From positions 124,001 to 188,000 of the IMG/VR virus record IMGVR_UViG_3300042261_002390: 64,000 nucleotides of DNA; one strand, given 5' to 3'. The notes beneath the pieces are model-generated. The model was not told where the DNA came from. It did not search any database and saw nothing but the letters and a program-made list of their open reading frames with translations. Numbering within the stretch: position 1 is the first letter of the stretch; each line of letters begins with the position of its first letter. Positions 1 to 64,000 of the stretch are shown here, one piece after another. A program made the translations under genes and the position numbers.

Positions 1-1
1 C

Positions 2-1567
2 TCTGCATTGATTGAAAAATATAATAAAGAAGAAATGAAGCCACCATTTATGGCTGTTGATGATGATGGTGAATCGTTATCTTGTTTAAATCTCTCTCGT
101 ATTAATTATGCTACATTGGCATTGGAGAAGGATAAAAAAACTGGTGAAATGAAAGAAAAAGTCAAATTAACTGGTAATACTATTAAATCTAAAACGATGC
201 CGGAATATATTGAAGAATTTATTGATAAAGGATTGAATATGATTCTTCACGGACAGGGTAAAGAATTTGTTGAATATTATTATGACTATTGTGATAATAT
301 TCGTTACATGCAAATTCCATTGAAAAAGATTGCTAGTAAGAGTAAAATTAAGACTACATTAGCTGCATACCGTAAACGTGGTAAGGATAAGAATGGTAGA
401 GAAAAAGGTATGCAGGCACACATGGAATTATTGTTGGAGAAACGAGATAAATTGTGTGAAGAATTGTTTGAAAAACATAAAGATAATTTCGATTTAAAAA
501 AATACGAAAAGAAGGGTATTACCATAGAAGATAAAATGAAATTAGTTTCAGACTATATGCCACCAGAACCACCGTTGGATAGCGTAGTGTATTATGTGAA
601 TACTGGTTACAAAAAATCACATGGCGATTCTAGAATGATTACTGATAAATTTACTGGCAAAGAAAGATTTTGTGCAACTTTAATTGATACTGAAGATTTG
701 ATTGAAAATCCAAATATGCTTGGTGGATATAATTATGAAAAATATTTAGATGCATTCAATAAGCGTGTTGAAACACTATTGGCAGGATTTGACGTTGAAA
801 CTCAAAAGAAGGTTTTGGTTAAAATAGCTAAAAAAGATAATGAGAAGTTAGAAATTAATGCTGGTGATTTAATTAAGGAAGACTTCATTTCGAGTGACTT
901 AGTGTTGAGAAATTTTGATGCTGACGATTTTGATGAATCAATGTATTTGGAAGAACTTGAAGTTATGTTTTGGAATAAAACCGGATATGACCCAAGACTT
1001 ATTTGGAATGGTTTTAAGATGCGTGATGATATGCAAGTATATTACGAGATATATGAGAATGCATTGAATCATTTGAACGATTTAATGACTAAATCAGGTA
1101 AACCAAAAATTAAATCAATTAATGAGCAATATGGTGATGGTGATTTGGTCTTAATTAAAGATGGTGGTGAGTATCGTGTTGGATTATTCAACGGAACATA
1201 TCTTCAAATCATCAAAGAAAATGTTAATGTGCCTAAATCCGAAATCGAATTGGAACTTGATAGAAAATATGAAGAGGCATTAAAGAAGATTGAAGATTTA
1301 AAAGAAAATGAGATGTCAGTTAAAAGTGCTGATGATATTAGGTTAGAAGCAATTGAAATTGAGCGTGAAGAATATTATCCTGAATTTTTGAAAAATTTTG
1401 GATTAAATATTGAAAATTATCCTATGGTTAGATTATTTGCTGAAGTACCTGAATCAGTTGGTGCATTAGATACTTTTATCAAGAATGCAAAGAAGGGCGG
1501 TGGCGATTTTGATGACAATGAAGATAATGAAAGTTATCCGGATGTTGATGCTGATAATGAATATTGA
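2..1567 (+). CDS. Family-B DNA polymerase, C-terminal part (5' end outside window)
   Basis: Frame open from the window start. Late palm/thumb-like segments (LSRINYA, KVKLTGNTIKSK, YVNTG, YNYEKYLDAFNKRVETLL) resemble large-phage PolB. Catalytic motifs are not in the window. Confidence 0.7.
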   Translation, partial: SALIEKYNKEEMKPPFMAVDDDGESLSCLNLSRINYATLALEKDKKTGEMKEKVKLTGNTIKSKTMPEYIEEFIDKGLNMILHGQGKEFVEYYYDYCDNIRYMQIPLKKIASKSKIKTTLAAYRKRGKDKNGREKGMQAHMELLLEKRDKLCEELFEKHKDNFDLKKYEKKGITIEDKMKLVSDYMPPEPPLDSVVYYVNTGYKKSHGDSRMITDKFTGKERFCATLIDTEDLIENPNMLGGYNYEKYLDAFNKRVETLLAGFDVETQKKVLVKIAKKDNEKLEINAGDLIKEDFISSDLVLRNFDADDFDESMYLEELEVMFWNKTGYDPRLIWNGFKMRDDMQVYYEIYENALNHLNDLMTKSGKPKIKSINEQYGDGDLVLIKDGGEYRVGLFNGTYLQIIKENVNVPKSEIELELDRKYEEALKKIEDLKENEMSVKSADDIRLEAIEIEREEYYPEFLKNFGLNIENYPMVRLFAEVPESVGALDTFIKNAKKGGGDFDDNEDNESYPDVDADNEY

Positions 1568-1576
1568 TAATTTGTA

Positions 1577-1585
1577 GTATTTATA
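1577..1585 (+). promoter_or_regulatory. Putative phage late promoter GTATTTATA
   Basis: Intergenic, 15 nt before the ATG at 1601. The motif recurs before many genes. Confidence 0.65.
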
Positions 1586-1600
1586 TGAAAATAGTTTGTT

Positions 1601-2218
1601 ATGGAATTTAAAAAGAAAGAACTAACTGAAATTATTGGAAGTGATGGCAATTTGATTGGTAATAGTGGCATCCCAACAAACGGTGCTGACCTTGAATCAC
1701 AAGCCAATAATACTACAGATTATAATGCCAAAATCGGAGTACAACCATTCAGGTATGATATGTTGGGTCGATTTGGTTTTACGCTTATGCCGTTTTTAGA
1801 GGGTAAAGAAAGCCAAGAACAACTTGAACTTTTAAAGGATTTGGATGAAATGTTATCCGATGGATATAAAGAAATTCTCGAACATTATTATAAGAATCCA
1901 AATAAGCTTAAATCAGATTATCGTAAACTTGTTGATGGAAAGGGTGAAATTGACCTTGATGGTAGTTCGATTAATTCTAAGAAAATTGTCAAAATTATTG
2001 AAAAGCACTTCGAAAATGCTTTTGATAAAGAACCAAAAACAATTGATGAAGCAGTCGTTGCTGAAGATAAAATGGTTGATAAATCTGAAGATGAAATGAG
2101 TAGAAAGAGCGAAAATAACGATGTTCGTGAAAAGAAGCTTGAAAAGATTGCCGGGTTGATAAATAAGCTTGATAAAAAAGATATTGATAAGCTTATGACT
2201 TTGCTGGAAGTTAAATAA
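1601..2218 (+). CDS. Hypothetical protein, possibly head-internal
   Basis: 205-aa ORF after the late motif, with acidic/IxE-type segments (TIDEA, VAED). Confidence 0.75.
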   Translation: MEFKKKELTEIIGSDGNLIGNSGIPTNGADLESQANNTTDYNAKIGVQPFRYDMLGRFGFTLMPFLEGKESQEQLELLKDLDEMLSDGYKEILEHYYKNPNKLKSDYRKLVDGKGEIDLDGSSINSKKIVKIIEKHFENAFDKEPKTIDEAVVAEDKMVDKSEDEMSRKSENNDVREKKLEKIAGLINKLDKKDIDKLMTLLEVK

Positions 2219-2246
2219 ATTTTATACGTAAAAACATATAATATTA

Positions 2247-3026
2247 ATGGCAAATTCACAATTATACGGAAATACATATAAAATCCCTTCTGAGGTCTTA
2301 AAAACTATTCAAGCAACACTTGTATCAAAACCATCGGGCGAAGGTGTCAGAAGGGCTAAATTCATGCTTAAAAACGGTGTTATCTCTTATCAGGCAATGA
2401 AGAGATTAAAAAATTATTTTGATTATTATAATCCACAAACTGACGATAAAATTCAATACGCATTAGCAGGAGGTGATTTAATGAAATCATTCATTGATAG
2501 AACATTAAATGCTAATAGGGATGCTGTTCAACGTTCGAAAGATGTACGTCGAGATATGACAACTAATCCAAATTCAGAGTTGAAACCATATCAAACACCC
2601 AGACTTAATGAAAATGAGAAAAAAAAGAAGCCTAAAGAAAACGCTATTGCAGTAATTGTTGACAATGATAATAAAATTTTGTTGTTAAAACGTGCAGATG
2701 AACCCGGGACTTGGATGCCGAATAAATATGCTTTTGTTGGTGGTGGTATTGAAAAGGGTGAAACTCCTGAAGAAGCATGTAAACGTGAAATACAGGAAGA
2801 AACAAAACTAGATATTGATAAATTTATCAAATCGTTCAGTATTCAAAAGCATGAAAGTAGTATTGAGTATGTTTTCGTATGTAGATATACTGGTGAACCT
2901 ACTGATGTTGAATTAAACGATGAGAATACTAATTATGGATGGTTTAGTATTTCTGAAATAGAATATCTTGATATTGTACCTCATTTAATGGAATATTTGA
3001 CAATTATTTTTAAAGAATATGAATAA
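2247..3026 (+). CDS. Nudix hydrolase with N-terminal phage domain
   Basis: Nudix box GGGIEKGETPEEACKREIQEETKL in the C-terminal half. An RLNENE linker precedes the domain. Confidence 0.9.
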   Translation: MANSQLYGNTYKIPSEVLKTIQATLVSKPSGEGVRRAKFMLKNGVISYQAMKRLKNYFDYYNPQTDDKIQYALAGGDLMKSFIDRTLNANRDAVQRSKDVRRDMTTNPNSELKPYQTPRLNENEKKKKPKENAIAVIVDNDNKILLLKRADEPGTWMPNKYAFVGGGIEKGETPEEACKREIQEETKLDIDKFIKSFSIQKHESSIEYVFVCRYTGEPTDVELNDENTNYGWFSISEIEYLDIVPHLMEYLTIIFKEYE

Positions 3027-3029
3027 TGT

Positions 3030-3290
3030 ATGGTTGGAGTTTATTTAATATTAAATATTAATACTAATAAAGTGTACGTCGGAAGCTCAGTTAATATTGA
3101 AAGGAGGATAAGAAAACATTTTAATGGTGAGAAATCGCCGAGAGCTAAATTAACCAATGAAATTGTTTTAAAAATTAGAAAACAGTGGGCTGATAAGGAA
3201 TATAGTTGTAAAGAATTAAGTTTAATGTATAAGATACATGAAAGAACTGTTAAAAAAATAATTTATCGTGAAAGATGGAAACAAATATAA
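3030..3290 (+). pseudogene. Internally deleted GIY-YIG homing endonuclease
   Basis: GVYLI...VYVGSS...RR..KH N-terminus joined directly to a C-terminal HTH (AKLTNEIV...TVKKII.RERW). The segment carrying the catalytic Glu is absent. Confidence 0.65.
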
Positions 3291-3333
3291 TTTGTATTTA
3301 TAATAAATAAATTTAAACTAAAAACGTAATACG

Positions 3334-3573
3334 ATGAGTAGACTTGAAGAAATTAATGCACAATACAGAACTTGTAGTACTGCAAGGAATGATTACAACA
3401 ATAATGACGAATATACCGCAGGTAACCCTGACGCATTATCAACTGGTGATGAAAAAGGTAAGGGTGAAGTGAATGGTCAGGTTGGTAGTGCGACAGACAT
3501 TAAAGTAAGACAAACTTTGATGACCAAAAATAAATTTAATAAGAATAAAGAATACAACGCAGGTACTGCATAA
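3334..3573 (+). CDS. Hypothetical protein
   Basis: 79-aa ORF, GTATTTATA at 3294-3302, coupled to the next gene (TAATG). Confidence 0.75.
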   Translation: MSRLEEINAQYRTCSTARNDYNNNDEYTAGNPDALSTGDEKGKGEVNGQVGSATDIKVRQTLMTKNKFNKNKEYNAGTA

Positions 3574-4523
3574 TGTCAGAAGAAAAGAAAATACTGTTCG
3601 AAAACATTAAAATTTTCCGTCACATAATAAATGAGGCTGTTGGCGGTGATGCTGCTATTCTTGATGCTATTGAGAATCATGAATGGATATATCTATATTA
3701 TGCCGGGGATGAAAATAGTGCAAAAGGATATCGTACAATCAGACCCTATGTTTTAGGTACAAACAAAAGTGGTAATAAGGTATTAAGAGCATGGCAAGAC
3801 AATAAAAAAAATAGCTGGCATTTTGATAATAAACCAACTAGAGATGATAGCAAGTATCATGATTATTGGACTGACCATGAGGGTGAAAAACCGGGATGGA
3901 GAATGTTTCGTGTTGATAAAATATCCCAAATATTACCGATTGGTAGAAAATTTGTGGATAGTAATGGGAATGTCATGATTCCTTCAGGATATCGTGAAGG
4001 TGACGATGATAACATGACATCAATAATTGCATATGTTTCAACAGATAGAGAACCTGAAGAAAAAATAACACATGCATTTGATGCTGCAGTTGGCGAACCT
4101 GAACAAACAAGCGGAATTAATTGGAATAGTATTGCAAGGGGTAATAAAAATCGAAGAAAGATAACCAAATACGATGTTGAAACTTTAAGTAGATTAGCTA
4201 CTAAATTTCATAAAAGAAGTAAAGGAAATTATGTGGTAGTTATTGATGATAAAAACCAATTTCAATTATTAACTCAAAACCAATTAAATAGTTCAGCTAA
4301 AAAGGGCATTACAATTCCAGATAATGCTATTGTTGGTAGATTGTCAAATTTATATGATACTTTAGTTCGAGGAAAAAATGAACCTGTCGATGATACTTGG
4401 TTCAAAAATCAAAAACAAGGCAGTCAAATGCCGGAACGAACAACACAAGAACCTCAAAACGAAATAAAGGAAAATAATTTACCATCAATTCCATTCGATA
4501 AAAAGTCTTTTTTCAAACAATAA
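3573..4523 (+). CDS. WYL-domain protein
   Basis: IYLYY...GYRTIRPYVLG...VLRAWQ...GWRMFRVDKI fits the WYL SH3-like pattern. No HTH seen. Confidence 0.75.
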   Translation: MSEEKKILFENIKIFRHIINEAVGGDAAILDAIENHEWIYLYYAGDENSAKGYRTIRPYVLGTNKSGNKVLRAWQDNKKNSWHFDNKPTRDDSKYHDYWTDHEGEKPGWRMFRVDKISQILPIGRKFVDSNGNVMIPSGYREGDDDNMTSIIAYVSTDREPEEKITHAFDAAVGEPEQTSGINWNSIARGNKNRRKITKYDVETLSRLATKFHKRSKGNYVVVIDDKNQFQLLTQNQLNSSAKKGITIPDNAIVGRLSNLYDTLVRGKNEPVDDTWFKNQKQGSQMPERTTQEPQNEIKENNLPSIPFDKKSFFKQ

Positions 4524-4555
4524 TGTATTTATAAAAAACAATAAAATTTTATAAA

Positions 4556-5218
4556 ATGGCAAATGTTATTAATTTAAATAAACTCAGAGATGAGATAGAT
4601 AATCGAAAGAAAGAAAAAAATATTCCGACAACACCAACAAGTAGTGGTCAGGTAGGTGCGTCGCCACGTCATGCATTTTTAAATGGATTGCTTGAATCGA
4701 TTAATACGGGTAGAGAAACAAATGCAAGTGCATTAATAAAAACTGTTGAAAATAAGGTTGCTGAAAAAAATGGTGAAACACCTAAAATTAGTGCTCCTAG
4801 AAGTATTCAAACTGAACAAGCACCTCGTCATATTCCACAAAGAATTAATGAAGTTGAAATGTCACCAGAAAGGGATGAGCAATTATTTGTTGATTTAGAG
4901 AAAAGAAGAAATAAGACATTGGCTGAGTCGATTGCATCATATTCTCATGCACCAATGGTCGGTGCACCAATGAATAATCAAGTGCAACCCACGAATATCA
5001 ATGAAGGTTATTTGGTTGAAAATGTAAAAAAAATTATCGACAATTATTTGGTTGAAAATTTTGCTCCTGTCATTGAAGAAACAATAAAAAGTACTATTAT
5101 TGAAATGTATGCCGTTGAAAGAATTAAAGAAGTACTTCACGAAAATAAAGATTTGATTCGAACGGTTGTAATTGAAACTATCAGGGAAATACAAGCAAAA
5201 TCAAAAGCAAAAGGATAG
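4556..5218 (+). CDS. Hypothetical protein, possibly head-internal
   Basis: 220-aa ORF after GTATTTATA (4525-4533), with repeated INE/LVE motifs. Confidence 0.75.
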   Translation: MANVINLNKLRDEIDNRKKEKNIPTTPTSSGQVGASPRHAFLNGLLESINTGRETNASALIKTVENKVAEKNGETPKISAPRSIQTEQAPRHIPQRINEVEMSPERDEQLFVDLEKRRNKTLAESIASYSHAPMVGAPMNNQVQPTNINEGYLVENVKKIIDNYLVENFAPVIEETIKSTIIEMYAVERIKEVLHENKDLIRTVVIETIREIQAKSKAKG

Positions 5219-5227
5219 TAATAAACT

Positions 5228-5256
5228 AAAAGCGCAATAAGAATTGCGCTTTTTTT
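5228..5256 (+). terminator. Intrinsic terminator
   Basis: AAAAGCGCAAT-aaga-ATTGCGCT-TTTTTT hairpin plus U-tract. Confidence 0.85.
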
Positions 5257-5259
5257 ATC

Positions 5260-6554
5260 ATTATTGTTTTTCTTTTCATAAATTTTTAGTATTTATGTAT
5301 GTTATTACATACGAAATGTTGAAAGCAATTAAAATAAGATTATATTTAAATCAAGAACAAGTTAATTATGTGAATAATTTGCTTGGTACTTCTCGTTTTA
5401 TCTATAATAATTTACTTGCTTATAGGATTGAAAAATATGATAAAGATAAACGCAGTGTTTCTTTTGGAGAACTAGGTAAAAAACTAGTTGAATTAAAATC
5501 TGAACATGAATGGATAAAAAATAGTCATTCAAAAGTTTTGCAACAATCTATGATTAATTTAGATGTTGCATATAAATCGTTTTATAAAAACGGTAATGGT
5601 TTTCCTAAATTTAAATCAAAAAAAGACAATAAACAAAGTTGTAGATTTCCTTCTGATGCTATTGGTAGAATTAAAGGAAATAGAATAAATATCGTTAAAC
5701 AGCTTAAAGATATTCATTTTAAATGTAGCACTAAAGATGAAATATTTTTAAATTACAATCAAAAATTAATTAAATCTGCAACACTAGCAAAAACCAAATC
5801 TAATTGTTATTATTTGAGCATTTTAATTGAAGATAATAGAACAAAGCAATTACCAAAAACAGATAATATTATTGGTTTAGATTTGGGGATAAAGGATTTT
5901 ATTATAACTAGCGAAGGTGAAGTATTTGAGAATATTAAAATTAGACGAAATAATCAAAAGAAATTAGTTAGACTTAACAGACAATTATCAAAAAAAACTA
6001 ATGGCAGTAAGAACAAAAACAAAGCAAGAATTAGATTAGCAAAATTTCATGAGAAATTAAATAACAAAAAAGAAAATTACTTGCATTTAATTACTAATCG
6101 ATTACTTAATGAAAATCAAGTTATAGTTATTGAAGATTTAAATGTAAAAGGAATGTTAAAAAATCATTGTTTAGCAAAATCAATACAAGAGTTAAGTTTA
6201 AATAGGTTTAAGAATATTTTAGTTTATAAATGTCATTGGTATGGAAGGGATTTAGTCGAGATTGACAGATATTATCCTTCTTCAAAGTTATGTAATTATT
6301 GTGGCTATAAGAATGATGAACTGACATTGAAAGACAGAGAATGGGTTTGTCCAGAATGTAAAACTCATCATGATAGGGACATAAATGCTGCAATTAATAT
6401 AGGAAAAGAAGGAAAAAGAATTTTATTAATTAGAGAAAATAAAATAAATATAGGGTTGAGTTCACCCGAATTAACGCCTTTGGACAGTCGTGGTTACACA
6501 CTGGATGAATTAGGAAAAGAATGTAATTATAACGAATTTATGTGATTACGGAAC
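5260..6554 (+). mobile_element. Non-autonomous IS605/IS1341-like element (tnpB only); ends approximate
   Basis: tnpB with no adjacent tnpA, lying between a terminator and the promoter of the next gene. Confidence 0.6.
5316..6545 (+). CDS. tnpB: IS200/IS605-family RNA-guided endonuclease TnpB
   Basis: N-terminal MLKAIKIRLY HTH, FPKFKSKK, RuvC-I GLDLGIKD, RuvC-II IEDL, zinc finger CNYC/CPEC, RuvC-III DRDINAAINI. Likely start is the ATG at 5316. Confidence 0.95.
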   Translation: MLKAIKIRLYLNQEQVNYVNNLLGTSRFIYNNLLAYRIEKYDKDKRSVSFGELGKKLVELKSEHEWIKNSHSKVLQQSMINLDVAYKSFYKNGNGFPKFKSKKDNKQSCRFPSDAIGRIKGNRINIVKQLKDIHFKCSTKDEIFLNYNQKLIKSATLAKTKSNCYYLSILIEDNRTKQLPKTDNIIGLDLGIKDFIITSEGEVFENIKIRRNNQKKLVRLNRQLSKKTNGSKNKNKARIRLAKFHEKLNNKKENYLHLITNRLLNENQVIVIEDLNVKGMLKNHCLAKSIQELSLNRFKNILVYKCHWYGRDLVEIDRYYPSSKLCNYCGYKNDELTLKDREWVCPECKTHHDRDINAAINIGKEGKRILLIRENKINIGLSSPELTPLDSRGYTLDELGKECNYNEFM

Positions 6555-6575
6555 TATTTATGGTTATATGAAATA
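6445..6575 (+). ncRNA. Probable omega/reRNA overlapping the tnpB 3' end
   Basis: TnpB guide RNAs are known to overlap the gene 3' end. A locally GC-richer hairpin (GGGTTGAGTTCACCC) follows RuvC-III. Boundaries are inferred. Confidence 0.5.
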
Positions 6576-6583
6576 ATTGTGTT

Positions 6584-9500
6584 ATGACATACGAAGAATT
6601 CAGAGAAAAATTTTTACCAGAATTTAGTAAAATCAGGACATTTGCGGGAAAAATTAGATATGCAGACCAATACTTAACTAAAATAGGTGCTGGAACTGGT
6701 CGTGCTGTTTATGATATTGACGGCAGTAAGGTATTAAAAGTTGCTAAAAATCCCAAAGGCGTTGCTCAAAATGAAGTTGAAGCACCACTTGGTGATGATT
6801 ATTATATTAAAGATGTTGTTACTGAAGTATTTGATAGTGCCGATGATGATAGCTGGATAATTGCAGAAAAAGCAAAAAAGGTTAATGAAAGTAGAATTAA
6901 ACAATTAACTGGTATACCAAGTTTGGTTAGATTATATACATTTTTAAAATATGTTTATGAACAAAGTGTAAAACCAAATCGAAATAACCCAACTAGATTA
7001 AATCAAAATGAAATAGATTTTTTTTATGAAAATGAATTTGCTTCTGGTTTGGCTGATTTAATTGGTAGTTATGAACATTCGTATGGTGATATGGGTAGAC
7101 CAAGCAGTTATGGCGAAGTTTTGCGTAATGGTCAACCAACAATAGTTTTAACTGATTATGGATTGAACGATGAGGTATATTCACAACACTATGATAGAAG
7201 TAGAAAAAAAGGGTATCGTATGTATGAATTATATCAGTTTGCTGATGGTAATGATGACATGCTTTCAGATATTGGTAATACCGGGGAAGTTCGTCATGTT
7301 ATGTGGGCACAAGTACCATATAGCGTAGGTGATGGTGATGGCGTTATTAATGAAGAATTTGTACATTTTGTATCGAATCGTGACTATTATCCTGAAAAAC
7401 CTTTGGAAACAATGCCATATTTGGTTGAAAATTTCCACGAATGTATTAATAATTTGAAGGAAGCATTAAATGTTGCAAAGGATAAGAAACATTTTTATAG
7501 TAATTTATTGAAACTCCAAGAATATTTAACTAATCAAGGTTGGTTTAATAGAGAACCACTTGGTGAGTTATACGAGGTTGATAATAAAAAAATTAATGAA
7601 AGTTTAGATATTAAATTAGCTAATGAGGTTGCATTGGAAGTTGCACAGATTAAAGGTTTTAATGAGCCTAAATACTTAGGTTCTGGCAATTTTGGTGTTG
7701 CTTATGATATTGGTGATGGTAAGGTGTTAAAAATTACTACAGACCATACGGAAGCTAATGAAAATATAGGTTTATTAGGTAAACCATTAAAATATATTGC
7801 AAAACCATTTAATGTATATAAAATCGAATCAGAAAGTGGTAGAGTTGATGACGATACTTATGCAATAGTACTTGAAAAACTTCAAACTGATGTTGAAAAA
7901 TTTACTAAATTAAGACAGCGATTAGATTATGCGTTTGGTAAAATATTGGATTTAAGTCTTGCTGATGTTTTGGCTGATTATGTTGCTGATTATATTAATC
8001 CCGGGGATATGAGAAGAATTGAAGCTTATATGAAGAAGAACCCAATAGATGCTGAATTTTTCTATAGTTTGATTCATATTGCTGATGAAGCTAAATCATA
8101 TGGTGTTGATAGTATTGATTACATTAACCCGAAAAATCTCGGCTATATGCCTAGTGGAGCGATTGGTTTTTTTGATGTTGGATTTGGTAATGCATTCGTA
8201 CAACCCGACATACCAAAAATGAGTATTGGCGAAGATGGCGCAGCTAAATTTTCACAGACCGATTCTATTGGTCGTGATGATTTTCCAACATATGACCAAG
8301 ATAACGGCGATGACCCTATTGAGAACAATCTTGACGCTAATTCGGCAAATTATGTTGACGAAAGAGAAATGAAGTTCATGCCAAAAAGTAAGGGTGTTGA
8401 AGTTAAGAAGAAATGTAGATTAGGCGGGTTAGGTAATACTAGTGCAGCATGTAATCAAGGAGATATTAGTAATTTGAATATCAGTAGATTAGATGAAATT
8501 AATATCAGACATAATGAAACCGTTTGGGGTTGGGTATCACCAAATAACGAATTTATACGTGTTCCTAAACTAAATCATAGGGGATATATCATGAGAGTAT
8601 ATAAGGACTATGAATATAGCTGGGATTATGATAGAGTGTTTGATAAAGCAATTGAAGACGGATGGGTTAGAGTAATTTATGAATATTTCTCAGATAAATT
8701 TCGTGGCGAATTATCATTAAACGGATACGATAAAGATAGGGTGATTTCCGTATTTAAAACAATGTTTTATGATTTAGTTAAATATGGTGGTAATAGCATT
8801 TATTTGGAATATGAAAATCCTAAAGGCTATGATAGTTTTTATGCTGGCAATACTGAAGGTAGAAAAAAATTAAATGATTTTATTGGTATTACTGAAACAA
8901 TTAATGAAGAAATCCATGCTGATGATGCTAAGGAATATAACGATGCTATGCAAGCTATGCTTGATGGTAAAAAGGATGTATCAACAATTGCATTTAAAAT
9001 CAGACCTGCTTTGCGTGATGTTGTAACTCAAAATGATTTTGGTTTAATCCCGGTACAACAGGAAAGAAGTAATGTCGATATGAATATCGTTTATCGTAAA
9101 ACTTCAAGGGGTGAAGCTAATGCAAAACGATTGTATCAAATTATGATGAAACATGGTGGTTATGCTGCAGACCAAACACCTGATGAAGCACGTGAGATTG
9201 GTATGTTATTGGATTATAGTAATGATTCGATTAATCAATATATTGAAAATAAGTATGTTAATAAAATAGATGAAGGTATTTTTGACGATTTTGAAACTAG
9301 ATTCAGAGCACATAAAATAAGTAATGTTGAAAATGTGATATACCGTGAGTCTGATGGATATTTTATAATAAAAAATCCGAAATCATTACAACATATTACT
9401 CATAACGTTCGTGGTGTTATTACATCTTCAGGTGATTTATATGTGGAAAATTATGTGAAAAAAGTGCATAGTACTATTTTAATGATACTGAGTGATTTAG

Positions 9501-11950
9501 GTATCATTCAATATGTTGAGGGATGGACACGAGTGCTGCCGAATGAATTTATTACAGTTACACGGTATAAAAACACTAATAATTTTTTTGCTGGTGAATC
9601 AAATATAATGTTAAGCCAAGATGATAAAAGAATTTCAGGAAATTGGAATGGTGTAGCTGATTATCAAGAATCTTTAAGACTGTTTCAAAGTTATATGAAT
9701 AAGGCTAAAGATAAGAATCCTGACATAAATTTTTATCCTGAAAAAATAAACGATTATGATGATTCATACAATGGATTGAAGGGCTTATATTTTGAAGGTG
9801 TCGGTGATACTTATGTTGAAAAGAAATTTGGCATTGAACCTGAATTTTCTGATTTTGAAGATAAATATAATTCAGCACAAAATTATAAAGATAGGGACAA
9901 GGTGGTATATAACGATGGTAAAGGTCTTGTCATAATAAAAAATCCTAAGAATTTAGATAATATCGGATATGGCGTTAGAGGTATTATTGACAAATATGGT
10001 AATTTATATGTTGAACAAAAATCGAAAGTAATACATGATAAGATTTTGAAGATATTAACTGAATTGGGATTAATTAAATATAATATAAATTGGCGATATG
10101 AGATTCCTACTGAGTTTATTACTGTGCATAGAAATTATCACAAGAATCAATTTTTACTTGGTGATTCTAATGACATGATGATTCCTGATGAATATAGGAG
10201 TGAATATCAAAAGGATATTTTGCCTAGTTTTTCTGAAGCAGAACCAGTATTTAATACATTTATTGAAAAAGCAAAACAAGTTAATCCTGATATTGATTTC
10301 AGTACAGACCTTATTGATGGCTATGTAAAATTCAATACTAATGAGGGTGTTGGTGACAAATATGCTGAGAAGAAATTTGGTGTTGAGCCAGAATTTTCTG
10401 ATTTTGAAAAAAGATATGCATCAAAACAGAATGTTGAACAAGAAGAGGTGGTATACCAAGATAATGAATTGATTTTAATTAAAAACCCTAAATCATTGGA
10501 ACATATCGGCTCAAATGTAAGAGGTGTTGTTGATAAAGAAGGTAATTTGTATGTTGAACAAGAAGTTGGAAATATACATGAAGATATTTTAAAAATACTA
10601 AATAGTTTAAACTTAATTAGATATCAAAATAATTGGGAAAGGAAAATTCCTTCAAATTATATAACAGTTCAAAGATATTATAATACTGATTTATTTTATT
10701 TGGGCGAATCAAATGAAACAATGCTCCCTGATGAAGATAGATTTGAAGACCATAATGCAGCTAGATATGTAGATGCAAAACCAGTGTTTCAACAGTTCAT
10801 TCATCGTGCAAAACAAAAGAATCCTAAAATTAAGTTTATTAATGATATGTTGACTGTTTATCAGGATTATAATGAATCAGTGGAAAAATTTGATAATAAT
10901 TTTGGTTTGTATTCAGAAAATACTATCTTTGCTGATGAAAATTTAGATGAAACTTTAGGTGAGTTGGATAAATACTACGTGAAAACTGGTATATATGACG
11001 ACGAAGACCGTGATGTGATTTTATCGATAACGAATGGTGATAATTGGACAAAGCTTATTGCTGACATGTATTATTATCTTGGAGATAGGTATAATAAGCA
11101 AATGGTTGAACCGAGAAAATTAAATGATAATGAAATCACGTATCTTAAAAATACACATGAATTATTGAAGGCGTATGATAAAAATGTATTACCAATTCAT
11201 GACTTATTTGCTCGTGAACATAATGCACATGCTCTTGAAAAAATGAATGACCTTAATACTAGGAATGTTATACTGAAGAAACTTAAACAGATTCCAAGTG
11301 TATATCTTCGTAATTTAAGAGCTGATTTGAGAAAGGAAAGAGACCATTATGAATTTGATAGTTTGTTGAAAAACATTAATTCAATTCTTAATTCAATGAG
11401 AGTTCTGAATAATGTTAATGCTGAAAGAGCTAATTTAATTTTAAAGAAAGTTTTTTCAAATGAGAACGATACTTTTGAAAAGATTAAAGAAAGATTTGAT
11501 AATATATTTATACCATATTTGTCACAAGATGAACCGATTGAGGAAATTTTAGATAATATTAAGTATTGGAAAGATGAAGTGGAATTGTTATATAATAAGA
11601 ACGACGTTGTTGCTGTTAAAATAATGAGTGCTGAAGCAATGACAGCATTTGGTTGTAGTTCACAATGGTGCTTTGCAAGAGATACTGGTTGGTGGGATAA
11701 TTATGCTGAATATGGGTTTGCAACAATTGTATATAACTTTAATTTAGACCCTAGTGACCCTAAAAGAATGGTCGTGGTTTTAGATAATGGTAATGTATAT
11801 AACATGTATAATGAGTACATGGATGAAGGTATTGAATATTTGGAAGAAATTGGTGTATATGATTATATGCCGACATCGGATGAATATGAACACGAGTTTG
11901 ATAGCGAAGTGAATGAAAATATTGAAGAGGCTAGAAAATTAATAATTTGA
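6584..11950 (+). CDS. 1788-aa polyvalent protein: two protein-kinase-like domains, three ~180-aa repeats, C-terminal PcfJ-like domain
   Basis: Kinase 1: IGAGTGRAVY..VLKVAK..E..DMGR..LTDYG. Kinase 2: LGSGNFGVAY..VLKIT..E..DYINPKNLG..FFDVG. C-terminal AMTAFGCSSQWCFA..WWDNY resembles PcfJ-like domains. Confidence 0.8.
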   Translation: MTYEEFREKFLPEFSKIRTFAGKIRYADQYLTKIGAGTGRAVYDIDGSKVLKVAKNPKGVAQNEVEAPLGDDYYIKDVVTEVFDSADDDSWIIAEKAKKVNESRIKQLTGIPSLVRLYTFLKYVYEQSVKPNRNNPTRLNQNEIDFFYENEFASGLADLIGSYEHSYGDMGRPSSYGEVLRNGQPTIVLTDYGLNDEVYSQHYDRSRKKGYRMYELYQFADGNDDMLSDIGNTGEVRHVMWAQVPYSVGDGDGVINEEFVHFVSNRDYYPEKPLETMPYLVENFHECINNLKEALNVAKDKKHFYSNLLKLQEYLTNQGWFNREPLGELYEVDNKKINESLDIKLANEVALEVAQIKGFNEPKYLGSGNFGVAYDIGDGKVLKITTDHTEANENIGLLGKPLKYIAKPFNVYKIESESGRVDDDTYAIVLEKLQTDVEKFTKLRQRLDYAFGKILDLSLADVLADYVADYINPGDMRRIEAYMKKNPIDAEFFYSLIHIADEAKSYGVDSIDYINPKNLGYMPSGAIGFFDVGFGNAFVQPDIPKMSIGEDGAAKFSQTDSIGRDDFPTYDQDNGDDPIENNLDANSANYVDEREMKFMPKSKGVEVKKKCRLGGLGNTSAACNQGDISNLNISRLDEINIRHNETVWGWVSPNNEFIRVPKLNHRGYIMRVYKDYEYSWDYDRVFDKAIEDGWVRVIYEYFSDKFRGELSLNGYDKDRVISVFKTMFYDLVKYGGNSIYLEYENPKGYDSFYAGNTEGRKKLNDFIGITETINEEIHADDAKEYNDAMQAMLDGKKDVSTIAFKIRPALRDVVTQNDFGLIPVQQERSNVDMNIVYRKTSRGEANAKRLYQIMMKHGGYAADQTPDEAREIGMLLDYSNDSINQYIENKYVNKIDEGIFDDFETRFRAHKISNVENVIYRESDGYFIIKNPKSLQHITHNVRGVITSSGDLYVENYVKKVHSTILMILSDLGIIQYVEGWTRVLPNEFITVTRYKNTNNFFAGESNIMLSQDDKRISGNWNGVADYQESLRLFQSYMNKAKDKNPDINFYPEKINDYDDSYNGLKGLYFEGVGDTYVEKKFGIEPEFSDFEDKYNSAQNYKDRDKVVYNDGKGLVIIKNPKNLDNIGYGVRGIIDKYGNLYVEQKSKVIHDKILKILTELGLIKYNINWRYEIPTEFITVHRNYHKNQFLLGDSNDMMIPDEYRSEYQKDILPSFSEAEPVFNTFIEKAKQVNPDIDFSTDLIDGYVKFNTNEGVGDKYAEKKFGVEPEFSDFEKRYASKQNVEQEEVVYQDNELILIKNPKSLEHIGSNVRGVVDKEGNLYVEQEVGNIHEDILKILNSLNLIRYQNNWERKIPSNYITVQRYYNTDLFYLGESNETMLPDEDRFEDHNAARYVDAKPVFQQFIHRAKQKNPKIKFINDMLTVYQDYNESVEKFDNNFGLYSENTIFADENLDETLGELDKYYVKTGIYDDEDRDVILSITNGDNWTKLIADMYYYLGDRYNKQMVEPRKLNDNEITYLKNTHELLKAYDKNVLPIHDLFAREHNAHALEKMNDLNTRNVILKKLKQIPSVYLRNLRADLRKERDHYEFDSLLKNINSILNSMRVLNNVNAERANLILKKVFSNENDTFEKIKERFDNIFIPYLSQDEPIEEILDNIKYWKDEVELLYNKNDVVAVKIMSAEAMTAFGCSSQWCFARDTGWWDNYAEYGFATIVYNFNLDPSDPKRMVVVLDNGNVYNMYNEYMDEGIEYLEEIGVYDYMPTSDEYEHEFDSEVNENIEEARKLII
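9269..10880 (+). repeat. Three tandem diverged ~540-nt domain repeats inside the giant ORF
   Basis: Each copy has IKNPK.L..I...VRG.I...G.LYVE...H..IL..L...W....P...ITV.R...G(E/D)SN. Copies 2 and 3 share EGVGD.Y.EKKFG.EPEFSDFE. Confidence 0.9.
10901..10931 (+). promoter_or_regulatory. Bacteroidota-type promoter embedded in the giant ORF
   Basis: TTTG-N19-TATCTTTG, located in an interdomain linker. Confidence 0.45.
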
Positions 11951-12101
11951 TAAAATTCAAAAAAAGAATATCAATAGAGATTTGAGAAAGTTTAAATACT
12001 TGACATCTATGGGATATACTATATTGTATCTATGGGAATATGATTTAAAACACAATTTAAATGAATGTAAAAATAAATTAAATAGACTGTTATATGAATA
12101 A
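11946..12101 (+). pseudogene. C-terminal relic of a Vsr/DUF559-like endonuclease
   Basis: Start-less frame FDKIQKKNINRDLRKFKYLTSMGYTILYLWEYDLKHNLNECKNKLNRLLYE*. The RD..K...L...GY.IL.LWE.D pattern is typical of Vsr-like nucleases. Not in the ORF track. Confidence 0.75.
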
Positions 12102-13719
12102 GATAAAAAATTTTATAGCTGATTTAAAAACCAAACCGTTTATCAAATCAATGATAAATGATTTGAATGCTGAAGTATATGTTGTTGGTGGTGCAACTAG
12201 AGACCTTATTCTCAATAAAAATAACAAGGATATTGATTTATTAATTAGAAAAATACCAATCGATGTGTTAATATCTCATTTAAAAAATTATGGTAAATTA
12301 GATATTGTGGGTAAATCATTTGGAGTTATTAAGTTTATTGATTCAGATGGCGTTGATTATGATATAGCATTGCCTCGCCGAGAAAAACCAACAGGTGAGG
12401 GTGGACATAAAGACTTTGAAATTCAGAGCGATGAAAATTTACCGATTGAAGTGGATTTGAGTAGAAGGGACGCTAAACTTAATGCAATGGCAATTGATTT
12501 AAACAACGAAAAATTTGTTGACCCTTTGGGTGGTTTGGACGATATTCAAAATAAACAAATATCTGCTGCAAATCCTAATGCATTTTCAGATGACCCACTT
12601 CGTATGTTGAGAATGATTGGTTTTGCAAGTCGATTTGGATTTACGATTGAACCCAGAACAATGGAAATGATTCAAAAAAATGCTGAAAGTATTAAGAGAA
12701 TACCTGCTGAAAGAATTATCGAAGAATTCAAGAAGATTATCGAAAAGGGTAATCCTAGAATTGGTGTTGAACTTTTAGTATCTACCGGGTTATTTAAACA
12801 AATATTTGGTAATGAAATCAAGCAATCACAAATAGATAAGCGTGATTTTGAAAGCGTTAAATCTATGGCTGAGTTTTTATTTTTGATGATGTATGATGTT
12901 GTTCAAAATCCGTCACAATTTTATTTAAGTAAATTTAGTACGGAAGATGCTTTAAGGGATAAAAACTATAAAGAAATAAAAGCATTGGAGTTGGCATTTG
13001 CAAATACCAATAATAATCCAGTGGCTACAAGGTCAGTTGCACATAACATGTATGTAATGTCACCTGTTTCTTTGGAGAGTTCAATTCTTCCTTCTGAGAT
13101 TAAAACTGCAGCACAGGATTTGCTTTCAGGTAGATATCCTAAAACAGTTAATGAATTGGCTGTTAATGGCGGTGATTTAATGCAGTTAGGATTAAAAGGT
13201 AAAGAAGTTGGTGATATGCAAAAGTCATTATTGCTTAAAGTTTATGGCGATAAAGTTCGTAACGATAAGAATAGTTTGCTTGCTGTTGCTAAAGGTGAAG
13301 AACCAAACAACTTAAGTGAGGTTGATGCTAATATTGATAAGAATGTTCTTTATAGTGCAGTTGTGCTTGACGATGAGTCACGTAGCAAATTATTGAAAGT
13401 GGTTCAACCTATGATACCTGATGGTTGGGAAGTTATAGCGCATCACATGACAATCAAAATGGGTGCAATAAACCCCGAAAATCGGGGTGATTTGAATACC
13501 GAAGTAACGCTTGATGTTATTGATTACGCTATCGATGATATGGCATTTGCTGTTGGTGTAAGTGGTTATCCATCCAACAATAAGAAGCCTCATATTACTA
13601 TTGCAATTAATAGACTTGAAGGTGCTAAACCAGTAATGTCTAATAATTTAACTGATTGGAAACCATTAGGTTTTCCATTAAAACTGAAAGGAATTGTTAC
13701 TGAAATTAAACGAAATTAA
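12094..13719 (+). CDS. cca: CCA-adding/poly(A) polymerase-family nucleotidyltransferase fused to a C-terminal 2H phosphoesterase
   Basis: VVGGATRD..KDID, DLSRRD..NAMA, DPLGG..D, FSDDPLRMLR. The C-terminal domain has two HxT motifs (HHMTI, PHITI). Confidence 0.88.
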   Translation: MNKIKNFIADLKTKPFIKSMINDLNAEVYVVGGATRDLILNKNNKDIDLLIRKIPIDVLISHLKNYGKLDIVGKSFGVIKFIDSDGVDYDIALPRREKPTGEGGHKDFEIQSDENLPIEVDLSRRDAKLNAMAIDLNNEKFVDPLGGLDDIQNKQISAANPNAFSDDPLRMLRMIGFASRFGFTIEPRTMEMIQKNAESIKRIPAERIIEEFKKIIEKGNPRIGVELLVSTGLFKQIFGNEIKQSQIDKRDFESVKSMAEFLFLMMYDVVQNPSQFYLSKFSTEDALRDKNYKEIKALELAFANTNNNPVATRSVAHNMYVMSPVSLESSILPSEIKTAAQDLLSGRYPKTVNELAVNGGDLMQLGLKGKEVGDMQKSLLLKVYGDKVRNDKNSLLAVAKGEEPNNLSEVDANIDKNVLYSAVVLDDESRSKLLKVVQPMIPDGWEVIAHHMTIKMGAINPENRGDLNTEVTLDVIDYAIDDMAFAVGVSGYPSNNKKPHITIAINRLEGAKPVMSNNLTDWKPLGFPLKLKGIVTEIKRN

Positions 13720-13755
13720 GTCTAAATAAGTAGTTGAATTCATTAAAGATATTTT

Positions 13756-14394
13756 ATGATTAGCAGAAATATATATTTTGAAGAAAACAAGTTTAAAAGA
13801 TTTGGTGATTATATTGAGTATCATTTACTTAATGAGATAGCTAAGAAATATGGTATAACTAACGAAAATGGCGTTGAAGTAAACGTGTTTAATGTAAATC
13901 GAAAGGGGAAAAAATTTAAGCCATTCGATATTTTTGTTAGGAACATAAAAAAAAGAATTGAAGTAAAAGGTGATTACATGACAGTTCGATTGGGTAATAT
14001 TATTGTTGAAACTTATGGACACGATGGATTTTCAGGGATATCTACCACAAAAGCAGATTATTGGGTTTTTGTTACTGGCTTTTATAAAATTTGGATAACA
14101 CCAAATGAATTAAAAAAATACATTACATTAAGAAATTTAAGCGTCGGAGATGTTAGAGGCAATGGGGATAATTATACAAAAAAAGCATATAAAGTAAGAC
14201 ATGACGATTTTATTGACTATATTTTAAATCTTAACGATAAAAATATTGGACTAGTTGTTCCGATAGATAGAAATAGTCCGTTATATTGGCATAAATGTAT
14301 TCCTTTTAATTATAGTCTTAGAAAATATCATCAAGAGGCTAATATTTTTGAAGAACGTAAGGATGAATTATTTAAAATAAAAAGAAGTAGATGA
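13756..14394 (+). CDS. PD-(D/E)xK endonuclease-like protein
   Basis: E..L...FDIFV...IEVKGD...GNIIVE...SGI.TTKADYW. Confidence 0.7.
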   Translation: MISRNIYFEENKFKRFGDYIEYHLLNEIAKKYGITNENGVEVNVFNVNRKGKKFKPFDIFVRNIKKRIEVKGDYMTVRLGNIIVETYGHDGFSGISTTKADYWVFVTGFYKIWITPNELKKYITLRNLSVGDVRGNGDNYTKKAYKVRHDDFIDYILNLNDKNIGLVVPIDRNSPLYWHKCIPFNYSLRKYHQEANIFEERKDELFKIKRSR

Positions 14395-14420
14395 AAAAAA
14401 GATTAGTAGCATTTGAATGA
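14391..14420 (+). pseudogene. Orphaned original 5' end of the HAD gene (MKKRLVAFE*)
   Basis: ATGA overlap with the upstream stop. The peptide aligns with RKRLIAIDFD at the start of 15493..16098. Confidence 0.65.
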
Positions 14421-14422
14421 TA

Positions 14423-15436
14423 TTAAATATATTTAAAAAAATATCCTTTAGTGTGATTTCTTTCACCACTAATAACTCTTCTAATACATTTGTCTTTAAT
14501 TTTCATAATATCACATAATTCATGTATATTATTGAAAGTGCGAATGTATTGTTTTGTATTATAGTCAAACATTTCTATTTTACGTAGCTTAGATAATCTA
14601 TTATATGTGCCTTGTCGATATTCTCTTAATGTTTGAAATATTTCATATTTTCTGCTTAGTCTTAATGTTTCAGAATCATAATACATTTCATTTTTTATTA
14701 TATTGAGGTCGTGATATGAATAATAAAAAATTTTTGAGATGTAATTATTACTTGACTGATATACTGTATTAGTTAATTTAGTGTTATTCGATATGTGATA
14801 TCTTAAAAAATCATGTTTAATTTGTTTTAATAATGCCTCCGACCCGATTATCTGAAATCTTAGTCTTCCTTTTTTTTGATTTTTTTCGTTAGTAATTGAC
14901 CCGTCACCATCAAAAACACCTCTAATAAAATGCCAAAAATATTCATTAGGTATATTTGGCATTTCACAGGTGAACGATTTGTTGGGATATATGCCCAATT
15001 TATTTAAATCATCAACAATTTCTTTAGATGCTATTTGTAATGAATATCTAGTATATGTTTTATTTGTTCTTTTATCAAAAATATCGTATTTGGCTAATTT
15101 ATGTTCAGACTTGAGTTCTCGTTTAAATATTTCAACAAGCTCACTGTCTTTAGATGTAAAAGTTAATTTAAATTTATTAACATATCCGTCAGATATGATT
15201 AATCCTAGTATGTAAGCTTTATTTTTATTGTTGATTTCTTTAAAAAAATTTATATCAATGCTGTGTTTTCTATTATTGCCGTCGTGAGATTTATTATCTA
15301 ACGTATATCCATATTTTTTCAACCGATTTCCGATTGTTGATGGTGATACGTCACCAATTAAGTTAGCTATTTTATTTAATGAGTATTTATCTTTAAAATA
15401 ATAATTAAATATTTGTTCTATGTTTATGTTTTTCAT
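14423..15436 (-). CDS. Free-standing LAGLIDADG homing endonuclease with HTH/NUMOD1-like domains
   Basis: AYILGLIISDG and HFIRGVFDGDGSI motifs, NUMOD1-like C-terminus (IRTFNNIHE...TKGYFFKY), own minus-strand GTATTTAT at 15455-15462. Confidence 0.9.
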   Translation of the reverse strand: MKNINIEQIFNYYFKDKYSLNKIANLIGDVSPSTIGNRLKKYGYTLDNKSHDGNNRKHSIDINFFKEINNKNKAYILGLIISDGYVNKFKLTFTSKDSELVEIFKRELKSEHKLAKYDIFDKRTNKTYTRYSLQIASKEIVDDLNKLGIYPNKSFTCEMPNIPNEYFWHFIRGVFDGDGSITNEKNQKKGRLRFQIIGSEALLKQIKHDFLRYHISNNTKLTNTVYQSSNNYISKIFYYSYHDLNIIKNEMYYDSETLRLSRKYEIFQTLREYRQGTYNRLSKLRKIEMFDYNTKQYIRTFNNIHELCDIMKIKDKCIRRVISGERNHTKGYFFKYI

Positions 15437-15492
15437 AAATTTGCATTTTTAAAAATAAATACTTTGAGATTTAAAATTATTGGGTTTTGATT

Positions 15493-16098
15493 ATGGAAAA
15501 AAATAAAAATACTCGAAAACGTCTAATAGCCATCGATTTTGACCAATGTTTGGTCAACACCCCTGAAGAAATTCAAGGTAAGAAAACTTGGGAAGAAGTT
15601 AAAGGTGTTCCTTATCCGCATAATGGATGGTGGGGTAGGAAAGAAAGCTTAGATTTGGATGTTTTTGATATAAAACCATATCCTAACGTACTGTCTGTTT
15701 TAAGAAAAGAAAGCAGTAGAAATGATACGTATGTTATTGTTTTAACAGCAAGAATGGAAAAATTGCGTCCATATGTGCAAGCAGTTCTTGATGCAAATAA
15801 CATTAGGGTTGATAAATTGGATATGAAAAGTGATAATAAAACAAAGGGTGAAAGAATATTGGCATATTTAGCTGAGATGCCTGAAATAAAAGAAATTTCA
15901 GTTTTCGATGACCAAGAAAAACATCTTGATTCGTATCGTGAAATTATAGATAAACTACCTAAAGGTGTTAAATTGAATATTTTTAAAACTGATGAGGGTG
16001 TGATTAATTTAGTTGAATCAAAAAATAAACTCAATCATATTATTTCTGATGAAATTGAAAATTTTTTTGATTGTATTTATATTAAAAAAATTCTATGA
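15493..16098 (+). CDS. HAD-family phosphatase (Swiss-Army-knife RNA-repair HAD-like)
   Basis: IDFD..LVNTP, WW...ESL, VLTAR, K, VFDD motifs. Confidence 0.8.
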   Translation: MEKNKNTRKRLIAIDFDQCLVNTPEEIQGKKTWEEVKGVPYPHNGWWGRKESLDLDVFDIKPYPNVLSVLRKESSRNDTYVIVLTARMEKLRPYVQAVLDANNIRVDKLDMKSDNKTKGERILAYLAEMPEIKEISVFDDQEKHLDSYREIIDKLPKGVKLNIFKTDEGVINLVESKNKLNHIISDEIENFFDCIYIKKIL

Positions 16099-16910
16099 TT
16101 GACATGAGATATAAACCACGCTTTCTTCCGCAAGTTTCTGCACCATACAATATTGTATTAGAGAGGCTTGATGAAGAAGGTGTTGACTATCATTTAGTTG
16201 AAGTAGACCCAAATGAATTAAAACCAATACAGGGTATTGTATTTAGTGATGATATTGGTAATGTGAAATTGGATGATTTCACCCCAATTTATATCGATAG
16301 CGAATACAATATACTTGATGGACATCACAGGGCGATGCGTGCTTTATTTGATGGAGTTCCGTTAAAAGCAGTGATGCTTGAATTAAACAGTAAGGATGGT
16401 AGCCGAGTTTTAAATAAAATTCAAGACATTTATGAATATGAAGAAATGCGTGGCTTGGAAGAAGTTGAAATGCAGGATACTATTAATTATTATCAAGGTG
16501 ATGAAAATCAATTTTTAACTTCATTAGATGAAGATAATGCTGCAGTACAGAACGAAAATCCAAGTCTAAATCAACAAAAAATCATTGCTTATCGAAAAGA
16601 ACCAATTAAGGAAAATTCTGTTGTTGGTAATTTCTTCACATTAAACCCTTTAGATGGTTTCAGTAAATATGAGATTGAATTTGATAATCTTCTCGATACT
16701 GATGCATTAGGTGTGATGTATAAAGATAGTCAAGACCCGGTTGACATATTGTCAAAAATTTGGTTTCCTAATGTTAATTTTGAGGAAATTAGTAAACAAT
16801 ATGATGTGCCTGCAGCTAATTTGAAAAGTAAAGCAGTTGCAGAAAAAGCTAATAAAATGGGTTTTGATGGAATTAAATACGGTGATAAATTAATACAAGG
16901 ATTAAAATAA
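16095..16910 (+). CDS. ParB/Srx-like domain plus C-terminal ADP-ribosyltransferase-like domain
   Basis: VDPNELKPIQ..PIYID...ILDGHHR (ParB-like). AYR..GNFFT..Y.I.FDNLLD..GFDGIKY weakly resembles ART-PolyVal. Confidence 0.6.
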   Translation: MIDMRYKPRFLPQVSAPYNIVLERLDEEGVDYHLVEVDPNELKPIQGIVFSDDIGNVKLDDFTPIYIDSEYNILDGHHRAMRALFDGVPLKAVMLELNSKDGSRVLNKIQDIYEYEEMRGLEEVEMQDTINYYQGDENQFLTSLDEDNAAVQNENPSLNQQKIIAYRKEPIKENSVVGNFFTLNPLDGFSKYEIEFDNLLDTDALGVMYKDSQDPVDILSKIWFPNVNFEEISKQYDVPAANLKSKAVAEKANKMGFDGIKYGDKLIQGLK

Positions 16911-16916
16911 TTAACT

Positions 16917-17249
16917 ATGAATACATATAAAATTACAAACATTACAAATCAATTAAATAAACGTGAAAGTCAATATAATAGTAATGTTGATATTCAATAT
17001 GTTGATAATATGATAAAAAAAACAATTACGGTGAAACCCGGAGAAACTGTTTATTTATCTATTGATAAATTACCAACATCAATTCATAAATTAAAAATGA
17101 AGAACTTCATCATTGTATTGTTTATGGATACAGTGGAATTGGAACATCTTATCGATAAATCAAAAGCAAAAACTGTGGAAATTCCTGAGATTGTTGAACA
17201 GCCAATAATTACGAAAAAGAGGAATAAAAAAGAAAACGAATCTAAATAA
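16917..17249 (+). CDS. Hypothetical protein
   Basis: 110-aa ORF in operon, followed by a terminator. Confidence 0.75.
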   Translation: MNTYKITNITNQLNKRESQYNSNVDIQYVDNMIKKTITVKPGETVYLSIDKLPTSIHKLKMKNFIIVLFMDTVELEHLIDKSKAKTVEIPEIVEQPIITKKRNKKENESK

Positions 17250-17266
17250 TTAATATTCAGTCAGAT

Positions 17267-17296
17267 AAAAAGGTCAACAAATGTTGACCTTTTTTT
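17267..17296 (+). terminator. Intrinsic terminator
   Basis: AAAAAGGTCAACA-aa-TGTTGACCTTTTTTT. Confidence 0.85.
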
Positions 17297-17388
17297 ATTA
17301 TATTTTTTATCTATAATATTCAAGATTTATCCAAAAAATACGTATTTATAATAAATTACATTAATTTATAAATTTTTATAAGACGTAT

Positions 17389-18771
17389 ATGGACGGAAAA
17401 ATTAGAATATTATTCTACAATCTTGATGGTGCAGGGGTTAATTATTTTAGAACATTAACACCAGCAATGGAACTTGAAAGAAATCACTCTGATGATTTTC
17501 ATGTGGAAATTAATCCTGAGTTAGATTTAAATGACCCAAATTTAATTGACTATTTAAAAACATTTCACATTATTCATTATCATCGTCAATTTTTACCTGA
17601 TACTCGAAAAATGTTGAATTTAGCTGACGAGTTAAAAAAAGCTGGTACAACATTGATTGTCGATATTGACGACTATTGGCATTTGCATAAAAAACATCCA
17701 TTTTATGATGTAAGTGTTGCAAATAAGTTATATTTACCAATTATTCAAAATCTTAAAATTGCTGATTATGTGACAACGACCTCGGAATTATTTGCTGAAG
17801 AAATTCGTAAAATTACGGGGAAAGATAATGTCATGGTTTATTATAATTCAATTGACCCAACATGGATGAAGCAATTTCAAAATAATTGGAAGCCAGACCC
17901 TGATGGTCGTGTAAGAATAACATATATGGCTGGTTCATCACATATGGGCGATATTGAACAACTTAAAGGCGTAGTCAATTATTTGAAAGCTGATTATCGT
18001 TTAAAAGATAAGTATAAGATTATTATCGCCGGATGGGATACTGAAGGTAATACTACTGACGTTAAATTTAATCAGGAATTTGGAGTTGAATTACAAAAAA
18101 GAGGTCTGTGGACAACAGATATAGTTAAGAGCATTAATAATTCAAGAGGTGATGTAGATGCTATTGTTAAATTACCTAACGATTTGAAGGAAAAATACAG
18201 GAATAAGGTTTTCGACGTGAAACAAAGAGATATTAAGTCTGAAGAAAGTGTTTATTATTTCTATGAGAAAATTTTAACTGATAATCATAAAATAATTGAT
18301 AATCCTGACTACTTACAATGGCTGATGAATTTCGAAAGAAATGTGAAATATGATGATGAGGGTAATTTTGGTAGACGTTGGACTCAAAAAGCAAACACAT
18401 ATGCTCAGGTTTTGGATGAAACTGATGTTGTTATTGCTCCTTTAGCTGATAACGAATTTAATAGAATGAAATCTAATTTGAAGCAAGTTGAATGTTGGAC
18501 AAGAAAACTCCCAATTATTTGTTCGGATATTCCACCATATAATGTTCATGGTAGACACATGGAAAATTGTGTATTAATCCCCGTAAAAAAAGACTCATAT
18601 AAAGATTGGCAGAAAAATTTGAAAAAACTTATTCTTGATGCTGATTTACGAAAGAAATTAGGCGAACAATTGTATGAGGATTTTAAAGAAGAATATAATT
18701 TAGCAAACGTTACAAAAAAACGTGCTGAATTTTATAAGTCAGTTGTGGCTAAAACATTAGAATTAGCATAA
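17389..18771 (+). CDS. Glycosyltransferase, GT-B fold (GT4-like)
   Basis: GVNYFR..P, VDIDDYW, ADYVTTTS, NSID, GSSH..D, IAPL..N.FN..KSNLK..E....LPIICSD. Confidence 0.85.
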   Translation: MDGKIRILFYNLDGAGVNYFRTLTPAMELERNHSDDFHVEINPELDLNDPNLIDYLKTFHIIHYHRQFLPDTRKMLNLADELKKAGTTLIVDIDDYWHLHKKHPFYDVSVANKLYLPIIQNLKIADYVTTTSELFAEEIRKITGKDNVMVYYNSIDPTWMKQFQNNWKPDPDGRVRITYMAGSSHMGDIEQLKGVVNYLKADYRLKDKYKIIIAGWDTEGNTTDVKFNQEFGVELQKRGLWTTDIVKSINNSRGDVDAIVKLPNDLKEKYRNKVFDVKQRDIKSEESVYYFYEKILTDNHKIIDNPDYLQWLMNFERNVKYDDEGNFGRRWTQKANTYAQVLDETDVVIAPLADNEFNRMKSNLKQVECWTRKLPIICSDIPPYNVHGRHMENCVLIPVKKDSYKDWQKNLKKLILDADLRKKLGEQLYEDFKEEYNLANVTKKRAEFYKSVVAKTLELA

Positions 18772-18782
18772 TATTATCTGCT

Positions 18783-19319
18783 ATGAAAAAAATAATTTAC
18801 AAGGTGAAAAATTGGTTTAATGAAAATTATTTGAAACGATATTTAGCTGGTGTTCATGTTATTTTTATTAACTATTTTACATTTTCATATAGTCAGAATA
18901 GGATTGTTAGTTCTCGCAGTAATGCAAAATATAGGACGATTATGAAGCAACTTAATAGTGAAAAATATAAGAAATATTTTTACAATGCTGTTAAATATAA
19001 ACTTTCAAATCGTAATAAACCCATTCCCATTCCATTTACTAATAGTTTTATTGATAGAATTAAATCATTTATCTCATTAACATATATTTATTTTTTTGAG
19101 AGAGAATTGTTTAATTCAATAAAACAATTTAGAGGATGGAAAAAAACTGTGTGTGTGTTAGATGACAAAATTGATAATTATTTCGAAAACACTACTGTTC
19201 TTGAAAGAAATGATAGACGTTTAGAATATAAGATAATTAATAAAATCAATCACGATGCTCTAATAAGATTAGGTAAAATTAAAACAAGACGAGTATTACA
19301 AATTAAGTTAAATGAGTAA
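18783..19319 (+). CDS. Hypothetical protein
   Basis: 178-aa basic ORF in operon. Confidence 0.65.
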   Translation: MKKIIYKVKNWFNENYLKRYLAGVHVIFINYFTFSYSQNRIVSSRSNAKYRTIMKQLNSEKYKKYFYNAVKYKLSNRNKPIPIPFTNSFIDRIKSFISLTYIYFFERELFNSIKQFRGWKKTVCVLDDKIDNYFENTTVLERNDRRLEYKIINKINHDALIRLGKIKTRRVLQIKLNE

Positions 19320-20229
19320 TAAATTTAAAAAAGCAATATTTTGGTTATATCTTAAATTTCATATGCTGATGACATACATCAGCATATCTTTATATAATAC
19401 TGAAATTGATATTTTAAAAGCAGACCCAAATGACTTGAAAGAAAGCGATAAGAAGATTCAACGAATGCGACATCGCAATCAAACTCTTGAAAAATTTTAC
19501 GCCGGACAGCGAGATGAGAAATATGTTCAGGATTATTATGAAATATTGAAAAAAGCAGATAAATTTATTAGGACAGCAACGCCACATAAAATGGCAGTTG
19601 CTGCCGATAAGCATGGCTCAAACTACGGTCAAAAGGACATATATGGTAGAAGATATGAGCATTATGGATTTTTCGATGAAAAGCATAAACATTCAGGAAA
19701 AACTTTGGGTGAAGTTCTTGAACGTGAATATATGGAAAGAAGAACCGATGATGATGAATATGAATTATTATATATCTTTAATAATAAACCCATTGAAACT
19801 GGTTTTGTTAAAGTATTGGATGTGCTTGAGGAAACAAAAAAAGAAGATGCTGATTTTGAGTATGAAGTTGTCGATATATTCAGGAAGTCAAAACAATTTG
19901 AATTTCCAATTAAAGCTTACAGGGATATTGATGTTGAAAATAAAATTGAGCAACTTACTGAGTTTTTACACGTTAAAAAAATTGGTTTTGAACACAGACA
20001 ATTAGAATTTTTCATTCCATTAAAATTTAAAACAAATGAAATTGAAGAAAATTCTGAAATATTCTTTGAGATTACGAATATTAGAACTATCTTTGTCAAG
20101 AATGAATATGGTGAACTAATGGGTTTTGGCGTTAATCGATTCATGAAAAAAATAATACATAATAACACTCATGAAGTATGGAAATTCGAAGGAATTGAAA
20201 TGGAAACAATGAGTGAATATAAAAGTTAA
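19312..20229 (+). CDS. Hypothetical protein
   Basis: 305-aa ORF overlapping the upstream stop. Confidence 0.75.
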   Translation: MSNKFKKAIFWLYLKFHMLMTYISISLYNTEIDILKADPNDLKESDKKIQRMRHRNQTLEKFYAGQRDEKYVQDYYEILKKADKFIRTATPHKMAVAADKHGSNYGQKDIYGRRYEHYGFFDEKHKHSGKTLGEVLEREYMERRTDDDEYELLYIFNNKPIETGFVKVLDVLEETKKEDADFEYEVVDIFRKSKQFEFPIKAYRDIDVENKIEQLTEFLHVKKIGFEHRQLEFFIPLKFKTNEIEENSEIFFEITNIRTIFVKNEYGELMGFGVNRFMKKIIHNNTHEVWKFEGIEMETMSEYKS

Positions 20230-20233
20230 AGAA

Positions 20234-20659
20234 ATGAGTAGTTTTTTAGATAATTTGAAAAAAGCTGTTGAGACTGGTGAATTTAATTCGGATGCTGCCA
20301 AAAAAATTAATGAAATTTCCGAATTGGCTAGTAATATTACAAAGAGTGAAAAAGAACTTGAAGAATCACTTAACGAGAGATTGCTTAATAGCGGTATTAA
20401 AACAGTTACTGAGGAAGAAGTAAAAACATTTAATTCTGAACATGATGAGAAAATGTCAGCAATTAGAAAACAAGATGCAATTAATCTTGAAATTAAAACA
20501 TTGATTGAAGTTGAAGAAATGGTGGCTTTAACTATTGGTGATATGTTTGAACATCTTAAGTCAGTAAAAGAAAGAAATTCATTGGATGACCCAGCCAACA
20601 GTGATTTGGCTAAGAAAATTGAAGAAATTGAGTTAAAATACAAGTCATTTATTAATTAA
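20234..20659 (+). CDS. Hypothetical coiled-coil protein
   Basis: Helical acidic ORF, likely start ATG 20234. Confidence 0.75.
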   Translation: MSSFLDNLKKAVETGEFNSDAAKKINEISELASNITKSEKELEESLNERLLNSGIKTVTEEEVKTFNSEHDEKMSAIRKQDAINLEIKTLIEVEEMVALTIGDMFEHLKSVKERNSLDDPANSDLAKKIEEIELKYKSFIN

Positions 20660-20673
20660 TATTTATTACATTT

Positions 20674-21150
20674 ATGAAAAATCATTTAGAAGAAGCTTCA
20701 GACCATGTTGAAAATTTGTTCGATTTGGTGAGAAACAGTCAAACAATTCCACAGTGGATTGAGTTTAAAGTATTGTGTAACAACAAACTGAAGGAGGTTT
20801 GTAAAATTCAAAAAGCCACAGATGTTCTCGAAACATTAACAAGTTACAATTATGTTGTAATAATCAATGAAAGTATTTTCGATGGGTTGCCTGAAGATTT
20901 GCAGAAAATGGCTATTGAGAATACTTTAGCTGGCGTGTGTGTGAGTGAAAGTGATTCGTTATCGATTGGTAAGCCTGATTTTACCGCACACACTGGTATG
21001 TTGAAGAAATTTGGATACGAAAAGATTGATATGATGCGTGAGTCTATTAAGAGCTTATTCGTAGCACAGAAACAAAAAGAAGATGAGGAAAAAGCTTTGA
21101 CGAAGGGTAAGAAAGGTAGGAGAGGGAACAATAGTTCCGGTGGAGAATAA
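20674..21150 (+). CDS. Phage metallopeptidase-like protein, apparently inactive
   Basis: YVVIINE.IF..L....Q.MAI...KPD pattern of the putative phage metallopeptidase family, but HELxH is replaced by NTLAG. Confidence 0.5.
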   Translation: MKNHLEEASDHVENLFDLVRNSQTIPQWIEFKVLCNNKLKEVCKIQKATDVLETLTSYNYVVIINESIFDGLPEDLQKMAIENTLAGVCVSESDSLSIGKPDFTAHTGMLKKFGYEKIDMMRESIKSLFVAQKQKEDEEKALTKGKKGRRGNNSSGGE

Positions 21151-21166
21151 AGAACTACAAGTTTTG

Positions 21167-21199
21167 AAAATCCTGACTAAGTTTAGTCAGGATTTTTTT
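21167..21199 (+). terminator. Intrinsic terminator
   Basis: AAAATCCTGACTAA-gt-TTAGTCAGGATTTTTTT. Confidence 0.85.
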
Positions 21200-21231
21200 G
21201 TTTATTAGTATTTATAGTAAAATTTGTTATA

Positions 21232-21630
21232 ATGGTATCATATAATATTAATTTTCCTTTAAGGGATGATGTTTCAACAAATACATTTTTTTTAACCACT
21301 AAAGTTACTAAAGATGCATTTAGTTCCGATTTATTGTTATTGTTGCTCACTCAAAGGGGTGAAAGATATTATGAACCAGACTATGGAACAAATTTATTGA
21401 AATATATTTTTGAGCCGAATGATAACATTACAGCAACTGATGTTGAGCAAGAGATAAAAAGAACCGTATCGTTATATATTCCAGCACTTACTATCAATAA
21501 AGTGTCATTTAATTGGAATTTCGACGATAACGGTAAGCCAATATCAGACAACCAATTAAATGTAAATATTATGTTCACATATACTGAAGATGCATTTAGC
21601 GAAACTGGTTCATTAGATTTAAATTTTTAA
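21232..21630 (+). CDS. Baseplate wedge subunit, T4 gp25/GPW-like
   Basis: LLLLLTQRGERYYEPDYGTNLLKYIFEP signature. GTATTTATA at 21208. Confidence 0.9.
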   Translation: MVSYNINFPLRDDVSTNTFFLTTKVTKDAFSSDLLLLLLTQRGERYYEPDYGTNLLKYIFEPNDNITATDVEQEIKRTVSLYIPALTINKVSFNWNFDDNGKPISDNQLNVNIMFTYTEDAFSETGSLDLNF

Positions 21631-21643
21631 TTAAAATACAAAT

Positions 21644-23491
21644 ATGGCAGCAGAAACAACAAATATTATTAAGTACGGAAGTAGAACATTTGGTGAAATA
21701 CGTACTGATTTAATTTCATTTATCAGACAAACATATCCAACAATATTAAGTGATTTTACCGATTCTAGTATTGGGTCGATGTTGATTGACTTAAATGCTG
21801 GTGTTGGTAATAATCTTAGCGTTAATACTGATAGAGCATTTCAGGAAACACAACTAGAATATGCCCAACAAAGAGCATCAATATTAAATATTGCAAAAAA
21901 TATGGGATTCAATATCCCGGCAAAAAGACCATCAGTTACTGTTGTTGATTTTACTGTACTGATTCCTGTATTGGGTGATAAACCAGATGCATCATATTAT
22001 CCTGTTTTAGATGCAGGAGCACAAATTATCGGCGGTGGTAAAGTATTTGAAACACAAAATGTTATTGATTGGAGTTCTCCATATAGTAGCTTAGGTGACC
22101 CAAATCGCTCAATAATTCCAAATTTGGATTCGAATGGTGTGATTGTGAGCTATAATGTTACCAAGAGAGAAGTTGTTGTTAATGGCACGTCTAGTATATA
22201 TAAGACAATAATTACCAGTAATAATGTTGTTCCCTTTTTCAGCATAACATTACCTGACCCGGATGTTATTGAGATTGAAAGTATAATTCTTCTTGAAGGC
22301 ACGAATTATAACACTAACCCAACTGCTAGTGAATTTAATAATTCCGCTAACAGATATTATGAGGTGGATTACCTAGCGCAACAGAAAGTTTTCGTTGAAA
22401 ATACACAATCGTCACAATTAAATGTTCAAGCAAATGGCGTAAAGGCAGCTCAATGGATTGACGTTACAAAAAAATTCATAAAAGAATTTACTTCGAATGG
22501 TTATTGTAAAGTCACATTTGGTTCGGGGGATTCTGATATTGATGCATTTAAAAGTGGGTTTTTAAAAGAAGGTGTTAGTAATAAATATTTTCTCGAAAAT
22601 TTCTTAAATAATACAGCACTTGGTGAAAAATTGAAAGCAGGTTATACTTTATTTGTTAAATACCGTACTGGTGGTGGTTCAAGTTCAAATATTGGAGCAA
22701 GAGCATTAACTCAATTAGGTAATTATACACTTACTTCAAATGGTTCTCGTCAAGATTATCGACAAAATGTTGTAAGAAGTTTAAAAGTAAATAACCCAAT
22801 CCCGGCAATTGGTGGTAATGATGGTTTAAGTGTAGAACAAATAAGACAATTGATTAAATATAATTTTTCATCACAAATGAGAGATGTTACGTTAACTGAT
22901 TATTTGTTGCAAATATATAAAATGCCGGGTAAGTTTGGTTCGCCATTTAGAGCAAATGCATTAAAATTAGACAACAAGGTAATTATACCAATTTTAGATA
23001 TTGGTGCTGATGGAAAATTGTCAAATACTAGCAATAGTTTATTAAAAGAAAATATTGCAGAATATCTTAGTCAGTATAGAATGATTAATGACTATATTGA
23101 AATCAGAGATGGTAAAATATTTAATCTCGCATTTGATATTGATGTTTATGTTGAAAACATTGCCGATAATCAAATTGCTAATAGTATTATTACAATTGTA
23201 AGAAACTATTTGGATATCAATAATTATGAAATGAATGAGGACATATTTCTCGGAAGATTACAGAAAGAAATTTTAGCAGCAAACGGTGTTATTAACGTTA
23301 TTGAAATTAAGGTATATAATAAACAAGGCGGTAATTACTCCAACAATGTTGTATCACAGGATATTTTAAATACCTCAACAGGTCAAATTAAAATTATTAA
23401 TAACACAATTTATTCGACAGAAGATTCGATGTTTGAAATCAAATATCCTGAAAAGGATATTAGAGTTTTCTTACGTAAAAAGACTGTATAA
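21644..23491 (+). CDS. Baseplate wedge subunit, T4 gp6/baseplate J-like
   Basis: RTF.EIR..L, DF..SSIG.MLID, D....E..L..AQ.R.S..NIAK..G, VTFGSG, YRTGGG, AIGG.D, R.VTL.DY. Confidence 0.9.
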   Translation: MAAETTNIIKYGSRTFGEIRTDLISFIRQTYPTILSDFTDSSIGSMLIDLNAGVGNNLSVNTDRAFQETQLEYAQQRASILNIAKNMGFNIPAKRPSVTVVDFTVLIPVLGDKPDASYYPVLDAGAQIIGGGKVFETQNVIDWSSPYSSLGDPNRSIIPNLDSNGVIVSYNVTKREVVVNGTSSIYKTIITSNNVVPFFSITLPDPDVIEIESIILLEGTNYNTNPTASEFNNSANRYYEVDYLAQQKVFVENTQSSQLNVQANGVKAAQWIDVTKKFIKEFTSNGYCKVTFGSGDSDIDAFKSGFLKEGVSNKYFLENFLNNTALGEKLKAGYTLFVKYRTGGGSSSNIGARALTQLGNYTLTSNGSRQDYRQNVVRSLKVNNPIPAIGGNDGLSVEQIRQLIKYNFSSQMRDVTLTDYLLQIYKMPGKFGSPFRANALKLDNKVIIPILDIGADGKLSNTSNSLLKENIAEYLSQYRMINDYIEIRDGKIFNLAFDIDVYVENIADNQIANSIITIVRNYLDINNYEMNEDIFLGRLQKEILAANGVINVIEIKVYNKQGGNYSNNVVSQDILNTSTGQIKIINNTIYSTEDSMFEIKYPEKDIRVFLRKKTV

Positions 23492-24687
23492 TGGAAGTTA
23501 TAAAAAAAACTATATTACAAGCGTTAATTACAGGTACTACTATTGTGAGTGGTGTCACAAAATATGTTATCATACCTAATCCGGATGCTGTTTATCATAT
23601 GAAAATTGGATTGGACTCAAATTCTGAAGATATTGGTTTTTTTGATGTAATTACTGATTATGTGAGTGGTAGTACAACAACCACAACCAGTACAACAACC
23701 AGTACCAGTACAACTACCACAACTAGTACAACAACCAGTACCAGTACAACTACCACTAATTCACCTAGCTGTAATTTGAACATGACATTAAATATTGGTG
23801 ATGAAAATCTAAATTGGGGTGGTTATTTAGGTAATTACAATAGTAATTATGGTAATATAATTGTTAATTATGGGGATGGAAGTCCATTAGAAACTATAGA
23901 AGCATATGATGATGGAGGAACATGGTTCTATTACATAGAAAAGACTTATGGAAGTACTGGAATATATAATGTATCTATACAACTCCCTATTTGTGACTTA
24001 CCATTTATTAGTTTTGTTAATGCTAATATATCTCAACTAAATATAATAGATTTTCCTAATATTGAGCATTTCGAATTAGTAAATCAATTGGTAGAGTTAA
24101 ACATTCCTGATTTAAACAATTTTAAATCTTTAAAACACTTCTACTTAAATGGTGGTGTATATGAAACTACAGATTTTACAGTATTGCCTTTACTAGAAGA
24201 ATTAAGTATTGGAAGTTCGGATATTACTGGTTTAAATATTAATAATATGGGTTCTTTGTTAATGCTTAGTATAACACAATGTACTGGTATAGCGACTATA
24301 GATGTTGCTGGTTTATATAATCTTCTTGATATAGACATAGTAGATACGCCCATATCTATAAATAATCTTAATGAGTTGACATCAATAACAATTCTACGTT
24401 TAGAGAATGTTAATATGTCTAATATAGACTTAAGTGTAATTCCTTCTCTTGAAATATTCATAGTAGTGAATGGAACGTCTTTTACTGATGTTTTTGATTT
24501 TTCACAATCTCCAAATTTGTATCAAATAGCAATATCTAGTACATCTTTAACTGCGGGAGAAATTGAAACATCCATCTATTCTGTTTATGATAGAACATCA
24601 TTAACACAGGGAAGTGTGTCATTTGCAGAATTCCCATATACACCAACAATACTTAGTTATTTAGCATCCGTAAATTGGACAATATAA
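23491..24687 (+). CDS. Virion structural protein with Thr/Ser linker, PKD-like and LRR-like domains
   Basis: Baseplate operon. ~30-residue T/S tract, VNYGDGS...TYGSTGIYNVSI (PKD-like), repeated LxxLxxLxI units. Confidence 0.7.
   Translation: MEVIKKTILQALITGTTIVSGVTKYVIIPNPDAVYHMKIGLDSNSEDIGFFDVITDYVSGSTTTTTSTTTSTSTTTTTSTTTSTSTTTTNSPSCNLNMTLNIGDENLNWGGYLGNYNSNYGNIIVNYGDGSPLETIEAYDDGGTWFYYIEKTYGSTGIYNVSIQLPICDLPFISFVNANISQLNIIDFPNIEHFELVNQLVELNIPDLNNFKSLKHFYLNGGVYETTDFTVLPLLEELSIGSSDITGLNINNMGSLLMLSITQCTGIATIDVAGLYNLLDIDIVDTPISINNLNELTSITILRLENVNMSNIDLSVIPSLEIFIVVNGTSFTDVFDFSQSPNLYQIAISSTSLTAGEIETSIYSVYDRTSLTQGSVSFAEFPYTPTILSYLASVNWTI
23671..23757 (+). repeat. Thr/Ser-coding tandem repeat (36-nt unit duplicated at 23689-23724 and 23725-23757)
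   Basis: AGTACAACAACCAGTACCAGTACAACTACCAC(AACT) x2. Confidence 0.9.
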
Positions 24688-24698
24688 TATTTAATATA

Positions 24699-25139
24699 AT
24701 GATTATAACCGGAAATACTGAAAGTAGATTAATTGAGCTTAGAAAATATAAGGTAACTAATGTTTTTGAGCAAATGTACGTTAGCGGTGGTACGTTAAGT
24801 AAAGATGGTGTTGATTATTCAGTATCAACATCTAATAGTATTGTTTATTATTTAGGGGGAATTAGGTATTGTGATACAATCACTGGAAGTACGTCCGGAA
24901 CTAGTTATTCATTTACTAGTCAAAGTTATGGAAGTCCTGATTTTATTGATTTACCTTATTATAAAAATCCTAATAAAGAAAATATCATCAGTAATCCAAA
25001 AATAGATGATGATGTATTTATTATAAGACAAGAATCATCAGCGTTTGAAAATAACTATAGGCTTGAGTATGTGAAAAATCTCAATGATTTAATTACATAT
25101 GCTGGTGGTAATTACTTTAAAATTGTAAATAATTCATAA
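24699..25139 (+). CDS. Putative virion structural protein
   Basis: S/T/G-rich ORF in the baseplate operon. Confidence 0.7.
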   Translation: MIITGNTESRLIELRKYKVTNVFEQMYVSGGTLSKDGVDYSVSTSNSIVYYLGGIRYCDTITGSTSGTSYSFTSQSYGSPDFIDLPYYKNPNKENIISNPKIDDDVFIIRQESSAFENNYRLEYVKNLNDLITYAGGNYFKIVNNS

Positions 25140-25140
25140 T

Positions 25141-26049
25141 ATGAGTATTGGAACATATGGTATAGTTAGAGCATCTGATGTCAGTATCAATGATATTGAG
25201 GTATATTATAATTACACGCCGGATAGGTATACTGCAAATAATACTATTTTAAAAATAGATGATGCTACGAGTGTACTTGATTATTGCTATCTCCCAACAA
25301 ATGACCCGAATGCTGTAGGTACTGAAAATTTGTTAGAGGGAATGTATGATTTGAGATTACCAGCATCTATATTTAATCAATTGGGTATATATACAATATA
25401 TATTAAGCCTAAAACAGTTAATTCAGTTATTGTTGATTGCAGTGTTTTATCTGCATTACCATCTATAAGGGGTATTGTTTTAGATATTAATTCATTGCCG
25501 GAAGATTTAAGAGCAAATAATGCAATGCAGGGATATAGAATTGAATATATTAATGCAGATGGAACTAAATTAAGAAATGTTGTACGTTACGTGGTAACTG
25601 CTAATAAAGTATCACCAGTTAGTGAAAATGTCGGTGATACGAATCAAAAAGCAATACGATATAGATTTGATGATTCCGGAACATTGATGTTTTTACAATT
25701 AACACCAAGTAGTTCGTCTGATGTGAAAGCAAACGTAAAGCCATTTATTGGTAATGTTGGGCAAACAATATTAATTACAAATACTTATTTTTCACCAGTT
25801 GTCCTCGAAGTTGAATTAGTTGAAAATACTATTGATACTTTATCAAATATTATTGCAGGGGAACAAATTAAAGACGTAAGTAACGGCATATTAACATATT
25901 ATGATTCAAATAGAGTTATAACAAAACAATTTAATTTGTTTGAAATTAAGGATGATGTTACTAATGTTTCATTATATGAAGTAAAAGAAAAACGGACATA
26001 TATCGATGAAAGTCAAAATTTTGATGATATCGTTAATGAGGTATCTTAA
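25141..26049 (+). CDS. Putative baseplate structural protein
   Basis: 302-aa beta-rich ORF in the baseplate operon. Confidence 0.7.
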   Translation: MSIGTYGIVRASDVSINDIEVYYNYTPDRYTANNTILKIDDATSVLDYCYLPTNDPNAVGTENLLEGMYDLRLPASIFNQLGIYTIYIKPKTVNSVIVDCSVLSALPSIRGIVLDINSLPEDLRANNAMQGYRIEYINADGTKLRNVVRYVVTANKVSPVSENVGDTNQKAIRYRFDDSGTLMFLQLTPSSSSDVKANVKPFIGNVGQTILITNTYFSPVVLEVELVENTIDTLSNIIAGEQIKDVSNGILTYYDSNRVITKQFNLFEIKDDVTNVSLYEVKEKRTYIDESQNFDDIVNEVS

Positions 26050-26076
26050 ACCATATTATATTGACAATTAACTTGA

Positions 26077-26109
26077 GAAAAATCCCGATGTAAAATATTG
26101 GGATTTTTC
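26077..26109 (+). terminator. Intrinsic terminator
   Basis: GAAAAATCCCGAT...ATTGGGATTTTTC. Confidence 0.7.
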
Positions 26110-26143
26110 ATTTTATAGGTATTTATAATAAAAATTTAAGCTT

Positions 26144-29100
26144 GTGGCAAAAGTTAAAGTTATAAATAACAATCTCGACCAAAATTTAAACGGGAACACA
26201 TTCACTAACGTACCATCTGAAACAATATTTTCATTTGGTAAATTTTCGATTACGTCTAATTTTGATGGACGAAAATATATCAATTATTCTGATACTTTAA
26301 GTTCATTCGTTCGTCCAGTAACATTGGAAAATATAGGCATTTCGGATGTTGAATCAGAAATTATCTATCAGTACAATACCAATGCAGTTTTAAATTTAGA
26401 CAAATCAGATTTAAACACTTTCATTAGATTTGGTTCGGCATATGAATTTTTAAGAGTATGTATTGAGAACATTATCCTTACATATCCCGGAAGTATTTTT
26501 ATGAATTCTCAATTGTCGAGAAATAATAATATAACGTATTTTGATTATATATATGACCCGGTAAGTAATTCATCAACATTTAAGATTCCGATGAATTGTG
26601 TTATGAATACATTTGGGTTGGTTTATAATTATGGGAATAATAGTATTCCAGACAATAACGAGCTTAAGAATCTAAATTTTTCGTATGAGAATTATGTGGT
26701 GTGGACATCAATGAATCCTGATGATAATACTAGTAATGTTATCGGTTTCACTGGAAATACCACAGGGAGAAACTATTTAACACTTACTGTTCATGGTAAT
26801 CCGTTTAGTATGATTACTACTGATTCAGCACCGCTTGATTTTCACATCAAGCCTAATAATTATGTTTTTGAAAAATTTAGGGCGGTCTTAAATGAATTTG
26901 AAAAATATATTGTTTCATCTAGAGTGGGTATGAATGGTTTTGAATTTGTTTTGAAAGACCCGACCTTGTTGGATGATGGTAACATTACATATTCGGATAT
27001 TAAATTATTGTGGAATACGTCAGACAAATATAATATTGACATAAACACACCTAACTATCAGAAATTTTTGGAAATTGTTTTAACTGTTGGGGTAAAATAC
27101 GATAAAATTAAAACAGACTTAATTGCAAGATTTTTAACTCCTTCGTCAATTAAGGCATATGACCTTACAGATGAGGGAAAAATGACTAAATTGCTTAGAA
27201 TTTACGGTAGAGAATTCGACCAAATTCGTGAATTTATTGATTCGTTGGTTTATATTAATAAGGTGACGTATGATAAAGTAAACAATGTCCCCGACCAAGT
27301 TGTAAGAAATTTATCAAGAACATTCGGATGGGATTATTTCTCATTGGTTAATGAAACTGAATTGATTGAAAGTTTTTTAACTGTTGATGAAAATGAGAGA
27401 GATTTGAATTCTGATTTATTGCCTGCTGAGATTGATATTGAATTGTGGAGAAGGATTATCATGAACACCAATTATTTTTGGAAAAGTAAAGGCACTAGAG
27501 AAGCCATTAAATCGATGTTTTTATTAATTGGTATTCCCGAGCCATTTATAAATATTACTGAATATGTGTATACTGTTGATGGAAAGATAAATCCAAATAC
27601 TGTACCGTTTTCAATAAATGATTTCCCAACACAATCATTACCATACGATACTGAAGGTTATCCTAAAGCACCAATCGAAGGTAATAATTATTATTTTCAA
27701 ATATCCGGGGATACTGATAACGGTCAAACATATTTTGACTTATTTAGAAAAGTTGGATTTAATTTGATGAGAACGCCAGATAATAAAAAATCTTGGGTTG
27801 AAAGTGGTGCAACTTATCGAATAGACGATTCAACGCCACAATATTATCAATTGGATAGTAAACTTGTCCTTAATACTAAGGAAGTTGATGTTGCTCTTGA
27901 TACTGCAAGAGGTATTGAGTATGATGTATATAACTATATTCAAAAGGATTATGCAATTAATTCTAGTGGATATACATTGCCATACTCATATGTAAATATA
28001 TCATTAGGCGTTAGTGGTTCACAAAACACATTTCCACTTCCATTAAATTATTCTTCTGAGAAGGTTATGGGCGACCTTGAAGTTCGTTTTAATGGTATAT
28101 TATTAAATGCTCCGAAAACAGGAACAACAACCGGAATCACATACCAAGCTGATTATAGTATTGACGAAGTTAGTAAGACATTTACCATCCTTAATGGAAT
28201 ATATGCTAAAAATAATACGTTGAGAAGGGATGTTATACAAGCTACATTTATTTATTCTGGTGGTACTCATTCACTTTCAGGATTATCAGTAAATTATGTT
28301 GTAACTAGGGTTAAGGCTGATGTAAATGGAACTGTAATACCATTGCCGACATATCCACGTGGTGATGTTCAAGTAACTATTAACGGTATTGCATTAACTA
28401 AAGGTACACCACAATTTATCGCAGATTATACACTCGACCCAAATAATTCAACAGGTAGTACAAATAATCAAATTATTATTCAAAATCCTGAAGTTATTGC
28501 ATATTTACAAATAAATCCCGAAATTCAAATTGCATATGTTGAGGTTGAAGGCAGTAATGATATTTATGCAAGAAGTGAAATTGTTAGAGTAGATAGTTTT
28601 AATTCAAGTAAAATATATTTGAATCAATCTGCAAATAAATATGTTTATAGATTGAATTATAAGGCAAATAATGCTTCTGACATTAAAGTGTTAATTGATG
28701 GGATTGCACTTGAACCAAATACCGATTATTCAATAAATGTACAAAATCTATATGAGGTTTTCTTACCAAGAGGTATAAAATACGGAAGTGTGATAAGCGT
28801 CTATTATCTTGTTGGTGCGAATGCGTTGTTTAACCCGGTGATATCTGATGTATTTGGTATTGGTGATATTAGCAATTTATCGTTTTTAGAATTTATTGAT
28901 TTGATTCAAAAAAGATTGGTTAATAGTAGAAATAGAAAAACAATTAGTGATTTTAAGGGTGGTTGGTATCCTACTTTATTGAGAGTATATACCGAATACT
29001 TGAAACGTGCAACATTGCCGGAAGATAATCCATTGCATTCAAATGGTTACACATTTGCTAATTTATATCCATTCTTAAGTAAATATAATGCATTTTTCCA

Positions 29101-30826
29101 AAGATTTGTTGACCAATTGTTATCAGCAACAATTATCTTACGAAGGGGTGGATTAATGGTCAGAAACAGCGTATTTACTAAACAAAAATTTATGTATAGA
29201 AGAGGCGTTAATTTATATGCCAATAATTCAACAACTACTGACAAAAGAGGAAACCCAATGTATGAATATCTTGGCGATGATGATGTGATTTTTAAAATTG
29301 TACAAGATATATTACCTCCTGAACCACCTAATCCACCAACATTATATGTCGATACTATTACAGGTGGTATTGGTAGTATTATTACTGGTGGTGAGAATAT
29401 TTTAGGTATTGAAGTAATTAATAAATATGGCGTTGATTATAGAAAGTGGAACGGTAGCTCTTGGGATACTTGGGTTCGAATAAGCGAATCAGGAACGCTA
29501 ATTTCTGATAGCTATTCAACAACAATATCTGATGTAACCCCAGATACTATGTATGAGTATCGAGCATTTGTTCAATCACCATATACTGGATACACTGGTC
29601 AATCAAAAACAATTACAACACCAGTAGTAGTACCAGACCCGGAAATATTTACAAAGAATGCTTCGGTAACTCAAACAACATTAGCTAGTGGTGGTGAAAA
29701 TATTGTTCGATATGCTGATGCTGATTATTATGGTATGCAATATAGAGTGCTTTACACAAGTACTTGGACTACAGTTCCAGCACCGTTATTGTCCACACCA
29801 TTGGTTACTAATAATTATGATTATCTTATAACTGGTTTGTCGCCGGAAACAGCATATGAATATCGTGCATATATGACCGTTGATGGCGTTCCATATTATG
29901 GTAATACTAAAACGACAGTAACGTCAGCAATTGCACCGACAATACCAACAGTAATTACTGGTGGTGCTCACGATGTGACTGATATTTGTATGCAAATTGG
30001 CGATAATTACGTTAGTGATAAGGGAAATGCTTGCATCACTGAATATGGCGTATTATACACTCAAAATCCCGCATATAGCTGTGCGTCATGTTTGGTCTAT
30101 GGTAATACACCTACATATGTGTGCAAAAAATCAATATCAAGTGATATTGGGGTGGGAACATGTTATTTCCCCGATGGTGTTCAATCAATTATTAATTTAG
30201 ACCCAAACACTCAAACATATTATAGAGCATATGCCACAAATAGTGTGGGCGTTGGATATGGATGTGTTAATTCTCAAGCTACATGCGTGTCATCAACAGT
30301 TCATACAGTATATTTAAGTGACGGTAATTACAATTCGTGTTCGATTTCAGCAGTTAATTCGTGTGCTAAAATTGTTATTGAGCCACCATTAACCCCGGGA
30401 CAAAGTTTTACATTATCTTACAGTAATAATGCATGCTCGACTACAGATACTGTAACTAGATTAATGTCAACATGCTCTTTTGTTTGTTGTGGTATTAATA
30501 AATTAGATTGTGCCAGTACAAATATCCCAGATAATTATAGTGCTTGTTCGTGTGATGTATCTGATAATAAGGTAGGAACAATAAATATCGACTATGCTAC
30601 TAATTTAAGTGATATTACATTTTATACGATAGCAAATAGTCACACATCGAACGCTTGTTTAGATTATAATAATTGTGCATCGACATGCATTACATCAATA
30701 AGCAATCCTGTTAATGGTACATTCCAAATTTCAGGAGATTTAAACAATCAATATATGTGCATTTATACCGCCAGTAATTTCACCGGAAATGAAAGTGGTG
30801 GTTTTGTACCATTTGAGATTGCATGA
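26144..30826 (+). CDS. Large baseplate/tail protein with FN3-like repeats and Cys-rich C-terminus
   Basis: IWRR-like ELWRRI..N..YFWKSKGTREAI (wedge/P2 gpI-like motif), three FN3-like units (TPDTMYEYRAF, LSPETAYEYRAY, LDPNTQTYYRAYATNSVG). GTG start after GTATTTATA. Confidence 0.8.
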   Translation: MAKVKVINNNLDQNLNGNTFTNVPSETIFSFGKFSITSNFDGRKYINYSDTLSSFVRPVTLENIGISDVESEIIYQYNTNAVLNLDKSDLNTFIRFGSAYEFLRVCIENIILTYPGSIFMNSQLSRNNNITYFDYIYDPVSNSSTFKIPMNCVMNTFGLVYNYGNNSIPDNNELKNLNFSYENYVVWTSMNPDDNTSNVIGFTGNTTGRNYLTLTVHGNPFSMITTDSAPLDFHIKPNNYVFEKFRAVLNEFEKYIVSSRVGMNGFEFVLKDPTLLDDGNITYSDIKLLWNTSDKYNIDINTPNYQKFLEIVLTVGVKYDKIKTDLIARFLTPSSIKAYDLTDEGKMTKLLRIYGREFDQIREFIDSLVYINKVTYDKVNNVPDQVVRNLSRTFGWDYFSLVNETELIESFLTVDENERDLNSDLLPAEIDIELWRRIIMNTNYFWKSKGTREAIKSMFLLIGIPEPFINITEYVYTVDGKINPNTVPFSINDFPTQSLPYDTEGYPKAPIEGNNYYFQISGDTDNGQTYFDLFRKVGFNLMRTPDNKKSWVESGATYRIDDSTPQYYQLDSKLVLNTKEVDVALDTARGIEYDVYNYIQKDYAINSSGYTLPYSYVNISLGVSGSQNTFPLPLNYSSEKVMGDLEVRFNGILLNAPKTGTTTGITYQADYSIDEVSKTFTILNGIYAKNNTLRRDVIQATFIYSGGTHSLSGLSVNYVVTRVKADVNGTVIPLPTYPRGDVQVTINGIALTKGTPQFIADYTLDPNNSTGSTNNQIIIQNPEVIAYLQINPEIQIAYVEVEGSNDIYARSEIVRVDSFNSSKIYLNQSANKYVYRLNYKANNASDIKVLIDGIALEPNTDYSINVQNLYEVFLPRGIKYGSVISVYYLVGANALFNPVISDVFGIGDISNLSFLEFIDLIQKRLVNSRNRKTISDFKGGWYPTLLRVYTEYLKRATLPEDNPLHSNGYTFANLYPFLSKYNAFFQRFVDQLLSATIILRRGGLMVRNSVFTKQKFMYRRGVNLYANNSTTTDKRGNPMYEYLGDDDVIFKIVQDILPPEPPNPPTLYVDTITGGIGSIITGGENILGIEVINKYGVDYRKWNGSSWDTWVRISESGTLISDSYSTTISDVTPDTMYEYRAFVQSPYTGYTGQSKTITTPVVVPDPEIFTKNASVTQTTLASGGENIVRYADADYYGMQYRVLYTSTWTTVPAPLLSTPLVTNNYDYLITGLSPETAYEYRAYMTVDGVPYYGNTKTTVTSAIAPTIPTVITGGAHDVTDICMQIGDNYVSDKGNACITEYGVLYTQNPAYSCASCLVYGNTPTYVCKKSISSDIGVGTCYFPDGVQSIINLDPNTQTYYRAYATNSVGVGYGCVNSQATCVSSTVHTVYLSDGNYNSCSISAVNSCAKIVIEPPLTPGQSFTLSYSNNACSTTDTVTRLMSTCSFVCCGINKLDCASTNIPDNYSACSCDVSDNKVGTINIDYATNLSDITFYTIANSHTSNACLDYNNCASTCITSISNPVNGTFQISGDLNNQYMCIYTASNFTGNESGGFVPFEIA

Positions 30827-30865
30827 TTTATAAAATAAATTGTATTTATAGTAAAATAATATAAA

Positions 30866-32665
30866 ATGGCATTTATTGAAAAAGAAAACCCTGTTGTGTT
30901 GAATATAATGTTAACTTCTAAGGGTAGAGAACAATTATCTACTGGAAATTTAACATTCAGTTATTTTGCTATTGGTGATAGTGAAATGGATTATAATTTT
31001 ATTCGAGAAGTTAATGCTGACCCAAATGTTGACCCTAAATACGTGTCGTTTGATTCTAGCATATTAAGACCAAAAGATAAGAATCCTAAAATCATTTCAT
31101 TTGTGCCAAGAAATTTGAGTGGTGACCCATATAATGAGATAGCAACAATATCGCCCATATCATATGATGTGGTAAATACAGCAAACCCAATTGGATTTTT
31201 TAGTGGAAATACTTTTATAATCGATGCATTACATGTTAAGCAGCCGGACATGATGATATACATGAGTGGTGCTACAGGTGGAACATCGTTATCAATACGA
31301 AAAGCACCTACTTTCGGTGCTAGTGGGAATGAACCAGCAATAAATGATTTATTGTTTGTGAAATGGAGTGCTGATGTCGATACTACCGGGCACACAATTA
31401 ATGATAATCTACCAACACCATATTTGATGTATCAAATTGTTGATAAAACGGGTACTTTGGCTGCAAATACATTAAAGGTTATTGTTGATAGAGAACTGCC
31501 TGATTTTAGTGCGTTTTCTCCTTCAAATGTTTCTGGGGCATTGTTATATTATAGTGGTTTAACATCACCTCATCAAATGTCACCCGATTATTTAACAGAA
31601 AGTGTTTTAGATTTTTTTAATAACTACCAATGTACAATTGATGCATATCCTTTTTGGAATATGACAATGGTGTATACTGAAGAATTAGCTGGGATACAAG
31701 CTGCCGATAGAAAATATACTCAATTTAATAGTAGGACATATGGTGGGTTTGTATCATACATTCAAAATCAATCACCAGTATATAAAAAATTGGGTATCAT
31801 ACACTATACAAATAATTCTCCGGCGAATACGTATGGTGAAGAATTTTATTTAAATACACCAACCATAACTATCCCAACAATTATGTGGCATAAAGCAAGT
31901 ACAACTAAATTAGGTGTTAGTTTTAGTGCGATTGGGAATGTTAAATTATTAACTGGCGATACTGTATCATTAAACATTGAATATTATGATTTGGGTGATA
32001 CTGATGGTAATATTATTGGTAAAGTATTCCCGGGACTTAAAATATTTGTCATTGAAGACCAAGAATTGTTGTTTGCTATGTCGTATAAGTCAAATAGGTC
32101 TTGGACACTACCAAATTATTTAGTGGGTGGTGGTAGTGGTATTATTCCTTGCCCAACTACAAGTACAACAACTACAACAACTACGGCAGGTCCTGTTATC
32201 CCGACAACTACTACAACTAGTACAACTACTACAAGCACAACTAGTACAAGTACAACTTCTACTAGTACAAGCACAACTAGTACAACTTCTACAAGTACTA
32301 GTACGACCTCTACAAGTACAACAACAACATTACCACCCGTAAAAACATTGGATGTTGTTAGCGTTGGAACACCTGATACTACATTAGATTATGGTATTAC
32401 ATTATCAAATACTACTGGCTCACCGATAACATTTAGATTACAAATATCGAATGAAACGCAAGCTGCTGGTGTATTCCATAATAGTGGTCAAATTATTGTA
32501 CCTGCTGGTACAGTTAATCAATATTATAGTGGTACGATTACTGGTTTCCCATTCTCTAATGCAAATGGCGATACAATTGATGCTAATTTGAGTGATGATG
32601 ATGGTGTGACATGGACTGCTTCATTTAATTTTGACCCACCATATACTTTGCCATATGGTGCATAA
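30866..32665 (+). CDS. Tail/baseplate protein with tail-collar-like N-terminus and long mucin-like Thr/Ser tract
   Basis: MLTSKGREQL...YFAIGDSE N-terminus, ~55-residue T/S tract, small beta-rich terminal domain. Confidence 0.75.
   Translation: MAFIEKENPVVLNIMLTSKGREQLSTGNLTFSYFAIGDSEMDYNFIREVNADPNVDPKYVSFDSSILRPKDKNPKIISFVPRNLSGDPYNEIATISPISYDVVNTANPIGFFSGNTFIIDALHVKQPDMMIYMSGATGGTSLSIRKAPTFGASGNEPAINDLLFVKWSADVDTTGHTINDNLPTPYLMYQIVDKTGTLAANTLKVIVDRELPDFSAFSPSNVSGALLYYSGLTSPHQMSPDYLTESVLDFFNNYQCTIDAYPFWNMTMVYTEELAGIQAADRKYTQFNSRTYGGFVSYIQNQSPVYKKLGIIHYTNNSPANTYGEEFYLNTPTITIPTIMWHKASTTKLGVSFSAIGNVKLLTGDTVSLNIEYYDLGDTDGNIIGKVFPGLKIFVIEDQELLFAMSYKSNRSWTLPNYLVGGGSGIIPCPTTSTTTTTTTAGPVIPTTTTTSTTTTSTTSTSTTSTSTSTTSTTSTSTSTTSTSTTTTLPPVKTLDVVSVGTPDTTLDYGITLSNTTGSPITFRLQISNETQAAGVFHNSGQIIVPAGTVNQYYSGTITGFPFSNANGDTIDANLSDDDGVTWTASFNFDPPYTLPYGA
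32155..32329 (+). repeat. Low-complexity Thr/Ser-coding repeat
   Basis: Repeated ACTAGTACAA(C/G) units encoding TTSTTTTTTT...TTTTTSTTTTSTTSTSTTSTSTSTTSTTSTSTSTTSTSTTT. Confidence 0.9.
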
Positions 32666-32669
32666 AATC

Positions 32670-32701
32670 CTTGCAAATTAGCTAATTATTTTGTAGTTTT
32701 G
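32670..32701 (+). promoter_or_regulatory. Bacteroidota sigma-type promoter for the glycosylation cassette
   Basis: CTTG-N20-TAGTTTTG, with the ATG only 4 nt downstream. Confidence 0.7.
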
Positions 32702-32705
32702 TATT

Positions 32706-33707
32706 ATGAAAGAATTAAGATTTGTAAGTGCTCAACCTGCTACGGACTATTATGCGTGGCAGGTTGAAGTAATGATTAATAATTTCCTTGAAATGGGAAT
32801 TAATGGAAATTATATCGATATAATTTGTATGATAAATAATAACGTGATTCCCGAAAAATGGTCGAAATTAGCTAATCATTATAATTTTGTTCGTTTCTTT
32901 TTTTATAATGATACTAGAAAATTAAAATTCTATCCATCTTCAACAAGACCAAATGCATTAAAACAACATTGGTTAACAAGACCAGAATTATTAGAGAATC
33001 ATATATTTTATCATGATTGTGATATTGTATTTACTAAGCCAATAGATTGGTCTAAGTTTTTGGATGACGATAATAAATGGTATGGGTCTGATACTCGTTG
33101 GTATATTTCTCATGATTATATCATATCAAAAGGTGAGGATATATTGGATAAAATGTGTGGAATTGTTGATATTGACAAGCAAATTGTAAAAGATAACGAA
33201 TTAAATAGTATTGGCGCACAATATTTAATGAAAGATATTGATTGGCAATTTTGGGATAGGGTTGAGCGTGATTCAGAACGATTATTTAAAGAAATTACCG
33301 ACATTAACAATTACAAAATATTCCTAGATAATCAAAGAATTGCTGATGAAAAAGCTAAAGGCATTAATGGATTACCACCATATCATCCATTACAAATATG
33401 GTGTGCTGACATGTGGGCAGTATTATGGAATGGATGGAAAATGGGTAAAGAAACGATTTGTAGTGAAGAATTACAATTTGCATGGGCAACGTCAGGTGAG
33501 GATGATTGGCATAAATTCAATATTTTTCATAATGCAGGAGTCACTGAAGAAATAAAAGCTACTGCGGAAAAGGAAGGATTATTTTATAAAGCAGATTATA
33601 TGAATAAACTACCATATAATGAAGAATTAAAAATTAAACCCCGCACTACAAGTTTAAAGTATTGGGAAATAATTAAGAAAACCGCAAAAAAATCAGTTTT
33701 ATTGTAA
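32706..33707 (+). CDS. GT-A glycosyltransferase resembling plant peptidyl-serine galactosyltransferase (SERGT1, GT96)/HPAT (GT95)
   Basis: Ordered motifs DYYAWQ, YPSSTRPNAL..HW, IFYHDCDIVF.KP (DxD), WCADMWA. Confidence 0.65.
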   Translation: MKELRFVSAQPATDYYAWQVEVMINNFLEMGINGNYIDIICMINNNVIPEKWSKLANHYNFVRFFFYNDTRKLKFYPSSTRPNALKQHWLTRPELLENHIFYHDCDIVFTKPIDWSKFLDDDNKWYGSDTRWYISHDYIISKGEDILDKMCGIVDIDKQIVKDNELNSIGAQYLMKDIDWQFWDRVERDSERLFKEITDINNYKIFLDNQRIADEKAKGINGLPPYHPLQIWCADMWAVLWNGWKMGKETICSEELQFAWATSGEDDWHKFNIFHNAGVTEEIKATAEKEGLFYKADYMNKLPYNEELKIKPRTTSLKYWEIIKKTAKKSVLL

Positions 33708-33708
33708 T

Positions 33709-34362
33709 ATGGAAAGAATAATACACCAAATTTGGGTTGGTTCTTATGAAATGCCCGAGAGAGAAAAATATTTTATGAAAAGGGTTAAAGAATTAAACCC
33801 TACATTTCAACATATGTTGTGGAATGATAATAATTTACCAAACCTACCTGATAAAATTAAAACACTTTGTGATGCGTTTAGAAAACAAAAAGATTATGCT
33901 CATATTGCTGATGTTTTGAGAATATTCCTCGTTAAAGAGTATGGTGGATTGTATATTGATGTGGATTTTAAACCGATGAAACCATTTACATTGTTTGATA
34001 ACAACAATAACTCAATGTTTGTATGTTATCATGGTGGTAATGATTATACTATGCCTAATGGTGTATTCGGTGGCAAAAAAAATTCAGAACAAGTAAATTT
34101 TATATATGAGTTAGTTGATATTGGAAAAAGTGGATGGTATGGACCTAGTTGGCTGGGTGGTGCAGTAAAACAATATTTAAAACTAGATTATGAAACAAAT
34201 CATGATATAGTTAAAATAAAATGTGCTGAAAACAATATCGATTACTGTTTATTTCCTGAGTTTGAGACATATTTCAAGCATTTAGCATTATATTCTTGGT
34301 CACCGGAAAATAAGAGAAATTTTGAAAATGGAAATATAAATTATTTAGAATGGACGAGATAG
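33709..34362 (+). CDS. Glycosyltransferase family 32 (Och1-like, DxD)
   Basis: RIIHQIWVG, LWND, YAHIADVLR, EYGGLYIDVD. Confidence 0.9.
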   Translation: MERIIHQIWVGSYEMPEREKYFMKRVKELNPTFQHMLWNDNNLPNLPDKIKTLCDAFRKQKDYAHIADVLRIFLVKEYGGLYIDVDFKPMKPFTLFDNNNNSMFVCYHGGNDYTMPNGVFGGKKNSEQVNFIYELVDIGKSGWYGPSWLGGAVKQYLKLDYETNHDIVKIKCAENNIDYCLFPEFETYFKHLALYSWSPENKRNFENGNINYLEWTR

Positions 34363-34970
34363 AAAAGATATTTTCTGGTGATAATCATTTATATGGTAGA
34401 ACCGATATTGATAATTTTAGCGTATCTGGATGTGGGTCTCAAATGGATGACTCCACATTAAACGTTAGAAATAATTTATATCAATTTTTAAATAAACATG
34501 GGATTAATAGTATTGCTGATATACCGTGTGGTGATTACTGGTGGATGAGGCATGTTAAATTATTTGAGATTGAATATATTGGTGGTGATATAATAACACC
34601 ACAAATTCAAAAAATGAAAAAAAACTTTCCATACGTTGATTTTAGAAGAATTGATATTCGATTAGACAAACTACCAACTGTCGATTTATTATTTTGTCGA
34701 GATTGTTTATTTCATTTTAGCTCAGTTGATAAGAAAATGGCATTACATAATTTTATAAATTCAGACATCAAATACATTCTAATGAGTAATCACCCTCTTT
34801 CAAATAAAAATAACGACATTGTTACGGGTGATTTTACACATATTAACTGGCGACTAGAACCGTGGAATTTTGGATTACCGATTGATATATTATATGATAG
34901 TAATGTAGGATATGATACTAAAGAATTACAACTTTACACAAAAAATCAAATTATTGAATTTTTATTATGA
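34350..34970 (+). CDS. Class I SAM-dependent methyltransferase
   Basis: SGCGS, SIADIPCGD..W, YIGGDI, DLLFCRDCLFHF. Confidence 0.88.
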   Translation: MDEIEKIFSGDNHLYGRTDIDNFSVSGCGSQMDDSTLNVRNNLYQFLNKHGINSIADIPCGDYWWMRHVKLFEIEYIGGDIITPQIQKMKKNFPYVDFRRIDIRLDKLPTVDLLFCRDCLFHFSSVDKKMALHNFINSDIKYILMSNHPLSNKNNDIVTGDFTHINWRLEPWNFGLPIDILYDSNVGYDTKELQLYTKNQIIEFLL

Positions 34971-35773
34971 ATAAAAGAGTTAGTTTTGTTTGTACAACAT
35001 ATAGAAGGTTTAGATGTGTTGAAAGAATTTTATTGCAATGCCGGGCACAAACATATCAAAATAAAGAATTGATTATCTTTAACACTGATGTTGAATATCC
35101 AATTACAATTGGATTTGATGATGTAAATATTGTGATTGTTAATAATAATACTGATTATCAAACCGGGAAACCTTATGAAAATAGAGGTCAAATTTGTCGT
35201 GATGCTGTAACACATGCAACAGGTGATTATTTCATGCTTGCAGATGATGATGATATTTATTTGCCTTGGCATCTTCAACAAGCTGTTGAGGGGATTGAAG
35301 AATTAGGTACTGATGCATGGAAACCGCAAAAGAGCTTATTCGCTACAAAGGAAAAGATTGAGTTATGCCAGAATACATTAGAAGCGAGTGTGATTGTTAA
35401 AATGCCTAGAATCAGGCAAATTGGGTTTAGAAGTGATATTACCGGATATGAGGGGTTAAGCTGGTATACTAAATTAAGAGATGAAGGTCAGTTGAATGAA
35501 AACAATTTGAATTATGTCCCATCATATTGTTTTAATTGGAGCGACCCACATGAACTTGCAGGACATAAGCAAAGCGGTGATATTAACAACCCCAATAATT
35601 TTGAAAACCATAAAAATGCCTCAAAGGATGTTGCTACGAAACCGTTGGAAATTAAATGCTTATGTGAATTAAATAATGTGTATGATAAATATTATGACTG
35701 GTTACAATCGAACTCAAATATTTTGAACACCGATTACTATGAAAGATATGTGAGGCAATTTATAACTAATTAA
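34967..35773 (+). CDS. Glycosyltransferase family 2
   Basis: VSFVCTTYRR, QTYQNKELII, ATGDYFMLADDDDIYLPWHL. Confidence 0.9.
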   Translation: MNKRVSFVCTTYRRFRCVERILLQCRAQTYQNKELIIFNTDVEYPITIGFDDVNIVIVNNNTDYQTGKPYENRGQICRDAVTHATGDYFMLADDDDIYLPWHLQQAVEGIEELGTDAWKPQKSLFATKEKIELCQNTLEASVIVKMPRIRQIGFRSDITGYEGLSWYTKLRDEGQLNENNLNYVPSYCFNWSDPHELAGHKQSGDINNPNNFENHKNASKDVATKPLEIKCLCELNNVYDKYYDWLQSNSNILNTDYYERYVRQFITN

Positions 35774-35806
35774 AATTATCAGTATTTATAGTAAATTTGA
35801 TTAACA

Positions 35807-36553
35807 ATGGCAATTGGTTATACAGTATTTACATCATATCTTTTAGAATCATATAGTGGATACAGCACTGCAGTTCACTGTAACTATATTAATTCATTAT
35901 TTTTAGATACAGCATATCCACAAATGCAAGAAGTATCGATTAGCTTTACAAATCCAAATGATTTTAAGTTTCTAAGTAATGATATTAATGCTGGAACTGG
36001 ATTTACTGCAAATAAAATCTATGCACTTATTCAGGTGGTTGATAATTTATTATTTGATAGTGTATCAAATGTTAAACCAACTGCTTCAGGGTGGACTAAA
36101 TATGATATTACTAATCAAATCACCGGGTATGTTTCAGGTAGTTTATTAACTGCAACGGGATTAACAAATCAAGTATTTAAAATTCCGTTACAACATTATT
36201 ATGATGACCCTGCAACATTATTTACTGCATATAACTTACATGACTATATTCAATATCCAACCAAAGAGGCATCTGATGATAATGATTTATGCTTTGGCGA
36301 TGAATTATTTTTCATGGGAAATGTTTCAACACAAATTAAAGCTGTTGCATATACTACTGATTTATCAATCAATTTACCTTTAAATGAATTCAATTCTTCC
36401 ACTAATGCAACATGGAATGAGGATAAGGTTTCAATTACTGAAATCGGCATTTATGACGCTAATAAAAACCTCGTTGCAATCGGAAAATTGAATAATCCAA
36501 TTGAAAAAGATTCAACAATTGCTAGGACTATTGTATTCTCTTTAGATTTCTAA
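35807..36553 (+). CDS. Tail/baseplate protein with tail-collar-like C-terminal motif
   Basis: ITEIGIYDANKNLVAIGKLNNPIEK...VFSLDF. GTATTTATA at 35782. Confidence 0.75.
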   Translation: MAIGYTVFTSYLLESYSGYSTAVHCNYINSLFLDTAYPQMQEVSISFTNPNDFKFLSNDINAGTGFTANKIYALIQVVDNLLFDSVSNVKPTASGWTKYDITNQITGYVSGSLLTATGLTNQVFKIPLQHYYDDPATLFTAYNLHDYIQYPTKEASDDNDLCFGDELFFMGNVSTQIKAVAYTTDLSINLPLNEFNSSTNATWNEDKVSITEIGIYDANKNLVAIGKLNNPIEKDSTIARTIVFSLDF

Positions 36554-36633
36554 TAAAAAAATCATAATTTTTTATACTTTTTTATAGTTTCTTAGTATTT
36601 ATTATAAATTACAATACTAATTAATTATAATAT

Positions 36634-36828
36634 ATGAAAGATGTTATGACTGAAGTTGAAAATAAACCCAAATCGATAATTATCGATGGTAGATTGCATA
36701 ATAGGTTTAAAATATTTTGCAAGGGAAAAAGCATGAAAATTGGAGGTGTTATCGAAGACCTGATTCGTTTATATTTGAACAATCCTAAAACCATGCAAAA
36801 AATGATTGATGAACAAAATGAAAACTAA
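36634..36828 (+). CDS. Ribbon-helix-helix DNA-binding protein
   Basis: KSIIID..LH.RFK..C....MKI..VIE.LI..YL. Confidence 0.7.
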   Translation: MKDVMTEVENKPKSIIIDGRLHNRFKIFCKGKSMKIGGVIEDLIRLYLNNPKTMQKMIDEQNEN

Positions 36829-36835
36829 TAATAGT

Positions 36836-37447
36836 ATGGAACAATATATCTGGTCACTTGATATAAGTACAACTAATATTGGTTGTGCATTGTGGGATTC
36901 AAATGGAAAACTTATTGAATTAAAGCATTTAGCATTGAAATTAAAAAAAGATGTCCCTATTGAAGACAGGGAAATTCACAAAGCTGAAATTTTTCGAAAA
37001 TATGTTTTAGAATTTAAAGAACGATTGTTAAATGAATTGAACGGTGAATTAATTCATGTTATTGTCGAAGAACCATTGGGCGGTAGTAATAATCCAACTA
37101 CTGCGTCATTATTGTTTGGCTTTAATGGTATATGTAGATACATAATATTTCAAGCATTTGATGTTCACCCAATGAAAATAAGTGTATATGATTCCAGAAA
37201 ATTGTTCTGTCCTGAATTGGTTCACGTTGCATACACTAAGAAAGGTGAGAAAAAAGAAACTCTTTCATTCCCCAAAGAATATATTGACAAAAAAAAGCTT
37301 TATATATGGAAAAAAGTTTGTAAATTAGAACCGCAAATCGAATGGTTTTATAAGAAAGATTCTACAGAACCAAAAGATGAGTGTTTTGACATGTCAGATA
37401 GTTATGCTGTTGGATATGCAGGACTTAAAGTTTTAAATGTTAAATGA
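36836..37447 (+). CDS. RuvC-like Holliday junction resolvase
   Basis: SLDISTTNIGCALW, IVEEP, DMSDSYAVG. Confidence 0.8.
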   Translation: MEQYIWSLDISTTNIGCALWDSNGKLIELKHLALKLKKDVPIEDREIHKAEIFRKYVLEFKERLLNELNGELIHVIVEEPLGGSNNPTTASLLFGFNGICRYIIFQAFDVHPMKISVYDSRKLFCPELVHVAYTKKGEKKETLSFPKEYIDKKKLYIWKKVCKLEPQIEWFYKKDSTEPKDECFDMSDSYAVGYAGLKVLNVK

Positions 37448-37752
37448 ATAAAATATACCTAATACAATCAACCGATGATAGCTGTTATAAGATAGGTGTG
37501 TCTAAACATCCACAAAAACGACTTGCCGAACACCAGACTGGCAATCCATCGCCATTAAAACTCATTGATACGTATCCATCCGATATAGCATATGAAATAG
37601 AAAAGGTATTACATCGAAAATATTCGTATGCAAAAAAAGAAGGCGAATGGTTTGATTTGGGGGTTCTTAATGAAGTGACATTTAAAAGTGAATGCCAAAA
37701 AATTGAGGAAAATCTGAAGTTTTTGAAAAAAAATGGTAATGTATTTATATAA
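37444..37752 (+). CDS. GIY-YIG/T5orf172-domain protein
   Basis: IYLI...YKIGVS..P.KRL...QTGNP...E..LH.......GEWF. Confidence 0.88.
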   Translation: MNKIYLIQSTDDSCYKIGVSKHPQKRLAEHQTGNPSPLKLIDTYPSDIAYEIEKVLHRKYSYAKKEGEWFDLGVLNEVTFKSECQKIEENLKFLKKNGNVFI

Positions 37753-37755
37753 AAG

Positions 37756-37787
37756 CTTGTGTTTTTGATATTTTCAAGTTAATTTTG
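37756..37787 (+). promoter_or_regulatory. Bacteroidota sigma-type promoter (tandem with late motif at 37741)
   Basis: CTTG-N20-TAATTTTG. Confidence 0.65.
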
Positions 37788-37814
37788 AAAATTATTTATA
37801 ATAAATATACGACT

Positions 37815-39263
37815 ATGAATAAAGAAAGAATTGAAAAAGCTGTAGAAATTATTAATTATGCTATTGATAATGGGGTGTCGGTTAAACATGCTTCGGTGAT
37901 ATGTGGTAGAAGTAATACCTATGTTAAAAACGTTAAAGCTGATTTAATGTTCAGACACTTAAGTGGTAATCTCGATAAAAATTTGTTTGAATTGTTTCAA
38001 AATGCATATAAACGTTATGCTGACTCTAATGACGAAACAACTCAAAAAATAATTGAGGAAAATAAACCCGCAGATATACCGAGTAGCAATGGTCAAACAT
38101 TGATTTATCAAGAAGATGGTAATAATGCCGATATTGAGTGGAAAAGCGGGTCTAACTATAGTTCAGACCATATTAAAACTCTTGATGAATTGCTCGATGC
38201 GACTAAGGTTGATAAAAACGTTTGGAATGTTAAAAACTATGTCGTTAATAAATGGGATGTGACTTCATGGAAAAAAGGACTTCCCGAAACAGTACAAAAT
38301 TTCCAAGTAAAAGCATGGCTCGAAAAAAATACAAAAACCGTTAAAGAACGTGCTGTAGGCGAAATCTTCCGTGAAATGACACAAGACTATGAACCACCAG
38401 TGTTTACTCCTAAAATCGACTATCTTCCATTAAATAACGGTGAAAATAATTTGCTTGAAATTACATTGTTCGATTTGCATATAGGTAAATTGGCATGGGG
38501 CGGTGAAACTGGTGAAAACTACGATACTAAAATAGCACGTAGCCGTTTTCTACTGGCAATTGAAAAATTGATTCAAAGAGCATCAGGATTTCAATTTTCA
38601 AGAATTGTATTTCCTGTAGGTAGTGATTTCTTCAACAGTGATACAATCTATAATACAACAACAAAAGGTACACCACAAGATGAAGATTTGCGTTGGCAGA
38701 AAACATTCCAAGTTGGTGTAAGGTTGTTGGTAGATGCAATTAACATACTTAAAAGTTTGGGTGTTCCTATTGATGTTATTGTTATTCCCGGGAATCATGA
38801 TTTTGAACGTAGTTATTATATGGGCGAATATTTGTGTGCTTGGTATAATAATGACCCACAAGTAGCTGTAAATAACGGAGCATCACCAAGAAAATATTAC
38901 CGATTTGGCAAAGTATTGATTGGTTACACTCACGGTAGTGAAGAAAAGGAAGGTAATCTTCCAATGATAATGGCTAACGATATCGAATCAAAACCAATGT
39001 GGAGTGAAACAGTATTCCACGAATGGCATTTAGGACACATTCATAGAAAACGTAATGTGAAACATGCCATTGTTGATAAAAATATGATGGTGAATGAAGA
39101 TTTGGGTGTTACTGTGAGATATTTATCAAGTCTTACTGGAACTGAAGAATGGCATCATAAAAAAGGATTTATTGGCTCACTTAAAGCAGGTGAAGCATTT
39201 ATATGGAATGATGAAACTGGTTTAATAGCACACTTAAATGCAAATATTTCAATTGAAGAATAA
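37815..39263 (+). CDS. Calcineurin-like metallophosphoesterase with N-terminal extension
   Basis: DLHIG, GSDFFN, PGNHD, THG, GHIH. Confidence 0.85.
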   Translation: MNKERIEKAVEIINYAIDNGVSVKHASVICGRSNTYVKNVKADLMFRHLSGNLDKNLFELFQNAYKRYADSNDETTQKIIEENKPADIPSSNGQTLIYQEDGNNADIEWKSGSNYSSDHIKTLDELLDATKVDKNVWNVKNYVVNKWDVTSWKKGLPETVQNFQVKAWLEKNTKTVKERAVGEIFREMTQDYEPPVFTPKIDYLPLNNGENNLLEITLFDLHIGKLAWGGETGENYDTKIARSRFLLAIEKLIQRASGFQFSRIVFPVGSDFFNSDTIYNTTTKGTPQDEDLRWQKTFQVGVRLLVDAINILKSLGVPIDVIVIPGNHDFERSYYMGEYLCAWYNNDPQVAVNNGASPRKYYRFGKVLIGYTHGSEEKEGNLPMIMANDIESKPMWSETVFHEWHLGHIHRKRNVKHAIVDKNMMVNEDLGVTVRYLSSLTGTEEWHHKKGFIGSLKAGEAFIWNDETGLIAHLNANISIEE

Positions 39264-39265
39264 TT

Positions 39266-39856
39266 ATGAGTGATAAATTAGCAAAATTAGCAAAAGGAAA
39301 TGTTGGGGGTAAGAAATCACCAGCATCTGCAACAAAACAAGTAAAACCAACTGAAAAGCAGCAGACTACTGTTAAGCAAAAACCAGTGGTAAAACCTGTT
39401 GAAGAAAAAGTTTTAACTCCTGAAGAAGAACGTGATTTGAAAGCCAAACAAATGGTTGAAGAATTGTTGTCTGATGTTGAGTTTTTACCTAAATCTGAAG
39501 AAATTGTTGCTGTTGAAAAAACTGTTGTTGAAGCTAAAACATCGGGAGAGGGTGTTGAATGGCTCGAAGAACAGGTAAATTTATTGACTGAAGAAAATTC
39601 AGCACTTAAAATTCAGCTACAGCAAGCTAAAGATGATTACAGCCGATTGTTTAATCAATATCGGGAAAAATCTGAAAATTCTGAAATGTTTAGTAAAACA
39701 CCGGAAAATAATATTATGTTACTTTTCGATGAGTTTCAAAACAATTATCTTGGACGTAATGCTGAAAATCAGAGATATGATTTTATTTATATGGATAAAT
39801 TGCTGAGAAAAATGTTATCAGTATTTCCATTTTTAGATAAATATCGAAGATTTTAA
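39266..39856 (+). CDS. Hypothetical coiled-coil protein
   Basis: 196-aa ORF in operon. Confidence 0.75.
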   Translation: MSDKLAKLAKGNVGGKKSPASATKQVKPTEKQQTTVKQKPVVKPVEEKVLTPEEERDLKAKQMVEELLSDVEFLPKSEEIVAVEKTVVEAKTSGEGVEWLEEQVNLLTEENSALKIQLQQAKDDYSRLFNQYREKSENSEMFSKTPENNIMLLFDEFQNNYLGRNAENQRYDFIYMDKLLRKMLSVFPFLDKYRRF

Positions 39857-39885
39857 TATATTTAATTTAAATTGCCTCAAAACAT

Positions 39886-39917
39886 TTTGTTATTGGGGCA
39901 ATTTTTTTATATATTTG
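39886..39917 (+). promoter_or_regulatory. Bacteroidota sigma-type promoter overlapping a terminator hairpin
   Basis: TTTG-N20-TATATTTG, ATG 4 nt downstream. An AATTGCCTCAA...TTGGGGCAATT hairpin overlaps it. Confidence 0.7.
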
Positions 39918-39921
39918 TACC

Positions 39922-40995
39922 ATGATAAAGGGATTAGAATTTCATAGTATCATTCAAAACATCTTTGTGGATGTTAATGGATATGAAGTTTCGGAACAAT
40001 TACAGGTGAATTGTCCGAGATGTCAGGAAAGGGAAGGTTTGCCACATCCTGATGGAAAATTTAATCTTGAAATCAACACCAATCGTAAAGTGTTTAGGTG
40101 TTGGAAATGTGATGAACCTCGTTTTACTGGTTCATTACGAAAACTTGTTCGGATGTATGGTTCATATGCTGATTATGAAATATATAAAGCATATGCAGGT
40201 ACACACGATTTTTATGAAAATAATGATGATGATGATGAGTATGATGTTCAGGTTAAATTACCTGATGAAATGATACTGTTTTCCGAAATGAACCCAAGCA
40301 ATCTTCAACATTTTGAAGCGTATAATTATTTAGTTAATGACAGAAAAATTTCTCGTGACATTATATTGAAATATCGGCTTGGATTTTGTACTACTGGAAA
40401 ATATGCCAATCGAGTAATCATACCATCGTATGGTGTGAACGGTGATGTTAATTATTTTGTAGCTAGAACCTACGACCCCACCATTAAAAATAAAAAATAT
40501 GATAATCCTAAATCTGATAAGGATAAGATTATTTTTAATGAAGGTTATATTAATTGGGATTCTACGATATACTTAGTTGAAGGTGCGTTTGAAATGTTAT
40601 CTTTTCCGGTAAATACAATACCTATGTTAGGAAAGACTATTTCGTCCACGTTATTTATGAAACTGAAAGAATTATTGCCTGAAGTAGTTATAATACTAGA
40701 CCCGGATGCTTATAAAAATAGTGTTGAATTATTTTATACATTACAATCTATTTATGTTGAGTGTGAAGAAAGGGTAAAAATAGTTAAACTTCCAACAAAT
40801 GATGACTTAGATGAATTAAGAAGGAATCATGGTATTGATGAAGTAATCAAAGCATTATATACTGCTAGAAGTTTAACTGTCGATGATTATTTTATACATA
40901 AATTGCAAAATCCGTATGACAGAAAAGGACGATACGATTCTTATTCAAGAAACAATAAATGGGAATCAGGGAGCACAAAAAATTTTATACGATAA
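39922..40995 (+). CDS. DNA primase (DnaG-like, Zn finger + TOPRIM)
   Basis: CPRC...CWKC, YL..RKI, RVIIP, YFVAR, KYDNP, LVEG.F, LDPDA. Confidence 0.9.
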   Translation: MIKGLEFHSIIQNIFVDVNGYEVSEQLQVNCPRCQEREGLPHPDGKFNLEINTNRKVFRCWKCDEPRFTGSLRKLVRMYGSYADYEIYKAYAGTHDFYENNDDDDEYDVQVKLPDEMILFSEMNPSNLQHFEAYNYLVNDRKISRDIILKYRLGFCTTGKYANRVIIPSYGVNGDVNYFVARTYDPTIKNKKYDNPKSDKDKIIFNEGYINWDSTIYLVEGAFEMLSFPVNTIPMLGKTISSTLFMKLKELLPEVVIILDPDAYKNSVELFYTLQSIYVECEERVKIVKLPTNDDLDELRRNHGIDEVIKALYTARSLTVDDYFIHKLQNPYDRKGRYDSYSRNNKWESGSTKNFIR

Positions 40996-41518
40996 ATATA
41001 AAAAGATTGTTAAAGATTATTTACGAAATAAATATAGACAACATATTGATATTGAAGATGATATTTCAGAAATAATGATTAATGTTTTTTTGAATTTATC
41101 TTCTTTCGATGAAAGTAAATCTAAGTTCAAAACTTGGGTGTTATTTGTGGCACGAAACCATATGATTGATAAATGGAGAAGTAATTCAATAACACTTACA
41201 TCATTCAACAGTGGTGAAATAAGCACCGATTCAGTTACTTGTACTAATTTTGAATATGAGAGTAGTATTACACTAACCAATTCATTATCATATTCATCGA
41301 CCAATACTGCTAATTTTGAAAATAATAATTCGTTAAATTATCTTTCATCACAAATCTCCCCTAGCGAATATATGATGTTGGATATGAAATATTTGCAAGG
41401 TTTTAATTATGATGAGATAGGTAAGGAATTTAATTTAACTAGTAGTACTGTTAGCAATAAAGTTAATTACATTAAAACAAAACTGAAGAAAAATTATTCT
41501 GAAATATTTGAAGAATAA
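40916..41518 (+). CDS. Sigma-70 family (ECF-like) RNA polymerase sigma factor
   Basis: LYDKY, EDDISE, FDESKSKFKTWV..VARNHMID, region-4 HTH GFNYDEIG...TVSNKV. Confidence 0.88.
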   Translation: MTEKDDTILIQETINGNQGAQKILYDKYKKIVKDYLRNKYRQHIDIEDDISEIMINVFLNLSSFDESKSKFKTWVLFVARNHMIDKWRSNSITLTSFNSGEISTDSVTCTNFEYESSITLTNSLSYSSTNTANFENNNSLNYLSSQISPSEYMMLDMKYLQGFNYDEIGKEFNLTSSTVSNKVNYIKTKLKKNYSEIFEE

Positions 41519-41546
41519 AAAAAGGCGGTTATTACCGCCTTTTTTT
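41518..41546. terminator. Bidirectional terminator between convergent genes
   Basis: AAAAAAGGCGGT-tatt-ACCGCCTTTTTTT. Confidence 0.88.
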
Positions 41547-41940
41547 ATTTAATCTCGATTTTCTTCGCCGTCAATTTCTTTTTCTCTTGTTGTTTTGGTA
41601 CTGAAACTTTTAAAATACCATCTTCGTATACAGCATCAATATTTTCTTTATCGATAATATCACCTAGAGAGAATTTAAGCTCATATTTACCTTTAAATAT
41701 CTGCTGTTTAAGGTATTTAACGTCTTTATTTTTTTTATGTTCAGCAGTGATGATTAATTCATTCTTATTGATTTCAGTATTGATGTCGTTTTTATTTACG
41801 CCCGGCAACGATACCTCAACAACATACCCTTCAGTTGTCTCAATAATGTCATGTGTTGGATAAGTAAATTCAAGTGAATCATTAATAGATTCTAAAAGAA
41901 ATTCATGAAATAAGTCTAAATTGTTAAATGTTCTAAGCAT
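41545..41940 (-). CDS. Small heat-shock protein (Hsp20)
   Basis: DIIET..GY.VEV.LPGV.K.DI, I.A.YEDGILKV.VPK...KKIEIK. Confidence 0.92.
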   Translation of the reverse strand: MLRTFNNLDLFHEFLLESINDSLEFTYPTHDIIETTEGYVVEVSLPGVNKNDINTEINKNELIITAEHKKNKDVKYLKQQIFKGKYELKFSLGDIIDKENIDAVYEDGILKVSVPKQQEKKKLTAKKIEIK

Positions 41941-42070
41941 ACTATTTAAATTTTAAGTTTGTTATTATTTTTTTTATGCGCATATATTATCGAATTTTAT
42001 ACCAATTTAATAATACTGCCAAAATGTTAGTTCTATTGTTTATTATATGACAAATTAACAATTAAAAATC

Positions 42071-42102
42071 CTTGTATTTAAGAATAAAATTACATAGTTT
42101 TG
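42071..42102 (+). promoter_or_regulatory. Bacteroidota sigma-type promoter
   Basis: CTTG-N20-TAGTTTTG, 17 nt before ATG 42120. Confidence 0.7.
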
Positions 42103-42119
42103 TGAAAAATATTGAAAAG

Positions 42120-45100
42120 ATGAATAAAGTTTCGACTATAGCTCATATTGCTGACATCCATATTCGAAAAACACCAACAAGAAATGCTGAATATGAATAT
42201 GTGTTTAAGAACCTAATAAAATCACTGAAAGAAAAAAAACCGAGTCGTATTGTAGTTGCTGGTGATTTAGTACATGATTATCTTGATTTGCAGGGTGAAC
42301 AATTAATCCTTGTATCTTTTTTTCTTAATGAATTAAGCAAAATTGCACCTGTTCGAGTTACTCGTGGTAATCATGATTGTCGAAAAAAGAATTTGAATCG
42401 TGTGGATTCGGTTAAGGCAATTATTGAAGTGTTACAGAATCCAAATATCGTCTATTACGATAAGACTGATTTTTATTTTGATGATAATGTGATTTGGGCA
42501 GTTTGGCATCATGGTGAACAGAAAAATAATCCTTGGAAAAGTAAAGCAGCTAAAAGTATTGAAGCAAACAAAGCTGAAAATGGCTATACTGTAATTGATA
42601 TTTTTCATGACCCGGTAAGCGGATGTAAATCAACTAGTGGTTTCGAAATGAACAGCAAATCGTACTATAGGATTTCAGATTTTAAAGGCGATTTCTCATT
42701 GTTTGGTGACATTCATAAGATGCAGTATTTTGATGCTGCTAAAACTAAAGCATATTGTGGTTCATTAGTTGCACAAGATTTTAGTGAGGGTGATGATAAT
42801 TTTCATGGATATTTATTATGGGATATTGAAGCCAAAAGTGTTGAAGAAGTATCTGTTAAAAGTGAATATTCTTTTAAAAATGTATTGATTACACCGTATA
42901 CTGATTTTGATGATTTGGATTTCGAAATACCGAATCCAACGAAATTTATGAAGGTGAGGTTTGTGTGGGGTACTCTTCCACAAGTTAGAAATAAGGATTC
43001 TGAAAGAAAACTTGCTACTTATCTTAAAAGCAAGTATAATAATGTTACTATTTCTCATATTAACAAATTCCTTGAAGTAGATAAAGTTCAAGTAAATGAA
43101 AATGTTACATTACAAAACATTACCGATGCTGCAGTCCAACATGAAATTTTTAAGGAATATCTTGAAAAAATCGGTGTTGATGCTAACATGATTAATGATG
43201 TTATTGCACTTGATGAAGAAATCCTAAAGGAAATTGATGTTAGTAATGATGAAAGTATTGAATGGGATGTTATTAAATTCGGTGGCGTTAATTTTATGTC
43301 GTATGCTAAATTAGACATTGATTGGCGAGATATGGATGGATTATTCCAGATAACTGGTGATAATACTGCAGGCAAAACGACAATCATGAAAATTATTTCA
43401 TATGTTTTATTTAATAAGACATTGGAAACTGAATTTAGAATGAAATATGGTGATAAACGTTTTGTTAATAATCGTAATGGTGCTAGTTTTTGTGAAGCTT
43501 ATTTAGTGATTCAAGGTAATGGCGAATATTATGGCATTAAAAGACGTACTGAACTTACTAGGTCTAAAGATGGGGAAATTTCAGGTGCACCAACAACATT
43601 AAACTATTATTTGTTATCTAATCCTGATGAGGAAATGGATGTGAAAACATCGTTAGAAACATTAGATAGCGACCGGAGAGTAAAAACACAAAAAAATATT
43701 GATGCTATTGTTGGAACATACGATAATTTCATGCGTATTGTTATGACAACATCTGATACACTTAACCGGATATTATCTAATGATATGGCAACGTTTATTG
43801 ATTCATTGTTGTTTGATAGTGGTTTGGATATTTTCGATAAAAAACTCGAAGGTTTTAAGACCTATCAGAAGCGAGTAAATGAAAAACCTAGAGTTAGTTG
43901 TAATGTTGAGTTTACTACAACGCAAAATAGTACATATACTCAGGAAATTAATGATTTAGACGCAGAAATAAAGGAAATTGAAACCGTTAAGATTCCCGAT
44001 ATTGAAACTAGGATTGGTACTGGTAGAACATATGTTGAAAACTTATTGAAAAAGCTATATAAGATTGACCCTGATATTTATAACTTAGATGTTGATAAAA
44101 CCAAAAACACTGTGAATGTCCATAATGCAAATATTGGCGATTTTAAAGCACGCCAAGTCGTTTTAAAGAATAGTATTGATGTTTTAAGGGAAACATATGA
44201 TTCTGAAAGATTGAGTGAATTAAATCAGAAAAAAGAGCAGCATAAGTCGATTGAATATTCCAATAAGATAAAAATAAAAAATCTTGAGCAGGTTAGGATG
44301 AATCATGACCATACGATTGAAATATTGAAAGGTAATGTTGTTCGATTGAAAGAACAAGGTCTTAAATATAAGAATGAAATTGTTGAGTTGAAGAAAAGTA
44401 AAACATGTCCGACTTGTGGTCAGGCATTAACATCTGAACATCAACAACATATTGGAGAAAATATAGTGAAAATTGAAGCCGAGATGTTTTCAATTGCAGA
44501 TAAAATAAAAAACATTAATGATGTACAAATTCTCGATGAACTGAAAAAAATCACTGAGATTGATGAAGAAATTAATCAAATTAATACATTGATTGATACT
44601 CAAACATTAGAAATGGATGATGTTTTAACTGAGATTGGAAAACTTACTAATGAGAAGAACGATGTTGATAGACGTAGAGAATTGCTGGTTGAATATGAGC
44701 AAATTCCCACTAAAATACAAAATGAAGAACTGAAAACAACTATTTTAAAACAAAAACTTGATAATCATGAAAATAGCTTAAAACAAATCGAGCAAAATCA
44801 TAAGATTGAAGCTGCTATTGAATTAGCAAAACAAAAAATACATCGACTTGAATTGGACTTAAATGATGAGAACGAAAATATCTTCATTAAAAAGACTGCA
44901 ATTGGTGATAAACAAATAAAAATAAAGAATAATGAATTATTAATTACTGAATTTAAAGTACAAGAATATTGTGATAATGTTATGTCGCTATATAAAAAAT
45001 GTGTACACCGAGATGGTATTCCAAAACAGATGTTAAGTAATTATATTTTACCTAAAATCAATGTTACGTTGGAAAATATTTTATCAGTAGCACCTTTTAA

Positions 45101-45452
45101 AGTATGGCTTGACCCTGATGATTTAAGACCAAAATTGGCTTATAATAATAGACCAACTGCAATTATTGATTGTATTAGTGCATCCGGGAAAGAAAGAACG
45201 TTCTCAAGTGTTGTGTTAAAGTTTGCATTGAATCAAATCAATGTTAAGACAAAACCAACAATATTTTTGTTAGATGAAGTAATGGGTAAACTTGATGAAA
45301 ACAGTGTCGAAGAATTTATTGAAATGCTTCAATTGATTAAGCAAAACATGAAAAAAGTATTAGTTATTGAACATAAATATGAAATATCTCCGGATTATCT
45401 TTTAAGCGTAAGTTTGAATGAAGACGGCATATCTTCAGTAGTGATTGAATAA
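42120..45452 (+). CDS. Fused Mre11/SbcD nuclease - Rad50/SbcC ATPase (gp47-gp46-like)
   Basis: ADIH, GDLVH, GNHD, GDIH, then Walker A GDNTAGKTT, zinc hook CPTCGQ, signature ASGKE, Walker B FLLDE, H-loop IEH. Confidence 0.92.
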   Translation: MNKVSTIAHIADIHIRKTPTRNAEYEYVFKNLIKSLKEKKPSRIVVAGDLVHDYLDLQGEQLILVSFFLNELSKIAPVRVTRGNHDCRKKNLNRVDSVKAIIEVLQNPNIVYYDKTDFYFDDNVIWAVWHHGEQKNNPWKSKAAKSIEANKAENGYTVIDIFHDPVSGCKSTSGFEMNSKSYYRISDFKGDFSLFGDIHKMQYFDAAKTKAYCGSLVAQDFSEGDDNFHGYLLWDIEAKSVEEVSVKSEYSFKNVLITPYTDFDDLDFEIPNPTKFMKVRFVWGTLPQVRNKDSERKLATYLKSKYNNVTISHINKFLEVDKVQVNENVTLQNITDAAVQHEIFKEYLEKIGVDANMINDVIALDEEILKEIDVSNDESIEWDVIKFGGVNFMSYAKLDIDWRDMDGLFQITGDNTAGKTTIMKIISYVLFNKTLETEFRMKYGDKRFVNNRNGASFCEAYLVIQGNGEYYGIKRRTELTRSKDGEISGAPTTLNYYLLSNPDEEMDVKTSLETLDSDRRVKTQKNIDAIVGTYDNFMRIVMTTSDTLNRILSNDMATFIDSLLFDSGLDIFDKKLEGFKTYQKRVNEKPRVSCNVEFTTTQNSTYTQEINDLDAEIKEIETVKIPDIETRIGTGRTYVENLLKKLYKIDPDIYNLDVDKTKNTVNVHNANIGDFKARQVVLKNSIDVLRETYDSERLSELNQKKEQHKSIEYSNKIKIKNLEQVRMNHDHTIEILKGNVVRLKEQGLKYKNEIVELKKSKTCPTCGQALTSEHQQHIGENIVKIEAEMFSIADKIKNINDVQILDELKKITEIDEEINQINTLIDTQTLEMDDVLTEIGKLTNEKNDVDRRRELLVEYEQIPTKIQNEELKTTILKQKLDNHENSLKQIEQNHKIEAAIELAKQKIHRLELDLNDENENIFIKKTAIGDKQIKIKNNELLITEFKVQEYCDNVMSLYKKCVHRDGIPKQMLSNYILPKINVTLENILSVAPFKVWLDPDDLRPKLAYNNRPTAIIDCISASGKERTFSSVVLKFALNQINVKTKPTIFLLDEVMGKLDENSVEEFIEMLQLIKQNMKKVLVIEHKYEISPDYLLSVSLNEDGISSVVIE

Positions 45453-45463
45453 AAATAAAAACT

Positions 45464-45631
45464 ATGAATGAAGCTGTTGAAAGAGAAAGAGCCAGACTTA
45501 TTAAAGAAGGTCTGAAAGTCGCTGACGCATTGGCTAATGTCGATATCGATGATATTGATAAGGATGAATTGGAAACTTTGATTGAAAAGGCGAAGAAATT
45601 AAAGTCTAGTATATATTGGAAATTAAGTTAA
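45464..45631 (+). CDS. Small hypothetical protein (55 aa)
   Basis: MNEAVERERARLIKEGLKVADALANVDIDD...IYWKLS*. Fills the gap exactly and is shorter than any ORF in the track. Confidence 0.7.
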   Translation: MNEAVERERARLIKEGLKVADALANVDIDDIDKDELETLIEKAKKLKSSIYWKLS

Positions 45632-45633
45632 TT

Positions 45634-46092
45634 ATGGAAAAAACAGATTGGAATTTAAGGTTTATGCAACTTGCCGACCATGTAGCACAATGGAGTAAGG
45701 ATAGAAGTACAAAAATCGGTGCGGTAATCGTTCGAGAACGAGACCCATTATCAATTGGGTATAATGGTTTTCCTCGTGGATGTGAGGATGATTCGGAAGA
45801 AAGACATCAGCGTCCATTGAAATATGATTGGGTGTTACATGCCGAAGAAAATGCTATTATAAATGCTGCACGTCAAGGTAATAAAACAATGGGTGCTGAT
45901 ATGTATGTAAATTGGTTTCCATGTGCTAAATGTGCTGGTATGATAATTAATGCAGGAATTAAGCGAGTGTTTTGCGATAAAGAACCTGATTTTAATCACC
46001 CAACATTTGGGGCAAGTTTTAAACTATCATTACAAAAATTAACCGAAGGTGGTGTTGAAATTATTTACATGAATTATGATGCACATAGATAA
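45634..46092 (+). CDS. dCMP deaminase
   Basis: SKD.STKIGAVI, GYNGFPRG, HAEENAI, PCAKC. Confidence 0.93.
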   Translation: MEKTDWNLRFMQLADHVAQWSKDRSTKIGAVIVRERDPLSIGYNGFPRGCEDDSEERHQRPLKYDWVLHAEENAIINAARQGNKTMGADMYVNWFPCAKCAGMIINAGIKRVFCDKEPDFNHPTFGASFKLSLQKLTEGGVEIIYMNYDAHR

Positions 46093-46681
46093 AACGATAT
46101 TTAAGGTTCAGGAGTTCAACCACTATAAAACAGAAAGTCCTAAAACTCAAATTGTCATCGGTAGTAGTATGAGAAAAAGCAACTATCATATTGTAAGATT
46201 GCAACATAAGGATTTTGGAAAGACTAAAAGATGGAATACATATACAATTACCCGGGATGGAGTAATATATCAACACTACGACCCTAAATATCATTCAGAT
46301 TTTATGGGAATTAAAGAAGGCGATAAACAATCAATTTCAATTGTTTTAGAAAACATGGGATATTTAATTGAATCGCCATCTGGCAAATATATTAATTGGC
46401 TTGATGAGGAATGTGATGGTACATTGGTTGGAAAAAAGAAATGGCTGGGATATAATTATTGGGAAAAGTATAGCAAAGAACAAATTGAAAACTGTGCTGA
46501 ATTATGTAGACAGCTTTGTGATGAATTTGGAATCCCTAAAGTTGTAATTGATTTCCGGAATTATCACAAAGATATTGTAAAGTTTAGGGGAATTGTTTTT
46601 AGAAGCAATTATTTTGAAGACAGTAATGATATTAATCCATTGATTGATATTAATAAATTAAATGAATTAGTAAATAAATAA
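46076..46681 (+). CDS. N-acetylmuramoyl-L-alanine amidase-like protein, catalytically degenerate
   Basis: Colinear with 53006..53758 but lacks the Zn-binding His residues and the catalytic Glu. Confidence 0.75.
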   Translation: MMHIDKTIFKVQEFNHYKTESPKTQIVIGSSMRKSNYHIVRLQHKDFGKTKRWNTYTITRDGVIYQHYDPKYHSDFMGIKEGDKQSISIVLENMGYLIESPSGKYINWLDEECDGTLVGKKKWLGYNYWEKYSKEQIENCAELCRQLCDEFGIPKVVIDFRNYHKDIVKFRGIVFRSNYFEDSNDINPLIDINKLNELVNK

Positions 46682-46688
46682 AGTATTT

Positions 46689-46868
46689 ATGAATAACAAA
46701 TATAAAATAAAAATTGAAGCACCGCTTATTCGTCCCGGTATTACTATTGAAACAGAATGTAGCGAAAGGTATGTCGTTAAAGTAGTAAATAAGATGATGG
46801 AAATTGTGCGTGAAATAAATGAAGAGTCAAAAACACCACAAAATGGGGAAAGTAACCAACATAATTAA
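46689..46868 (+). CDS. Small hypothetical protein (59 aa)
   Basis: MNNKYKIKIEAPLIRPGITIETECSERYV...QHN*. Fills the gap and is shorter than any ORF in the track. Confidence 0.55.
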   Translation: MNNKYKIKIEAPLIRPGITIETECSERYVVKVVNKMMEIVREINEESKTPQNGESNQHN

Positions 46869-47469
46869 TGAGGAAATTTCGGCAATAACTCAAGATAAGA
46901 AAAAAGAAATTTTTGATTATCATAATATAACTGAAAGTGCTTGGAGGGATATTGTCGATGAAGCACAAGATTTTCAAGGTATTTCATTTGATTTTGAGAA
47001 TAATGACACTACTGGTCAGAAGAAAATATTTTATATTCATAAAGATTTGAGAAAGAATCAACCTATCAAATATCAAATCAATGCTGAATTATTTGAAGCC
47101 GGGGGTGATTGGGAAAATCCTGTAATGTATTTTAGACTTCAATTTGTTCGTGATTATGGTATTGTACATAGCGTTGATGAAAATAAAGATAATGAACCTG
47201 AATATGTTTGGGACATTAAACGGAAAATCAAAAATAGTGGATTGCGCAATTGTTACTGTATTATTCCACCCGTTGAGGCTGGTAATAAATTAAAAGAAGC
47301 TGATAAGAGTAATAAAAAATATAAATGGTTCGCATATCAGAGTAGTGAAATGACGAAAGAAGAAGATAAATTAGCTAGAATTACTCCTGAAGATAAAAAG
47401 AATTGTTGGAAGTGGCTTCAAGAATTATTAGCTAAAGTTGTTGATGAAAGACATAAAATGCTTGATTAG
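46843..47469 (+). CDS. Hypothetical protein, possibly head-internal
   Basis: N-terminal KVTNIINEEI...ITES motif. Confidence 0.75.
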   Translation: MGKVTNIINEEISAITQDKKKEIFDYHNITESAWRDIVDEAQDFQGISFDFENNDTTGQKKIFYIHKDLRKNQPIKYQINAELFEAGGDWENPVMYFRLQFVRDYGIVHSVDENKDNEPEYVWDIKRKIKNSGLRNCYCIIPPVEAGNKLKEADKSNKKYKWFAYQSSEMTKEEDKLARITPEDKKNCWKWLQELLAKVVDERHKMLD

Positions 47470-47490
47470 TATTTATTATAAAAAACAGAT

Positions 47491-47976
47491 ATGAACGATA
47501 TAAATAAAAAGAATGCATCAAATCAAATGCGAACATTTATAGGCAGAATGCGTAAGGGTTATACTGCAGCAAATGAATCAGTAACTGAGAAAAAAGACTT
47601 AAATGTGCGTGATATGTTAAAAATAACACGTAAATTAAATGAAGAAGTTAGTAATAACCCAATTGACAAAAAAACAGCATATGACCAAGAAAATGAAGAA
47701 AAAAAGCTGTTGAATTATTTTAAGGATATGAATGTAAATATTCGGTTCATACCTCTTGAAGTTTATGATAATTTTGTTTTTTGGGGCGGGACTGTTGATG
47801 GAATGATTCAGTTCGTATTTAAAGTGACTCCTAATGAAAATACTAGTAATGTTGAATTTAATTACTTAGAAGATTTTTCACCGGATAATCCTGAAAACGA
47901 TGAGATTGTGAATAGACTTGAAGCTTATTATGATATTTTTTCAAAATTTTGGCAAGAAAACATGGTTCAACATTAA
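47491..47976 (+). CDS. Hypothetical protein
   Basis: After GTATTTAT at 47469, with ANES/LNEE motifs. Confidence 0.75.
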   Translation: MNDINKKNASNQMRTFIGRMRKGYTAANESVTEKKDLNVRDMLKITRKLNEEVSNNPIDKKTAYDQENEEKKLLNYFKDMNVNIRFIPLEVYDNFVFWGGTVDGMIQFVFKVTPNENTSNVEFNYLEDFSPDNPENDEIVNRLEAYYDIFSKFWQENMVQH

Positions 47977-47987
47977 ATAATTTGATT

Positions 47988-48767
47988 ATGAATAAAAGTG
48001 TTAATATTAATTTAAGTACGTTAATTTTAATTGGCATCATCACATTCTTATTGATTGGTGGTGGATGGACATATTATCAAAATAGGGTTGATAATTTGAA
48101 AAAAGAACTTGCTACTGAAACAAAGCTAAAAAACGCATTATTGGATAGTGTTGAATATTATCAGAATAAGGAAAAAGAATGGGTTGCTGAAAAGCTGACT
48201 ATTCAAACATCAGTTGAAAATTTGAAAAATCTTAACAATAAACTAACTGAAAACCAGAAAGAATTGGTTAAGAGAATTGAAGAAATAGGGAAAGATTATA
48301 AAATTATTGCTGCTGCTTTAATTAAAACTCAGGTAAAGGTAGATTCTTTATTATTACGAACTAAGCCAACAATAGATACATTAAAAAAGACGGTAGCTTT
48401 TGCTGATACATATAAGGAAGGTAAAAAAGAAATGAGTTTTAGTTTCACCATTGGTAATGTATTGCCAGCATTTAAAAACATTGACCCTTATCTAAGGATA
48501 GATTCACTTTCTTTCCCCAATAAACAGTTTGTTAATTTTAATTGGAAAAACGATAAGAAGGAGGGTTATCCTGTTTCATTTAGTGTTTCAAATTCAAACG
48601 ATTTTTTTAAAACAGTTAACATTGATAGCTATATTATACCCGAAGTTAATAAGTCTGAATTAAAACCAAATAATTGGCAAAAATTTGGAAAATTCATTAA
48701 AGGTAGCGGTAAAACATTAATAACAATAGGCGTTGCAGGATTTGCTGGTTGGTATATTGCCAAATAA
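47988..48767 (+). CDS. Membrane-anchored coiled-coil protein (possible spanin-like)
   Basis: N-terminal TM (TLILIGIITFLLIGGGW), coiled coil, hydrophobic C-terminus. Confidence 0.55.
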   Translation: MNKSVNINLSTLILIGIITFLLIGGGWTYYQNRVDNLKKELATETKLKNALLDSVEYYQNKEKEWVAEKLTIQTSVENLKNLNNKLTENQKELVKRIEEIGKDYKIIAAALIKTQVKVDSLLLRTKPTIDTLKKTVAFADTYKEGKKEMSFSFTIGNVLPAFKNIDPYLRIDSLSFPNKQFVNFNWKNDKKEGYPVSFSVSNSNDFFKTVNIDSYIIPEVNKSELKPNNWQKFGKFIKGSGKTLITIGVAGFAGWYIAK

Positions 48768-48862
48768 ATTAAATCGAACATACTAATATTGTATGTTCTT
48801 TTTATTTATTATCGTTTTTTTGCTTCATCTAAGTATTTATAAACAACTGAATAAATAGTGAA

Positions 48863-49069
48863 ATGGATGAAAATCGTGTAAAAAAATTAATTGGTGATGA
48901 AATCGACAAGTTTGTTAAGGATTCACTAGATAAGGAAATAAAAAAAGTCTTACATTCTTCAAATAGTCAAACTAGGGAAGAAATGATTAGCACCATTAAA
49001 AATGCTATGGAAGCAGTTTATAAAATGCTTTGGGTTAAAAAAGATTTTTGGCGTTCAGACATTAAATAA
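48863..49069 (+). CDS. Hypothetical protein
   Basis: 68 aa after GTATTTATA at 48833. Confidence 0.7.
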   Translation: MDENRVKKLIGDEIDKFVKDSLDKEIKKVLHSSNSQTREEMISTIKNAMEAVYKMLWVKKDFWRSDIK

Positions 49070-49075
49070 TTTAGT

Positions 49076-49822
49076 ATGCGTAGAAAACCATCAGGATATT
49101 GGACTAAAGAACGTTGTGGTGAAGTTGCTTCATTGTGTAATTCAAGAAGTGAATTCAGATTAAAATATATTTCAGCATATAATAATTCGTGGGAGTTTGG
49201 ATGGCTTGATGAAATATGTACACATATGAATATTGCTGGAAATTTAAGAAAAAGATTAGTTTATTCATATGAATTTTCAGATAATTATGTGTATGTCGGT
49301 ATTACTTGTAATATGAATAGGAGAAATAAACAACATTTTGAGATTGGTGGTGCGGTGTTTGAACACATACATGAATCAAAATTATTGCCGATAAACAAAA
49401 TATTATCTGATGGTATTGTTGATGTGGAAAATGCATGTGAATTAGAGAGTTTTTGGGTTAATAAATATTTGATTGACGGTTGGAATATTTTAAATAAAAT
49501 TAAAACAGGTGGGTTGGGTGGAAATATATTGAAGTGGGATAAGATTAATTATTCAAAAGTGGCTATTCTATGTGAAACGAGAAAAGAATTTTCGATTCGA
49601 TTTGTTTCAGCATATATTAATGCTCGTAAAAATGGTTGGCTGGATGATATATGTTCACACATGATTTCTCGAAGAAAGCCGAAAAATTATTGGGATTTTG
49701 ATAGCTGTCGTGATGCAGCAAAAAAGTATAATACAAGATATGACTTTTCACATAAATGTAGCGGTGCATATTTTGTGTCGAAAAAAAATAATTGGTTGGA
49801 TATTTTTTATCCTAAATATTAA
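49076..49822 (+). CDS. GIY-YIG-type homing endonuclease with three W...C...R.EF...SAY...WLD repeats
   Basis: LVYSYEF...VYVGIT....RR..QH...E..W...Y...GW.ILN...GG core flanked by DNA-binding repeats. Confidence 0.8.
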   Translation: MRRKPSGYWTKERCGEVASLCNSRSEFRLKYISAYNNSWEFGWLDEICTHMNIAGNLRKRLVYSYEFSDNYVYVGITCNMNRRNKQHFEIGGAVFEHIHESKLLPINKILSDGIVDVENACELESFWVNKYLIDGWNILNKIKTGGLGGNILKWDKINYSKVAILCETRKEFSIRFVSAYINARKNGWLDDICSHMISRRKPKNYWDFDSCRDAAKKYNTRYDFSHKCSGAYFVSKKNNWLDIFYPKY

Positions 49823-49827
49823 TACAA

Positions 49828-52305
49828 ATGATTGTGAAAAAAATAAATGAAACATCAATAAAACCAACATCAGACAAGCCAGTGAGTGACCAGTCGAGGA
49901 GATTTGAAAAAAAATTTAATAGTACTATGAATCAGTATAATATTAAATTGGATGAAGTGGATGATTTATTAAACGAAGCTGAGTTGTCGCTTAAAAAGAA
50001 AATCTTTAGCTTACCTAAAATGGAAGCATTAGTTTTTTCTGACCCTAAACTTACTACCGTTTATGATGAAATGGCTGAGAATGGTGAAGAACGTTTTGGC
50101 TATCACTATAATGAAACCATTATGAATATGATATTTAACGATTGGGTATTAAACAGTCCTAAATATCTTCAAAAATATAAAATGGCGATTCCAAAGAAAA
50201 AGAAGAGAAGAGATAAAAGTGGTATTAACCAACTCAAAAAAATGGCTAAAACACCTACTCCTTCAATTCAACCACAAACGACTGATGAAACGACTGGTGC
50301 AGCATCATCGGGTGCGTATGCAGGTCCTGCTGCATGGAAAAAAGGTGGCGATTTAATGGAAGAACCAAATAAAGTTGAAGAAACTAGTACATCAGCATCA
50401 TCAGGAGCATATGTTACTCCTGCAGCTTGGGGTTCTGGCGATTTAATGAAAGCCAAAGGTAAAAGTCAAGCAATGCGTAAACCAATATGGCAAGGTGGTA
50501 AGATAATACAAGAAAGTAATTATTTAACTGACCCTGCAGGATTTATGAAATTTATTGATGCATTGAATGAGCAAATAGGTATTGAAGAACCACAAATGGC
50601 TCAAAATCCTAACGTTAAGCCTGATAGTCGTTCTGACGTTAATCGTAAGATTATTGATGGAACTTCTGCTTTTAATAGTGATACTATTAAGGGTTGGGGA
50701 AAGGATGACACTAATATTCAGTATAATACGATGAAAACTGGTAAAGTAGACAACCCTAATTTTCAACATATGGAAGAAGAAATAATGGATGAAAAGGCAA
50801 AATCAAAAGCACAACAACGTTTATTCGGTATGGCTCATGCTGTGCAAAAAGGCGAATTAAGTCCGAGTAAGGTTGGCGGTGATGTTAAAAAAATTGCAAA
50901 AACAGTGAGTGCAAAAGATGTTGAAGATTTTGCATCAACAAAACATAAAAAATTACCTGAAAAGGTCGATGAATTAGCGTTAAATGAATTTCTAAGTCTA
51001 CATGATATTGTTGAATATGTATCAGATAGAAATGGTGAAGAACCTTTCGAAATGCATGGCGATAAATGGCAGTTTGTTAACGGTAAATATCCTAATGGTA
51101 AGGTGGATATTGCTGTTTATCGATACGGCACTGATTTAGCATATGATTATGAAAGATGGAGAGAAGAAATGAACATTAATGAAACAGACCAATCAATGAT
51201 AGGAGATACACAAAGTACTATGGCAAATAAACCACAAGCAACAGGTACAGTTACTACTGGTGGTGTTCCAGTAGGATTGACCGACATGAAAGAAAATTAT
51301 AATTTGTTGGAAGAAATTGATAATGAATTGAATGCATACTCAATTCATCAGAATAAACTAAAGAAAATTGCTGAAGATAGGAAACCATCAGCATTAGTAT
51401 TAAAAGACCGTCTGGGTGCTGAAAATGCAACTAATTTCAAAAAAGATTTAGGTCAGAGCGGTACTAAAGACATTATTAATGTTGAAAAAGAATTGATGTA
51501 CAAAGACCAGCAAACAGATGTAGGGGATGACCCACAAAAACTTGGTCAGGATATTGAAAAGAAAGCATTACAGGTAACCAAAGGTAAGTCATTCGATAAT
51601 GTTGGAGACTCAACTAATGATAAGGGTAATGAAATTCCTAAGCGTAATTTGACTAGTGAGGAACAAGACGAAGTTAATATGTATCGTTTAGGACAGCAAG
51701 ATTTGGTTTATGATAATAAACCAAGTGAACGTTTTGAAGAACGTATGAAAGCTGATATGGGTGATACTTTATATAAACAAAGACAAGAAAAACTTGATTT
51801 CAGAGCTAAAGCACCAATGTATAACAAAGATACACAACCAACTGAAGAAGGTATTGAAAAATCACAATTTGATAAAAATAAATCTGGCTGGAATGAAAGA
51901 ACTGGATTGGAAGAATCTATGGTTACTGGTAGATATCGTGATGCTTTGAATAAGAGTCATATTATTGACTTCACAATAAACGAAGCATTAGCTATGACCC
52001 CGGGAAGCGAAGAATCATTATTTAAATTAGATTTTACTGGTTTGGGTAATATGTATATGAGCAAAACTGAAAACTATAAAGTAAGTATGAATGAAGGCGT
52101 AGTTGAGGTACTTAATTTGCATGATTTTTATACTGATGGGAAGAATGTTTATTTCGTAAAAAATAATGCACAGAATTTGAGCGAAAGTGAAGTAAAATCG
52201 ACAAATGTAGTTAACGAAAATGTTGAAAAAATGAAACATTTATTGGGTTACAATCCAAATAGGTTTGTTAATACTAATAATATAAAAAAGAATAGAGGTT
52301 TTTAA
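49828..52305 (+). CDS. Large putative head-internal protein containing a DUF3008-like module
   Basis: AKSKAQQRLFGMAHAVQKG...DVEDFASTKHKKLP, duplicated ETT.A.SSGAY..PAAW, many (L/I)xE linkers. Confidence 0.7.
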   Translation: MIVKKINETSIKPTSDKPVSDQSRRFEKKFNSTMNQYNIKLDEVDDLLNEAELSLKKKIFSLPKMEALVFSDPKLTTVYDEMAENGEERFGYHYNETIMNMIFNDWVLNSPKYLQKYKMAIPKKKKRRDKSGINQLKKMAKTPTPSIQPQTTDETTGAASSGAYAGPAAWKKGGDLMEEPNKVEETSTSASSGAYVTPAAWGSGDLMKAKGKSQAMRKPIWQGGKIIQESNYLTDPAGFMKFIDALNEQIGIEEPQMAQNPNVKPDSRSDVNRKIIDGTSAFNSDTIKGWGKDDTNIQYNTMKTGKVDNPNFQHMEEEIMDEKAKSKAQQRLFGMAHAVQKGELSPSKVGGDVKKIAKTVSAKDVEDFASTKHKKLPEKVDELALNEFLSLHDIVEYVSDRNGEEPFEMHGDKWQFVNGKYPNGKVDIAVYRYGTDLAYDYERWREEMNINETDQSMIGDTQSTMANKPQATGTVTTGGVPVGLTDMKENYNLLEEIDNELNAYSIHQNKLKKIAEDRKPSALVLKDRLGAENATNFKKDLGQSGTKDIINVEKELMYKDQQTDVGDDPQKLGQDIEKKALQVTKGKSFDNVGDSTNDKGNEIPKRNLTSEEQDEVNMYRLGQQDLVYDNKPSERFEERMKADMGDTLYKQRQEKLDFRAKAPMYNKDTQPTEEGIEKSQFDKNKSGWNERTGLEESMVTGRYRDALNKSHIIDFTINEALAMTPGSEESLFKLDFTGLGNMYMSKTENYKVSMNEGVVEVLNLHDFYTDGKNVYFVKNNAQNLSESEVKSTNVVNENVEKMKHLLGYNPNRFVNTNNIKKNRGF

Positions 52306-52679
52306 TGACTGATTATAAAACAATAACCAAAGAAGAATTTGATGCTGCATATAAACTTTATCCACCTAATAAGTGGATAAAGTTTGGATATAAATATTTC
52401 TCAAAAGGAACTGAGATGAAAGACATGTATTTGAAAAATATTCTAACATATGTGCTATTGAGTTTTTTTATTTTTGGTTTTATTGGTACAATATTGAATC
52501 TATCAAGAAAACTTATATTAATACCAACAATTATTTACACCATCGCAGTGTTTTTATTTGTAGGGTATATGTTTAGTGTTGTTTTATTGAATAATAGGAG
52601 AGTTGCTAAAGTTGCAAAAGAACTTGGGGTAACGCTTGAAGAATATAATTATATAGTAAATACATATTATCCACAATGA
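52305..52679 (+). CDS. Two-TM membrane protein
   Basis: Two hydrophobic segments, near the endolysin (holin-like role possible, unproven). Confidence 0.7.
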   Translation: MTDYKTITKEEFDAAYKLYPPNKWIKFGYKYFSKGTEMKDMYLKNILTYVLLSFFIFGFIGTILNLSRKLILIPTIIYTIAVFLFVGYMFSVVLLNNRRVAKVAKELGVTLEEYNYIVNTYYPQ

Positions 52680-52930
52680 GTAATTTTAAAGATAAATGGA
52701 GAAAATTTTGGGGATATACATATCTCCTAAATATTAATACTGGTGAAATTCATGATACGAAAAACGCTAAGAGTAGATGTCATATTGAAGATATTAGTAA
52801 AAAGAATAAGAAATATTTGACAAAAAAACAATCTGAGAAAATACTTGGCACTACTGTAAATAAAAAAGAAGTAAATGGCTGTAGATTTTGTAATCCGAAT
52901 AAAAATACTGACGATAGATTTAAAAAATAA
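52676..52930 (+). CDS. Small putative Zn-binding protein
   Basis: EIH...C...GCRFC. Confidence 0.65.
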   Translation: MSNFKDKWRKFWGYTYLLNINTGEIHDTKNAKSRCHIEDISKKNKKYLTKKQSEKILGTTVNKKEVNGCRFCNPNKNTDDRFKK

Positions 52931-52946
52931 TCGAGAATTACCAGTG

Positions 52947-52972
52947 AATAGGGGCATTTAGCCCCTATTTTT
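52947..52972 (+). terminator. Intrinsic terminator
   Basis: AATAGGGGC-attta-GCCCCTATTTTT. Confidence 0.85.
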
Positions 52973-53005
52973 ATTTTAGGAGTATTTATGTGAAAAATAC
53001 GAATA

Positions 53006-53758
53006 ATGTTTAGTTTAAATAAATTTACCTACGGATTATTAAACGATAGTAATGCATATGCTCTAGATATGAAAAAAAATGAATCATTAGCATATGGTAC
53101 ATTAGATTTGAATGAGATTATTGATGTTGATTTTCCAGATAATCAGTATTTCAAAATACAAACTCCTAAAAAACAGATAGTTTTACATCATACTGTTAGC
53201 GGAGTTGGTGTTGATGGTGATATATCGTGGTGGAGACAAACATCTGACCGTATTGGCACTGCTGTTATTATTGGAGCGGATGGTAAAATATATCAATGTT
53301 TTTCTTCGATATATTGGGCATATCATTTGGGATTGAAAACTGATAACAATACAGCACTAAATAAAGGCAGTATTGGTATTGAAATTGATTCATGGGGTGG
53401 GTTGATTGAATCAAATGGTAAATGGTATCCAGCTAAATGGGATAGTAATTTAAATAGTTTTATACCTAATATTCGAGTTTCTTCAATAGCAAATGTTACG
53501 AAATATCCTAAAGGATATAAAGGCTTTTATGGATACGAATCGTATTCTGATGAACAAATTGATGCAGTATATAAATTATTGAAATATTGGGGTGGAAAAT
53601 ATAATATTCCACTAAACTATAATGAAGATATGTTTAACGTTAGTAATAGAGCGTTAAATGGTACTCCGGGCGTTTGGTCACACACTTCATTCAGAGCAGA
53701 TAAGAGTGATTGCCATCCACAACCTGAAATAATTGAAATGCTTAAATCATTAATGTAG
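53006..53758 (+). CDS. N-acetylmuramoyl-L-alanine amidase (Amidase_2), probable endolysin
   Basis: IVLHHT, DGKIYQ, WAYHLG, SIGIEI, Y..EQ, SH...R.DKSDCHP. Late motif at 52982. Confidence 0.9.
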   Translation: MFSLNKFTYGLLNDSNAYALDMKKNESLAYGTLDLNEIIDVDFPDNQYFKIQTPKKQIVLHHTVSGVGVDGDISWWRQTSDRIGTAVIIGADGKIYQCFSSIYWAYHLGLKTDNNTALNKGSIGIEIDSWGGLIESNGKWYPAKWDSNLNSFIPNIRVSSIANVTKYPKGYKGFYGYESYSDEQIDAVYKLLKYWGGKYNIPLNYNEDMFNVSNRALNGTPGVWSHTSFRADKSDCHPQPEIIEMLKSLM

Positions 53759-54186
53759 TGAATAATAAAAGCGAACAAAAATTTATTATAGTGAAAAGCA
53801 GGGTGGAATTATATAAAGATTTCGCAATGAATTTATTATATTATATTGACCGCTATTATATTGACTTTGAAAGTCTTAACACCAAGGAAGACATATTTAA
53901 TCATTTTTCATTTTGTTATAATAAGGTTTGCGATGAGTTTTTAAAAGAAGAAATTAATTTCAAAGAAAATGCTGAATTGAAGGAATATTTTCATACATAT
54001 TATTATCATCAATATTATATGATGCAAAATAATGCCCATCCATTAGATTATTATGAAAAATTTTGGAAAACAATATTCGATATCGATAAGCATAAAAATA
54101 GAAATATCGTTAACATACTAATCGAAATTTATCAAATTTACGATAAATCGATAAATCATGAAAAAAATATATTGGAAATAGTGTAA
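53758..54186 (+). CDS. Hypothetical protein
   Basis: 142-aa ORF coupled to the amidase. Confidence 0.7.
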   Translation: MNNKSEQKFIIVKSRVELYKDFAMNLLYYIDRYYIDFESLNTKEDIFNHFSFCYNKVCDEFLKEEINFKENAELKEYFHTYYYHQYYMMQNNAHPLDYYEKFWKTIFDIDKHKNRNIVNILIEIYQIYDKSINHEKNILEIV

Positions 54187-54263
54187 AACTCTTGCACATA
54201 TTAAAATTTTTGAATATATTTACGACCGCAAAAAATAATATAAGATATTTAATAAATCACTTT

Positions 54264-54518
54264 ATGGCAAATTTAAAGTTAGACCTTTTGAACAAAATTC
54301 AGAATGACAAGTATTTTGAAGAAATGGAATTAGTACGTCTTGCACAAGACCCAAACATTAATTACAGAGAAAAAATCGATGCTATGTCGTACCGATTACA
54401 ATCAATTGCAATTATCAATGCACAGTTGGGATTGGTTGAGCAATATTTTAACGAACAAGCACCACAACAGGCTGCACCGCAAGGTCAGGTTCATCAAGGT
54501 CAATCTCACGGAGAATAA
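54264..54518 (+). CDS. Hypothetical protein
   Basis: Likely start ATG 54264. Upstream CTTG-N20-TATATTTA (54191-54222). Confidence 0.75.
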   Translation: MANLKLDLLNKIQNDKYFEEMELVRLAQDPNINYREKIDAMSYRLQSIAIINAQLGLVEQYFNEQAPQQAAPQGQVHQGQSHGE

Positions 54519-54521
54519 TTT

Positions 54522-54716
54522 ATGGAAATAATAACTGAAATATATCAGTTTTTATTCATTTCTTCCATCATCTATATATTTTATGTCTTGTTTGATTTGA
54601 GTATTAAGATGTATGGAAGATTTGTTTTAAAAACAGATGCACGATTTAAAATCGGGGTTTCTGGAAAAATTATATTTTGGATATCCTTGGGGATAATTTT
54701 TACTTATTTAATATGA
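54522..54716 (+). CDS. Small membrane protein
   Basis: Two hydrophobic stretches. Confidence 0.7.
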   Translation: MEIITEIYQFLFISSIIYIFYVLFDLSIKMYGRFVLKTDARFKIGVSGKIIFWISLGIIFTYLI

Positions 54717-55207
54717 CAAAGGTAGTACAAGAAGCATTTGCACCTATTGCTGAATACTTTATTAGCATGTCGGTAGACACAGTAACAGGATTCCATATAC
54801 TTGAAATTGGTATTCCAGATAAATGGGCATTTAGTGACAGTCGTGACATTAAATGTGAAGTTCTGGCTGAAAGTGAAGAAGGAAAGGTTTTAAAAATTTC
54901 ATCACATGATGAACAAATCGTTATTGATGATTTGATTGAATTTGTTTGTATAATAGTCGATACTAACATTAAGATTGTTATGAAAGAAGAAGAGTTTAAA
55001 GAAAAAATGAATGAAATGAAAAAAATGTTAGAGGATGAAGCTAATAAATTTTATGCTGAACTTGATATGCTTAAAGACAATTCATTCAAAAGATTAGCCG
55101 AAGAATTAAACCCGAATCCTAATGACTCGAATACGGGTCAAAAAAAAAGAACGTATAATAAGAAAGCAACATATAAACCCATAACATTAACTGGTACTAC
55201 TTCTTAA
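54713..55207 (+). CDS. Hypothetical protein
   Basis: ATGA overlap with the upstream gene. Confidence 0.75.
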   Translation: MTKVVQEAFAPIAEYFISMSVDTVTGFHILEIGIPDKWAFSDSRDIKCEVLAESEEGKVLKISSHDEQIVIDDLIEFVCIIVDTNIKIVMKEEEFKEKMNEMKKMLEDEANKFYAELDMLKDNSFKRLAEELNPNPNDSNTGQKKRTYNKKATYKPITLTGTTS

Positions 55208-55217
55208 TTTTCGCAAT

Positions 55218-55559
55218 ATGAGTAAAAATCTAAAATCTATTGATTTTGATGATGATTACGAAGACTATGAGAATTTTAGTAAGCATATGGATGATGATAC
55301 TGAAAGAAATAAGAAAAAATTTGCAAGAATTCTTGGTTCTCAGTCGGAAATGCTTCTAGCCGAAATTGAGCAAAAAAAAGAAAGTCAAAAACATTTAAGA
55401 AAAAAATATGTGAGATATATCTTAAAACATGAAAAGAATAGGTATAGTGAAAATTCACTTAATTCCTTATCGTTTGAAGATGTTGTGTCAATATATGAGG
55501 ATGTAAAATTGAATAGAAATGTTTTTAGTAAAATTTTTGACTTTTTCTTTGGTGGTTAA
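55218..55559 (+). CDS. Hypothetical protein
   Basis: 113-aa ORF. Confidence 0.7.
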   Translation: MSKNLKSIDFDDDYEDYENFSKHMDDDTERNKKKFARILGSQSEMLLAEIEQKKESQKHLRKKYVRYILKHEKNRYSENSLNSLSFEDVVSIYEDVKLNRNVFSKIFDFFFGG

Positions 55560-55578
55560 CATTTTTTGAATAATTTTG
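55548..55578 (+). promoter_or_regulatory. Bacteroidota sigma-type promoter
   Basis: TTTG-N19-TAATTTTG. Confidence 0.6.
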
Positions 55579-55603
55579 TGGTATTAATTTTAAATATAGC
55601 GTA

Positions 55604-56401
55604 ATGAAAGGTTTATATGATGAGATTTTTAATAAAGTATCGATTTATGACATGCTTTTTTTTAGTATAAAGGCGGTATTAATTCACCCGACCTTAGAAG
55701 ACTTGGAAGCAAATGATATGCCCATGTATAATCAATGGAAGTATGTCTCAAAAACTAAGTATGATTGTGATTTAGATGTGGATAGTTCCAATGCTAAATC
55801 CGGTCAGAAGATTTATGAAGACAATGCGGTATATCACCCGGAGTATTGTAAAATTGTTGCTATCACATATGCTTCAATCTATCTTGAAGATGGTAATATG
55901 AAGAGAAACTTTAAGAAAATTATTAATCAGGATGAACGAGTTCTTCTTGAAACTTTTATGAGTGAATTGACATATTTGTCGAATGCCTCATTAAAATTAA
56001 CGCCTCAATTTTTTCCTACGTTATGTGGTCATAATGTTTTTGGTTACGACATTCCATTTTTAATTAAAAGGTTTATCTTATTGCACTCACAATTTGAAAC
56101 CCCAATGCAATTGCCGTTATTATTAAAACGGACGCTTAATAGTAAGCCTTGGGAAACCATTGTTGTTGATACTAGTGTTGTTTGGAAGTTTAATGGCTTT
56201 GATAGTGCATCGTTAATGATGATTTCGGATTTTTTGAAATTGGAGAGAACAGTAGACATCATGCCACATAATGAATTATCAAAATATTATTGGGAAAATA
56301 TTGATGAAAACTCAAAACAAACTTTAGAGTATATTGGATTGCAAGCAGCAAATCAAACCAATCTTGTTATTAAACTCATTAATATACTTAGATTGTTGTA
56401 A
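55604..56401 (+). CDS. PolB-related 3'-5' exonuclease-like protein, degenerate active site
   Basis: PEYCKIVAI, LCGHN..GYDIPFL.KR, KPWE...DT..WKF, SL are typical of the family. ExoI DxE reads SIK. Confidence 0.75.
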   Translation: MKGLYDEIFNKVSIYDMLFFSIKAVLIHPTLEDLEANDMPMYNQWKYVSKTKYDCDLDVDSSNAKSGQKIYEDNAVYHPEYCKIVAITYASIYLEDGNMKRNFKKIINQDERVLLETFMSELTYLSNASLKLTPQFFPTLCGHNVFGYDIPFLIKRFILLHSQFETPMQLPLLLKRTLNSKPWETIVVDTSVVWKFNGFDSASLMMISDFLKLERTVDIMPHNELSKYYWENIDENSKQTLEYIGLQAANQTNLVIKLINILRLL

Positions 56402-56472
56402 TTGATATTTCTGTTTTATTATATGGGAGTCGGTTTTAATATAAACTGACTCCTTTGTATTTATATTATATT

Positions 56473-57408
56473 ATGAGACGTGGATTACTAATATCAGGTA
56501 ATGGTTCTTGGGATTCGTATGGAAATGGTACATTAGCTAGGATTAATGGAAATTACGATGTTGTTGTCGGCATGTCAACAGGAAGTTTAAGTGCACCTAT
56601 GGTTGCATTAAATCAATGGGAAATGTTGAGAAACGGTAATGAATTGATTAAAATATCAGATGTTTTTGATATTCGTTGGTATAAAATTAAACCAGTAGAC
56701 AAGTATGGGAGAATTCGAAAATTCCCTATAATAATCACACTAATACTTGGAAATAAAACAATATATACTTCAAATAAACTTCGAAAAAGTCTTGATTATT
56801 ATATAAATGAAGATTATTTTTATGAACTTCGTAGTGAAAATAAAGAGATATTGGTGGGGTCACAAAATTATTCTAGGATACCACCTAAGATTCAATTTTT
56901 TAGCTCAATGGTTGAAACTTGTGAAGAATTTAAGGATTGGATGTGGTGTAGTGCTAATTTTCCTTTTTACGGGTCACTGGTGAAAAAAAGTTGGCGTGAT
57001 TCATATGGTAATTTTCATGTTGGTAGGTGGAATGGTGGTGTTTTGACCGATTTAGATGGATTGAATCAATTGATAGATAGAGATTTAGATGAGATTGATA
57101 TTGTACTGCATCGCCCACGATTAGAAGAAAAACTTGAAGGAAATCATATACATAGCTTAATAGAGTATGTCTCAAGTAGTATTCAGTCATTACGTAATGA
57201 CTATGAAACTCAATATTTTTATGAGAAGATACACGAATTAAATAAAAACGGTACTAAAGTTAGAGTGTTTTGGCTGCCTCGAAAATTGAGTTTAAATCCG
57301 ATGGCGTATGATAATAGTGAAATGGACGCTTGGTGGGATGAAGGTTATGCTACCGCATTTGAACCACGACGTTTAGAAATATTTGAACCAATATCTAGGA
57401 AGTTTTGA
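56473..57408 (+). CDS. Patatin-like phospholipase, degenerate
   Basis: LLISGNGS, VGMSTGSL (GxSxG), SANFP, NGG in place of DGG, WWDEGY. Confidence 0.75.
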   Translation: MRRGLLISGNGSWDSYGNGTLARINGNYDVVVGMSTGSLSAPMVALNQWEMLRNGNELIKISDVFDIRWYKIKPVDKYGRIRKFPIIITLILGNKTIYTSNKLRKSLDYYINEDYFYELRSENKEILVGSQNYSRIPPKIQFFSSMVETCEEFKDWMWCSANFPFYGSLVKKSWRDSYGNFHVGRWNGGVLTDLDGLNQLIDRDLDEIDIVLHRPRLEEKLEGNHIHSLIEYVSSSIQSLRNDYETQYFYEKIHELNKNGTKVRVFWLPRKLSLNPMAYDNSEMDAWWDEGYATAFEPRRLEIFEPISRKF

Positions 57409-57460
57409 GACCATTTTAAACGTTTATAGCCATTCTTCAATTAATTGATAAAAGATATTG

Positions 57461-57504
57461 TAATTAGGCTAAATGTCGCTATAAATTGAAATTTAGCCTA
57501 ATTA
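57461..57504. terminator. Inverted repeat between convergent gene blocks
   Basis: TAATTAGGCTAAAT...ATTTAGCCTAATTA (14-bp stem). Confidence 0.65.
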
Positions 57505-57510
57505 TCGATA

Positions 57511-57816
57511 TTATACCCACTTCAGCCAGTCTTTGAACGTACCATCAATAAACTCGGCATCATATTGATTGTCGAAATCATCTTCTTCGACATATGCTCT
57601 TTTCATTTTAGTTGAACCATATAGCATATAATCAATCATATCAACTATTGTTTCGAAGAAAATATACATTTTGTCCTTATAGATGTAAATAAAGCTATCT
57701 TTCCAATTTATTGATTCCGGGTCTATTGAATAGTTTAATAATACCCCAACTATCTTATTCCCCTTTTCGCCATGCATATGTGTTTCTTCATGGACTGTTT
57801 TAATTTTGGTTTTCAT
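57511..57816 (-). CDS. Hypothetical protein
   Basis: 101-aa ORF. Confidence 0.7.
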   Translation of the reverse strand: MKTKIKTVHEETHMHGEKGNKIVGVLLNYSIDPESINWKDSFIYIYKDKMYIFFETIVDMIDYMLYGSTKMKRAYVEEDDFDNQYDAEFIDGTFKDWLKWV

Positions 57817-57820
57817 ATTG

Positions 57821-58369
57821 TTAATTTAAGATATAGTTGATATATTTTTGTTTTCTAGTTGGTATGGTATTTTTATTATTAATTACATTACCGATGCCTT
57901 CATTATATGAACGAACGGCTAAAGTCCATACTGAATTGCCCTCATTCACCCAAGCATTATGCATTTCTTTTAAATAAAACATTCCAGCAAATATGTATTT
58001 CTGATTTATATCAAGTTCATCCCAATTGTCGGGAATTATTTTTTTAAATTCAGGGTTCAATAATATTTTATTGTATGTTGTAGTTTTTACTTGCATAAAA
58101 CCGATACAGGTTTTATTTATTGCATTATGTTTAAATTTCGATTCCCAATTAATTAATCTAAAAATCAGTCTGATTGGTAACTCAAATGCATTAGCTGTAA
58201 TATATATGAATTTAACATATTTTGCATCAACATAATTTGGTATTTTTAAGTCTGAAATTATTTCAATTTTGTTTTTGATTTCGTTATAGCTTTCGTCTTC
58301 AATTTGATTGTTTGGATATACAGTAATTGCAAACAACAATAAAATCATTAGTACTGTTTTTTTCATCAT
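57821..58369 (-). CDS. Lytic transglycosylase (SLT domain) with signal peptide
   Basis: LI.WESKF...A, IGFMQV, AG..YL, A.RSYNEG.G, hydrophobic N-terminus. Confidence 0.85.
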   Translation of the reverse strand: MMKKTVLMILLLFAITVYPNNQIEDESYNEIKNKIEIISDLKIPNYVDAKYVKFIYITANAFELPIRLIFRLINWESKFKHNAINKTCIGFMQVKTTTYNKILLNPEFKKIIPDNWDELDINQKYIFAGMFYLKEMHNAWVNEGNSVWTLAVRSYNEGIGNVINNKNTIPTRKQKYINYILN

Positions 58370-58532
58370 ATTTTTTGATTTAAATTGTGATTATTTTTGA
58401 CTACCAATTAGTTGGGTAGTTTAAAAAGAATAAAATGCCCGGAAAATTGTGATTTCCCGGGTATTTTATAAAATTTATTTGAAGTATATTGTATATTTGT
58501 TAGTTTTCTTATATGATTCATTCTTTTGTCTG

Positions 58533-58541
58533 TATAAATAC
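58533..58541 (-). promoter_or_regulatory. Putative late promoter GTATTTATA (minus strand) for the SLT gene
   Basis: TATAAATAC on + strand, upstream of 58369. Confidence 0.6.
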
Positions 58542-58577
58542 TATAAAATATGGTTTTCTGTACAATGTACGTTTTTA

Positions 58578-59348
58578 TTAGTTTTCAATTCTTGGTATCT
58601 CATATTTACTTAGCAATCGATTTACTGTTTTAGTTGGGGAGAATTTAAATATATGTGTATCTCCGATTCTATTAAAACCGCATCTAGTCGCTACCGAAAA
58701 TAATTTATATTCGTTAATTTCAGTATCGTCTTTTGTTTCAAAATCTTTGAGCGAATAATAATCACTAGCTGTTATATTTTCAAAATTATTCGTATCTTTA
58801 ACTGCACTTAACAGTTTAAGTAGCTTCTCTTCGTAATATTCTTTATCGTTTCCGTTATTTTGATATGGCTTTACTAATGCTAAAATTGCGACCCCATCAT
58901 CGTAATAATCCCTATATATCGATTCGATATATTCTTCAGTAACGAACATTTTACGGTAATCAGCATGAACTACTAAAGAATGTAGTAAAACTATCTTTTT
59001 ATATTTCATCATGTCGAATAACCCTGAATCAACTATTGATTTCAATTCATCATAAGTATCTTCACTATGAAATTTTTTCAACAATTTATATAGGTCAAAT
59101 TTTAACATATTAGCCAATTCGATATTCCAGATTGAAAAAGCATATTCACCAATTATAAGCGGATGCTTTTTTTCCTTTAATCTGAGAACCGATATTGTTC
59201 CTTCACATTCGGTAATAATATTCTCATCTTGAGTGATGAAATCGTAATTTTTCCTATATGCTGTTGTTTTAAATGTTAATTTAGATAAAAATCTAATATC
59301 ATTATACATCGTTTCATTAATTTTTGCAAAATTAGTTATTAATTCCAT
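58578..59348 (-). CDS. Hypothetical protein, possible GNAT-fold
   Basis: LLHSLVVHADYRK resembles GNAT motif A. RCGF near the C-terminus. Confidence 0.5.
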   Translation of the reverse strand: MELITNFAKINETMYNDIRFLSKLTFKTTAYRKNYDFITQDENIITECEGTISVLRLKEKKHPLIIGEYAFSIWNIELANMLKFDLYKLLKKFHSEDTYDELKSIVDSGLFDMMKYKKIVLLHSLVVHADYRKMFVTEEYIESIYRDYYDDGVAILALVKPYQNNGNDKEYYEEKLLKLLSAVKDTNNFENITASDYYSLKDFETKDDTEINEYKLFSVATRCGFNRIGDTHIFKFSPTKTVNRLLSKYEIPRIEN

Positions 59349-59363
59349 ATTAACAAGATAAAA

Positions 59364-59792
59364 TTATAACAATTCATGTGATTTATCCATTTTAGCTAGT
59401 AAATCGACGTAATATTGACGAATATTCTCATTGTTGAGGTATTCTTGTGGTTCAAAATTTTCGTCAATCCAATCGCCCCAATATAACTGAACATTGTACT
59501 TACACATGTCATTTATAAATTCATTGAGCGATTTAGGAAATGGTAGTGTTTGTTTTATCTTATTATATGGAAGTAGTATATTATATTCGTTTGAATAAAA
59601 CTCCAATACGACATTATCGTCACTGGTATATCTATACCAAGTTCCCATGTCTTTCCCTCTCCAACCATCAAACAAAACAATAATATTGCTATCTGATTTT
59701 TGAAATAACATATTAATGTTAAATGGTTGTGTGAGAAACTTTTTATATTTCTCACACCCAATTGTTTCAATATATGACGATACCTTAATCAT
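59364..59792 (-). CDS. Hypothetical protein
   Basis: 142-aa ORF in the minus-strand operon. Confidence 0.7.
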   Translation of the reverse strand: MIKVSSYIETIGCEKYKKFLTQPFNINMLFQKSDSNIIVLFDGWRGKDMGTWYRYTSDDNVVLEFYSNEYNILLPYNKIKQTLPFPKSLNEFINDMCKYNVQLYWGDWIDENFEPQEYLNNENIRQYYVDLLAKMDKSHELL

Positions 59793-60018
59793 CGGTCAAA
59801 TTAAATTCACCAACAGCAATAACTAGTACTGATTTAGGTAATTCTTTGTTTTTCAACTCGTTTCGAATTATAGTGTTTGCAACATAATCACTGAAAATTT
59901 CTCCGACGTTCATGATGTTTCTATCTTTAATTTCGAACAATGTTTCATCAGTTTCATTATCGATAAATTTGACAGTGATTCTTGGCGTTTCTTTGATATA
60001 TCTTTGATTATCGCTCAT
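59785..60018 (-). CDS. Hypothetical protein
   Basis: Likely start MSDNQRY. Confidence 0.7.
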   Translation of the reverse strand: MSDNQRYIKETPRITVKFIDNETDETLFEIKDRNIMNVGEIFSDYVANTIIRNELKNKELPKSVLVIAVGEFNLTDD

Positions 60019-60253
60019 CGTTATTCGTTTTATTTTTTTCTTTATCTGCATCAATCATTGCAGCAAATTTGAATACATCAAAAAAGATAACTTTAATCAT
60101 CCAAATAATCAGTACCCAATGAATATACAGTATTTCAAAGTTAAATTTGGGTGCGAAAAAGAACTTCCAAATCAAATTTATTGGAGTTGCTGATATGATT
60201 GACTCAATAAAGTAATATAACATTACTGGAATTATATAAAATAATTGCTTCAT
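60008..60253 (-). CDS. Small membrane protein
   Basis: Two hydrophobic segments. Confidence 0.7.
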   Translation of the reverse strand: MKQLFYIIPVMLYYFIESIISATPINLIWKFFFAPKFNFEILYIHWVLIIWMIKVIFFDVFKFAAMIDADKEKNKTNNDER

Positions 60254-60263
60254 ACGTTTTTAT

Positions 60264-60782
60264 TTATTTCGTGTTAATTTTTAATCCCATTTCTTTCATT
60301 CTGAGCAATGCTTCTGCATTGCCTTTAGCGTCATCTATAGGGTGATGAGTATGTTTTGTCGTTCTAAGATGTTTCCATTTAGCGAAAGTATCTTTAACCA
60401 TTCCACAATATAGGTCACCAATCCGTCTTGAAGTCCAATTAAAAGGATTTGAGCCATAATAAACATGGAAATAGTAGTTTATCCATGAAGCATCAAATCC
60501 ATTATTGTCTGCGAATAAAACAGGTTTTCCTTTAGAGTTTTCAATAACCCATTTAGCAAAATTAGCCATAACGATTGAAGGTTCATCGAATGTAAGATGC
60601 TCTTCCCTACTAATACCACTAATGGCAAGCGTTTCAGGGTCATATTTATCTGAAATTGGCTTTATTTTACCGTAGAACATAGTATCGAGTTTTGGCGTTA
60701 GTTTTACAACGCCAAAACATACCATACTATTCATCCCAATAATTTGACCATCAGTTTCAATATCGATTACAAAGTTACTCAT
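60264..60782 (-). CDS. DEDDh 3'-5' exoribonuclease (Rv2179c/RNase T-like)
   Basis: VIDIETDG, DNNGFD, HHPIDDAKG. Confidence 0.88.
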   Translation of the reverse strand: MSNFVIDIETDGQIIGMNSMVCFGVVKLTPKLDTMFYGKIKPISDKYDPETLAISGISREEHLTFDEPSIVMANFAKWVIENSKGKPVLFADNNGFDASWINYYFHVYYGSNPFNWTSRRIGDLYCGMVKDTFAKWKHLRTTKHTHHPIDDAKGNAEALLRMKEMGLKINTK

Positions 60783-60783
60783 C

Positions 60784-61032
60784 CTATACTTTCAGTGCTA
60801 ATTTCTGTAGATTAGCTTTGAATGTTTTTCTTGCAAAGATAAATAAAAATATTTCATACAAGGTATGCATTAAAGCAAAAATATAGTGAAATAATGAAAC
60901 ACATATTGCAACCAATAACCCAAATGTGAATTTATTGAGCCAACCTTCAAATTTTTCGAACATTGTGCCAATTCGTTTCCAGTGATTTACCTCTTTTTTC
61001 CAGAGGATATTTAATAATGTTACTTTTTTCAT
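60784..61032 (-). CDS. Small membrane protein
   Basis: Long hydrophobic segment. Confidence 0.65.
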   Translation of the reverse strand: MKKVTLLNILWKKEVNHWKRIGTMFEKFEGWLNKFTFGLLVAICVSLFHYIFALMHTLYEIFLFIFARKTFKANLQKLALKV

Positions 61033-61033
61033 G

Positions 61034-61660
61034 TTAATAAGGTGCTTTATGAATTAATGAATCAGGTATAGCTGCATATAGACTAGGTGGGAGATAAATG
61101 ATGTCAATTGTTGAAATGCTTGGCATACTTAAGTCAAATGTCCATCTATTGTCTATCACATAGTCTAATTCCTTTTTACAATAATACGCAACGCTGTCGT
61201 TTAAACTGTTCTCAATATAAACATCATTTAAATATGATGTATATCTAGAATCATCACTAACAAATCCTAGTTTTAGTTTATTATAATTACTTTTATCAAT
61301 ATAGATTATAAATTTAACTGGAATTTGATGTTTATCTTTTTTATTTAACTTGAATTTATCTAATTTCCCATCAGTAAAATCAAAGTTTTTAATAATGTCG
61401 ATATTTGGAAGTGAATCCGAGCCGTAGACATAATATTTAAGTGAATCTTGAATATAAAATGTCGAAAACTCAGATTTATCGTAAACAACTGTTTTAGTTA
61501 ATTGTTTATTGCGTAAGCTGTAGTTAACGGTAAGGGTGGCAATTAATGCCACACCTGTCCCGGTAACCAATATCATGTAACGATATTCCCAAAATCTTTT
61601 TTTTACGAAACACATCCATATGAAAGAAACAAGAAGTATTGAAATTATAAAAGTATACAT
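61034..61660 (-). CDS. Membrane protein (two N-terminal TMs)
   Basis: Hydrophobic N-terminal segments followed by a soluble domain. Confidence 0.7.
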   Translation of the reverse strand: MYTFIISILLVSFIWMCFVKKRFWEYRYMILVTGTGVALIATLTVNYSLRNKQLTKTVVYDKSEFSTFYIQDSLKYYVYGSDSLPNIDIIKNFDFTDGKLDKFKLNKKDKHQIPVKFIIYIDKSNYNKLKLGFVSDDSRYTSYLNDVYIENSLNDSVAYYCKKELDYVIDNRWTFDLSMPSISTIDIIYLPPSLYAAIPDSLIHKAPY

Positions 61661-61689
61661 AGTTTTAAAGTCTTAAAAGTTAATAATAA

Positions 61690-63084
61690 TTATTTTTCGT
61701 CGTCAGTATCTGCCCATTCAAGACCCGGACAGTAATCGGTGTAACTAGCACTAAAATATTCACCAAAAATACCTGTACTACCATAAATTCCACGACCGAT
61801 TGCACACAATCCACGCCAAACAGCCAATGCCAATGGTACTATAATTTTCATAGCAAACCAAATTGCAGGTTTAATCAAGATGTATAGGAAGCTGTATGCA
61901 ATACCCAATGCAACATATTTTATTGGGTAATATAACCAAATTAATGGCTCAACATACCAAACCTTTTTACCTGTTTTATACTTATTTACAATTTTTTGCC
62001 CGAAACCAATAATAAAGAAACCGATTAGATATGCAATACCAACAATTGATAATCCCGCTAAAACATAAACATACAATAACCAATTAGTTGCTGACCAGTC
62101 AATAACAATTGTTAATAGGTGTGCAATTAAATTCACTATAAAGAATGAGGCTGTGAGAAAAAATAACGTAATCAATCCACCAACGAACTGTTTAGTTCTT
62201 CTGATGATGTTCTTCCAATCTAAATCAAATGTGAATGCATCAACAAAAAAATCAATTAGTTTATTCAATGCATTATTAATTGGTTTCATTCTAGCATCCC
62301 ATTTTTCTTTCTTGATTGCTTCTTTACGTTCAATTTCTCGTTGTTTAAGAAGACGTTTTTGGTAATCTTCTCGTTTTTTCGCATTAATTTGCGTACTCCA
62401 TGCGTTCCACTTTAATTCAAGTTCTTTTCTTTTTCCCAAGTATTCTTTTTGATTAGTACCATATTCTAAGCCATACTTTTCAAGCAGAAAATAATTTAGA
62501 ATATCGGTGTCTTTGTTTTTTAAATAAAACTTGGCTGTTGTAGGCAATTTTAAATTACCCCTGTAATAGTACTCGTAGACTTCTTCTTCTTCAATACTTA
62601 ACAACCAGCTATTAATGAATTTTTCCAGTGACCAGATTAAAATTCTTGGGAAAAGCATGATTAGCGAATATATAACTTCCCCAATCACTTTAAATGGAAC
62701 AACTAAAACTGAAAAAATCAGCAACCAAAAGTACGGACAGCCATTTTGCATAGTTTTAGGTGTCGGAGCATTTGAGCCAAGCACGTATTTCACCAAACGA
62801 TAGTGCCATGATTTCATGCTTACACGCATCAATTTAGGCTTTTCTGCCTGAACAATGTACGCATCATCGCCAGTTTGAAGGTAAATTTTACTGTTTAATG
62901 ATAACGAACCAACAATAGTTTCAACTACTTTAATATAGTAGCCTTCATAGTCTTTGTAAAGGAAGCCTTTACAATACAAGATGTTAGGTTTGTTGAATTC
63001 AACAACCTTATTCATCAATAACTCTAATTTTTCAAGTTTGTCGGTAATGTTTCCGACAACAGCTTTTTTAGTTATTTTTCCCAT
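61690..63084 (-). CDS. Multi-pass membrane protein
   Basis: Several TM segments, SWHYRL..., CPYFW, C-terminal YCP. Confidence 0.75.
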   Translation of the reverse strand: MGKITKKAVVGNITDKLEKLELLMNKVVEFNKPNILYCKGFLYKDYEGYYIKVVETIVGSLSLNSKIYLQTGDDAYIVQAEKPKLMRVSMKSWHYRLVKYVLGSNAPTPKTMQNGCPYFWLLIFSVLVVPFKVIGEVIYSLIMLFPRILIWSLEKFINSWLLSIEEEEVYEYYYRGNLKLPTTAKFYLKNKDTDILNYFLLEKYGLEYGTNQKEYLGKRKELELKWNAWSTQINAKKREDYQKRLLKQREIERKEAIKKEKWDARMKPINNALNKLIDFFVDAFTFDLDWKNIIRRTKQFVGGLITLFFLTASFFIVNLIAHLLTIVIDWSATNWLLYVYVLAGLSIVGIAYLIGFFIIGFGQKIVNKYKTGKKVWYVEPLIWLYYPIKYVALGIAYSFLYILIKPAIWFAMKIIVPLALAVWRGLCAIGRGIYGSTGIFGEYFSASYTDYCPGLEWADTDDEK

Positions 63085-63580
63085 TTTGAAATTGATTTAA
63101 TTTATTAATAATTTTATCTTTAATTCCTGTTTGTTTAATACCTTCAAGAGCACGTGGTGTTCTGACAAAATTCTCATCCGGGAGAAAATTCGATAGATTT
63201 AAATCATCGACAGCCACATAATGTTGAACATTGTTCGTTTTAACATATTCAAGTATTTCACTTGCACGACAATTTTCTAATTCACTCAAACTTTTGAACA
63301 ATGTACCCCAATGATTGGGTGTGATGTCTGATATTGTACAATTAATGTTATTAACTGCAAATATCTGATTCAACATGTTCAAATCATATTCATTTTTCCA
63401 ATCACTACTTAAAACAACAATAGGATTGGTTGCTTCAATAATTTCGTTAAAAACTTTAACACATTTCGCATCAAACAAGTATGAATTGTACAATGGACAC
63501 CACTTCTTAGGGTTCACGTTAAATTGAATCAATGTGGCTAAAACACCATCGATGTCGAGCATGAGGTATGGTTTATTCAT
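63068..63580 (-). CDS. HAD-family protein (Swiss-Army-knife RNA-repair HAD type 2)
   Basis: LDIDGVL, VVLSSDWK, RASEI..Y, YVAVDD. Confidence 0.85.
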   Translation of the reverse strand: MNKPYLMLDIDGVLATLIQFNVNPKKWCPLYNSYLFDAKCVKVFNEIIEATNPIVVLSSDWKNEYDLNMLNQIFAVNNINCTISDITPNHWGTLFKSLSELENCRASEILEYVKTNNVQHYVAVDDLNLSNFLPDENFVRTPRALEGIKQTGIKDKIINKLNQFQNGKNN

Positions 63581-63998
63581 CGAGTTCATTTAATAATTTT
63601 CTTACATTGTCCAGATGTTTATTATCCATCGGCTTACCGCAAGTGTTCAATTTAATGAAGGTTTCGTAAATGTCTTTTTTCGACGGATTTCTTAATGTTC
63701 CATATACGATTCCGTGTTCTTCAAATTTATGTCTATCTCTGAAAGATAATTCAGAAAACTTATAACCTTTGTATTTGAATCGGTCTTCATAGAACTCACA
63801 AATTGCGGTAAGTCGTTGTTTACCGTCGATAATTTCAAATGCTTCGGCACGTTTATCGGAATATGGTCGCTCAACGAAAACAAATTTACCAATATCAACA
63901 TTGTTGAAAATGCTATCGATTAACGCAATCTTATCGCTGAGTTCCCAAACATGTTCACGCTGATACTCAACGTCAAAATCAACACCATTAAAATGTAC
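63573..63998 (-). CDS. DUF262 (GmrSD N-terminal/ParB-like) protein, 5' end outside window
   Basis: Own translation: YQREHVW..DKIALIDSI...EIIDGKQRLTAI..F...IYETFIKLNTCGKP. Not in the ORF track because it lacks a start in the window. Confidence 0.85.
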   Translation of the reverse strand, partial: VHFNGVDFDVEYQREHVWELSDKIALIDSIFNNVDIGKFVFVERPYSDKRAEAFEIIDGKQRLTAICEFYEDRFKYKGYKFSELSFRDRHKFEEHGIVYGTLRNPSKKDIYETFIKLNTCGKPMDNKHLDNVRKLLNELDE

Positions 63999-64000
63999 CA

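What the first reader, a model, noticed from the sequence alone, without database searches (positions are those of the whole stretch)
32706..33707. Phage glycosyltransferase resembling plant SERGT1/HPAT protein O-glycosyltransferases
Four motifs appear in the same order as I recall for plant peptidyl-serine alpha-galactosyltransferase (GT96) and Hyp-O-arabinosyltransferase (GT95). They are YYAWQ (~YFDWQ), YPSSTRPNAL..HW (~YPAINKP....WL), YHDCDIVF.KP (~LDADMI...P) and WCADMWA (~WISEMYG). Those enzymes attach the first sugar to hydroxy-amino acids in repetitive proteins, which fits the neighbouring T/S tracts. The resemblance is from memory, not a search.
Basis: inference. Interest (0 to 1): 0.8.

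Follow-up and report, generated by a model that had tools for sequence, protein, structure and literature searches.

The report
Phage glycosyltransferase paired with poly-threonine proteins
This jumbo-phage gene encodes a soluble sugar-transferring enzyme, a distant relative of the plant enzymes that put the first sugar on cell-wall proteins, and across hundreds of unrelated phages its gene sits right after a virion protein carrying a poly-threonine tract, which suggests a widespread and so far undescribed way for phages to sugar-coat their particles.

Summary
It models confidently (pLDDT 96.8) as a GT-A glycosyltransferase with invariant DxD, His and Lys. It belongs to a large phage family (PHROG 4417, function unknown, no Pfam match). 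Pfam's HPAT (GT95) model does not hit it directly. A bridge set of 28 viral domains, 18 of them Pfam-HPAT matches, aligns to the family at 96.5% hhalign probability (E 8e-10, 232 columns) with all motifs in register; reversed sequences and ten other GT domains score nothing. The functional inference is supported by comparative genomics. In 50/77 relatives of the window gene and 67/79 Firmicute-phage relatives, the gene immediately upstream encodes a poly-Thr/Ser tract, against 2/656 and 11/919 at other positions. The carriers fall into at least 13 unrelated protein clusters. Among homologous major tail proteins, the poly-Thr tail is present only where the enzyme gene is. In the window, the enzyme follows a 599-aa tract protein and precedes GT32-like, methyltransferase and GT2-like genes. 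Best reading: it starts O-glycosylation of Thr/Ser tracts on virion proteins. No biochemistry exists; about 30% of close relatives lack a nearby tract.

The parts
32706..33707 (+). HPAT-like GT-A glycosyltransferase (333 aa), member of PHROG 4417; proposed initiating peptidyl-Thr/Ser O-glycosyltransferase
   Evidence: ORF. PHROG 4417 match at E 4.7e-59. AF2 model pLDDT 96.8. GT-A retaining-type structural neighbours. hhalign to a Pfam-HPAT-matching set at E 8e-10. No hydrophobic segment.
32748..32762 (+). Motif YYAWQ (aa 15-19), start of the first helix after strand 1; W18 nearly invariant
   Evidence: Aligns to Y-Q-x-W-Q (invariant Y13, Q14, W16, Q17) of the HPAT-like set.
32931..32972 (+). 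Motif YPSSTRPNALKQHW (aa 76-89); Y76 invariant
   Evidence: Aligns to the G-G-I-P-N-K-Y-E-x-x-K-W-L block of the HPAT-like set.
33015..33023 (+). DxD motif (D104-C-D106) at the end of strand 99-103; predicted divalent-metal and NDP-sugar binding site
   Evidence: D106 invariant and D104 at least 90% conserved. Both invariant in the Firmicute branch. Aligns to the invariant D106-P-D108 of the HPAT-like set.
33399..33419 (+). Motif WCADMWA (aa 232-238); M236 invariant, W232 and W237 nearly invariant
   Evidence: Aligns to W-x-S-E-M (invariant W173 and M177) of the HPAT-like set.
33522..33590 (+). Block IFHNAGV...LFYK (aa 273-295) with invariant H275, G278 and K295; probable third metal ligand plus donor-phosphate contact, by analogy with the H-x-x-G...K block of GT8 enzymes (own knowledge)
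   Evidence: Aligns to I-I-H-Y-P-N...I-F-F-K of the HPAT-like set (nearly invariant H216 and K232).
30866..32665 (+). 599-aa phage protein with a mucin-like Thr/Ser tract between an N-terminal part of about 430 aa and a C-terminal domain of about 110 aa; proposed acceptor substrate
   Evidence: No Pfam or PHROG match. No BLAST homolog in the 79 related loci. Lies in the tail/baseplate gene block.
32150..32335 (+). Thr/Ser tracts of the 599-aa protein (aa 429-442 and 445-490)
   Evidence: 38 Thr and 14 Ser in 60 residues.
33709..34362 (+). GT32-type DXD glycosyltransferase (217 aa); proposed glycan-elongating enzyme
   Evidence: Pfam Gly_transf_sug E 1.9e-13. Starts 1 nt after the upstream stop. 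The same domain follows the HPAT-like domain in the fusion protein P0124.
34350..34970 (+). SAM-dependent methyltransferase (206 aa); proposed sugar O-methylation
   Evidence: phrog_3382 methyltransferase E 4.8e-34. Weak Pfam Methyltransf_25 match. Overlaps the upstream gene by 13 nt.
34967..35773 (+). GT2-type glycosyltransferase (268 aa); proposed glycan-elongating enzyme
   Evidence: Pfam Glycos_transf_2 E 2.9e-7. Overlaps the upstream gene by 4 nt. A GT2 domain is the last domain of the fusion protein P0124.
23491..24687 (+). Second Thr/Ser-tract protein (398 aa; tract aa 58-93, nt 23662-23769), next to a baseplate-wedge homolog; possible second substrate
   Evidence: The neighbouring gene 21644-23491 matches phrog_219, baseplate wedge subunit.
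30842..30855 (+). Copy of the intergenic motif GTATTTATAGTAAA, 10 nt upstream of the tract-protein gene; possible promoter of the substrate-plus-enzymes unit
   Evidence: 16 copies against 3.5 expected by chance. The next copy downstream is at 35782.
35782..35795 (+). Next copy of the same intergenic motif, just after the GT2-like gene; marks the end of the proposed unit

Best explanation
The gene encodes a soluble cytoplasmic GT-A glycosyltransferase. By analogy with its structural neighbours and with the chemistry of GT95/GT96, it is probably metal-dependent and retaining. It is a remote homolog of the plant HPAT (GT95) and SGT1 (GT96) peptide O-glycosyltransferases. During infection it would use a nucleotide sugar to attach the first sugar to threonine or serine hydroxyls in the poly-Thr/Ser tract of the virion protein encoded just upstream (30866-32665), and possibly also of the second tract protein (23491-24687). 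The three genes packed behind it (GT32-like, methyltransferase, GT2-like) would then extend and methylate the glycan. The result would be a mucin-like, sugar-coated linker on a tail or baseplate protein. SHOWN: the fold; the conserved DxD, His and Lys; homology to Pfam-HPAT-matching domains; the tight and repeated linkage of this gene family to poly-Thr-bearing virion proteins. INFERRED: the acceptor, the initiating role, the donor sugar, the stereochemistry and the biological purpose (protease or antibody shielding, stiffening of a spacer, or adhesion).
For: Enzyme identity. The AF2 model has pLDDT 96.8. The closest solved structures are all retaining GT-A enzymes: WbbM, the UGGT catalytic domain, glycogenin, LgtC and Skp1 alpha-galactosyltransferase (E 1e-6 to 1e-4). 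D104xD106, H275 and K295 are conserved across 52 and 121 homologs. There is no membrane segment.

HPAT homology. hhalign of A1 against A5 gives 96.5% probability and E 8.2e-10 over 232 columns. 18 of the 28 A5 members match PF23452 and nothing else. Controls are negative. Atlas TM is 0.70 to HPAT clusters.

Acceptor. A gene with at least 12 S/T in 15 aa occupies position -1 in 50/77, -2 in 16/70 and -3 in 2/62 loci of the window branch, against 2/656 elsewhere. In the Firmicute branch it occupies position -1 in 67/79 loci, against 11/919 outside positions -1 to -3. In named phages the gene directly follows a poly-Thr-tailed major tail or tube protein (phiFL1A, phiCTP1, SA2), or Thr-rich small or structural proteins (LpeD, LP65), and the upstream protein in Chryseobacterium phage MA9V-3 also has a tract. 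The carriers fall into at least 13 BLAST-unrelated clusters. Among homologs of the phiFL1A tail protein, the poly-Thr tail is present in the 2 phages with the enzyme and absent in the 10 without it.

Initiating role. phiFL1A has poly-Thr tails on both capsid and tail proteins and no other recognisable glycosyltransferase.

Cassette. The genes abut or overlap. The fusion protein P0124 has this domain, then GT32, then GT2, in the same order as the window genes. Other fusions are to GT6, GT7C, GT25, GT29 and GT1 domains. A fusion to radical-SAM/SPASM (P0127) also sits behind two poly-Thr genes.
Against: There is no biochemical or mass-spectrometric evidence for any family member. 24 of the 80 window-branch loci, including a conserved syntenic group (L012, L014, L020-L025, L029, L032), have no tract within 6 kb. 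The two-domain relative P0150 also lacks one. The family may therefore have other acceptors, or its substrates may be encoded elsewhere. Loci are phylogenetically related, so the Fisher P values overstate independence. Pfam HPAT does not match the family directly. Structural searches do not separate HPAT-like from GT8-like neighbours. The 599-aa carrier is not shown to be a virion component; its model is poor.
Confidence: 0.7

Rival explanations
1. The enzyme glycosylates a host cell-envelope polymer (teichoic acid, O-antigen, capsule or cell-wall polysaccharide), as serotype-converting prophage glycosyltransferases do. Its position in the structural module would then be incidental.
For: The closest solved folds include sugar- or lipid-acceptor enzymes (WbbM, LgtC). 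Fusion partners are ordinary polysaccharide-type GT domains. About 30% of close relatives have no tract nearby. Many Firmicute members are in prophages.
Against: This does not explain why the gene sits immediately after a poly-Thr-bearing structural protein in at least 13 unrelated carrier clusters, nor why homologous tail proteins carry the tail only where the gene is present. The family also occurs in phages of Herelleviridae (LpeD, LP65) and in a 246-kb jumbo phage. The enzyme is soluble, with no membrane segment.
Confidence: 0.1
2. The enzyme glycosylates phage DNA (hypermodified bases) to evade restriction.
For: Phage GT-A and GT-B enzymes that glycosylate hydroxymethylated bases are well known (reviewed in PMC12619734). 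The window also encodes nucleotide-metabolism genes elsewhere.
Against: No hydroxymethylase or base-modification gene is adjacent. The gene is embedded among structural genes in every phage examined. Small temperate siphophages such as phiFL1A show no base-hypermodification pathway among their annotated or scanned proteins. This reading does not explain the tract linkage.
Confidence: 0.04
3. The protein does act on the poly-Thr/Ser tract, but it is not the initiating enzyme, or it transfers something other than a simple sugar (for example a sugar-phosphate). In the window, one of the other three cassette enzymes or a host enzyme would start the chain.
For: The window cassette has two further GTs. 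Donor and product were not testable. A relative sits next to an APS kinase, which hints at further glycan chemistry.
Against: This is the only GT that travels with the tract across phage groups, and the only recognisable GT in phiFL1A. Its homologs HPAT and SGT1 are themselves the chain-initiating enzymes on peptide hydroxyls (PMC8012813).
Confidence: 0.12
4. The family is a non-catalytic assembly factor or chaperone for tract-bearing structural proteins that has merely kept a GT-A fold.
For: In siphophages the slot between the tail tube and tape-measure genes usually holds assembly chaperones.
Against: The DxD, His and Lys positions are invariant or nearly so across hundreds of sequences at 30-85% identity, and they match the invariant positions of the HPAT-like set. 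A separate tail assembly chaperone follows the gene in phiFL1A (gp52 matches Phage_TAC_12).
Confidence: 0.03

Closest known systems
Plant hydroxyproline O-arabinosyltransferases HPAT1-3 (CAZy GT95; Pfam PF23452) and peptidyl-serine alpha-galactosyltransferase SGT1/SERGT1 (GT96)
   Same: Remote homology through a bridge of Pfam-HPAT-matching viral domains: 96.5% hhalign probability, with the WQ, DxD, W...M, H and K motifs in register. Predicted structures agree at TM about 0.70. The proposed chemistry is the same in kind: the first sugar goes onto a hydroxy-amino acid within a repetitive, low-complexity protein tract (role of HPAT and SGT1 from PMC8012813).
   Different: The Pfam HPAT model does not match the family directly (best E 0.23). 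There is no N-terminal membrane anchor; the plant enzymes are Golgi type II membrane proteins (PMC8012813), whereas this one is soluble. The acceptor would be Thr (and Ser) rather than Hyp or Ser-Hyp4. The donor is unknown. The context is viral and cytoplasmic.
Mycobacteriophage virion glycosylation (Che8 gp108-110, Corndog gp38, Myrna; Freeman et al. 2023, as cited in PMC12363180 and PMC12619734)
   Same: Phage-encoded glycosyltransferases modify the C-termini of capsid and tail-tube subunits. The Firmicute relatives of the window gene sit next to capsid-size and tail-tube-size proteins with C-terminal poly-Thr tails. Both cassettes combine GTs with a methyltransferase.
   Different: The enzyme families differ: Che8 gp108 is GT2 plus a methyltransferase, gp109 is GT2-like and gp110 is GT25-like. 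hhalign finds no relation to the window family (P 0.17-0.69). No Mycobacterium phage is among the 77 phage records carrying the family. In Che8 the GT genes lie at the far right end of the genome, not beside the substrate genes.
GT8-clan retaining GT-A enzymes (glycogenin, LgtC, XXYLT1), the UGGT catalytic domain (GT24), WbbM and Skp1 alpha-galactosyltransferase AgtA (GT77)
   Same: These are the best solved-structure matches (E 1e-6 to 1e-4). All use a DxD plus a C-terminal His for the metal. Glycogenin, UGGT and AgtA act on proteins or protein-linked glycans (own knowledge).
   Different: TM scores are only 0.43-0.49, with 7-12% identity. No family member matches Pfam Glyco_transf_8. The Atlas gives a lower TM (0.58) than for HPAT clusters (0.70).
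Cytoplasmic O-glycosylation of serine-rich repeat adhesins in streptococci and staphylococci by GtfA/GtfB followed by GT-A extenders (own knowledge, not tested here)
   Same: The logic is the same: a soluble initiating enzyme decorates a long Ser/Thr-rich repeat in the cytoplasm, and neighbouring GTs extend the glycan.
   Different: GtfA is a GT-B (GT4) enzyme and unrelated in fold. The substrates are exported bacterial adhesins rather than virion proteins.

Membership tests
Pfam PF23452 HPAT / CAZy GT95 | Significant match to the family profile (Pfam gathering score 23.9 bits) | tested here: not met
   The window protein has no hit at E <= 1. Of 52 + 83 + 121 family members scanned, the only HPAT hit reported is E 0.23 among the 52 of A1.
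Pfam PF23452 HPAT / CAZy GT95 | Homology detectable by profile-profile comparison to sequences that do match the family | tested here: met
   hhalign of A1 against A5 gives 96.5% probability, E 8.2e-10, 232 columns. 18/28 A5 members match PF23452, best E 4.6e-9. Reversed controls give P 0.2-0.5. Other GT domains give P of at least 0.04.
Pfam PF23452 HPAT / CAZy GT95 | GT-A-like fold with a conserved DxD | tested here: met
   AF2 model with GT-A neighbours. D104xD106 aligns to the invariant DPD of the HPAT-like set. GT95 is predicted to be GT-A-like (PMC8476585).
CAZy GT95 / GT96 | Golgi type II membrane protein with an N-terminal anchor (PMC8012813) | tested here: not met
   The maximum 19-residue Kyte-Doolittle mean is 0.76, so there is no hydrophobic segment.
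CAZy GT95 / GT96 | Acceptor is peptidyl hydroxyproline (GT95) or peptidyl serine of extensin repeats (GT96); donor is UDP-L-arabinofuranose or UDP-galactose | not testable with these tools
   Only genomic linkage to poly-Thr/Ser tracts is available. Donor and product need biochemistry.
CAZy GT96 (SGT1/SERGT1) | Sequence similarity to SGT1 itself | not tested
   No SGT1 sequence could be obtained with the tools. The link rests on the literature statement that GT95 and GT96 are related (PMC8012813).
PHROG 4417 (unknown function) | Full-length match to the family profile | tested here: met
   E 4.7e-59; residues 5-326 match profile positions 2-291 of 293.
CAZy GT8 | Match to Pfam Glyco_transf_8 and a close structural match | tested here: not met
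   No PF01501 hit in any scan. Solved GT8 structures match only at TM 0.38-0.49.
Phage virion O-glycosylation systems (mycobacteriophage type) | A phage-encoded GT plus a virion protein shown to carry glycans | tested here: inconclusive
   The GT and the candidate substrates are present and genetically coupled. Glycans on any of these virions were not shown, and the enzymes are not homologous to those of Che8.

The most novel reading that the evidence does not exclude
PHROG 4417 would be the catalytic half of a two-part module: a peptidyl-threonine O-glycosyltransferase plus a portable poly-Thr 'glyco-tag' appended to capsid, tail-tube, fibre or decoration proteins. Phages of Enterococcus, Staphylococcus, Lactobacillus, Clostridium and Bacteroidota, and aquatic jumbo phages, would use it to coat their virions with sugars. 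The enzyme would be a soluble viral sister lineage of the plant extensin-glycosylating GT95/GT96 families, so this kind of peptide O-glycosyltransferase would be far older and more widespread than its plant-only description suggests. It would also mean that many candidate therapeutic phages of Gram-positive pathogens are glycosylated in a way that current annotation does not show.
Probability: 0.55. Interest if true: 0.85.

Novelty: new variant of a known kind. Interest (0 to 1): 0.72.

Why it matters
Virion glycosylation by phage-encoded enzymes is so far documented for mycobacteriophages, where it shields particles from antibodies (Freeman 2023, as cited in PMC12363180). The evidence here points to a second, unrelated and much more widespread system. 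Its enzyme family has thousands of members, all labelled hypothetical. It would make a specific prediction testable at once: the poly-Thr tails on capsid and tail proteins of cultured Enterococcus, Staphylococcus, Lactobacillus and Clostridium phages are O-glycosylated by the adjacent gene. That bears on phage immunogenicity and stability in therapy, on interpreting unexplained densities in cryo-EM maps, and on glyco-engineering, because a short genetically encoded tag plus one soluble enzyme could be useful. It would also give the plant GT95/GT96 families their first soluble, easily expressed relatives for structural work, since those families lacked a crystal structure in 2021 (PMC8476585).

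Tried and rejected
- Direct family assignment failed. Pfam gives no hit for the window protein or for 256 relatives. PDB sequence searches with the protein and with its profile gave only chance TAL-effector and MinE hits.
- Searching with the divergent Enterococcus phage 9183 homolog, in the hope of reaching Pfam-labelled relatives, returned 206 unlabelled Firmicute phage and prophage proteins.
- hhalign against a single HPAT-like sequence or a 7-sequence profile was only suggestive (P 7e-4 to 8e-5). A deeper 28-sequence profile was needed.
- The reciprocal Foldseek search with the HPAT-like domain model put a family member at rank 3, but GT8-like proteins scored alike, so it does not discriminate.
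- Near-identical DNA search in named phages found nothing.
- The 599-aa carrier could not be identified: no Pfam or PHROG match, no BLAST homolog in related loci, and a poor Atlas model.
- Promoter and terminator consensus scans were no better than shuffles.
- Neighbours in the tract-less syntenic group gave nothing useful in PDB sequence searches.
- Ten literature searches found no description of this family or of poly-Thr tail glycosylation. The Freeman 2023 paper itself is not held.
- The DNA-modification, envelope-modification and chaperone readings were considered and ranked low (see the rival explanations).
Full report
**1. Observation**

The four motifs are present in order: YYAWQ at residues 15-19, YPSSTRPNALKQHW at 76-89, YHDCDIVFTKP at 102-112 and WCADMWA at 232-238. 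They coincide with the invariant or nearly invariant columns of an alignment of 52 diverse homologs (W18, Y76, Y102, D104, D106, Q230, W232, M236, W237). That alignment also reveals a fifth block, FHNAGV...LFYK, with invariant H275, G278 and K295. The neighbouring T/S tract is real. The 599-aa ORF just upstream (30866..32665) has 38 Thr and 14 Ser in 60 residues at aa 429-490. A second tract protein lies at 23491..24687, beside a baseplate-wedge homolog.

**2. Setting**

The window comes from a 246-kb IMG/VR viral contig, so this is a jumbo phage. It is about 30% G+C and has no close relative among named phages. The gene lies in a + strand block of tail and baseplate-type genes. It is followed, with a gap of 1 nt and then overlaps of 13 and 4 nt, by three more genes:
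- a GT32-type DXD glycosyltransferase (33709-34362; Pfam Gly_transf_sug E 1.9e-13);
- a methyltransferase (34350-34970; phrog_3382 E 4.8e-34);
- a GT2-type glycosyltransferase (34967-35773; Pfam E 2.9e-7).

None of the four enzymes has a hydrophobic segment. A conserved intergenic motif, GTATTTATA(G/A)TAAA, occurs 16 times against 3.5 expected (0 of 100 shuffles reach 16). It precedes many + strand genes. Copies at 30842 and 35782 bracket exactly the tract-protein gene plus the four enzyme genes, with none in between. This fits one transcription unit, although the motif's function is only inferred.

**3. What the protein is**

No Pfam family matches it, even at E <= 1, and no PDB sequence does. 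It matches PHROG 4417, function unknown, end to end (E 4.7e-59). It has 2,573 homologs in the 90% cluster database. All are labelled hypothetical, and the 120 listed carry no Pfam domain. There are 833 representatives at 50% clustering.

AlphaFold2 with the 52-sequence alignment gives pLDDT 96.8 and pTM 0.93. Foldseek against the PDB returns only GT-A enzymes of the retaining type: WbbM, the UGGT catalytic domain, glycogenin, LgtC, XXYLT1, Skp1 alpha-galactosyltransferase, GT6 and XXT1. Scores are E 1e-6 to 1e-4, but TM is only 0.43-0.49. The DxD follows strand 99-103, the canonical GT-A position. I conclude that it is an active DxD-type GT-A glycosyltransferase. The retaining mechanism is an inference from its neighbours.

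**4. The HPAT/SGT1 question**

The ESM Atlas gave the first lead. 22 of the 100 nearest clusters have at least 10% of members with a PF23452 (HPAT) hit. Structural TM is 0.69-0.70 to four HPAT-domain clusters (green algae, and bacterial PqqD-HPAT fusions), against 0.58 to plant GT8.

Direct HMMER tests were negative. Of 256 family members scanned against Pfam, the only HPAT hit reported was E 0.23.

It found viral multidomain proteins of 915-1207 aa. Their N-terminal 250 residues match PF23452 above the gathering score (28.4 bits against 23.9; E 1.3e-6) and are followed by PF10250 (protein O-fucosyltransferase family) and PF11397 (GlcNAc transferase) domains. Relatives from viral and metagenome contigs gave 28 non-redundant domains (A5). 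18 of them match PF23452 (best E 4.6e-9), and none matches any other family.

hhalign of the window's family (A1) against A5 gives 96.5% probability and E 8.2e-10 over 232 columns, spanning residues 4-301 of the window protein. A combined A1+A3 profile gives 97.1% and 5.6e-11. All five motifs align in register:

| Window family | HPAT-like set (A5) |
|---|---|
| W18-Q19 | W16-Q17 |
| Y76 ... R81-P82 block | I-P-N-K-Y block |
| D104-x-D106 | D106-x-D108 |
| W232 ... M236 | W173 ... M177 |
| H275 | H216 |
| K295 | K232 |

Controls:
- Reversed A5 gives P 0.2-0.5.
- Ten other GT domains give P 0.04-0.7 (the window's GT32-like, GT2-like and third GT; Che8 gp108-110; GT6, GT7C, GT32 and GT2 domains of fusion proteins).
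- Three mutually divergent HPAT-like single sequences give P 1e-5 to 1e-3.

A reciprocal Foldseek search with a model of the HPAT-like domain (pLDDT 91.6) ranks a family member third of 802 (TM 0.57), but GT8-like viral proteins score similarly. Structure alone therefore does not separate the two.

Verdict: the window family is a remote homolog of the HPAT superfamily. The literature describes GT95 as related to GT96/SGT1 (PMC8012813). The family is not a member of GT95 or GT96 as currently defined, and it lacks their membrane anchor. No plant sequence was compared directly.

**5. What it acts on**

Named phages gave the clue:

| Phage | Position of the homolog | Thr-rich protein nearby |
|---|---|---|
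| Enterococcus phiFL1A | directly after major tail protein gp50 | gp50 ends in a 27-residue Thr/Ser tail |
| Clostridium phiCTP1 | directly after the tail tube protein | tube protein ends in two Thr runs |
| Staphylococcus SA2 | after the major tail protein | tail protein ends in T8 and is overlapped by an ORF encoding a long Thr tract |
| Enterococcus 9183 | directly after the major head protein | the major tail protein, five genes downstream, has a Thr-rich C-terminus |
| Lactobacillus LpeD | after a 135-aa protein | that protein is 53% Ser/Thr |
| Lactobacillus LP65 | after two small genes | an MS-confirmed structural protein and a small protein, both ending in Thr-rich repeats |
| Chryseobacterium MA9V-3 | after a 429-aa protein | that protein has an internal T/S tract |

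Systematically, in 79 IMG/VR loci of the window branch, an ORF with at least 12 S/T in 15 residues occupies position -1 in 50/77, -2 in 16/70 and -3 in 2/62, against 2/656 at all other positions. In 80 loci of the Firmicute branch, which is the same family (hhalign E 9e-94), it occupies position -1 in 67/79, against 11/919 outside positions -1 to -3. There the tract is always at the extreme C-terminus of capsid-size or tail-tube-size proteins, and some loci have two tailed proteins. The Fisher P values (1e-43 and 4e-39) overstate independence, because the loci are related.

After masking the tract, the carriers fall into at least 13 BLAST-unrelated clusters. The window's own 599-aa carrier has no BLAST homolog in the other loci. 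So the tract is what is conserved, not the carrier protein.

A presence/absence test points the same way. Homologs of the phiFL1A tail protein occur in 76 phage records. The two sampled phages that have the enzyme (phiFL1A, R3.3) end in poly-Thr. The ten sampled phages without it in the locus end shortly after the shared core with no poly-Thr, and the capsid proteins behave likewise. These ten are five Streptococcus phages, SPP1, SplendidRed, cIP1, phiJL-1 and ATCC8014. Streptococcus, Bacillus and Pediococcus phages contribute none of the 77 records with the enzyme.

phiFL1A has no other recognisable glycosyltransferase among its annotated or scanned proteins. If its tails are glycosylated by the phage, this enzyme must attach the first sugar.

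Domain fusions support a multi-step glycan pathway that starts with this domain:
- P0124 is this domain, then GT32, then GT2, in the same order as the window's genes.
- Other fusion partners are GT6, GT7C, GT25, GT29, GT1 and methyltransferase domains.
- A radical-SAM/SPASM fusion (P0127) sits behind two poly-Thr genes.

**6. Limits**

- No member of the family has been assayed.
- 24 of the 80 window-branch loci lack a tract within 6 kb, among them a syntenic group; three of the 24 are cut off at the upstream end. The two-domain relative P0150 also lacks one.
- The 599-aa carrier is unidentified.
- Donor sugar, linkage and biological role are inferred.

**7. Comparison and novelty**

In function, the closest described system is mycobacteriophage virion glycosylation (Che8, Corndog, Myrna; Freeman 2023, as cited in PMC12363180 and PMC12619734). 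There, capsid and tail-tube C-termini are glycosylated by phage GTs, but those are GT2- and GT25-type enzymes unrelated to this family. In ancestry, the closest families are GT95 and GT96. Ten full-text searches found no description of this family, of PF23452 in phages, or of glycosylated poly-Thr tails. Papers outside the held library cannot be excluded. I rate it a new variant of a known kind: phage virion O-glycosylation carried out by a different, HPAT-related enzyme family coupled to a portable poly-Thr tract.

**8. Verdict**

My confidence by claim:
- active GT-A glycosyltransferase: about 0.95;
- remote homolog of the HPAT superfamily: about 0.85;
- it initiates O-glycosylation of the adjacent Thr/Ser tracts: about 0.7.

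Noticed in passing
window 1577-61290 (16 sites, e.g. 21208-21221, 26119-26132, 30842-30855, 35782-35795): The intergenic motif GTATTTATA(G/A)TAAA occurs 16 times with up to 2 mismatches, against 3.5 expected (0 of 100 shuffles reach 16). 14 copies are on the + strand, and many lie about 10-35 nt upstream of a start codon. It is probably a phage promoter or other expression signal.
   Followed up: partly
window 26077-26109 (+): A strong 15-bp hairpin followed by a T-rich run sits just before the motif copy at 26119 and the 1560-aa gene at 26144. It looks like a terminator-promoter junction.
   Followed up: no
window 23491-24687 (+), tract nt 23662-23769: A second protein with a Thr/Ser tract (22 T and 10 S in 36 residues, near its N-terminus) lies directly after a baseplate-wedge homolog (21644-23491). 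It may be a second substrate of the same enzyme.
   Followed up: partly
window 17389-18771 (+): A further glycosyltransferase (460 aa; phrog_7162, E 1.5e-34) lies 14 kb upstream of the cassette. It is also preceded by a copy of the intergenic motif (17342).
   Followed up: no
window 5244-6545 (+) and 12094-13719 (+): A transposase gene (phrog_506, E 4.8e-118) and a tRNA nucleotidyltransferase (CCA-adding enzyme family; phrog_2244, E 2.7e-56) are present in the phage genome. No tRNA genes were found in the window.
   Followed up: no
window 26144-30826 (+): A 1560-aa protein lies directly upstream of the tract protein. Its C-terminal third is Cys-rich and repeat-like. It is probably a fibre or other distal tail component and carries no Thr/Ser tract.
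   Followed up: no
L005:4667-4930 (Staphylococcus phage VB-SauS-SA2): An annotated 88-aa ORF overlaps the 3' end of the major tail protein gene in another frame and encodes a long poly-Thr tract. It looks like a frameshift extension of the tail protein, which would give two tail-protein forms with short and long Thr tails.
   Followed up: no
L170-L173, L176-L229 (IMG/VR contigs, some labelled GVMAG): Viral giant multidomain proteins (915-1286 aa) combine a Pfam-HPAT domain with a protein-O-fucosyltransferase-family domain (PF10250) and one or two PF11397 GlcNAc-transferase domains, all in one polypeptide. About 5 of 63 distinct loci have (S/T)P-repeat proteins two or three genes upstream.
   Followed up: partly
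L295:656-5144 (ENA metagenome scaffold): A fusion of the family domain with a radical-SAM/SPASM domain (P0127) is preceded by two poly-Thr proteins and followed by an APS kinase. This hints at further modification of the glycan or the tract, such as sulfation.
   Followed up: no
L012, L014, L020-L025, L029, L032 (IMG/VR): A conserved syntenic group of close homologs (about 60-62% identity) has no Ser/Thr tract within 6 kb. Its neighbours are unknown proteins of 336, 77 and 120-206 aa upstream and 175-230 and 292 aa downstream, one of which has weak similarity to a rhamnose-binding lectin. The acceptor in these phages is unexplained.
   Followed up: partly
L006:5001-5870 (Enterococcus phage 9183 gp095): The record's annotators noted homology to a Streptococcus protein named 'PqqD family peptide modification chaperone'. 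The Atlas lists bacterial PqqD + HPAT-domain proteins (382 aa, Pseudomonadota). A fusion to a peptide-binding PqqD-like domain would fit a peptide acceptor.
   Followed up: no
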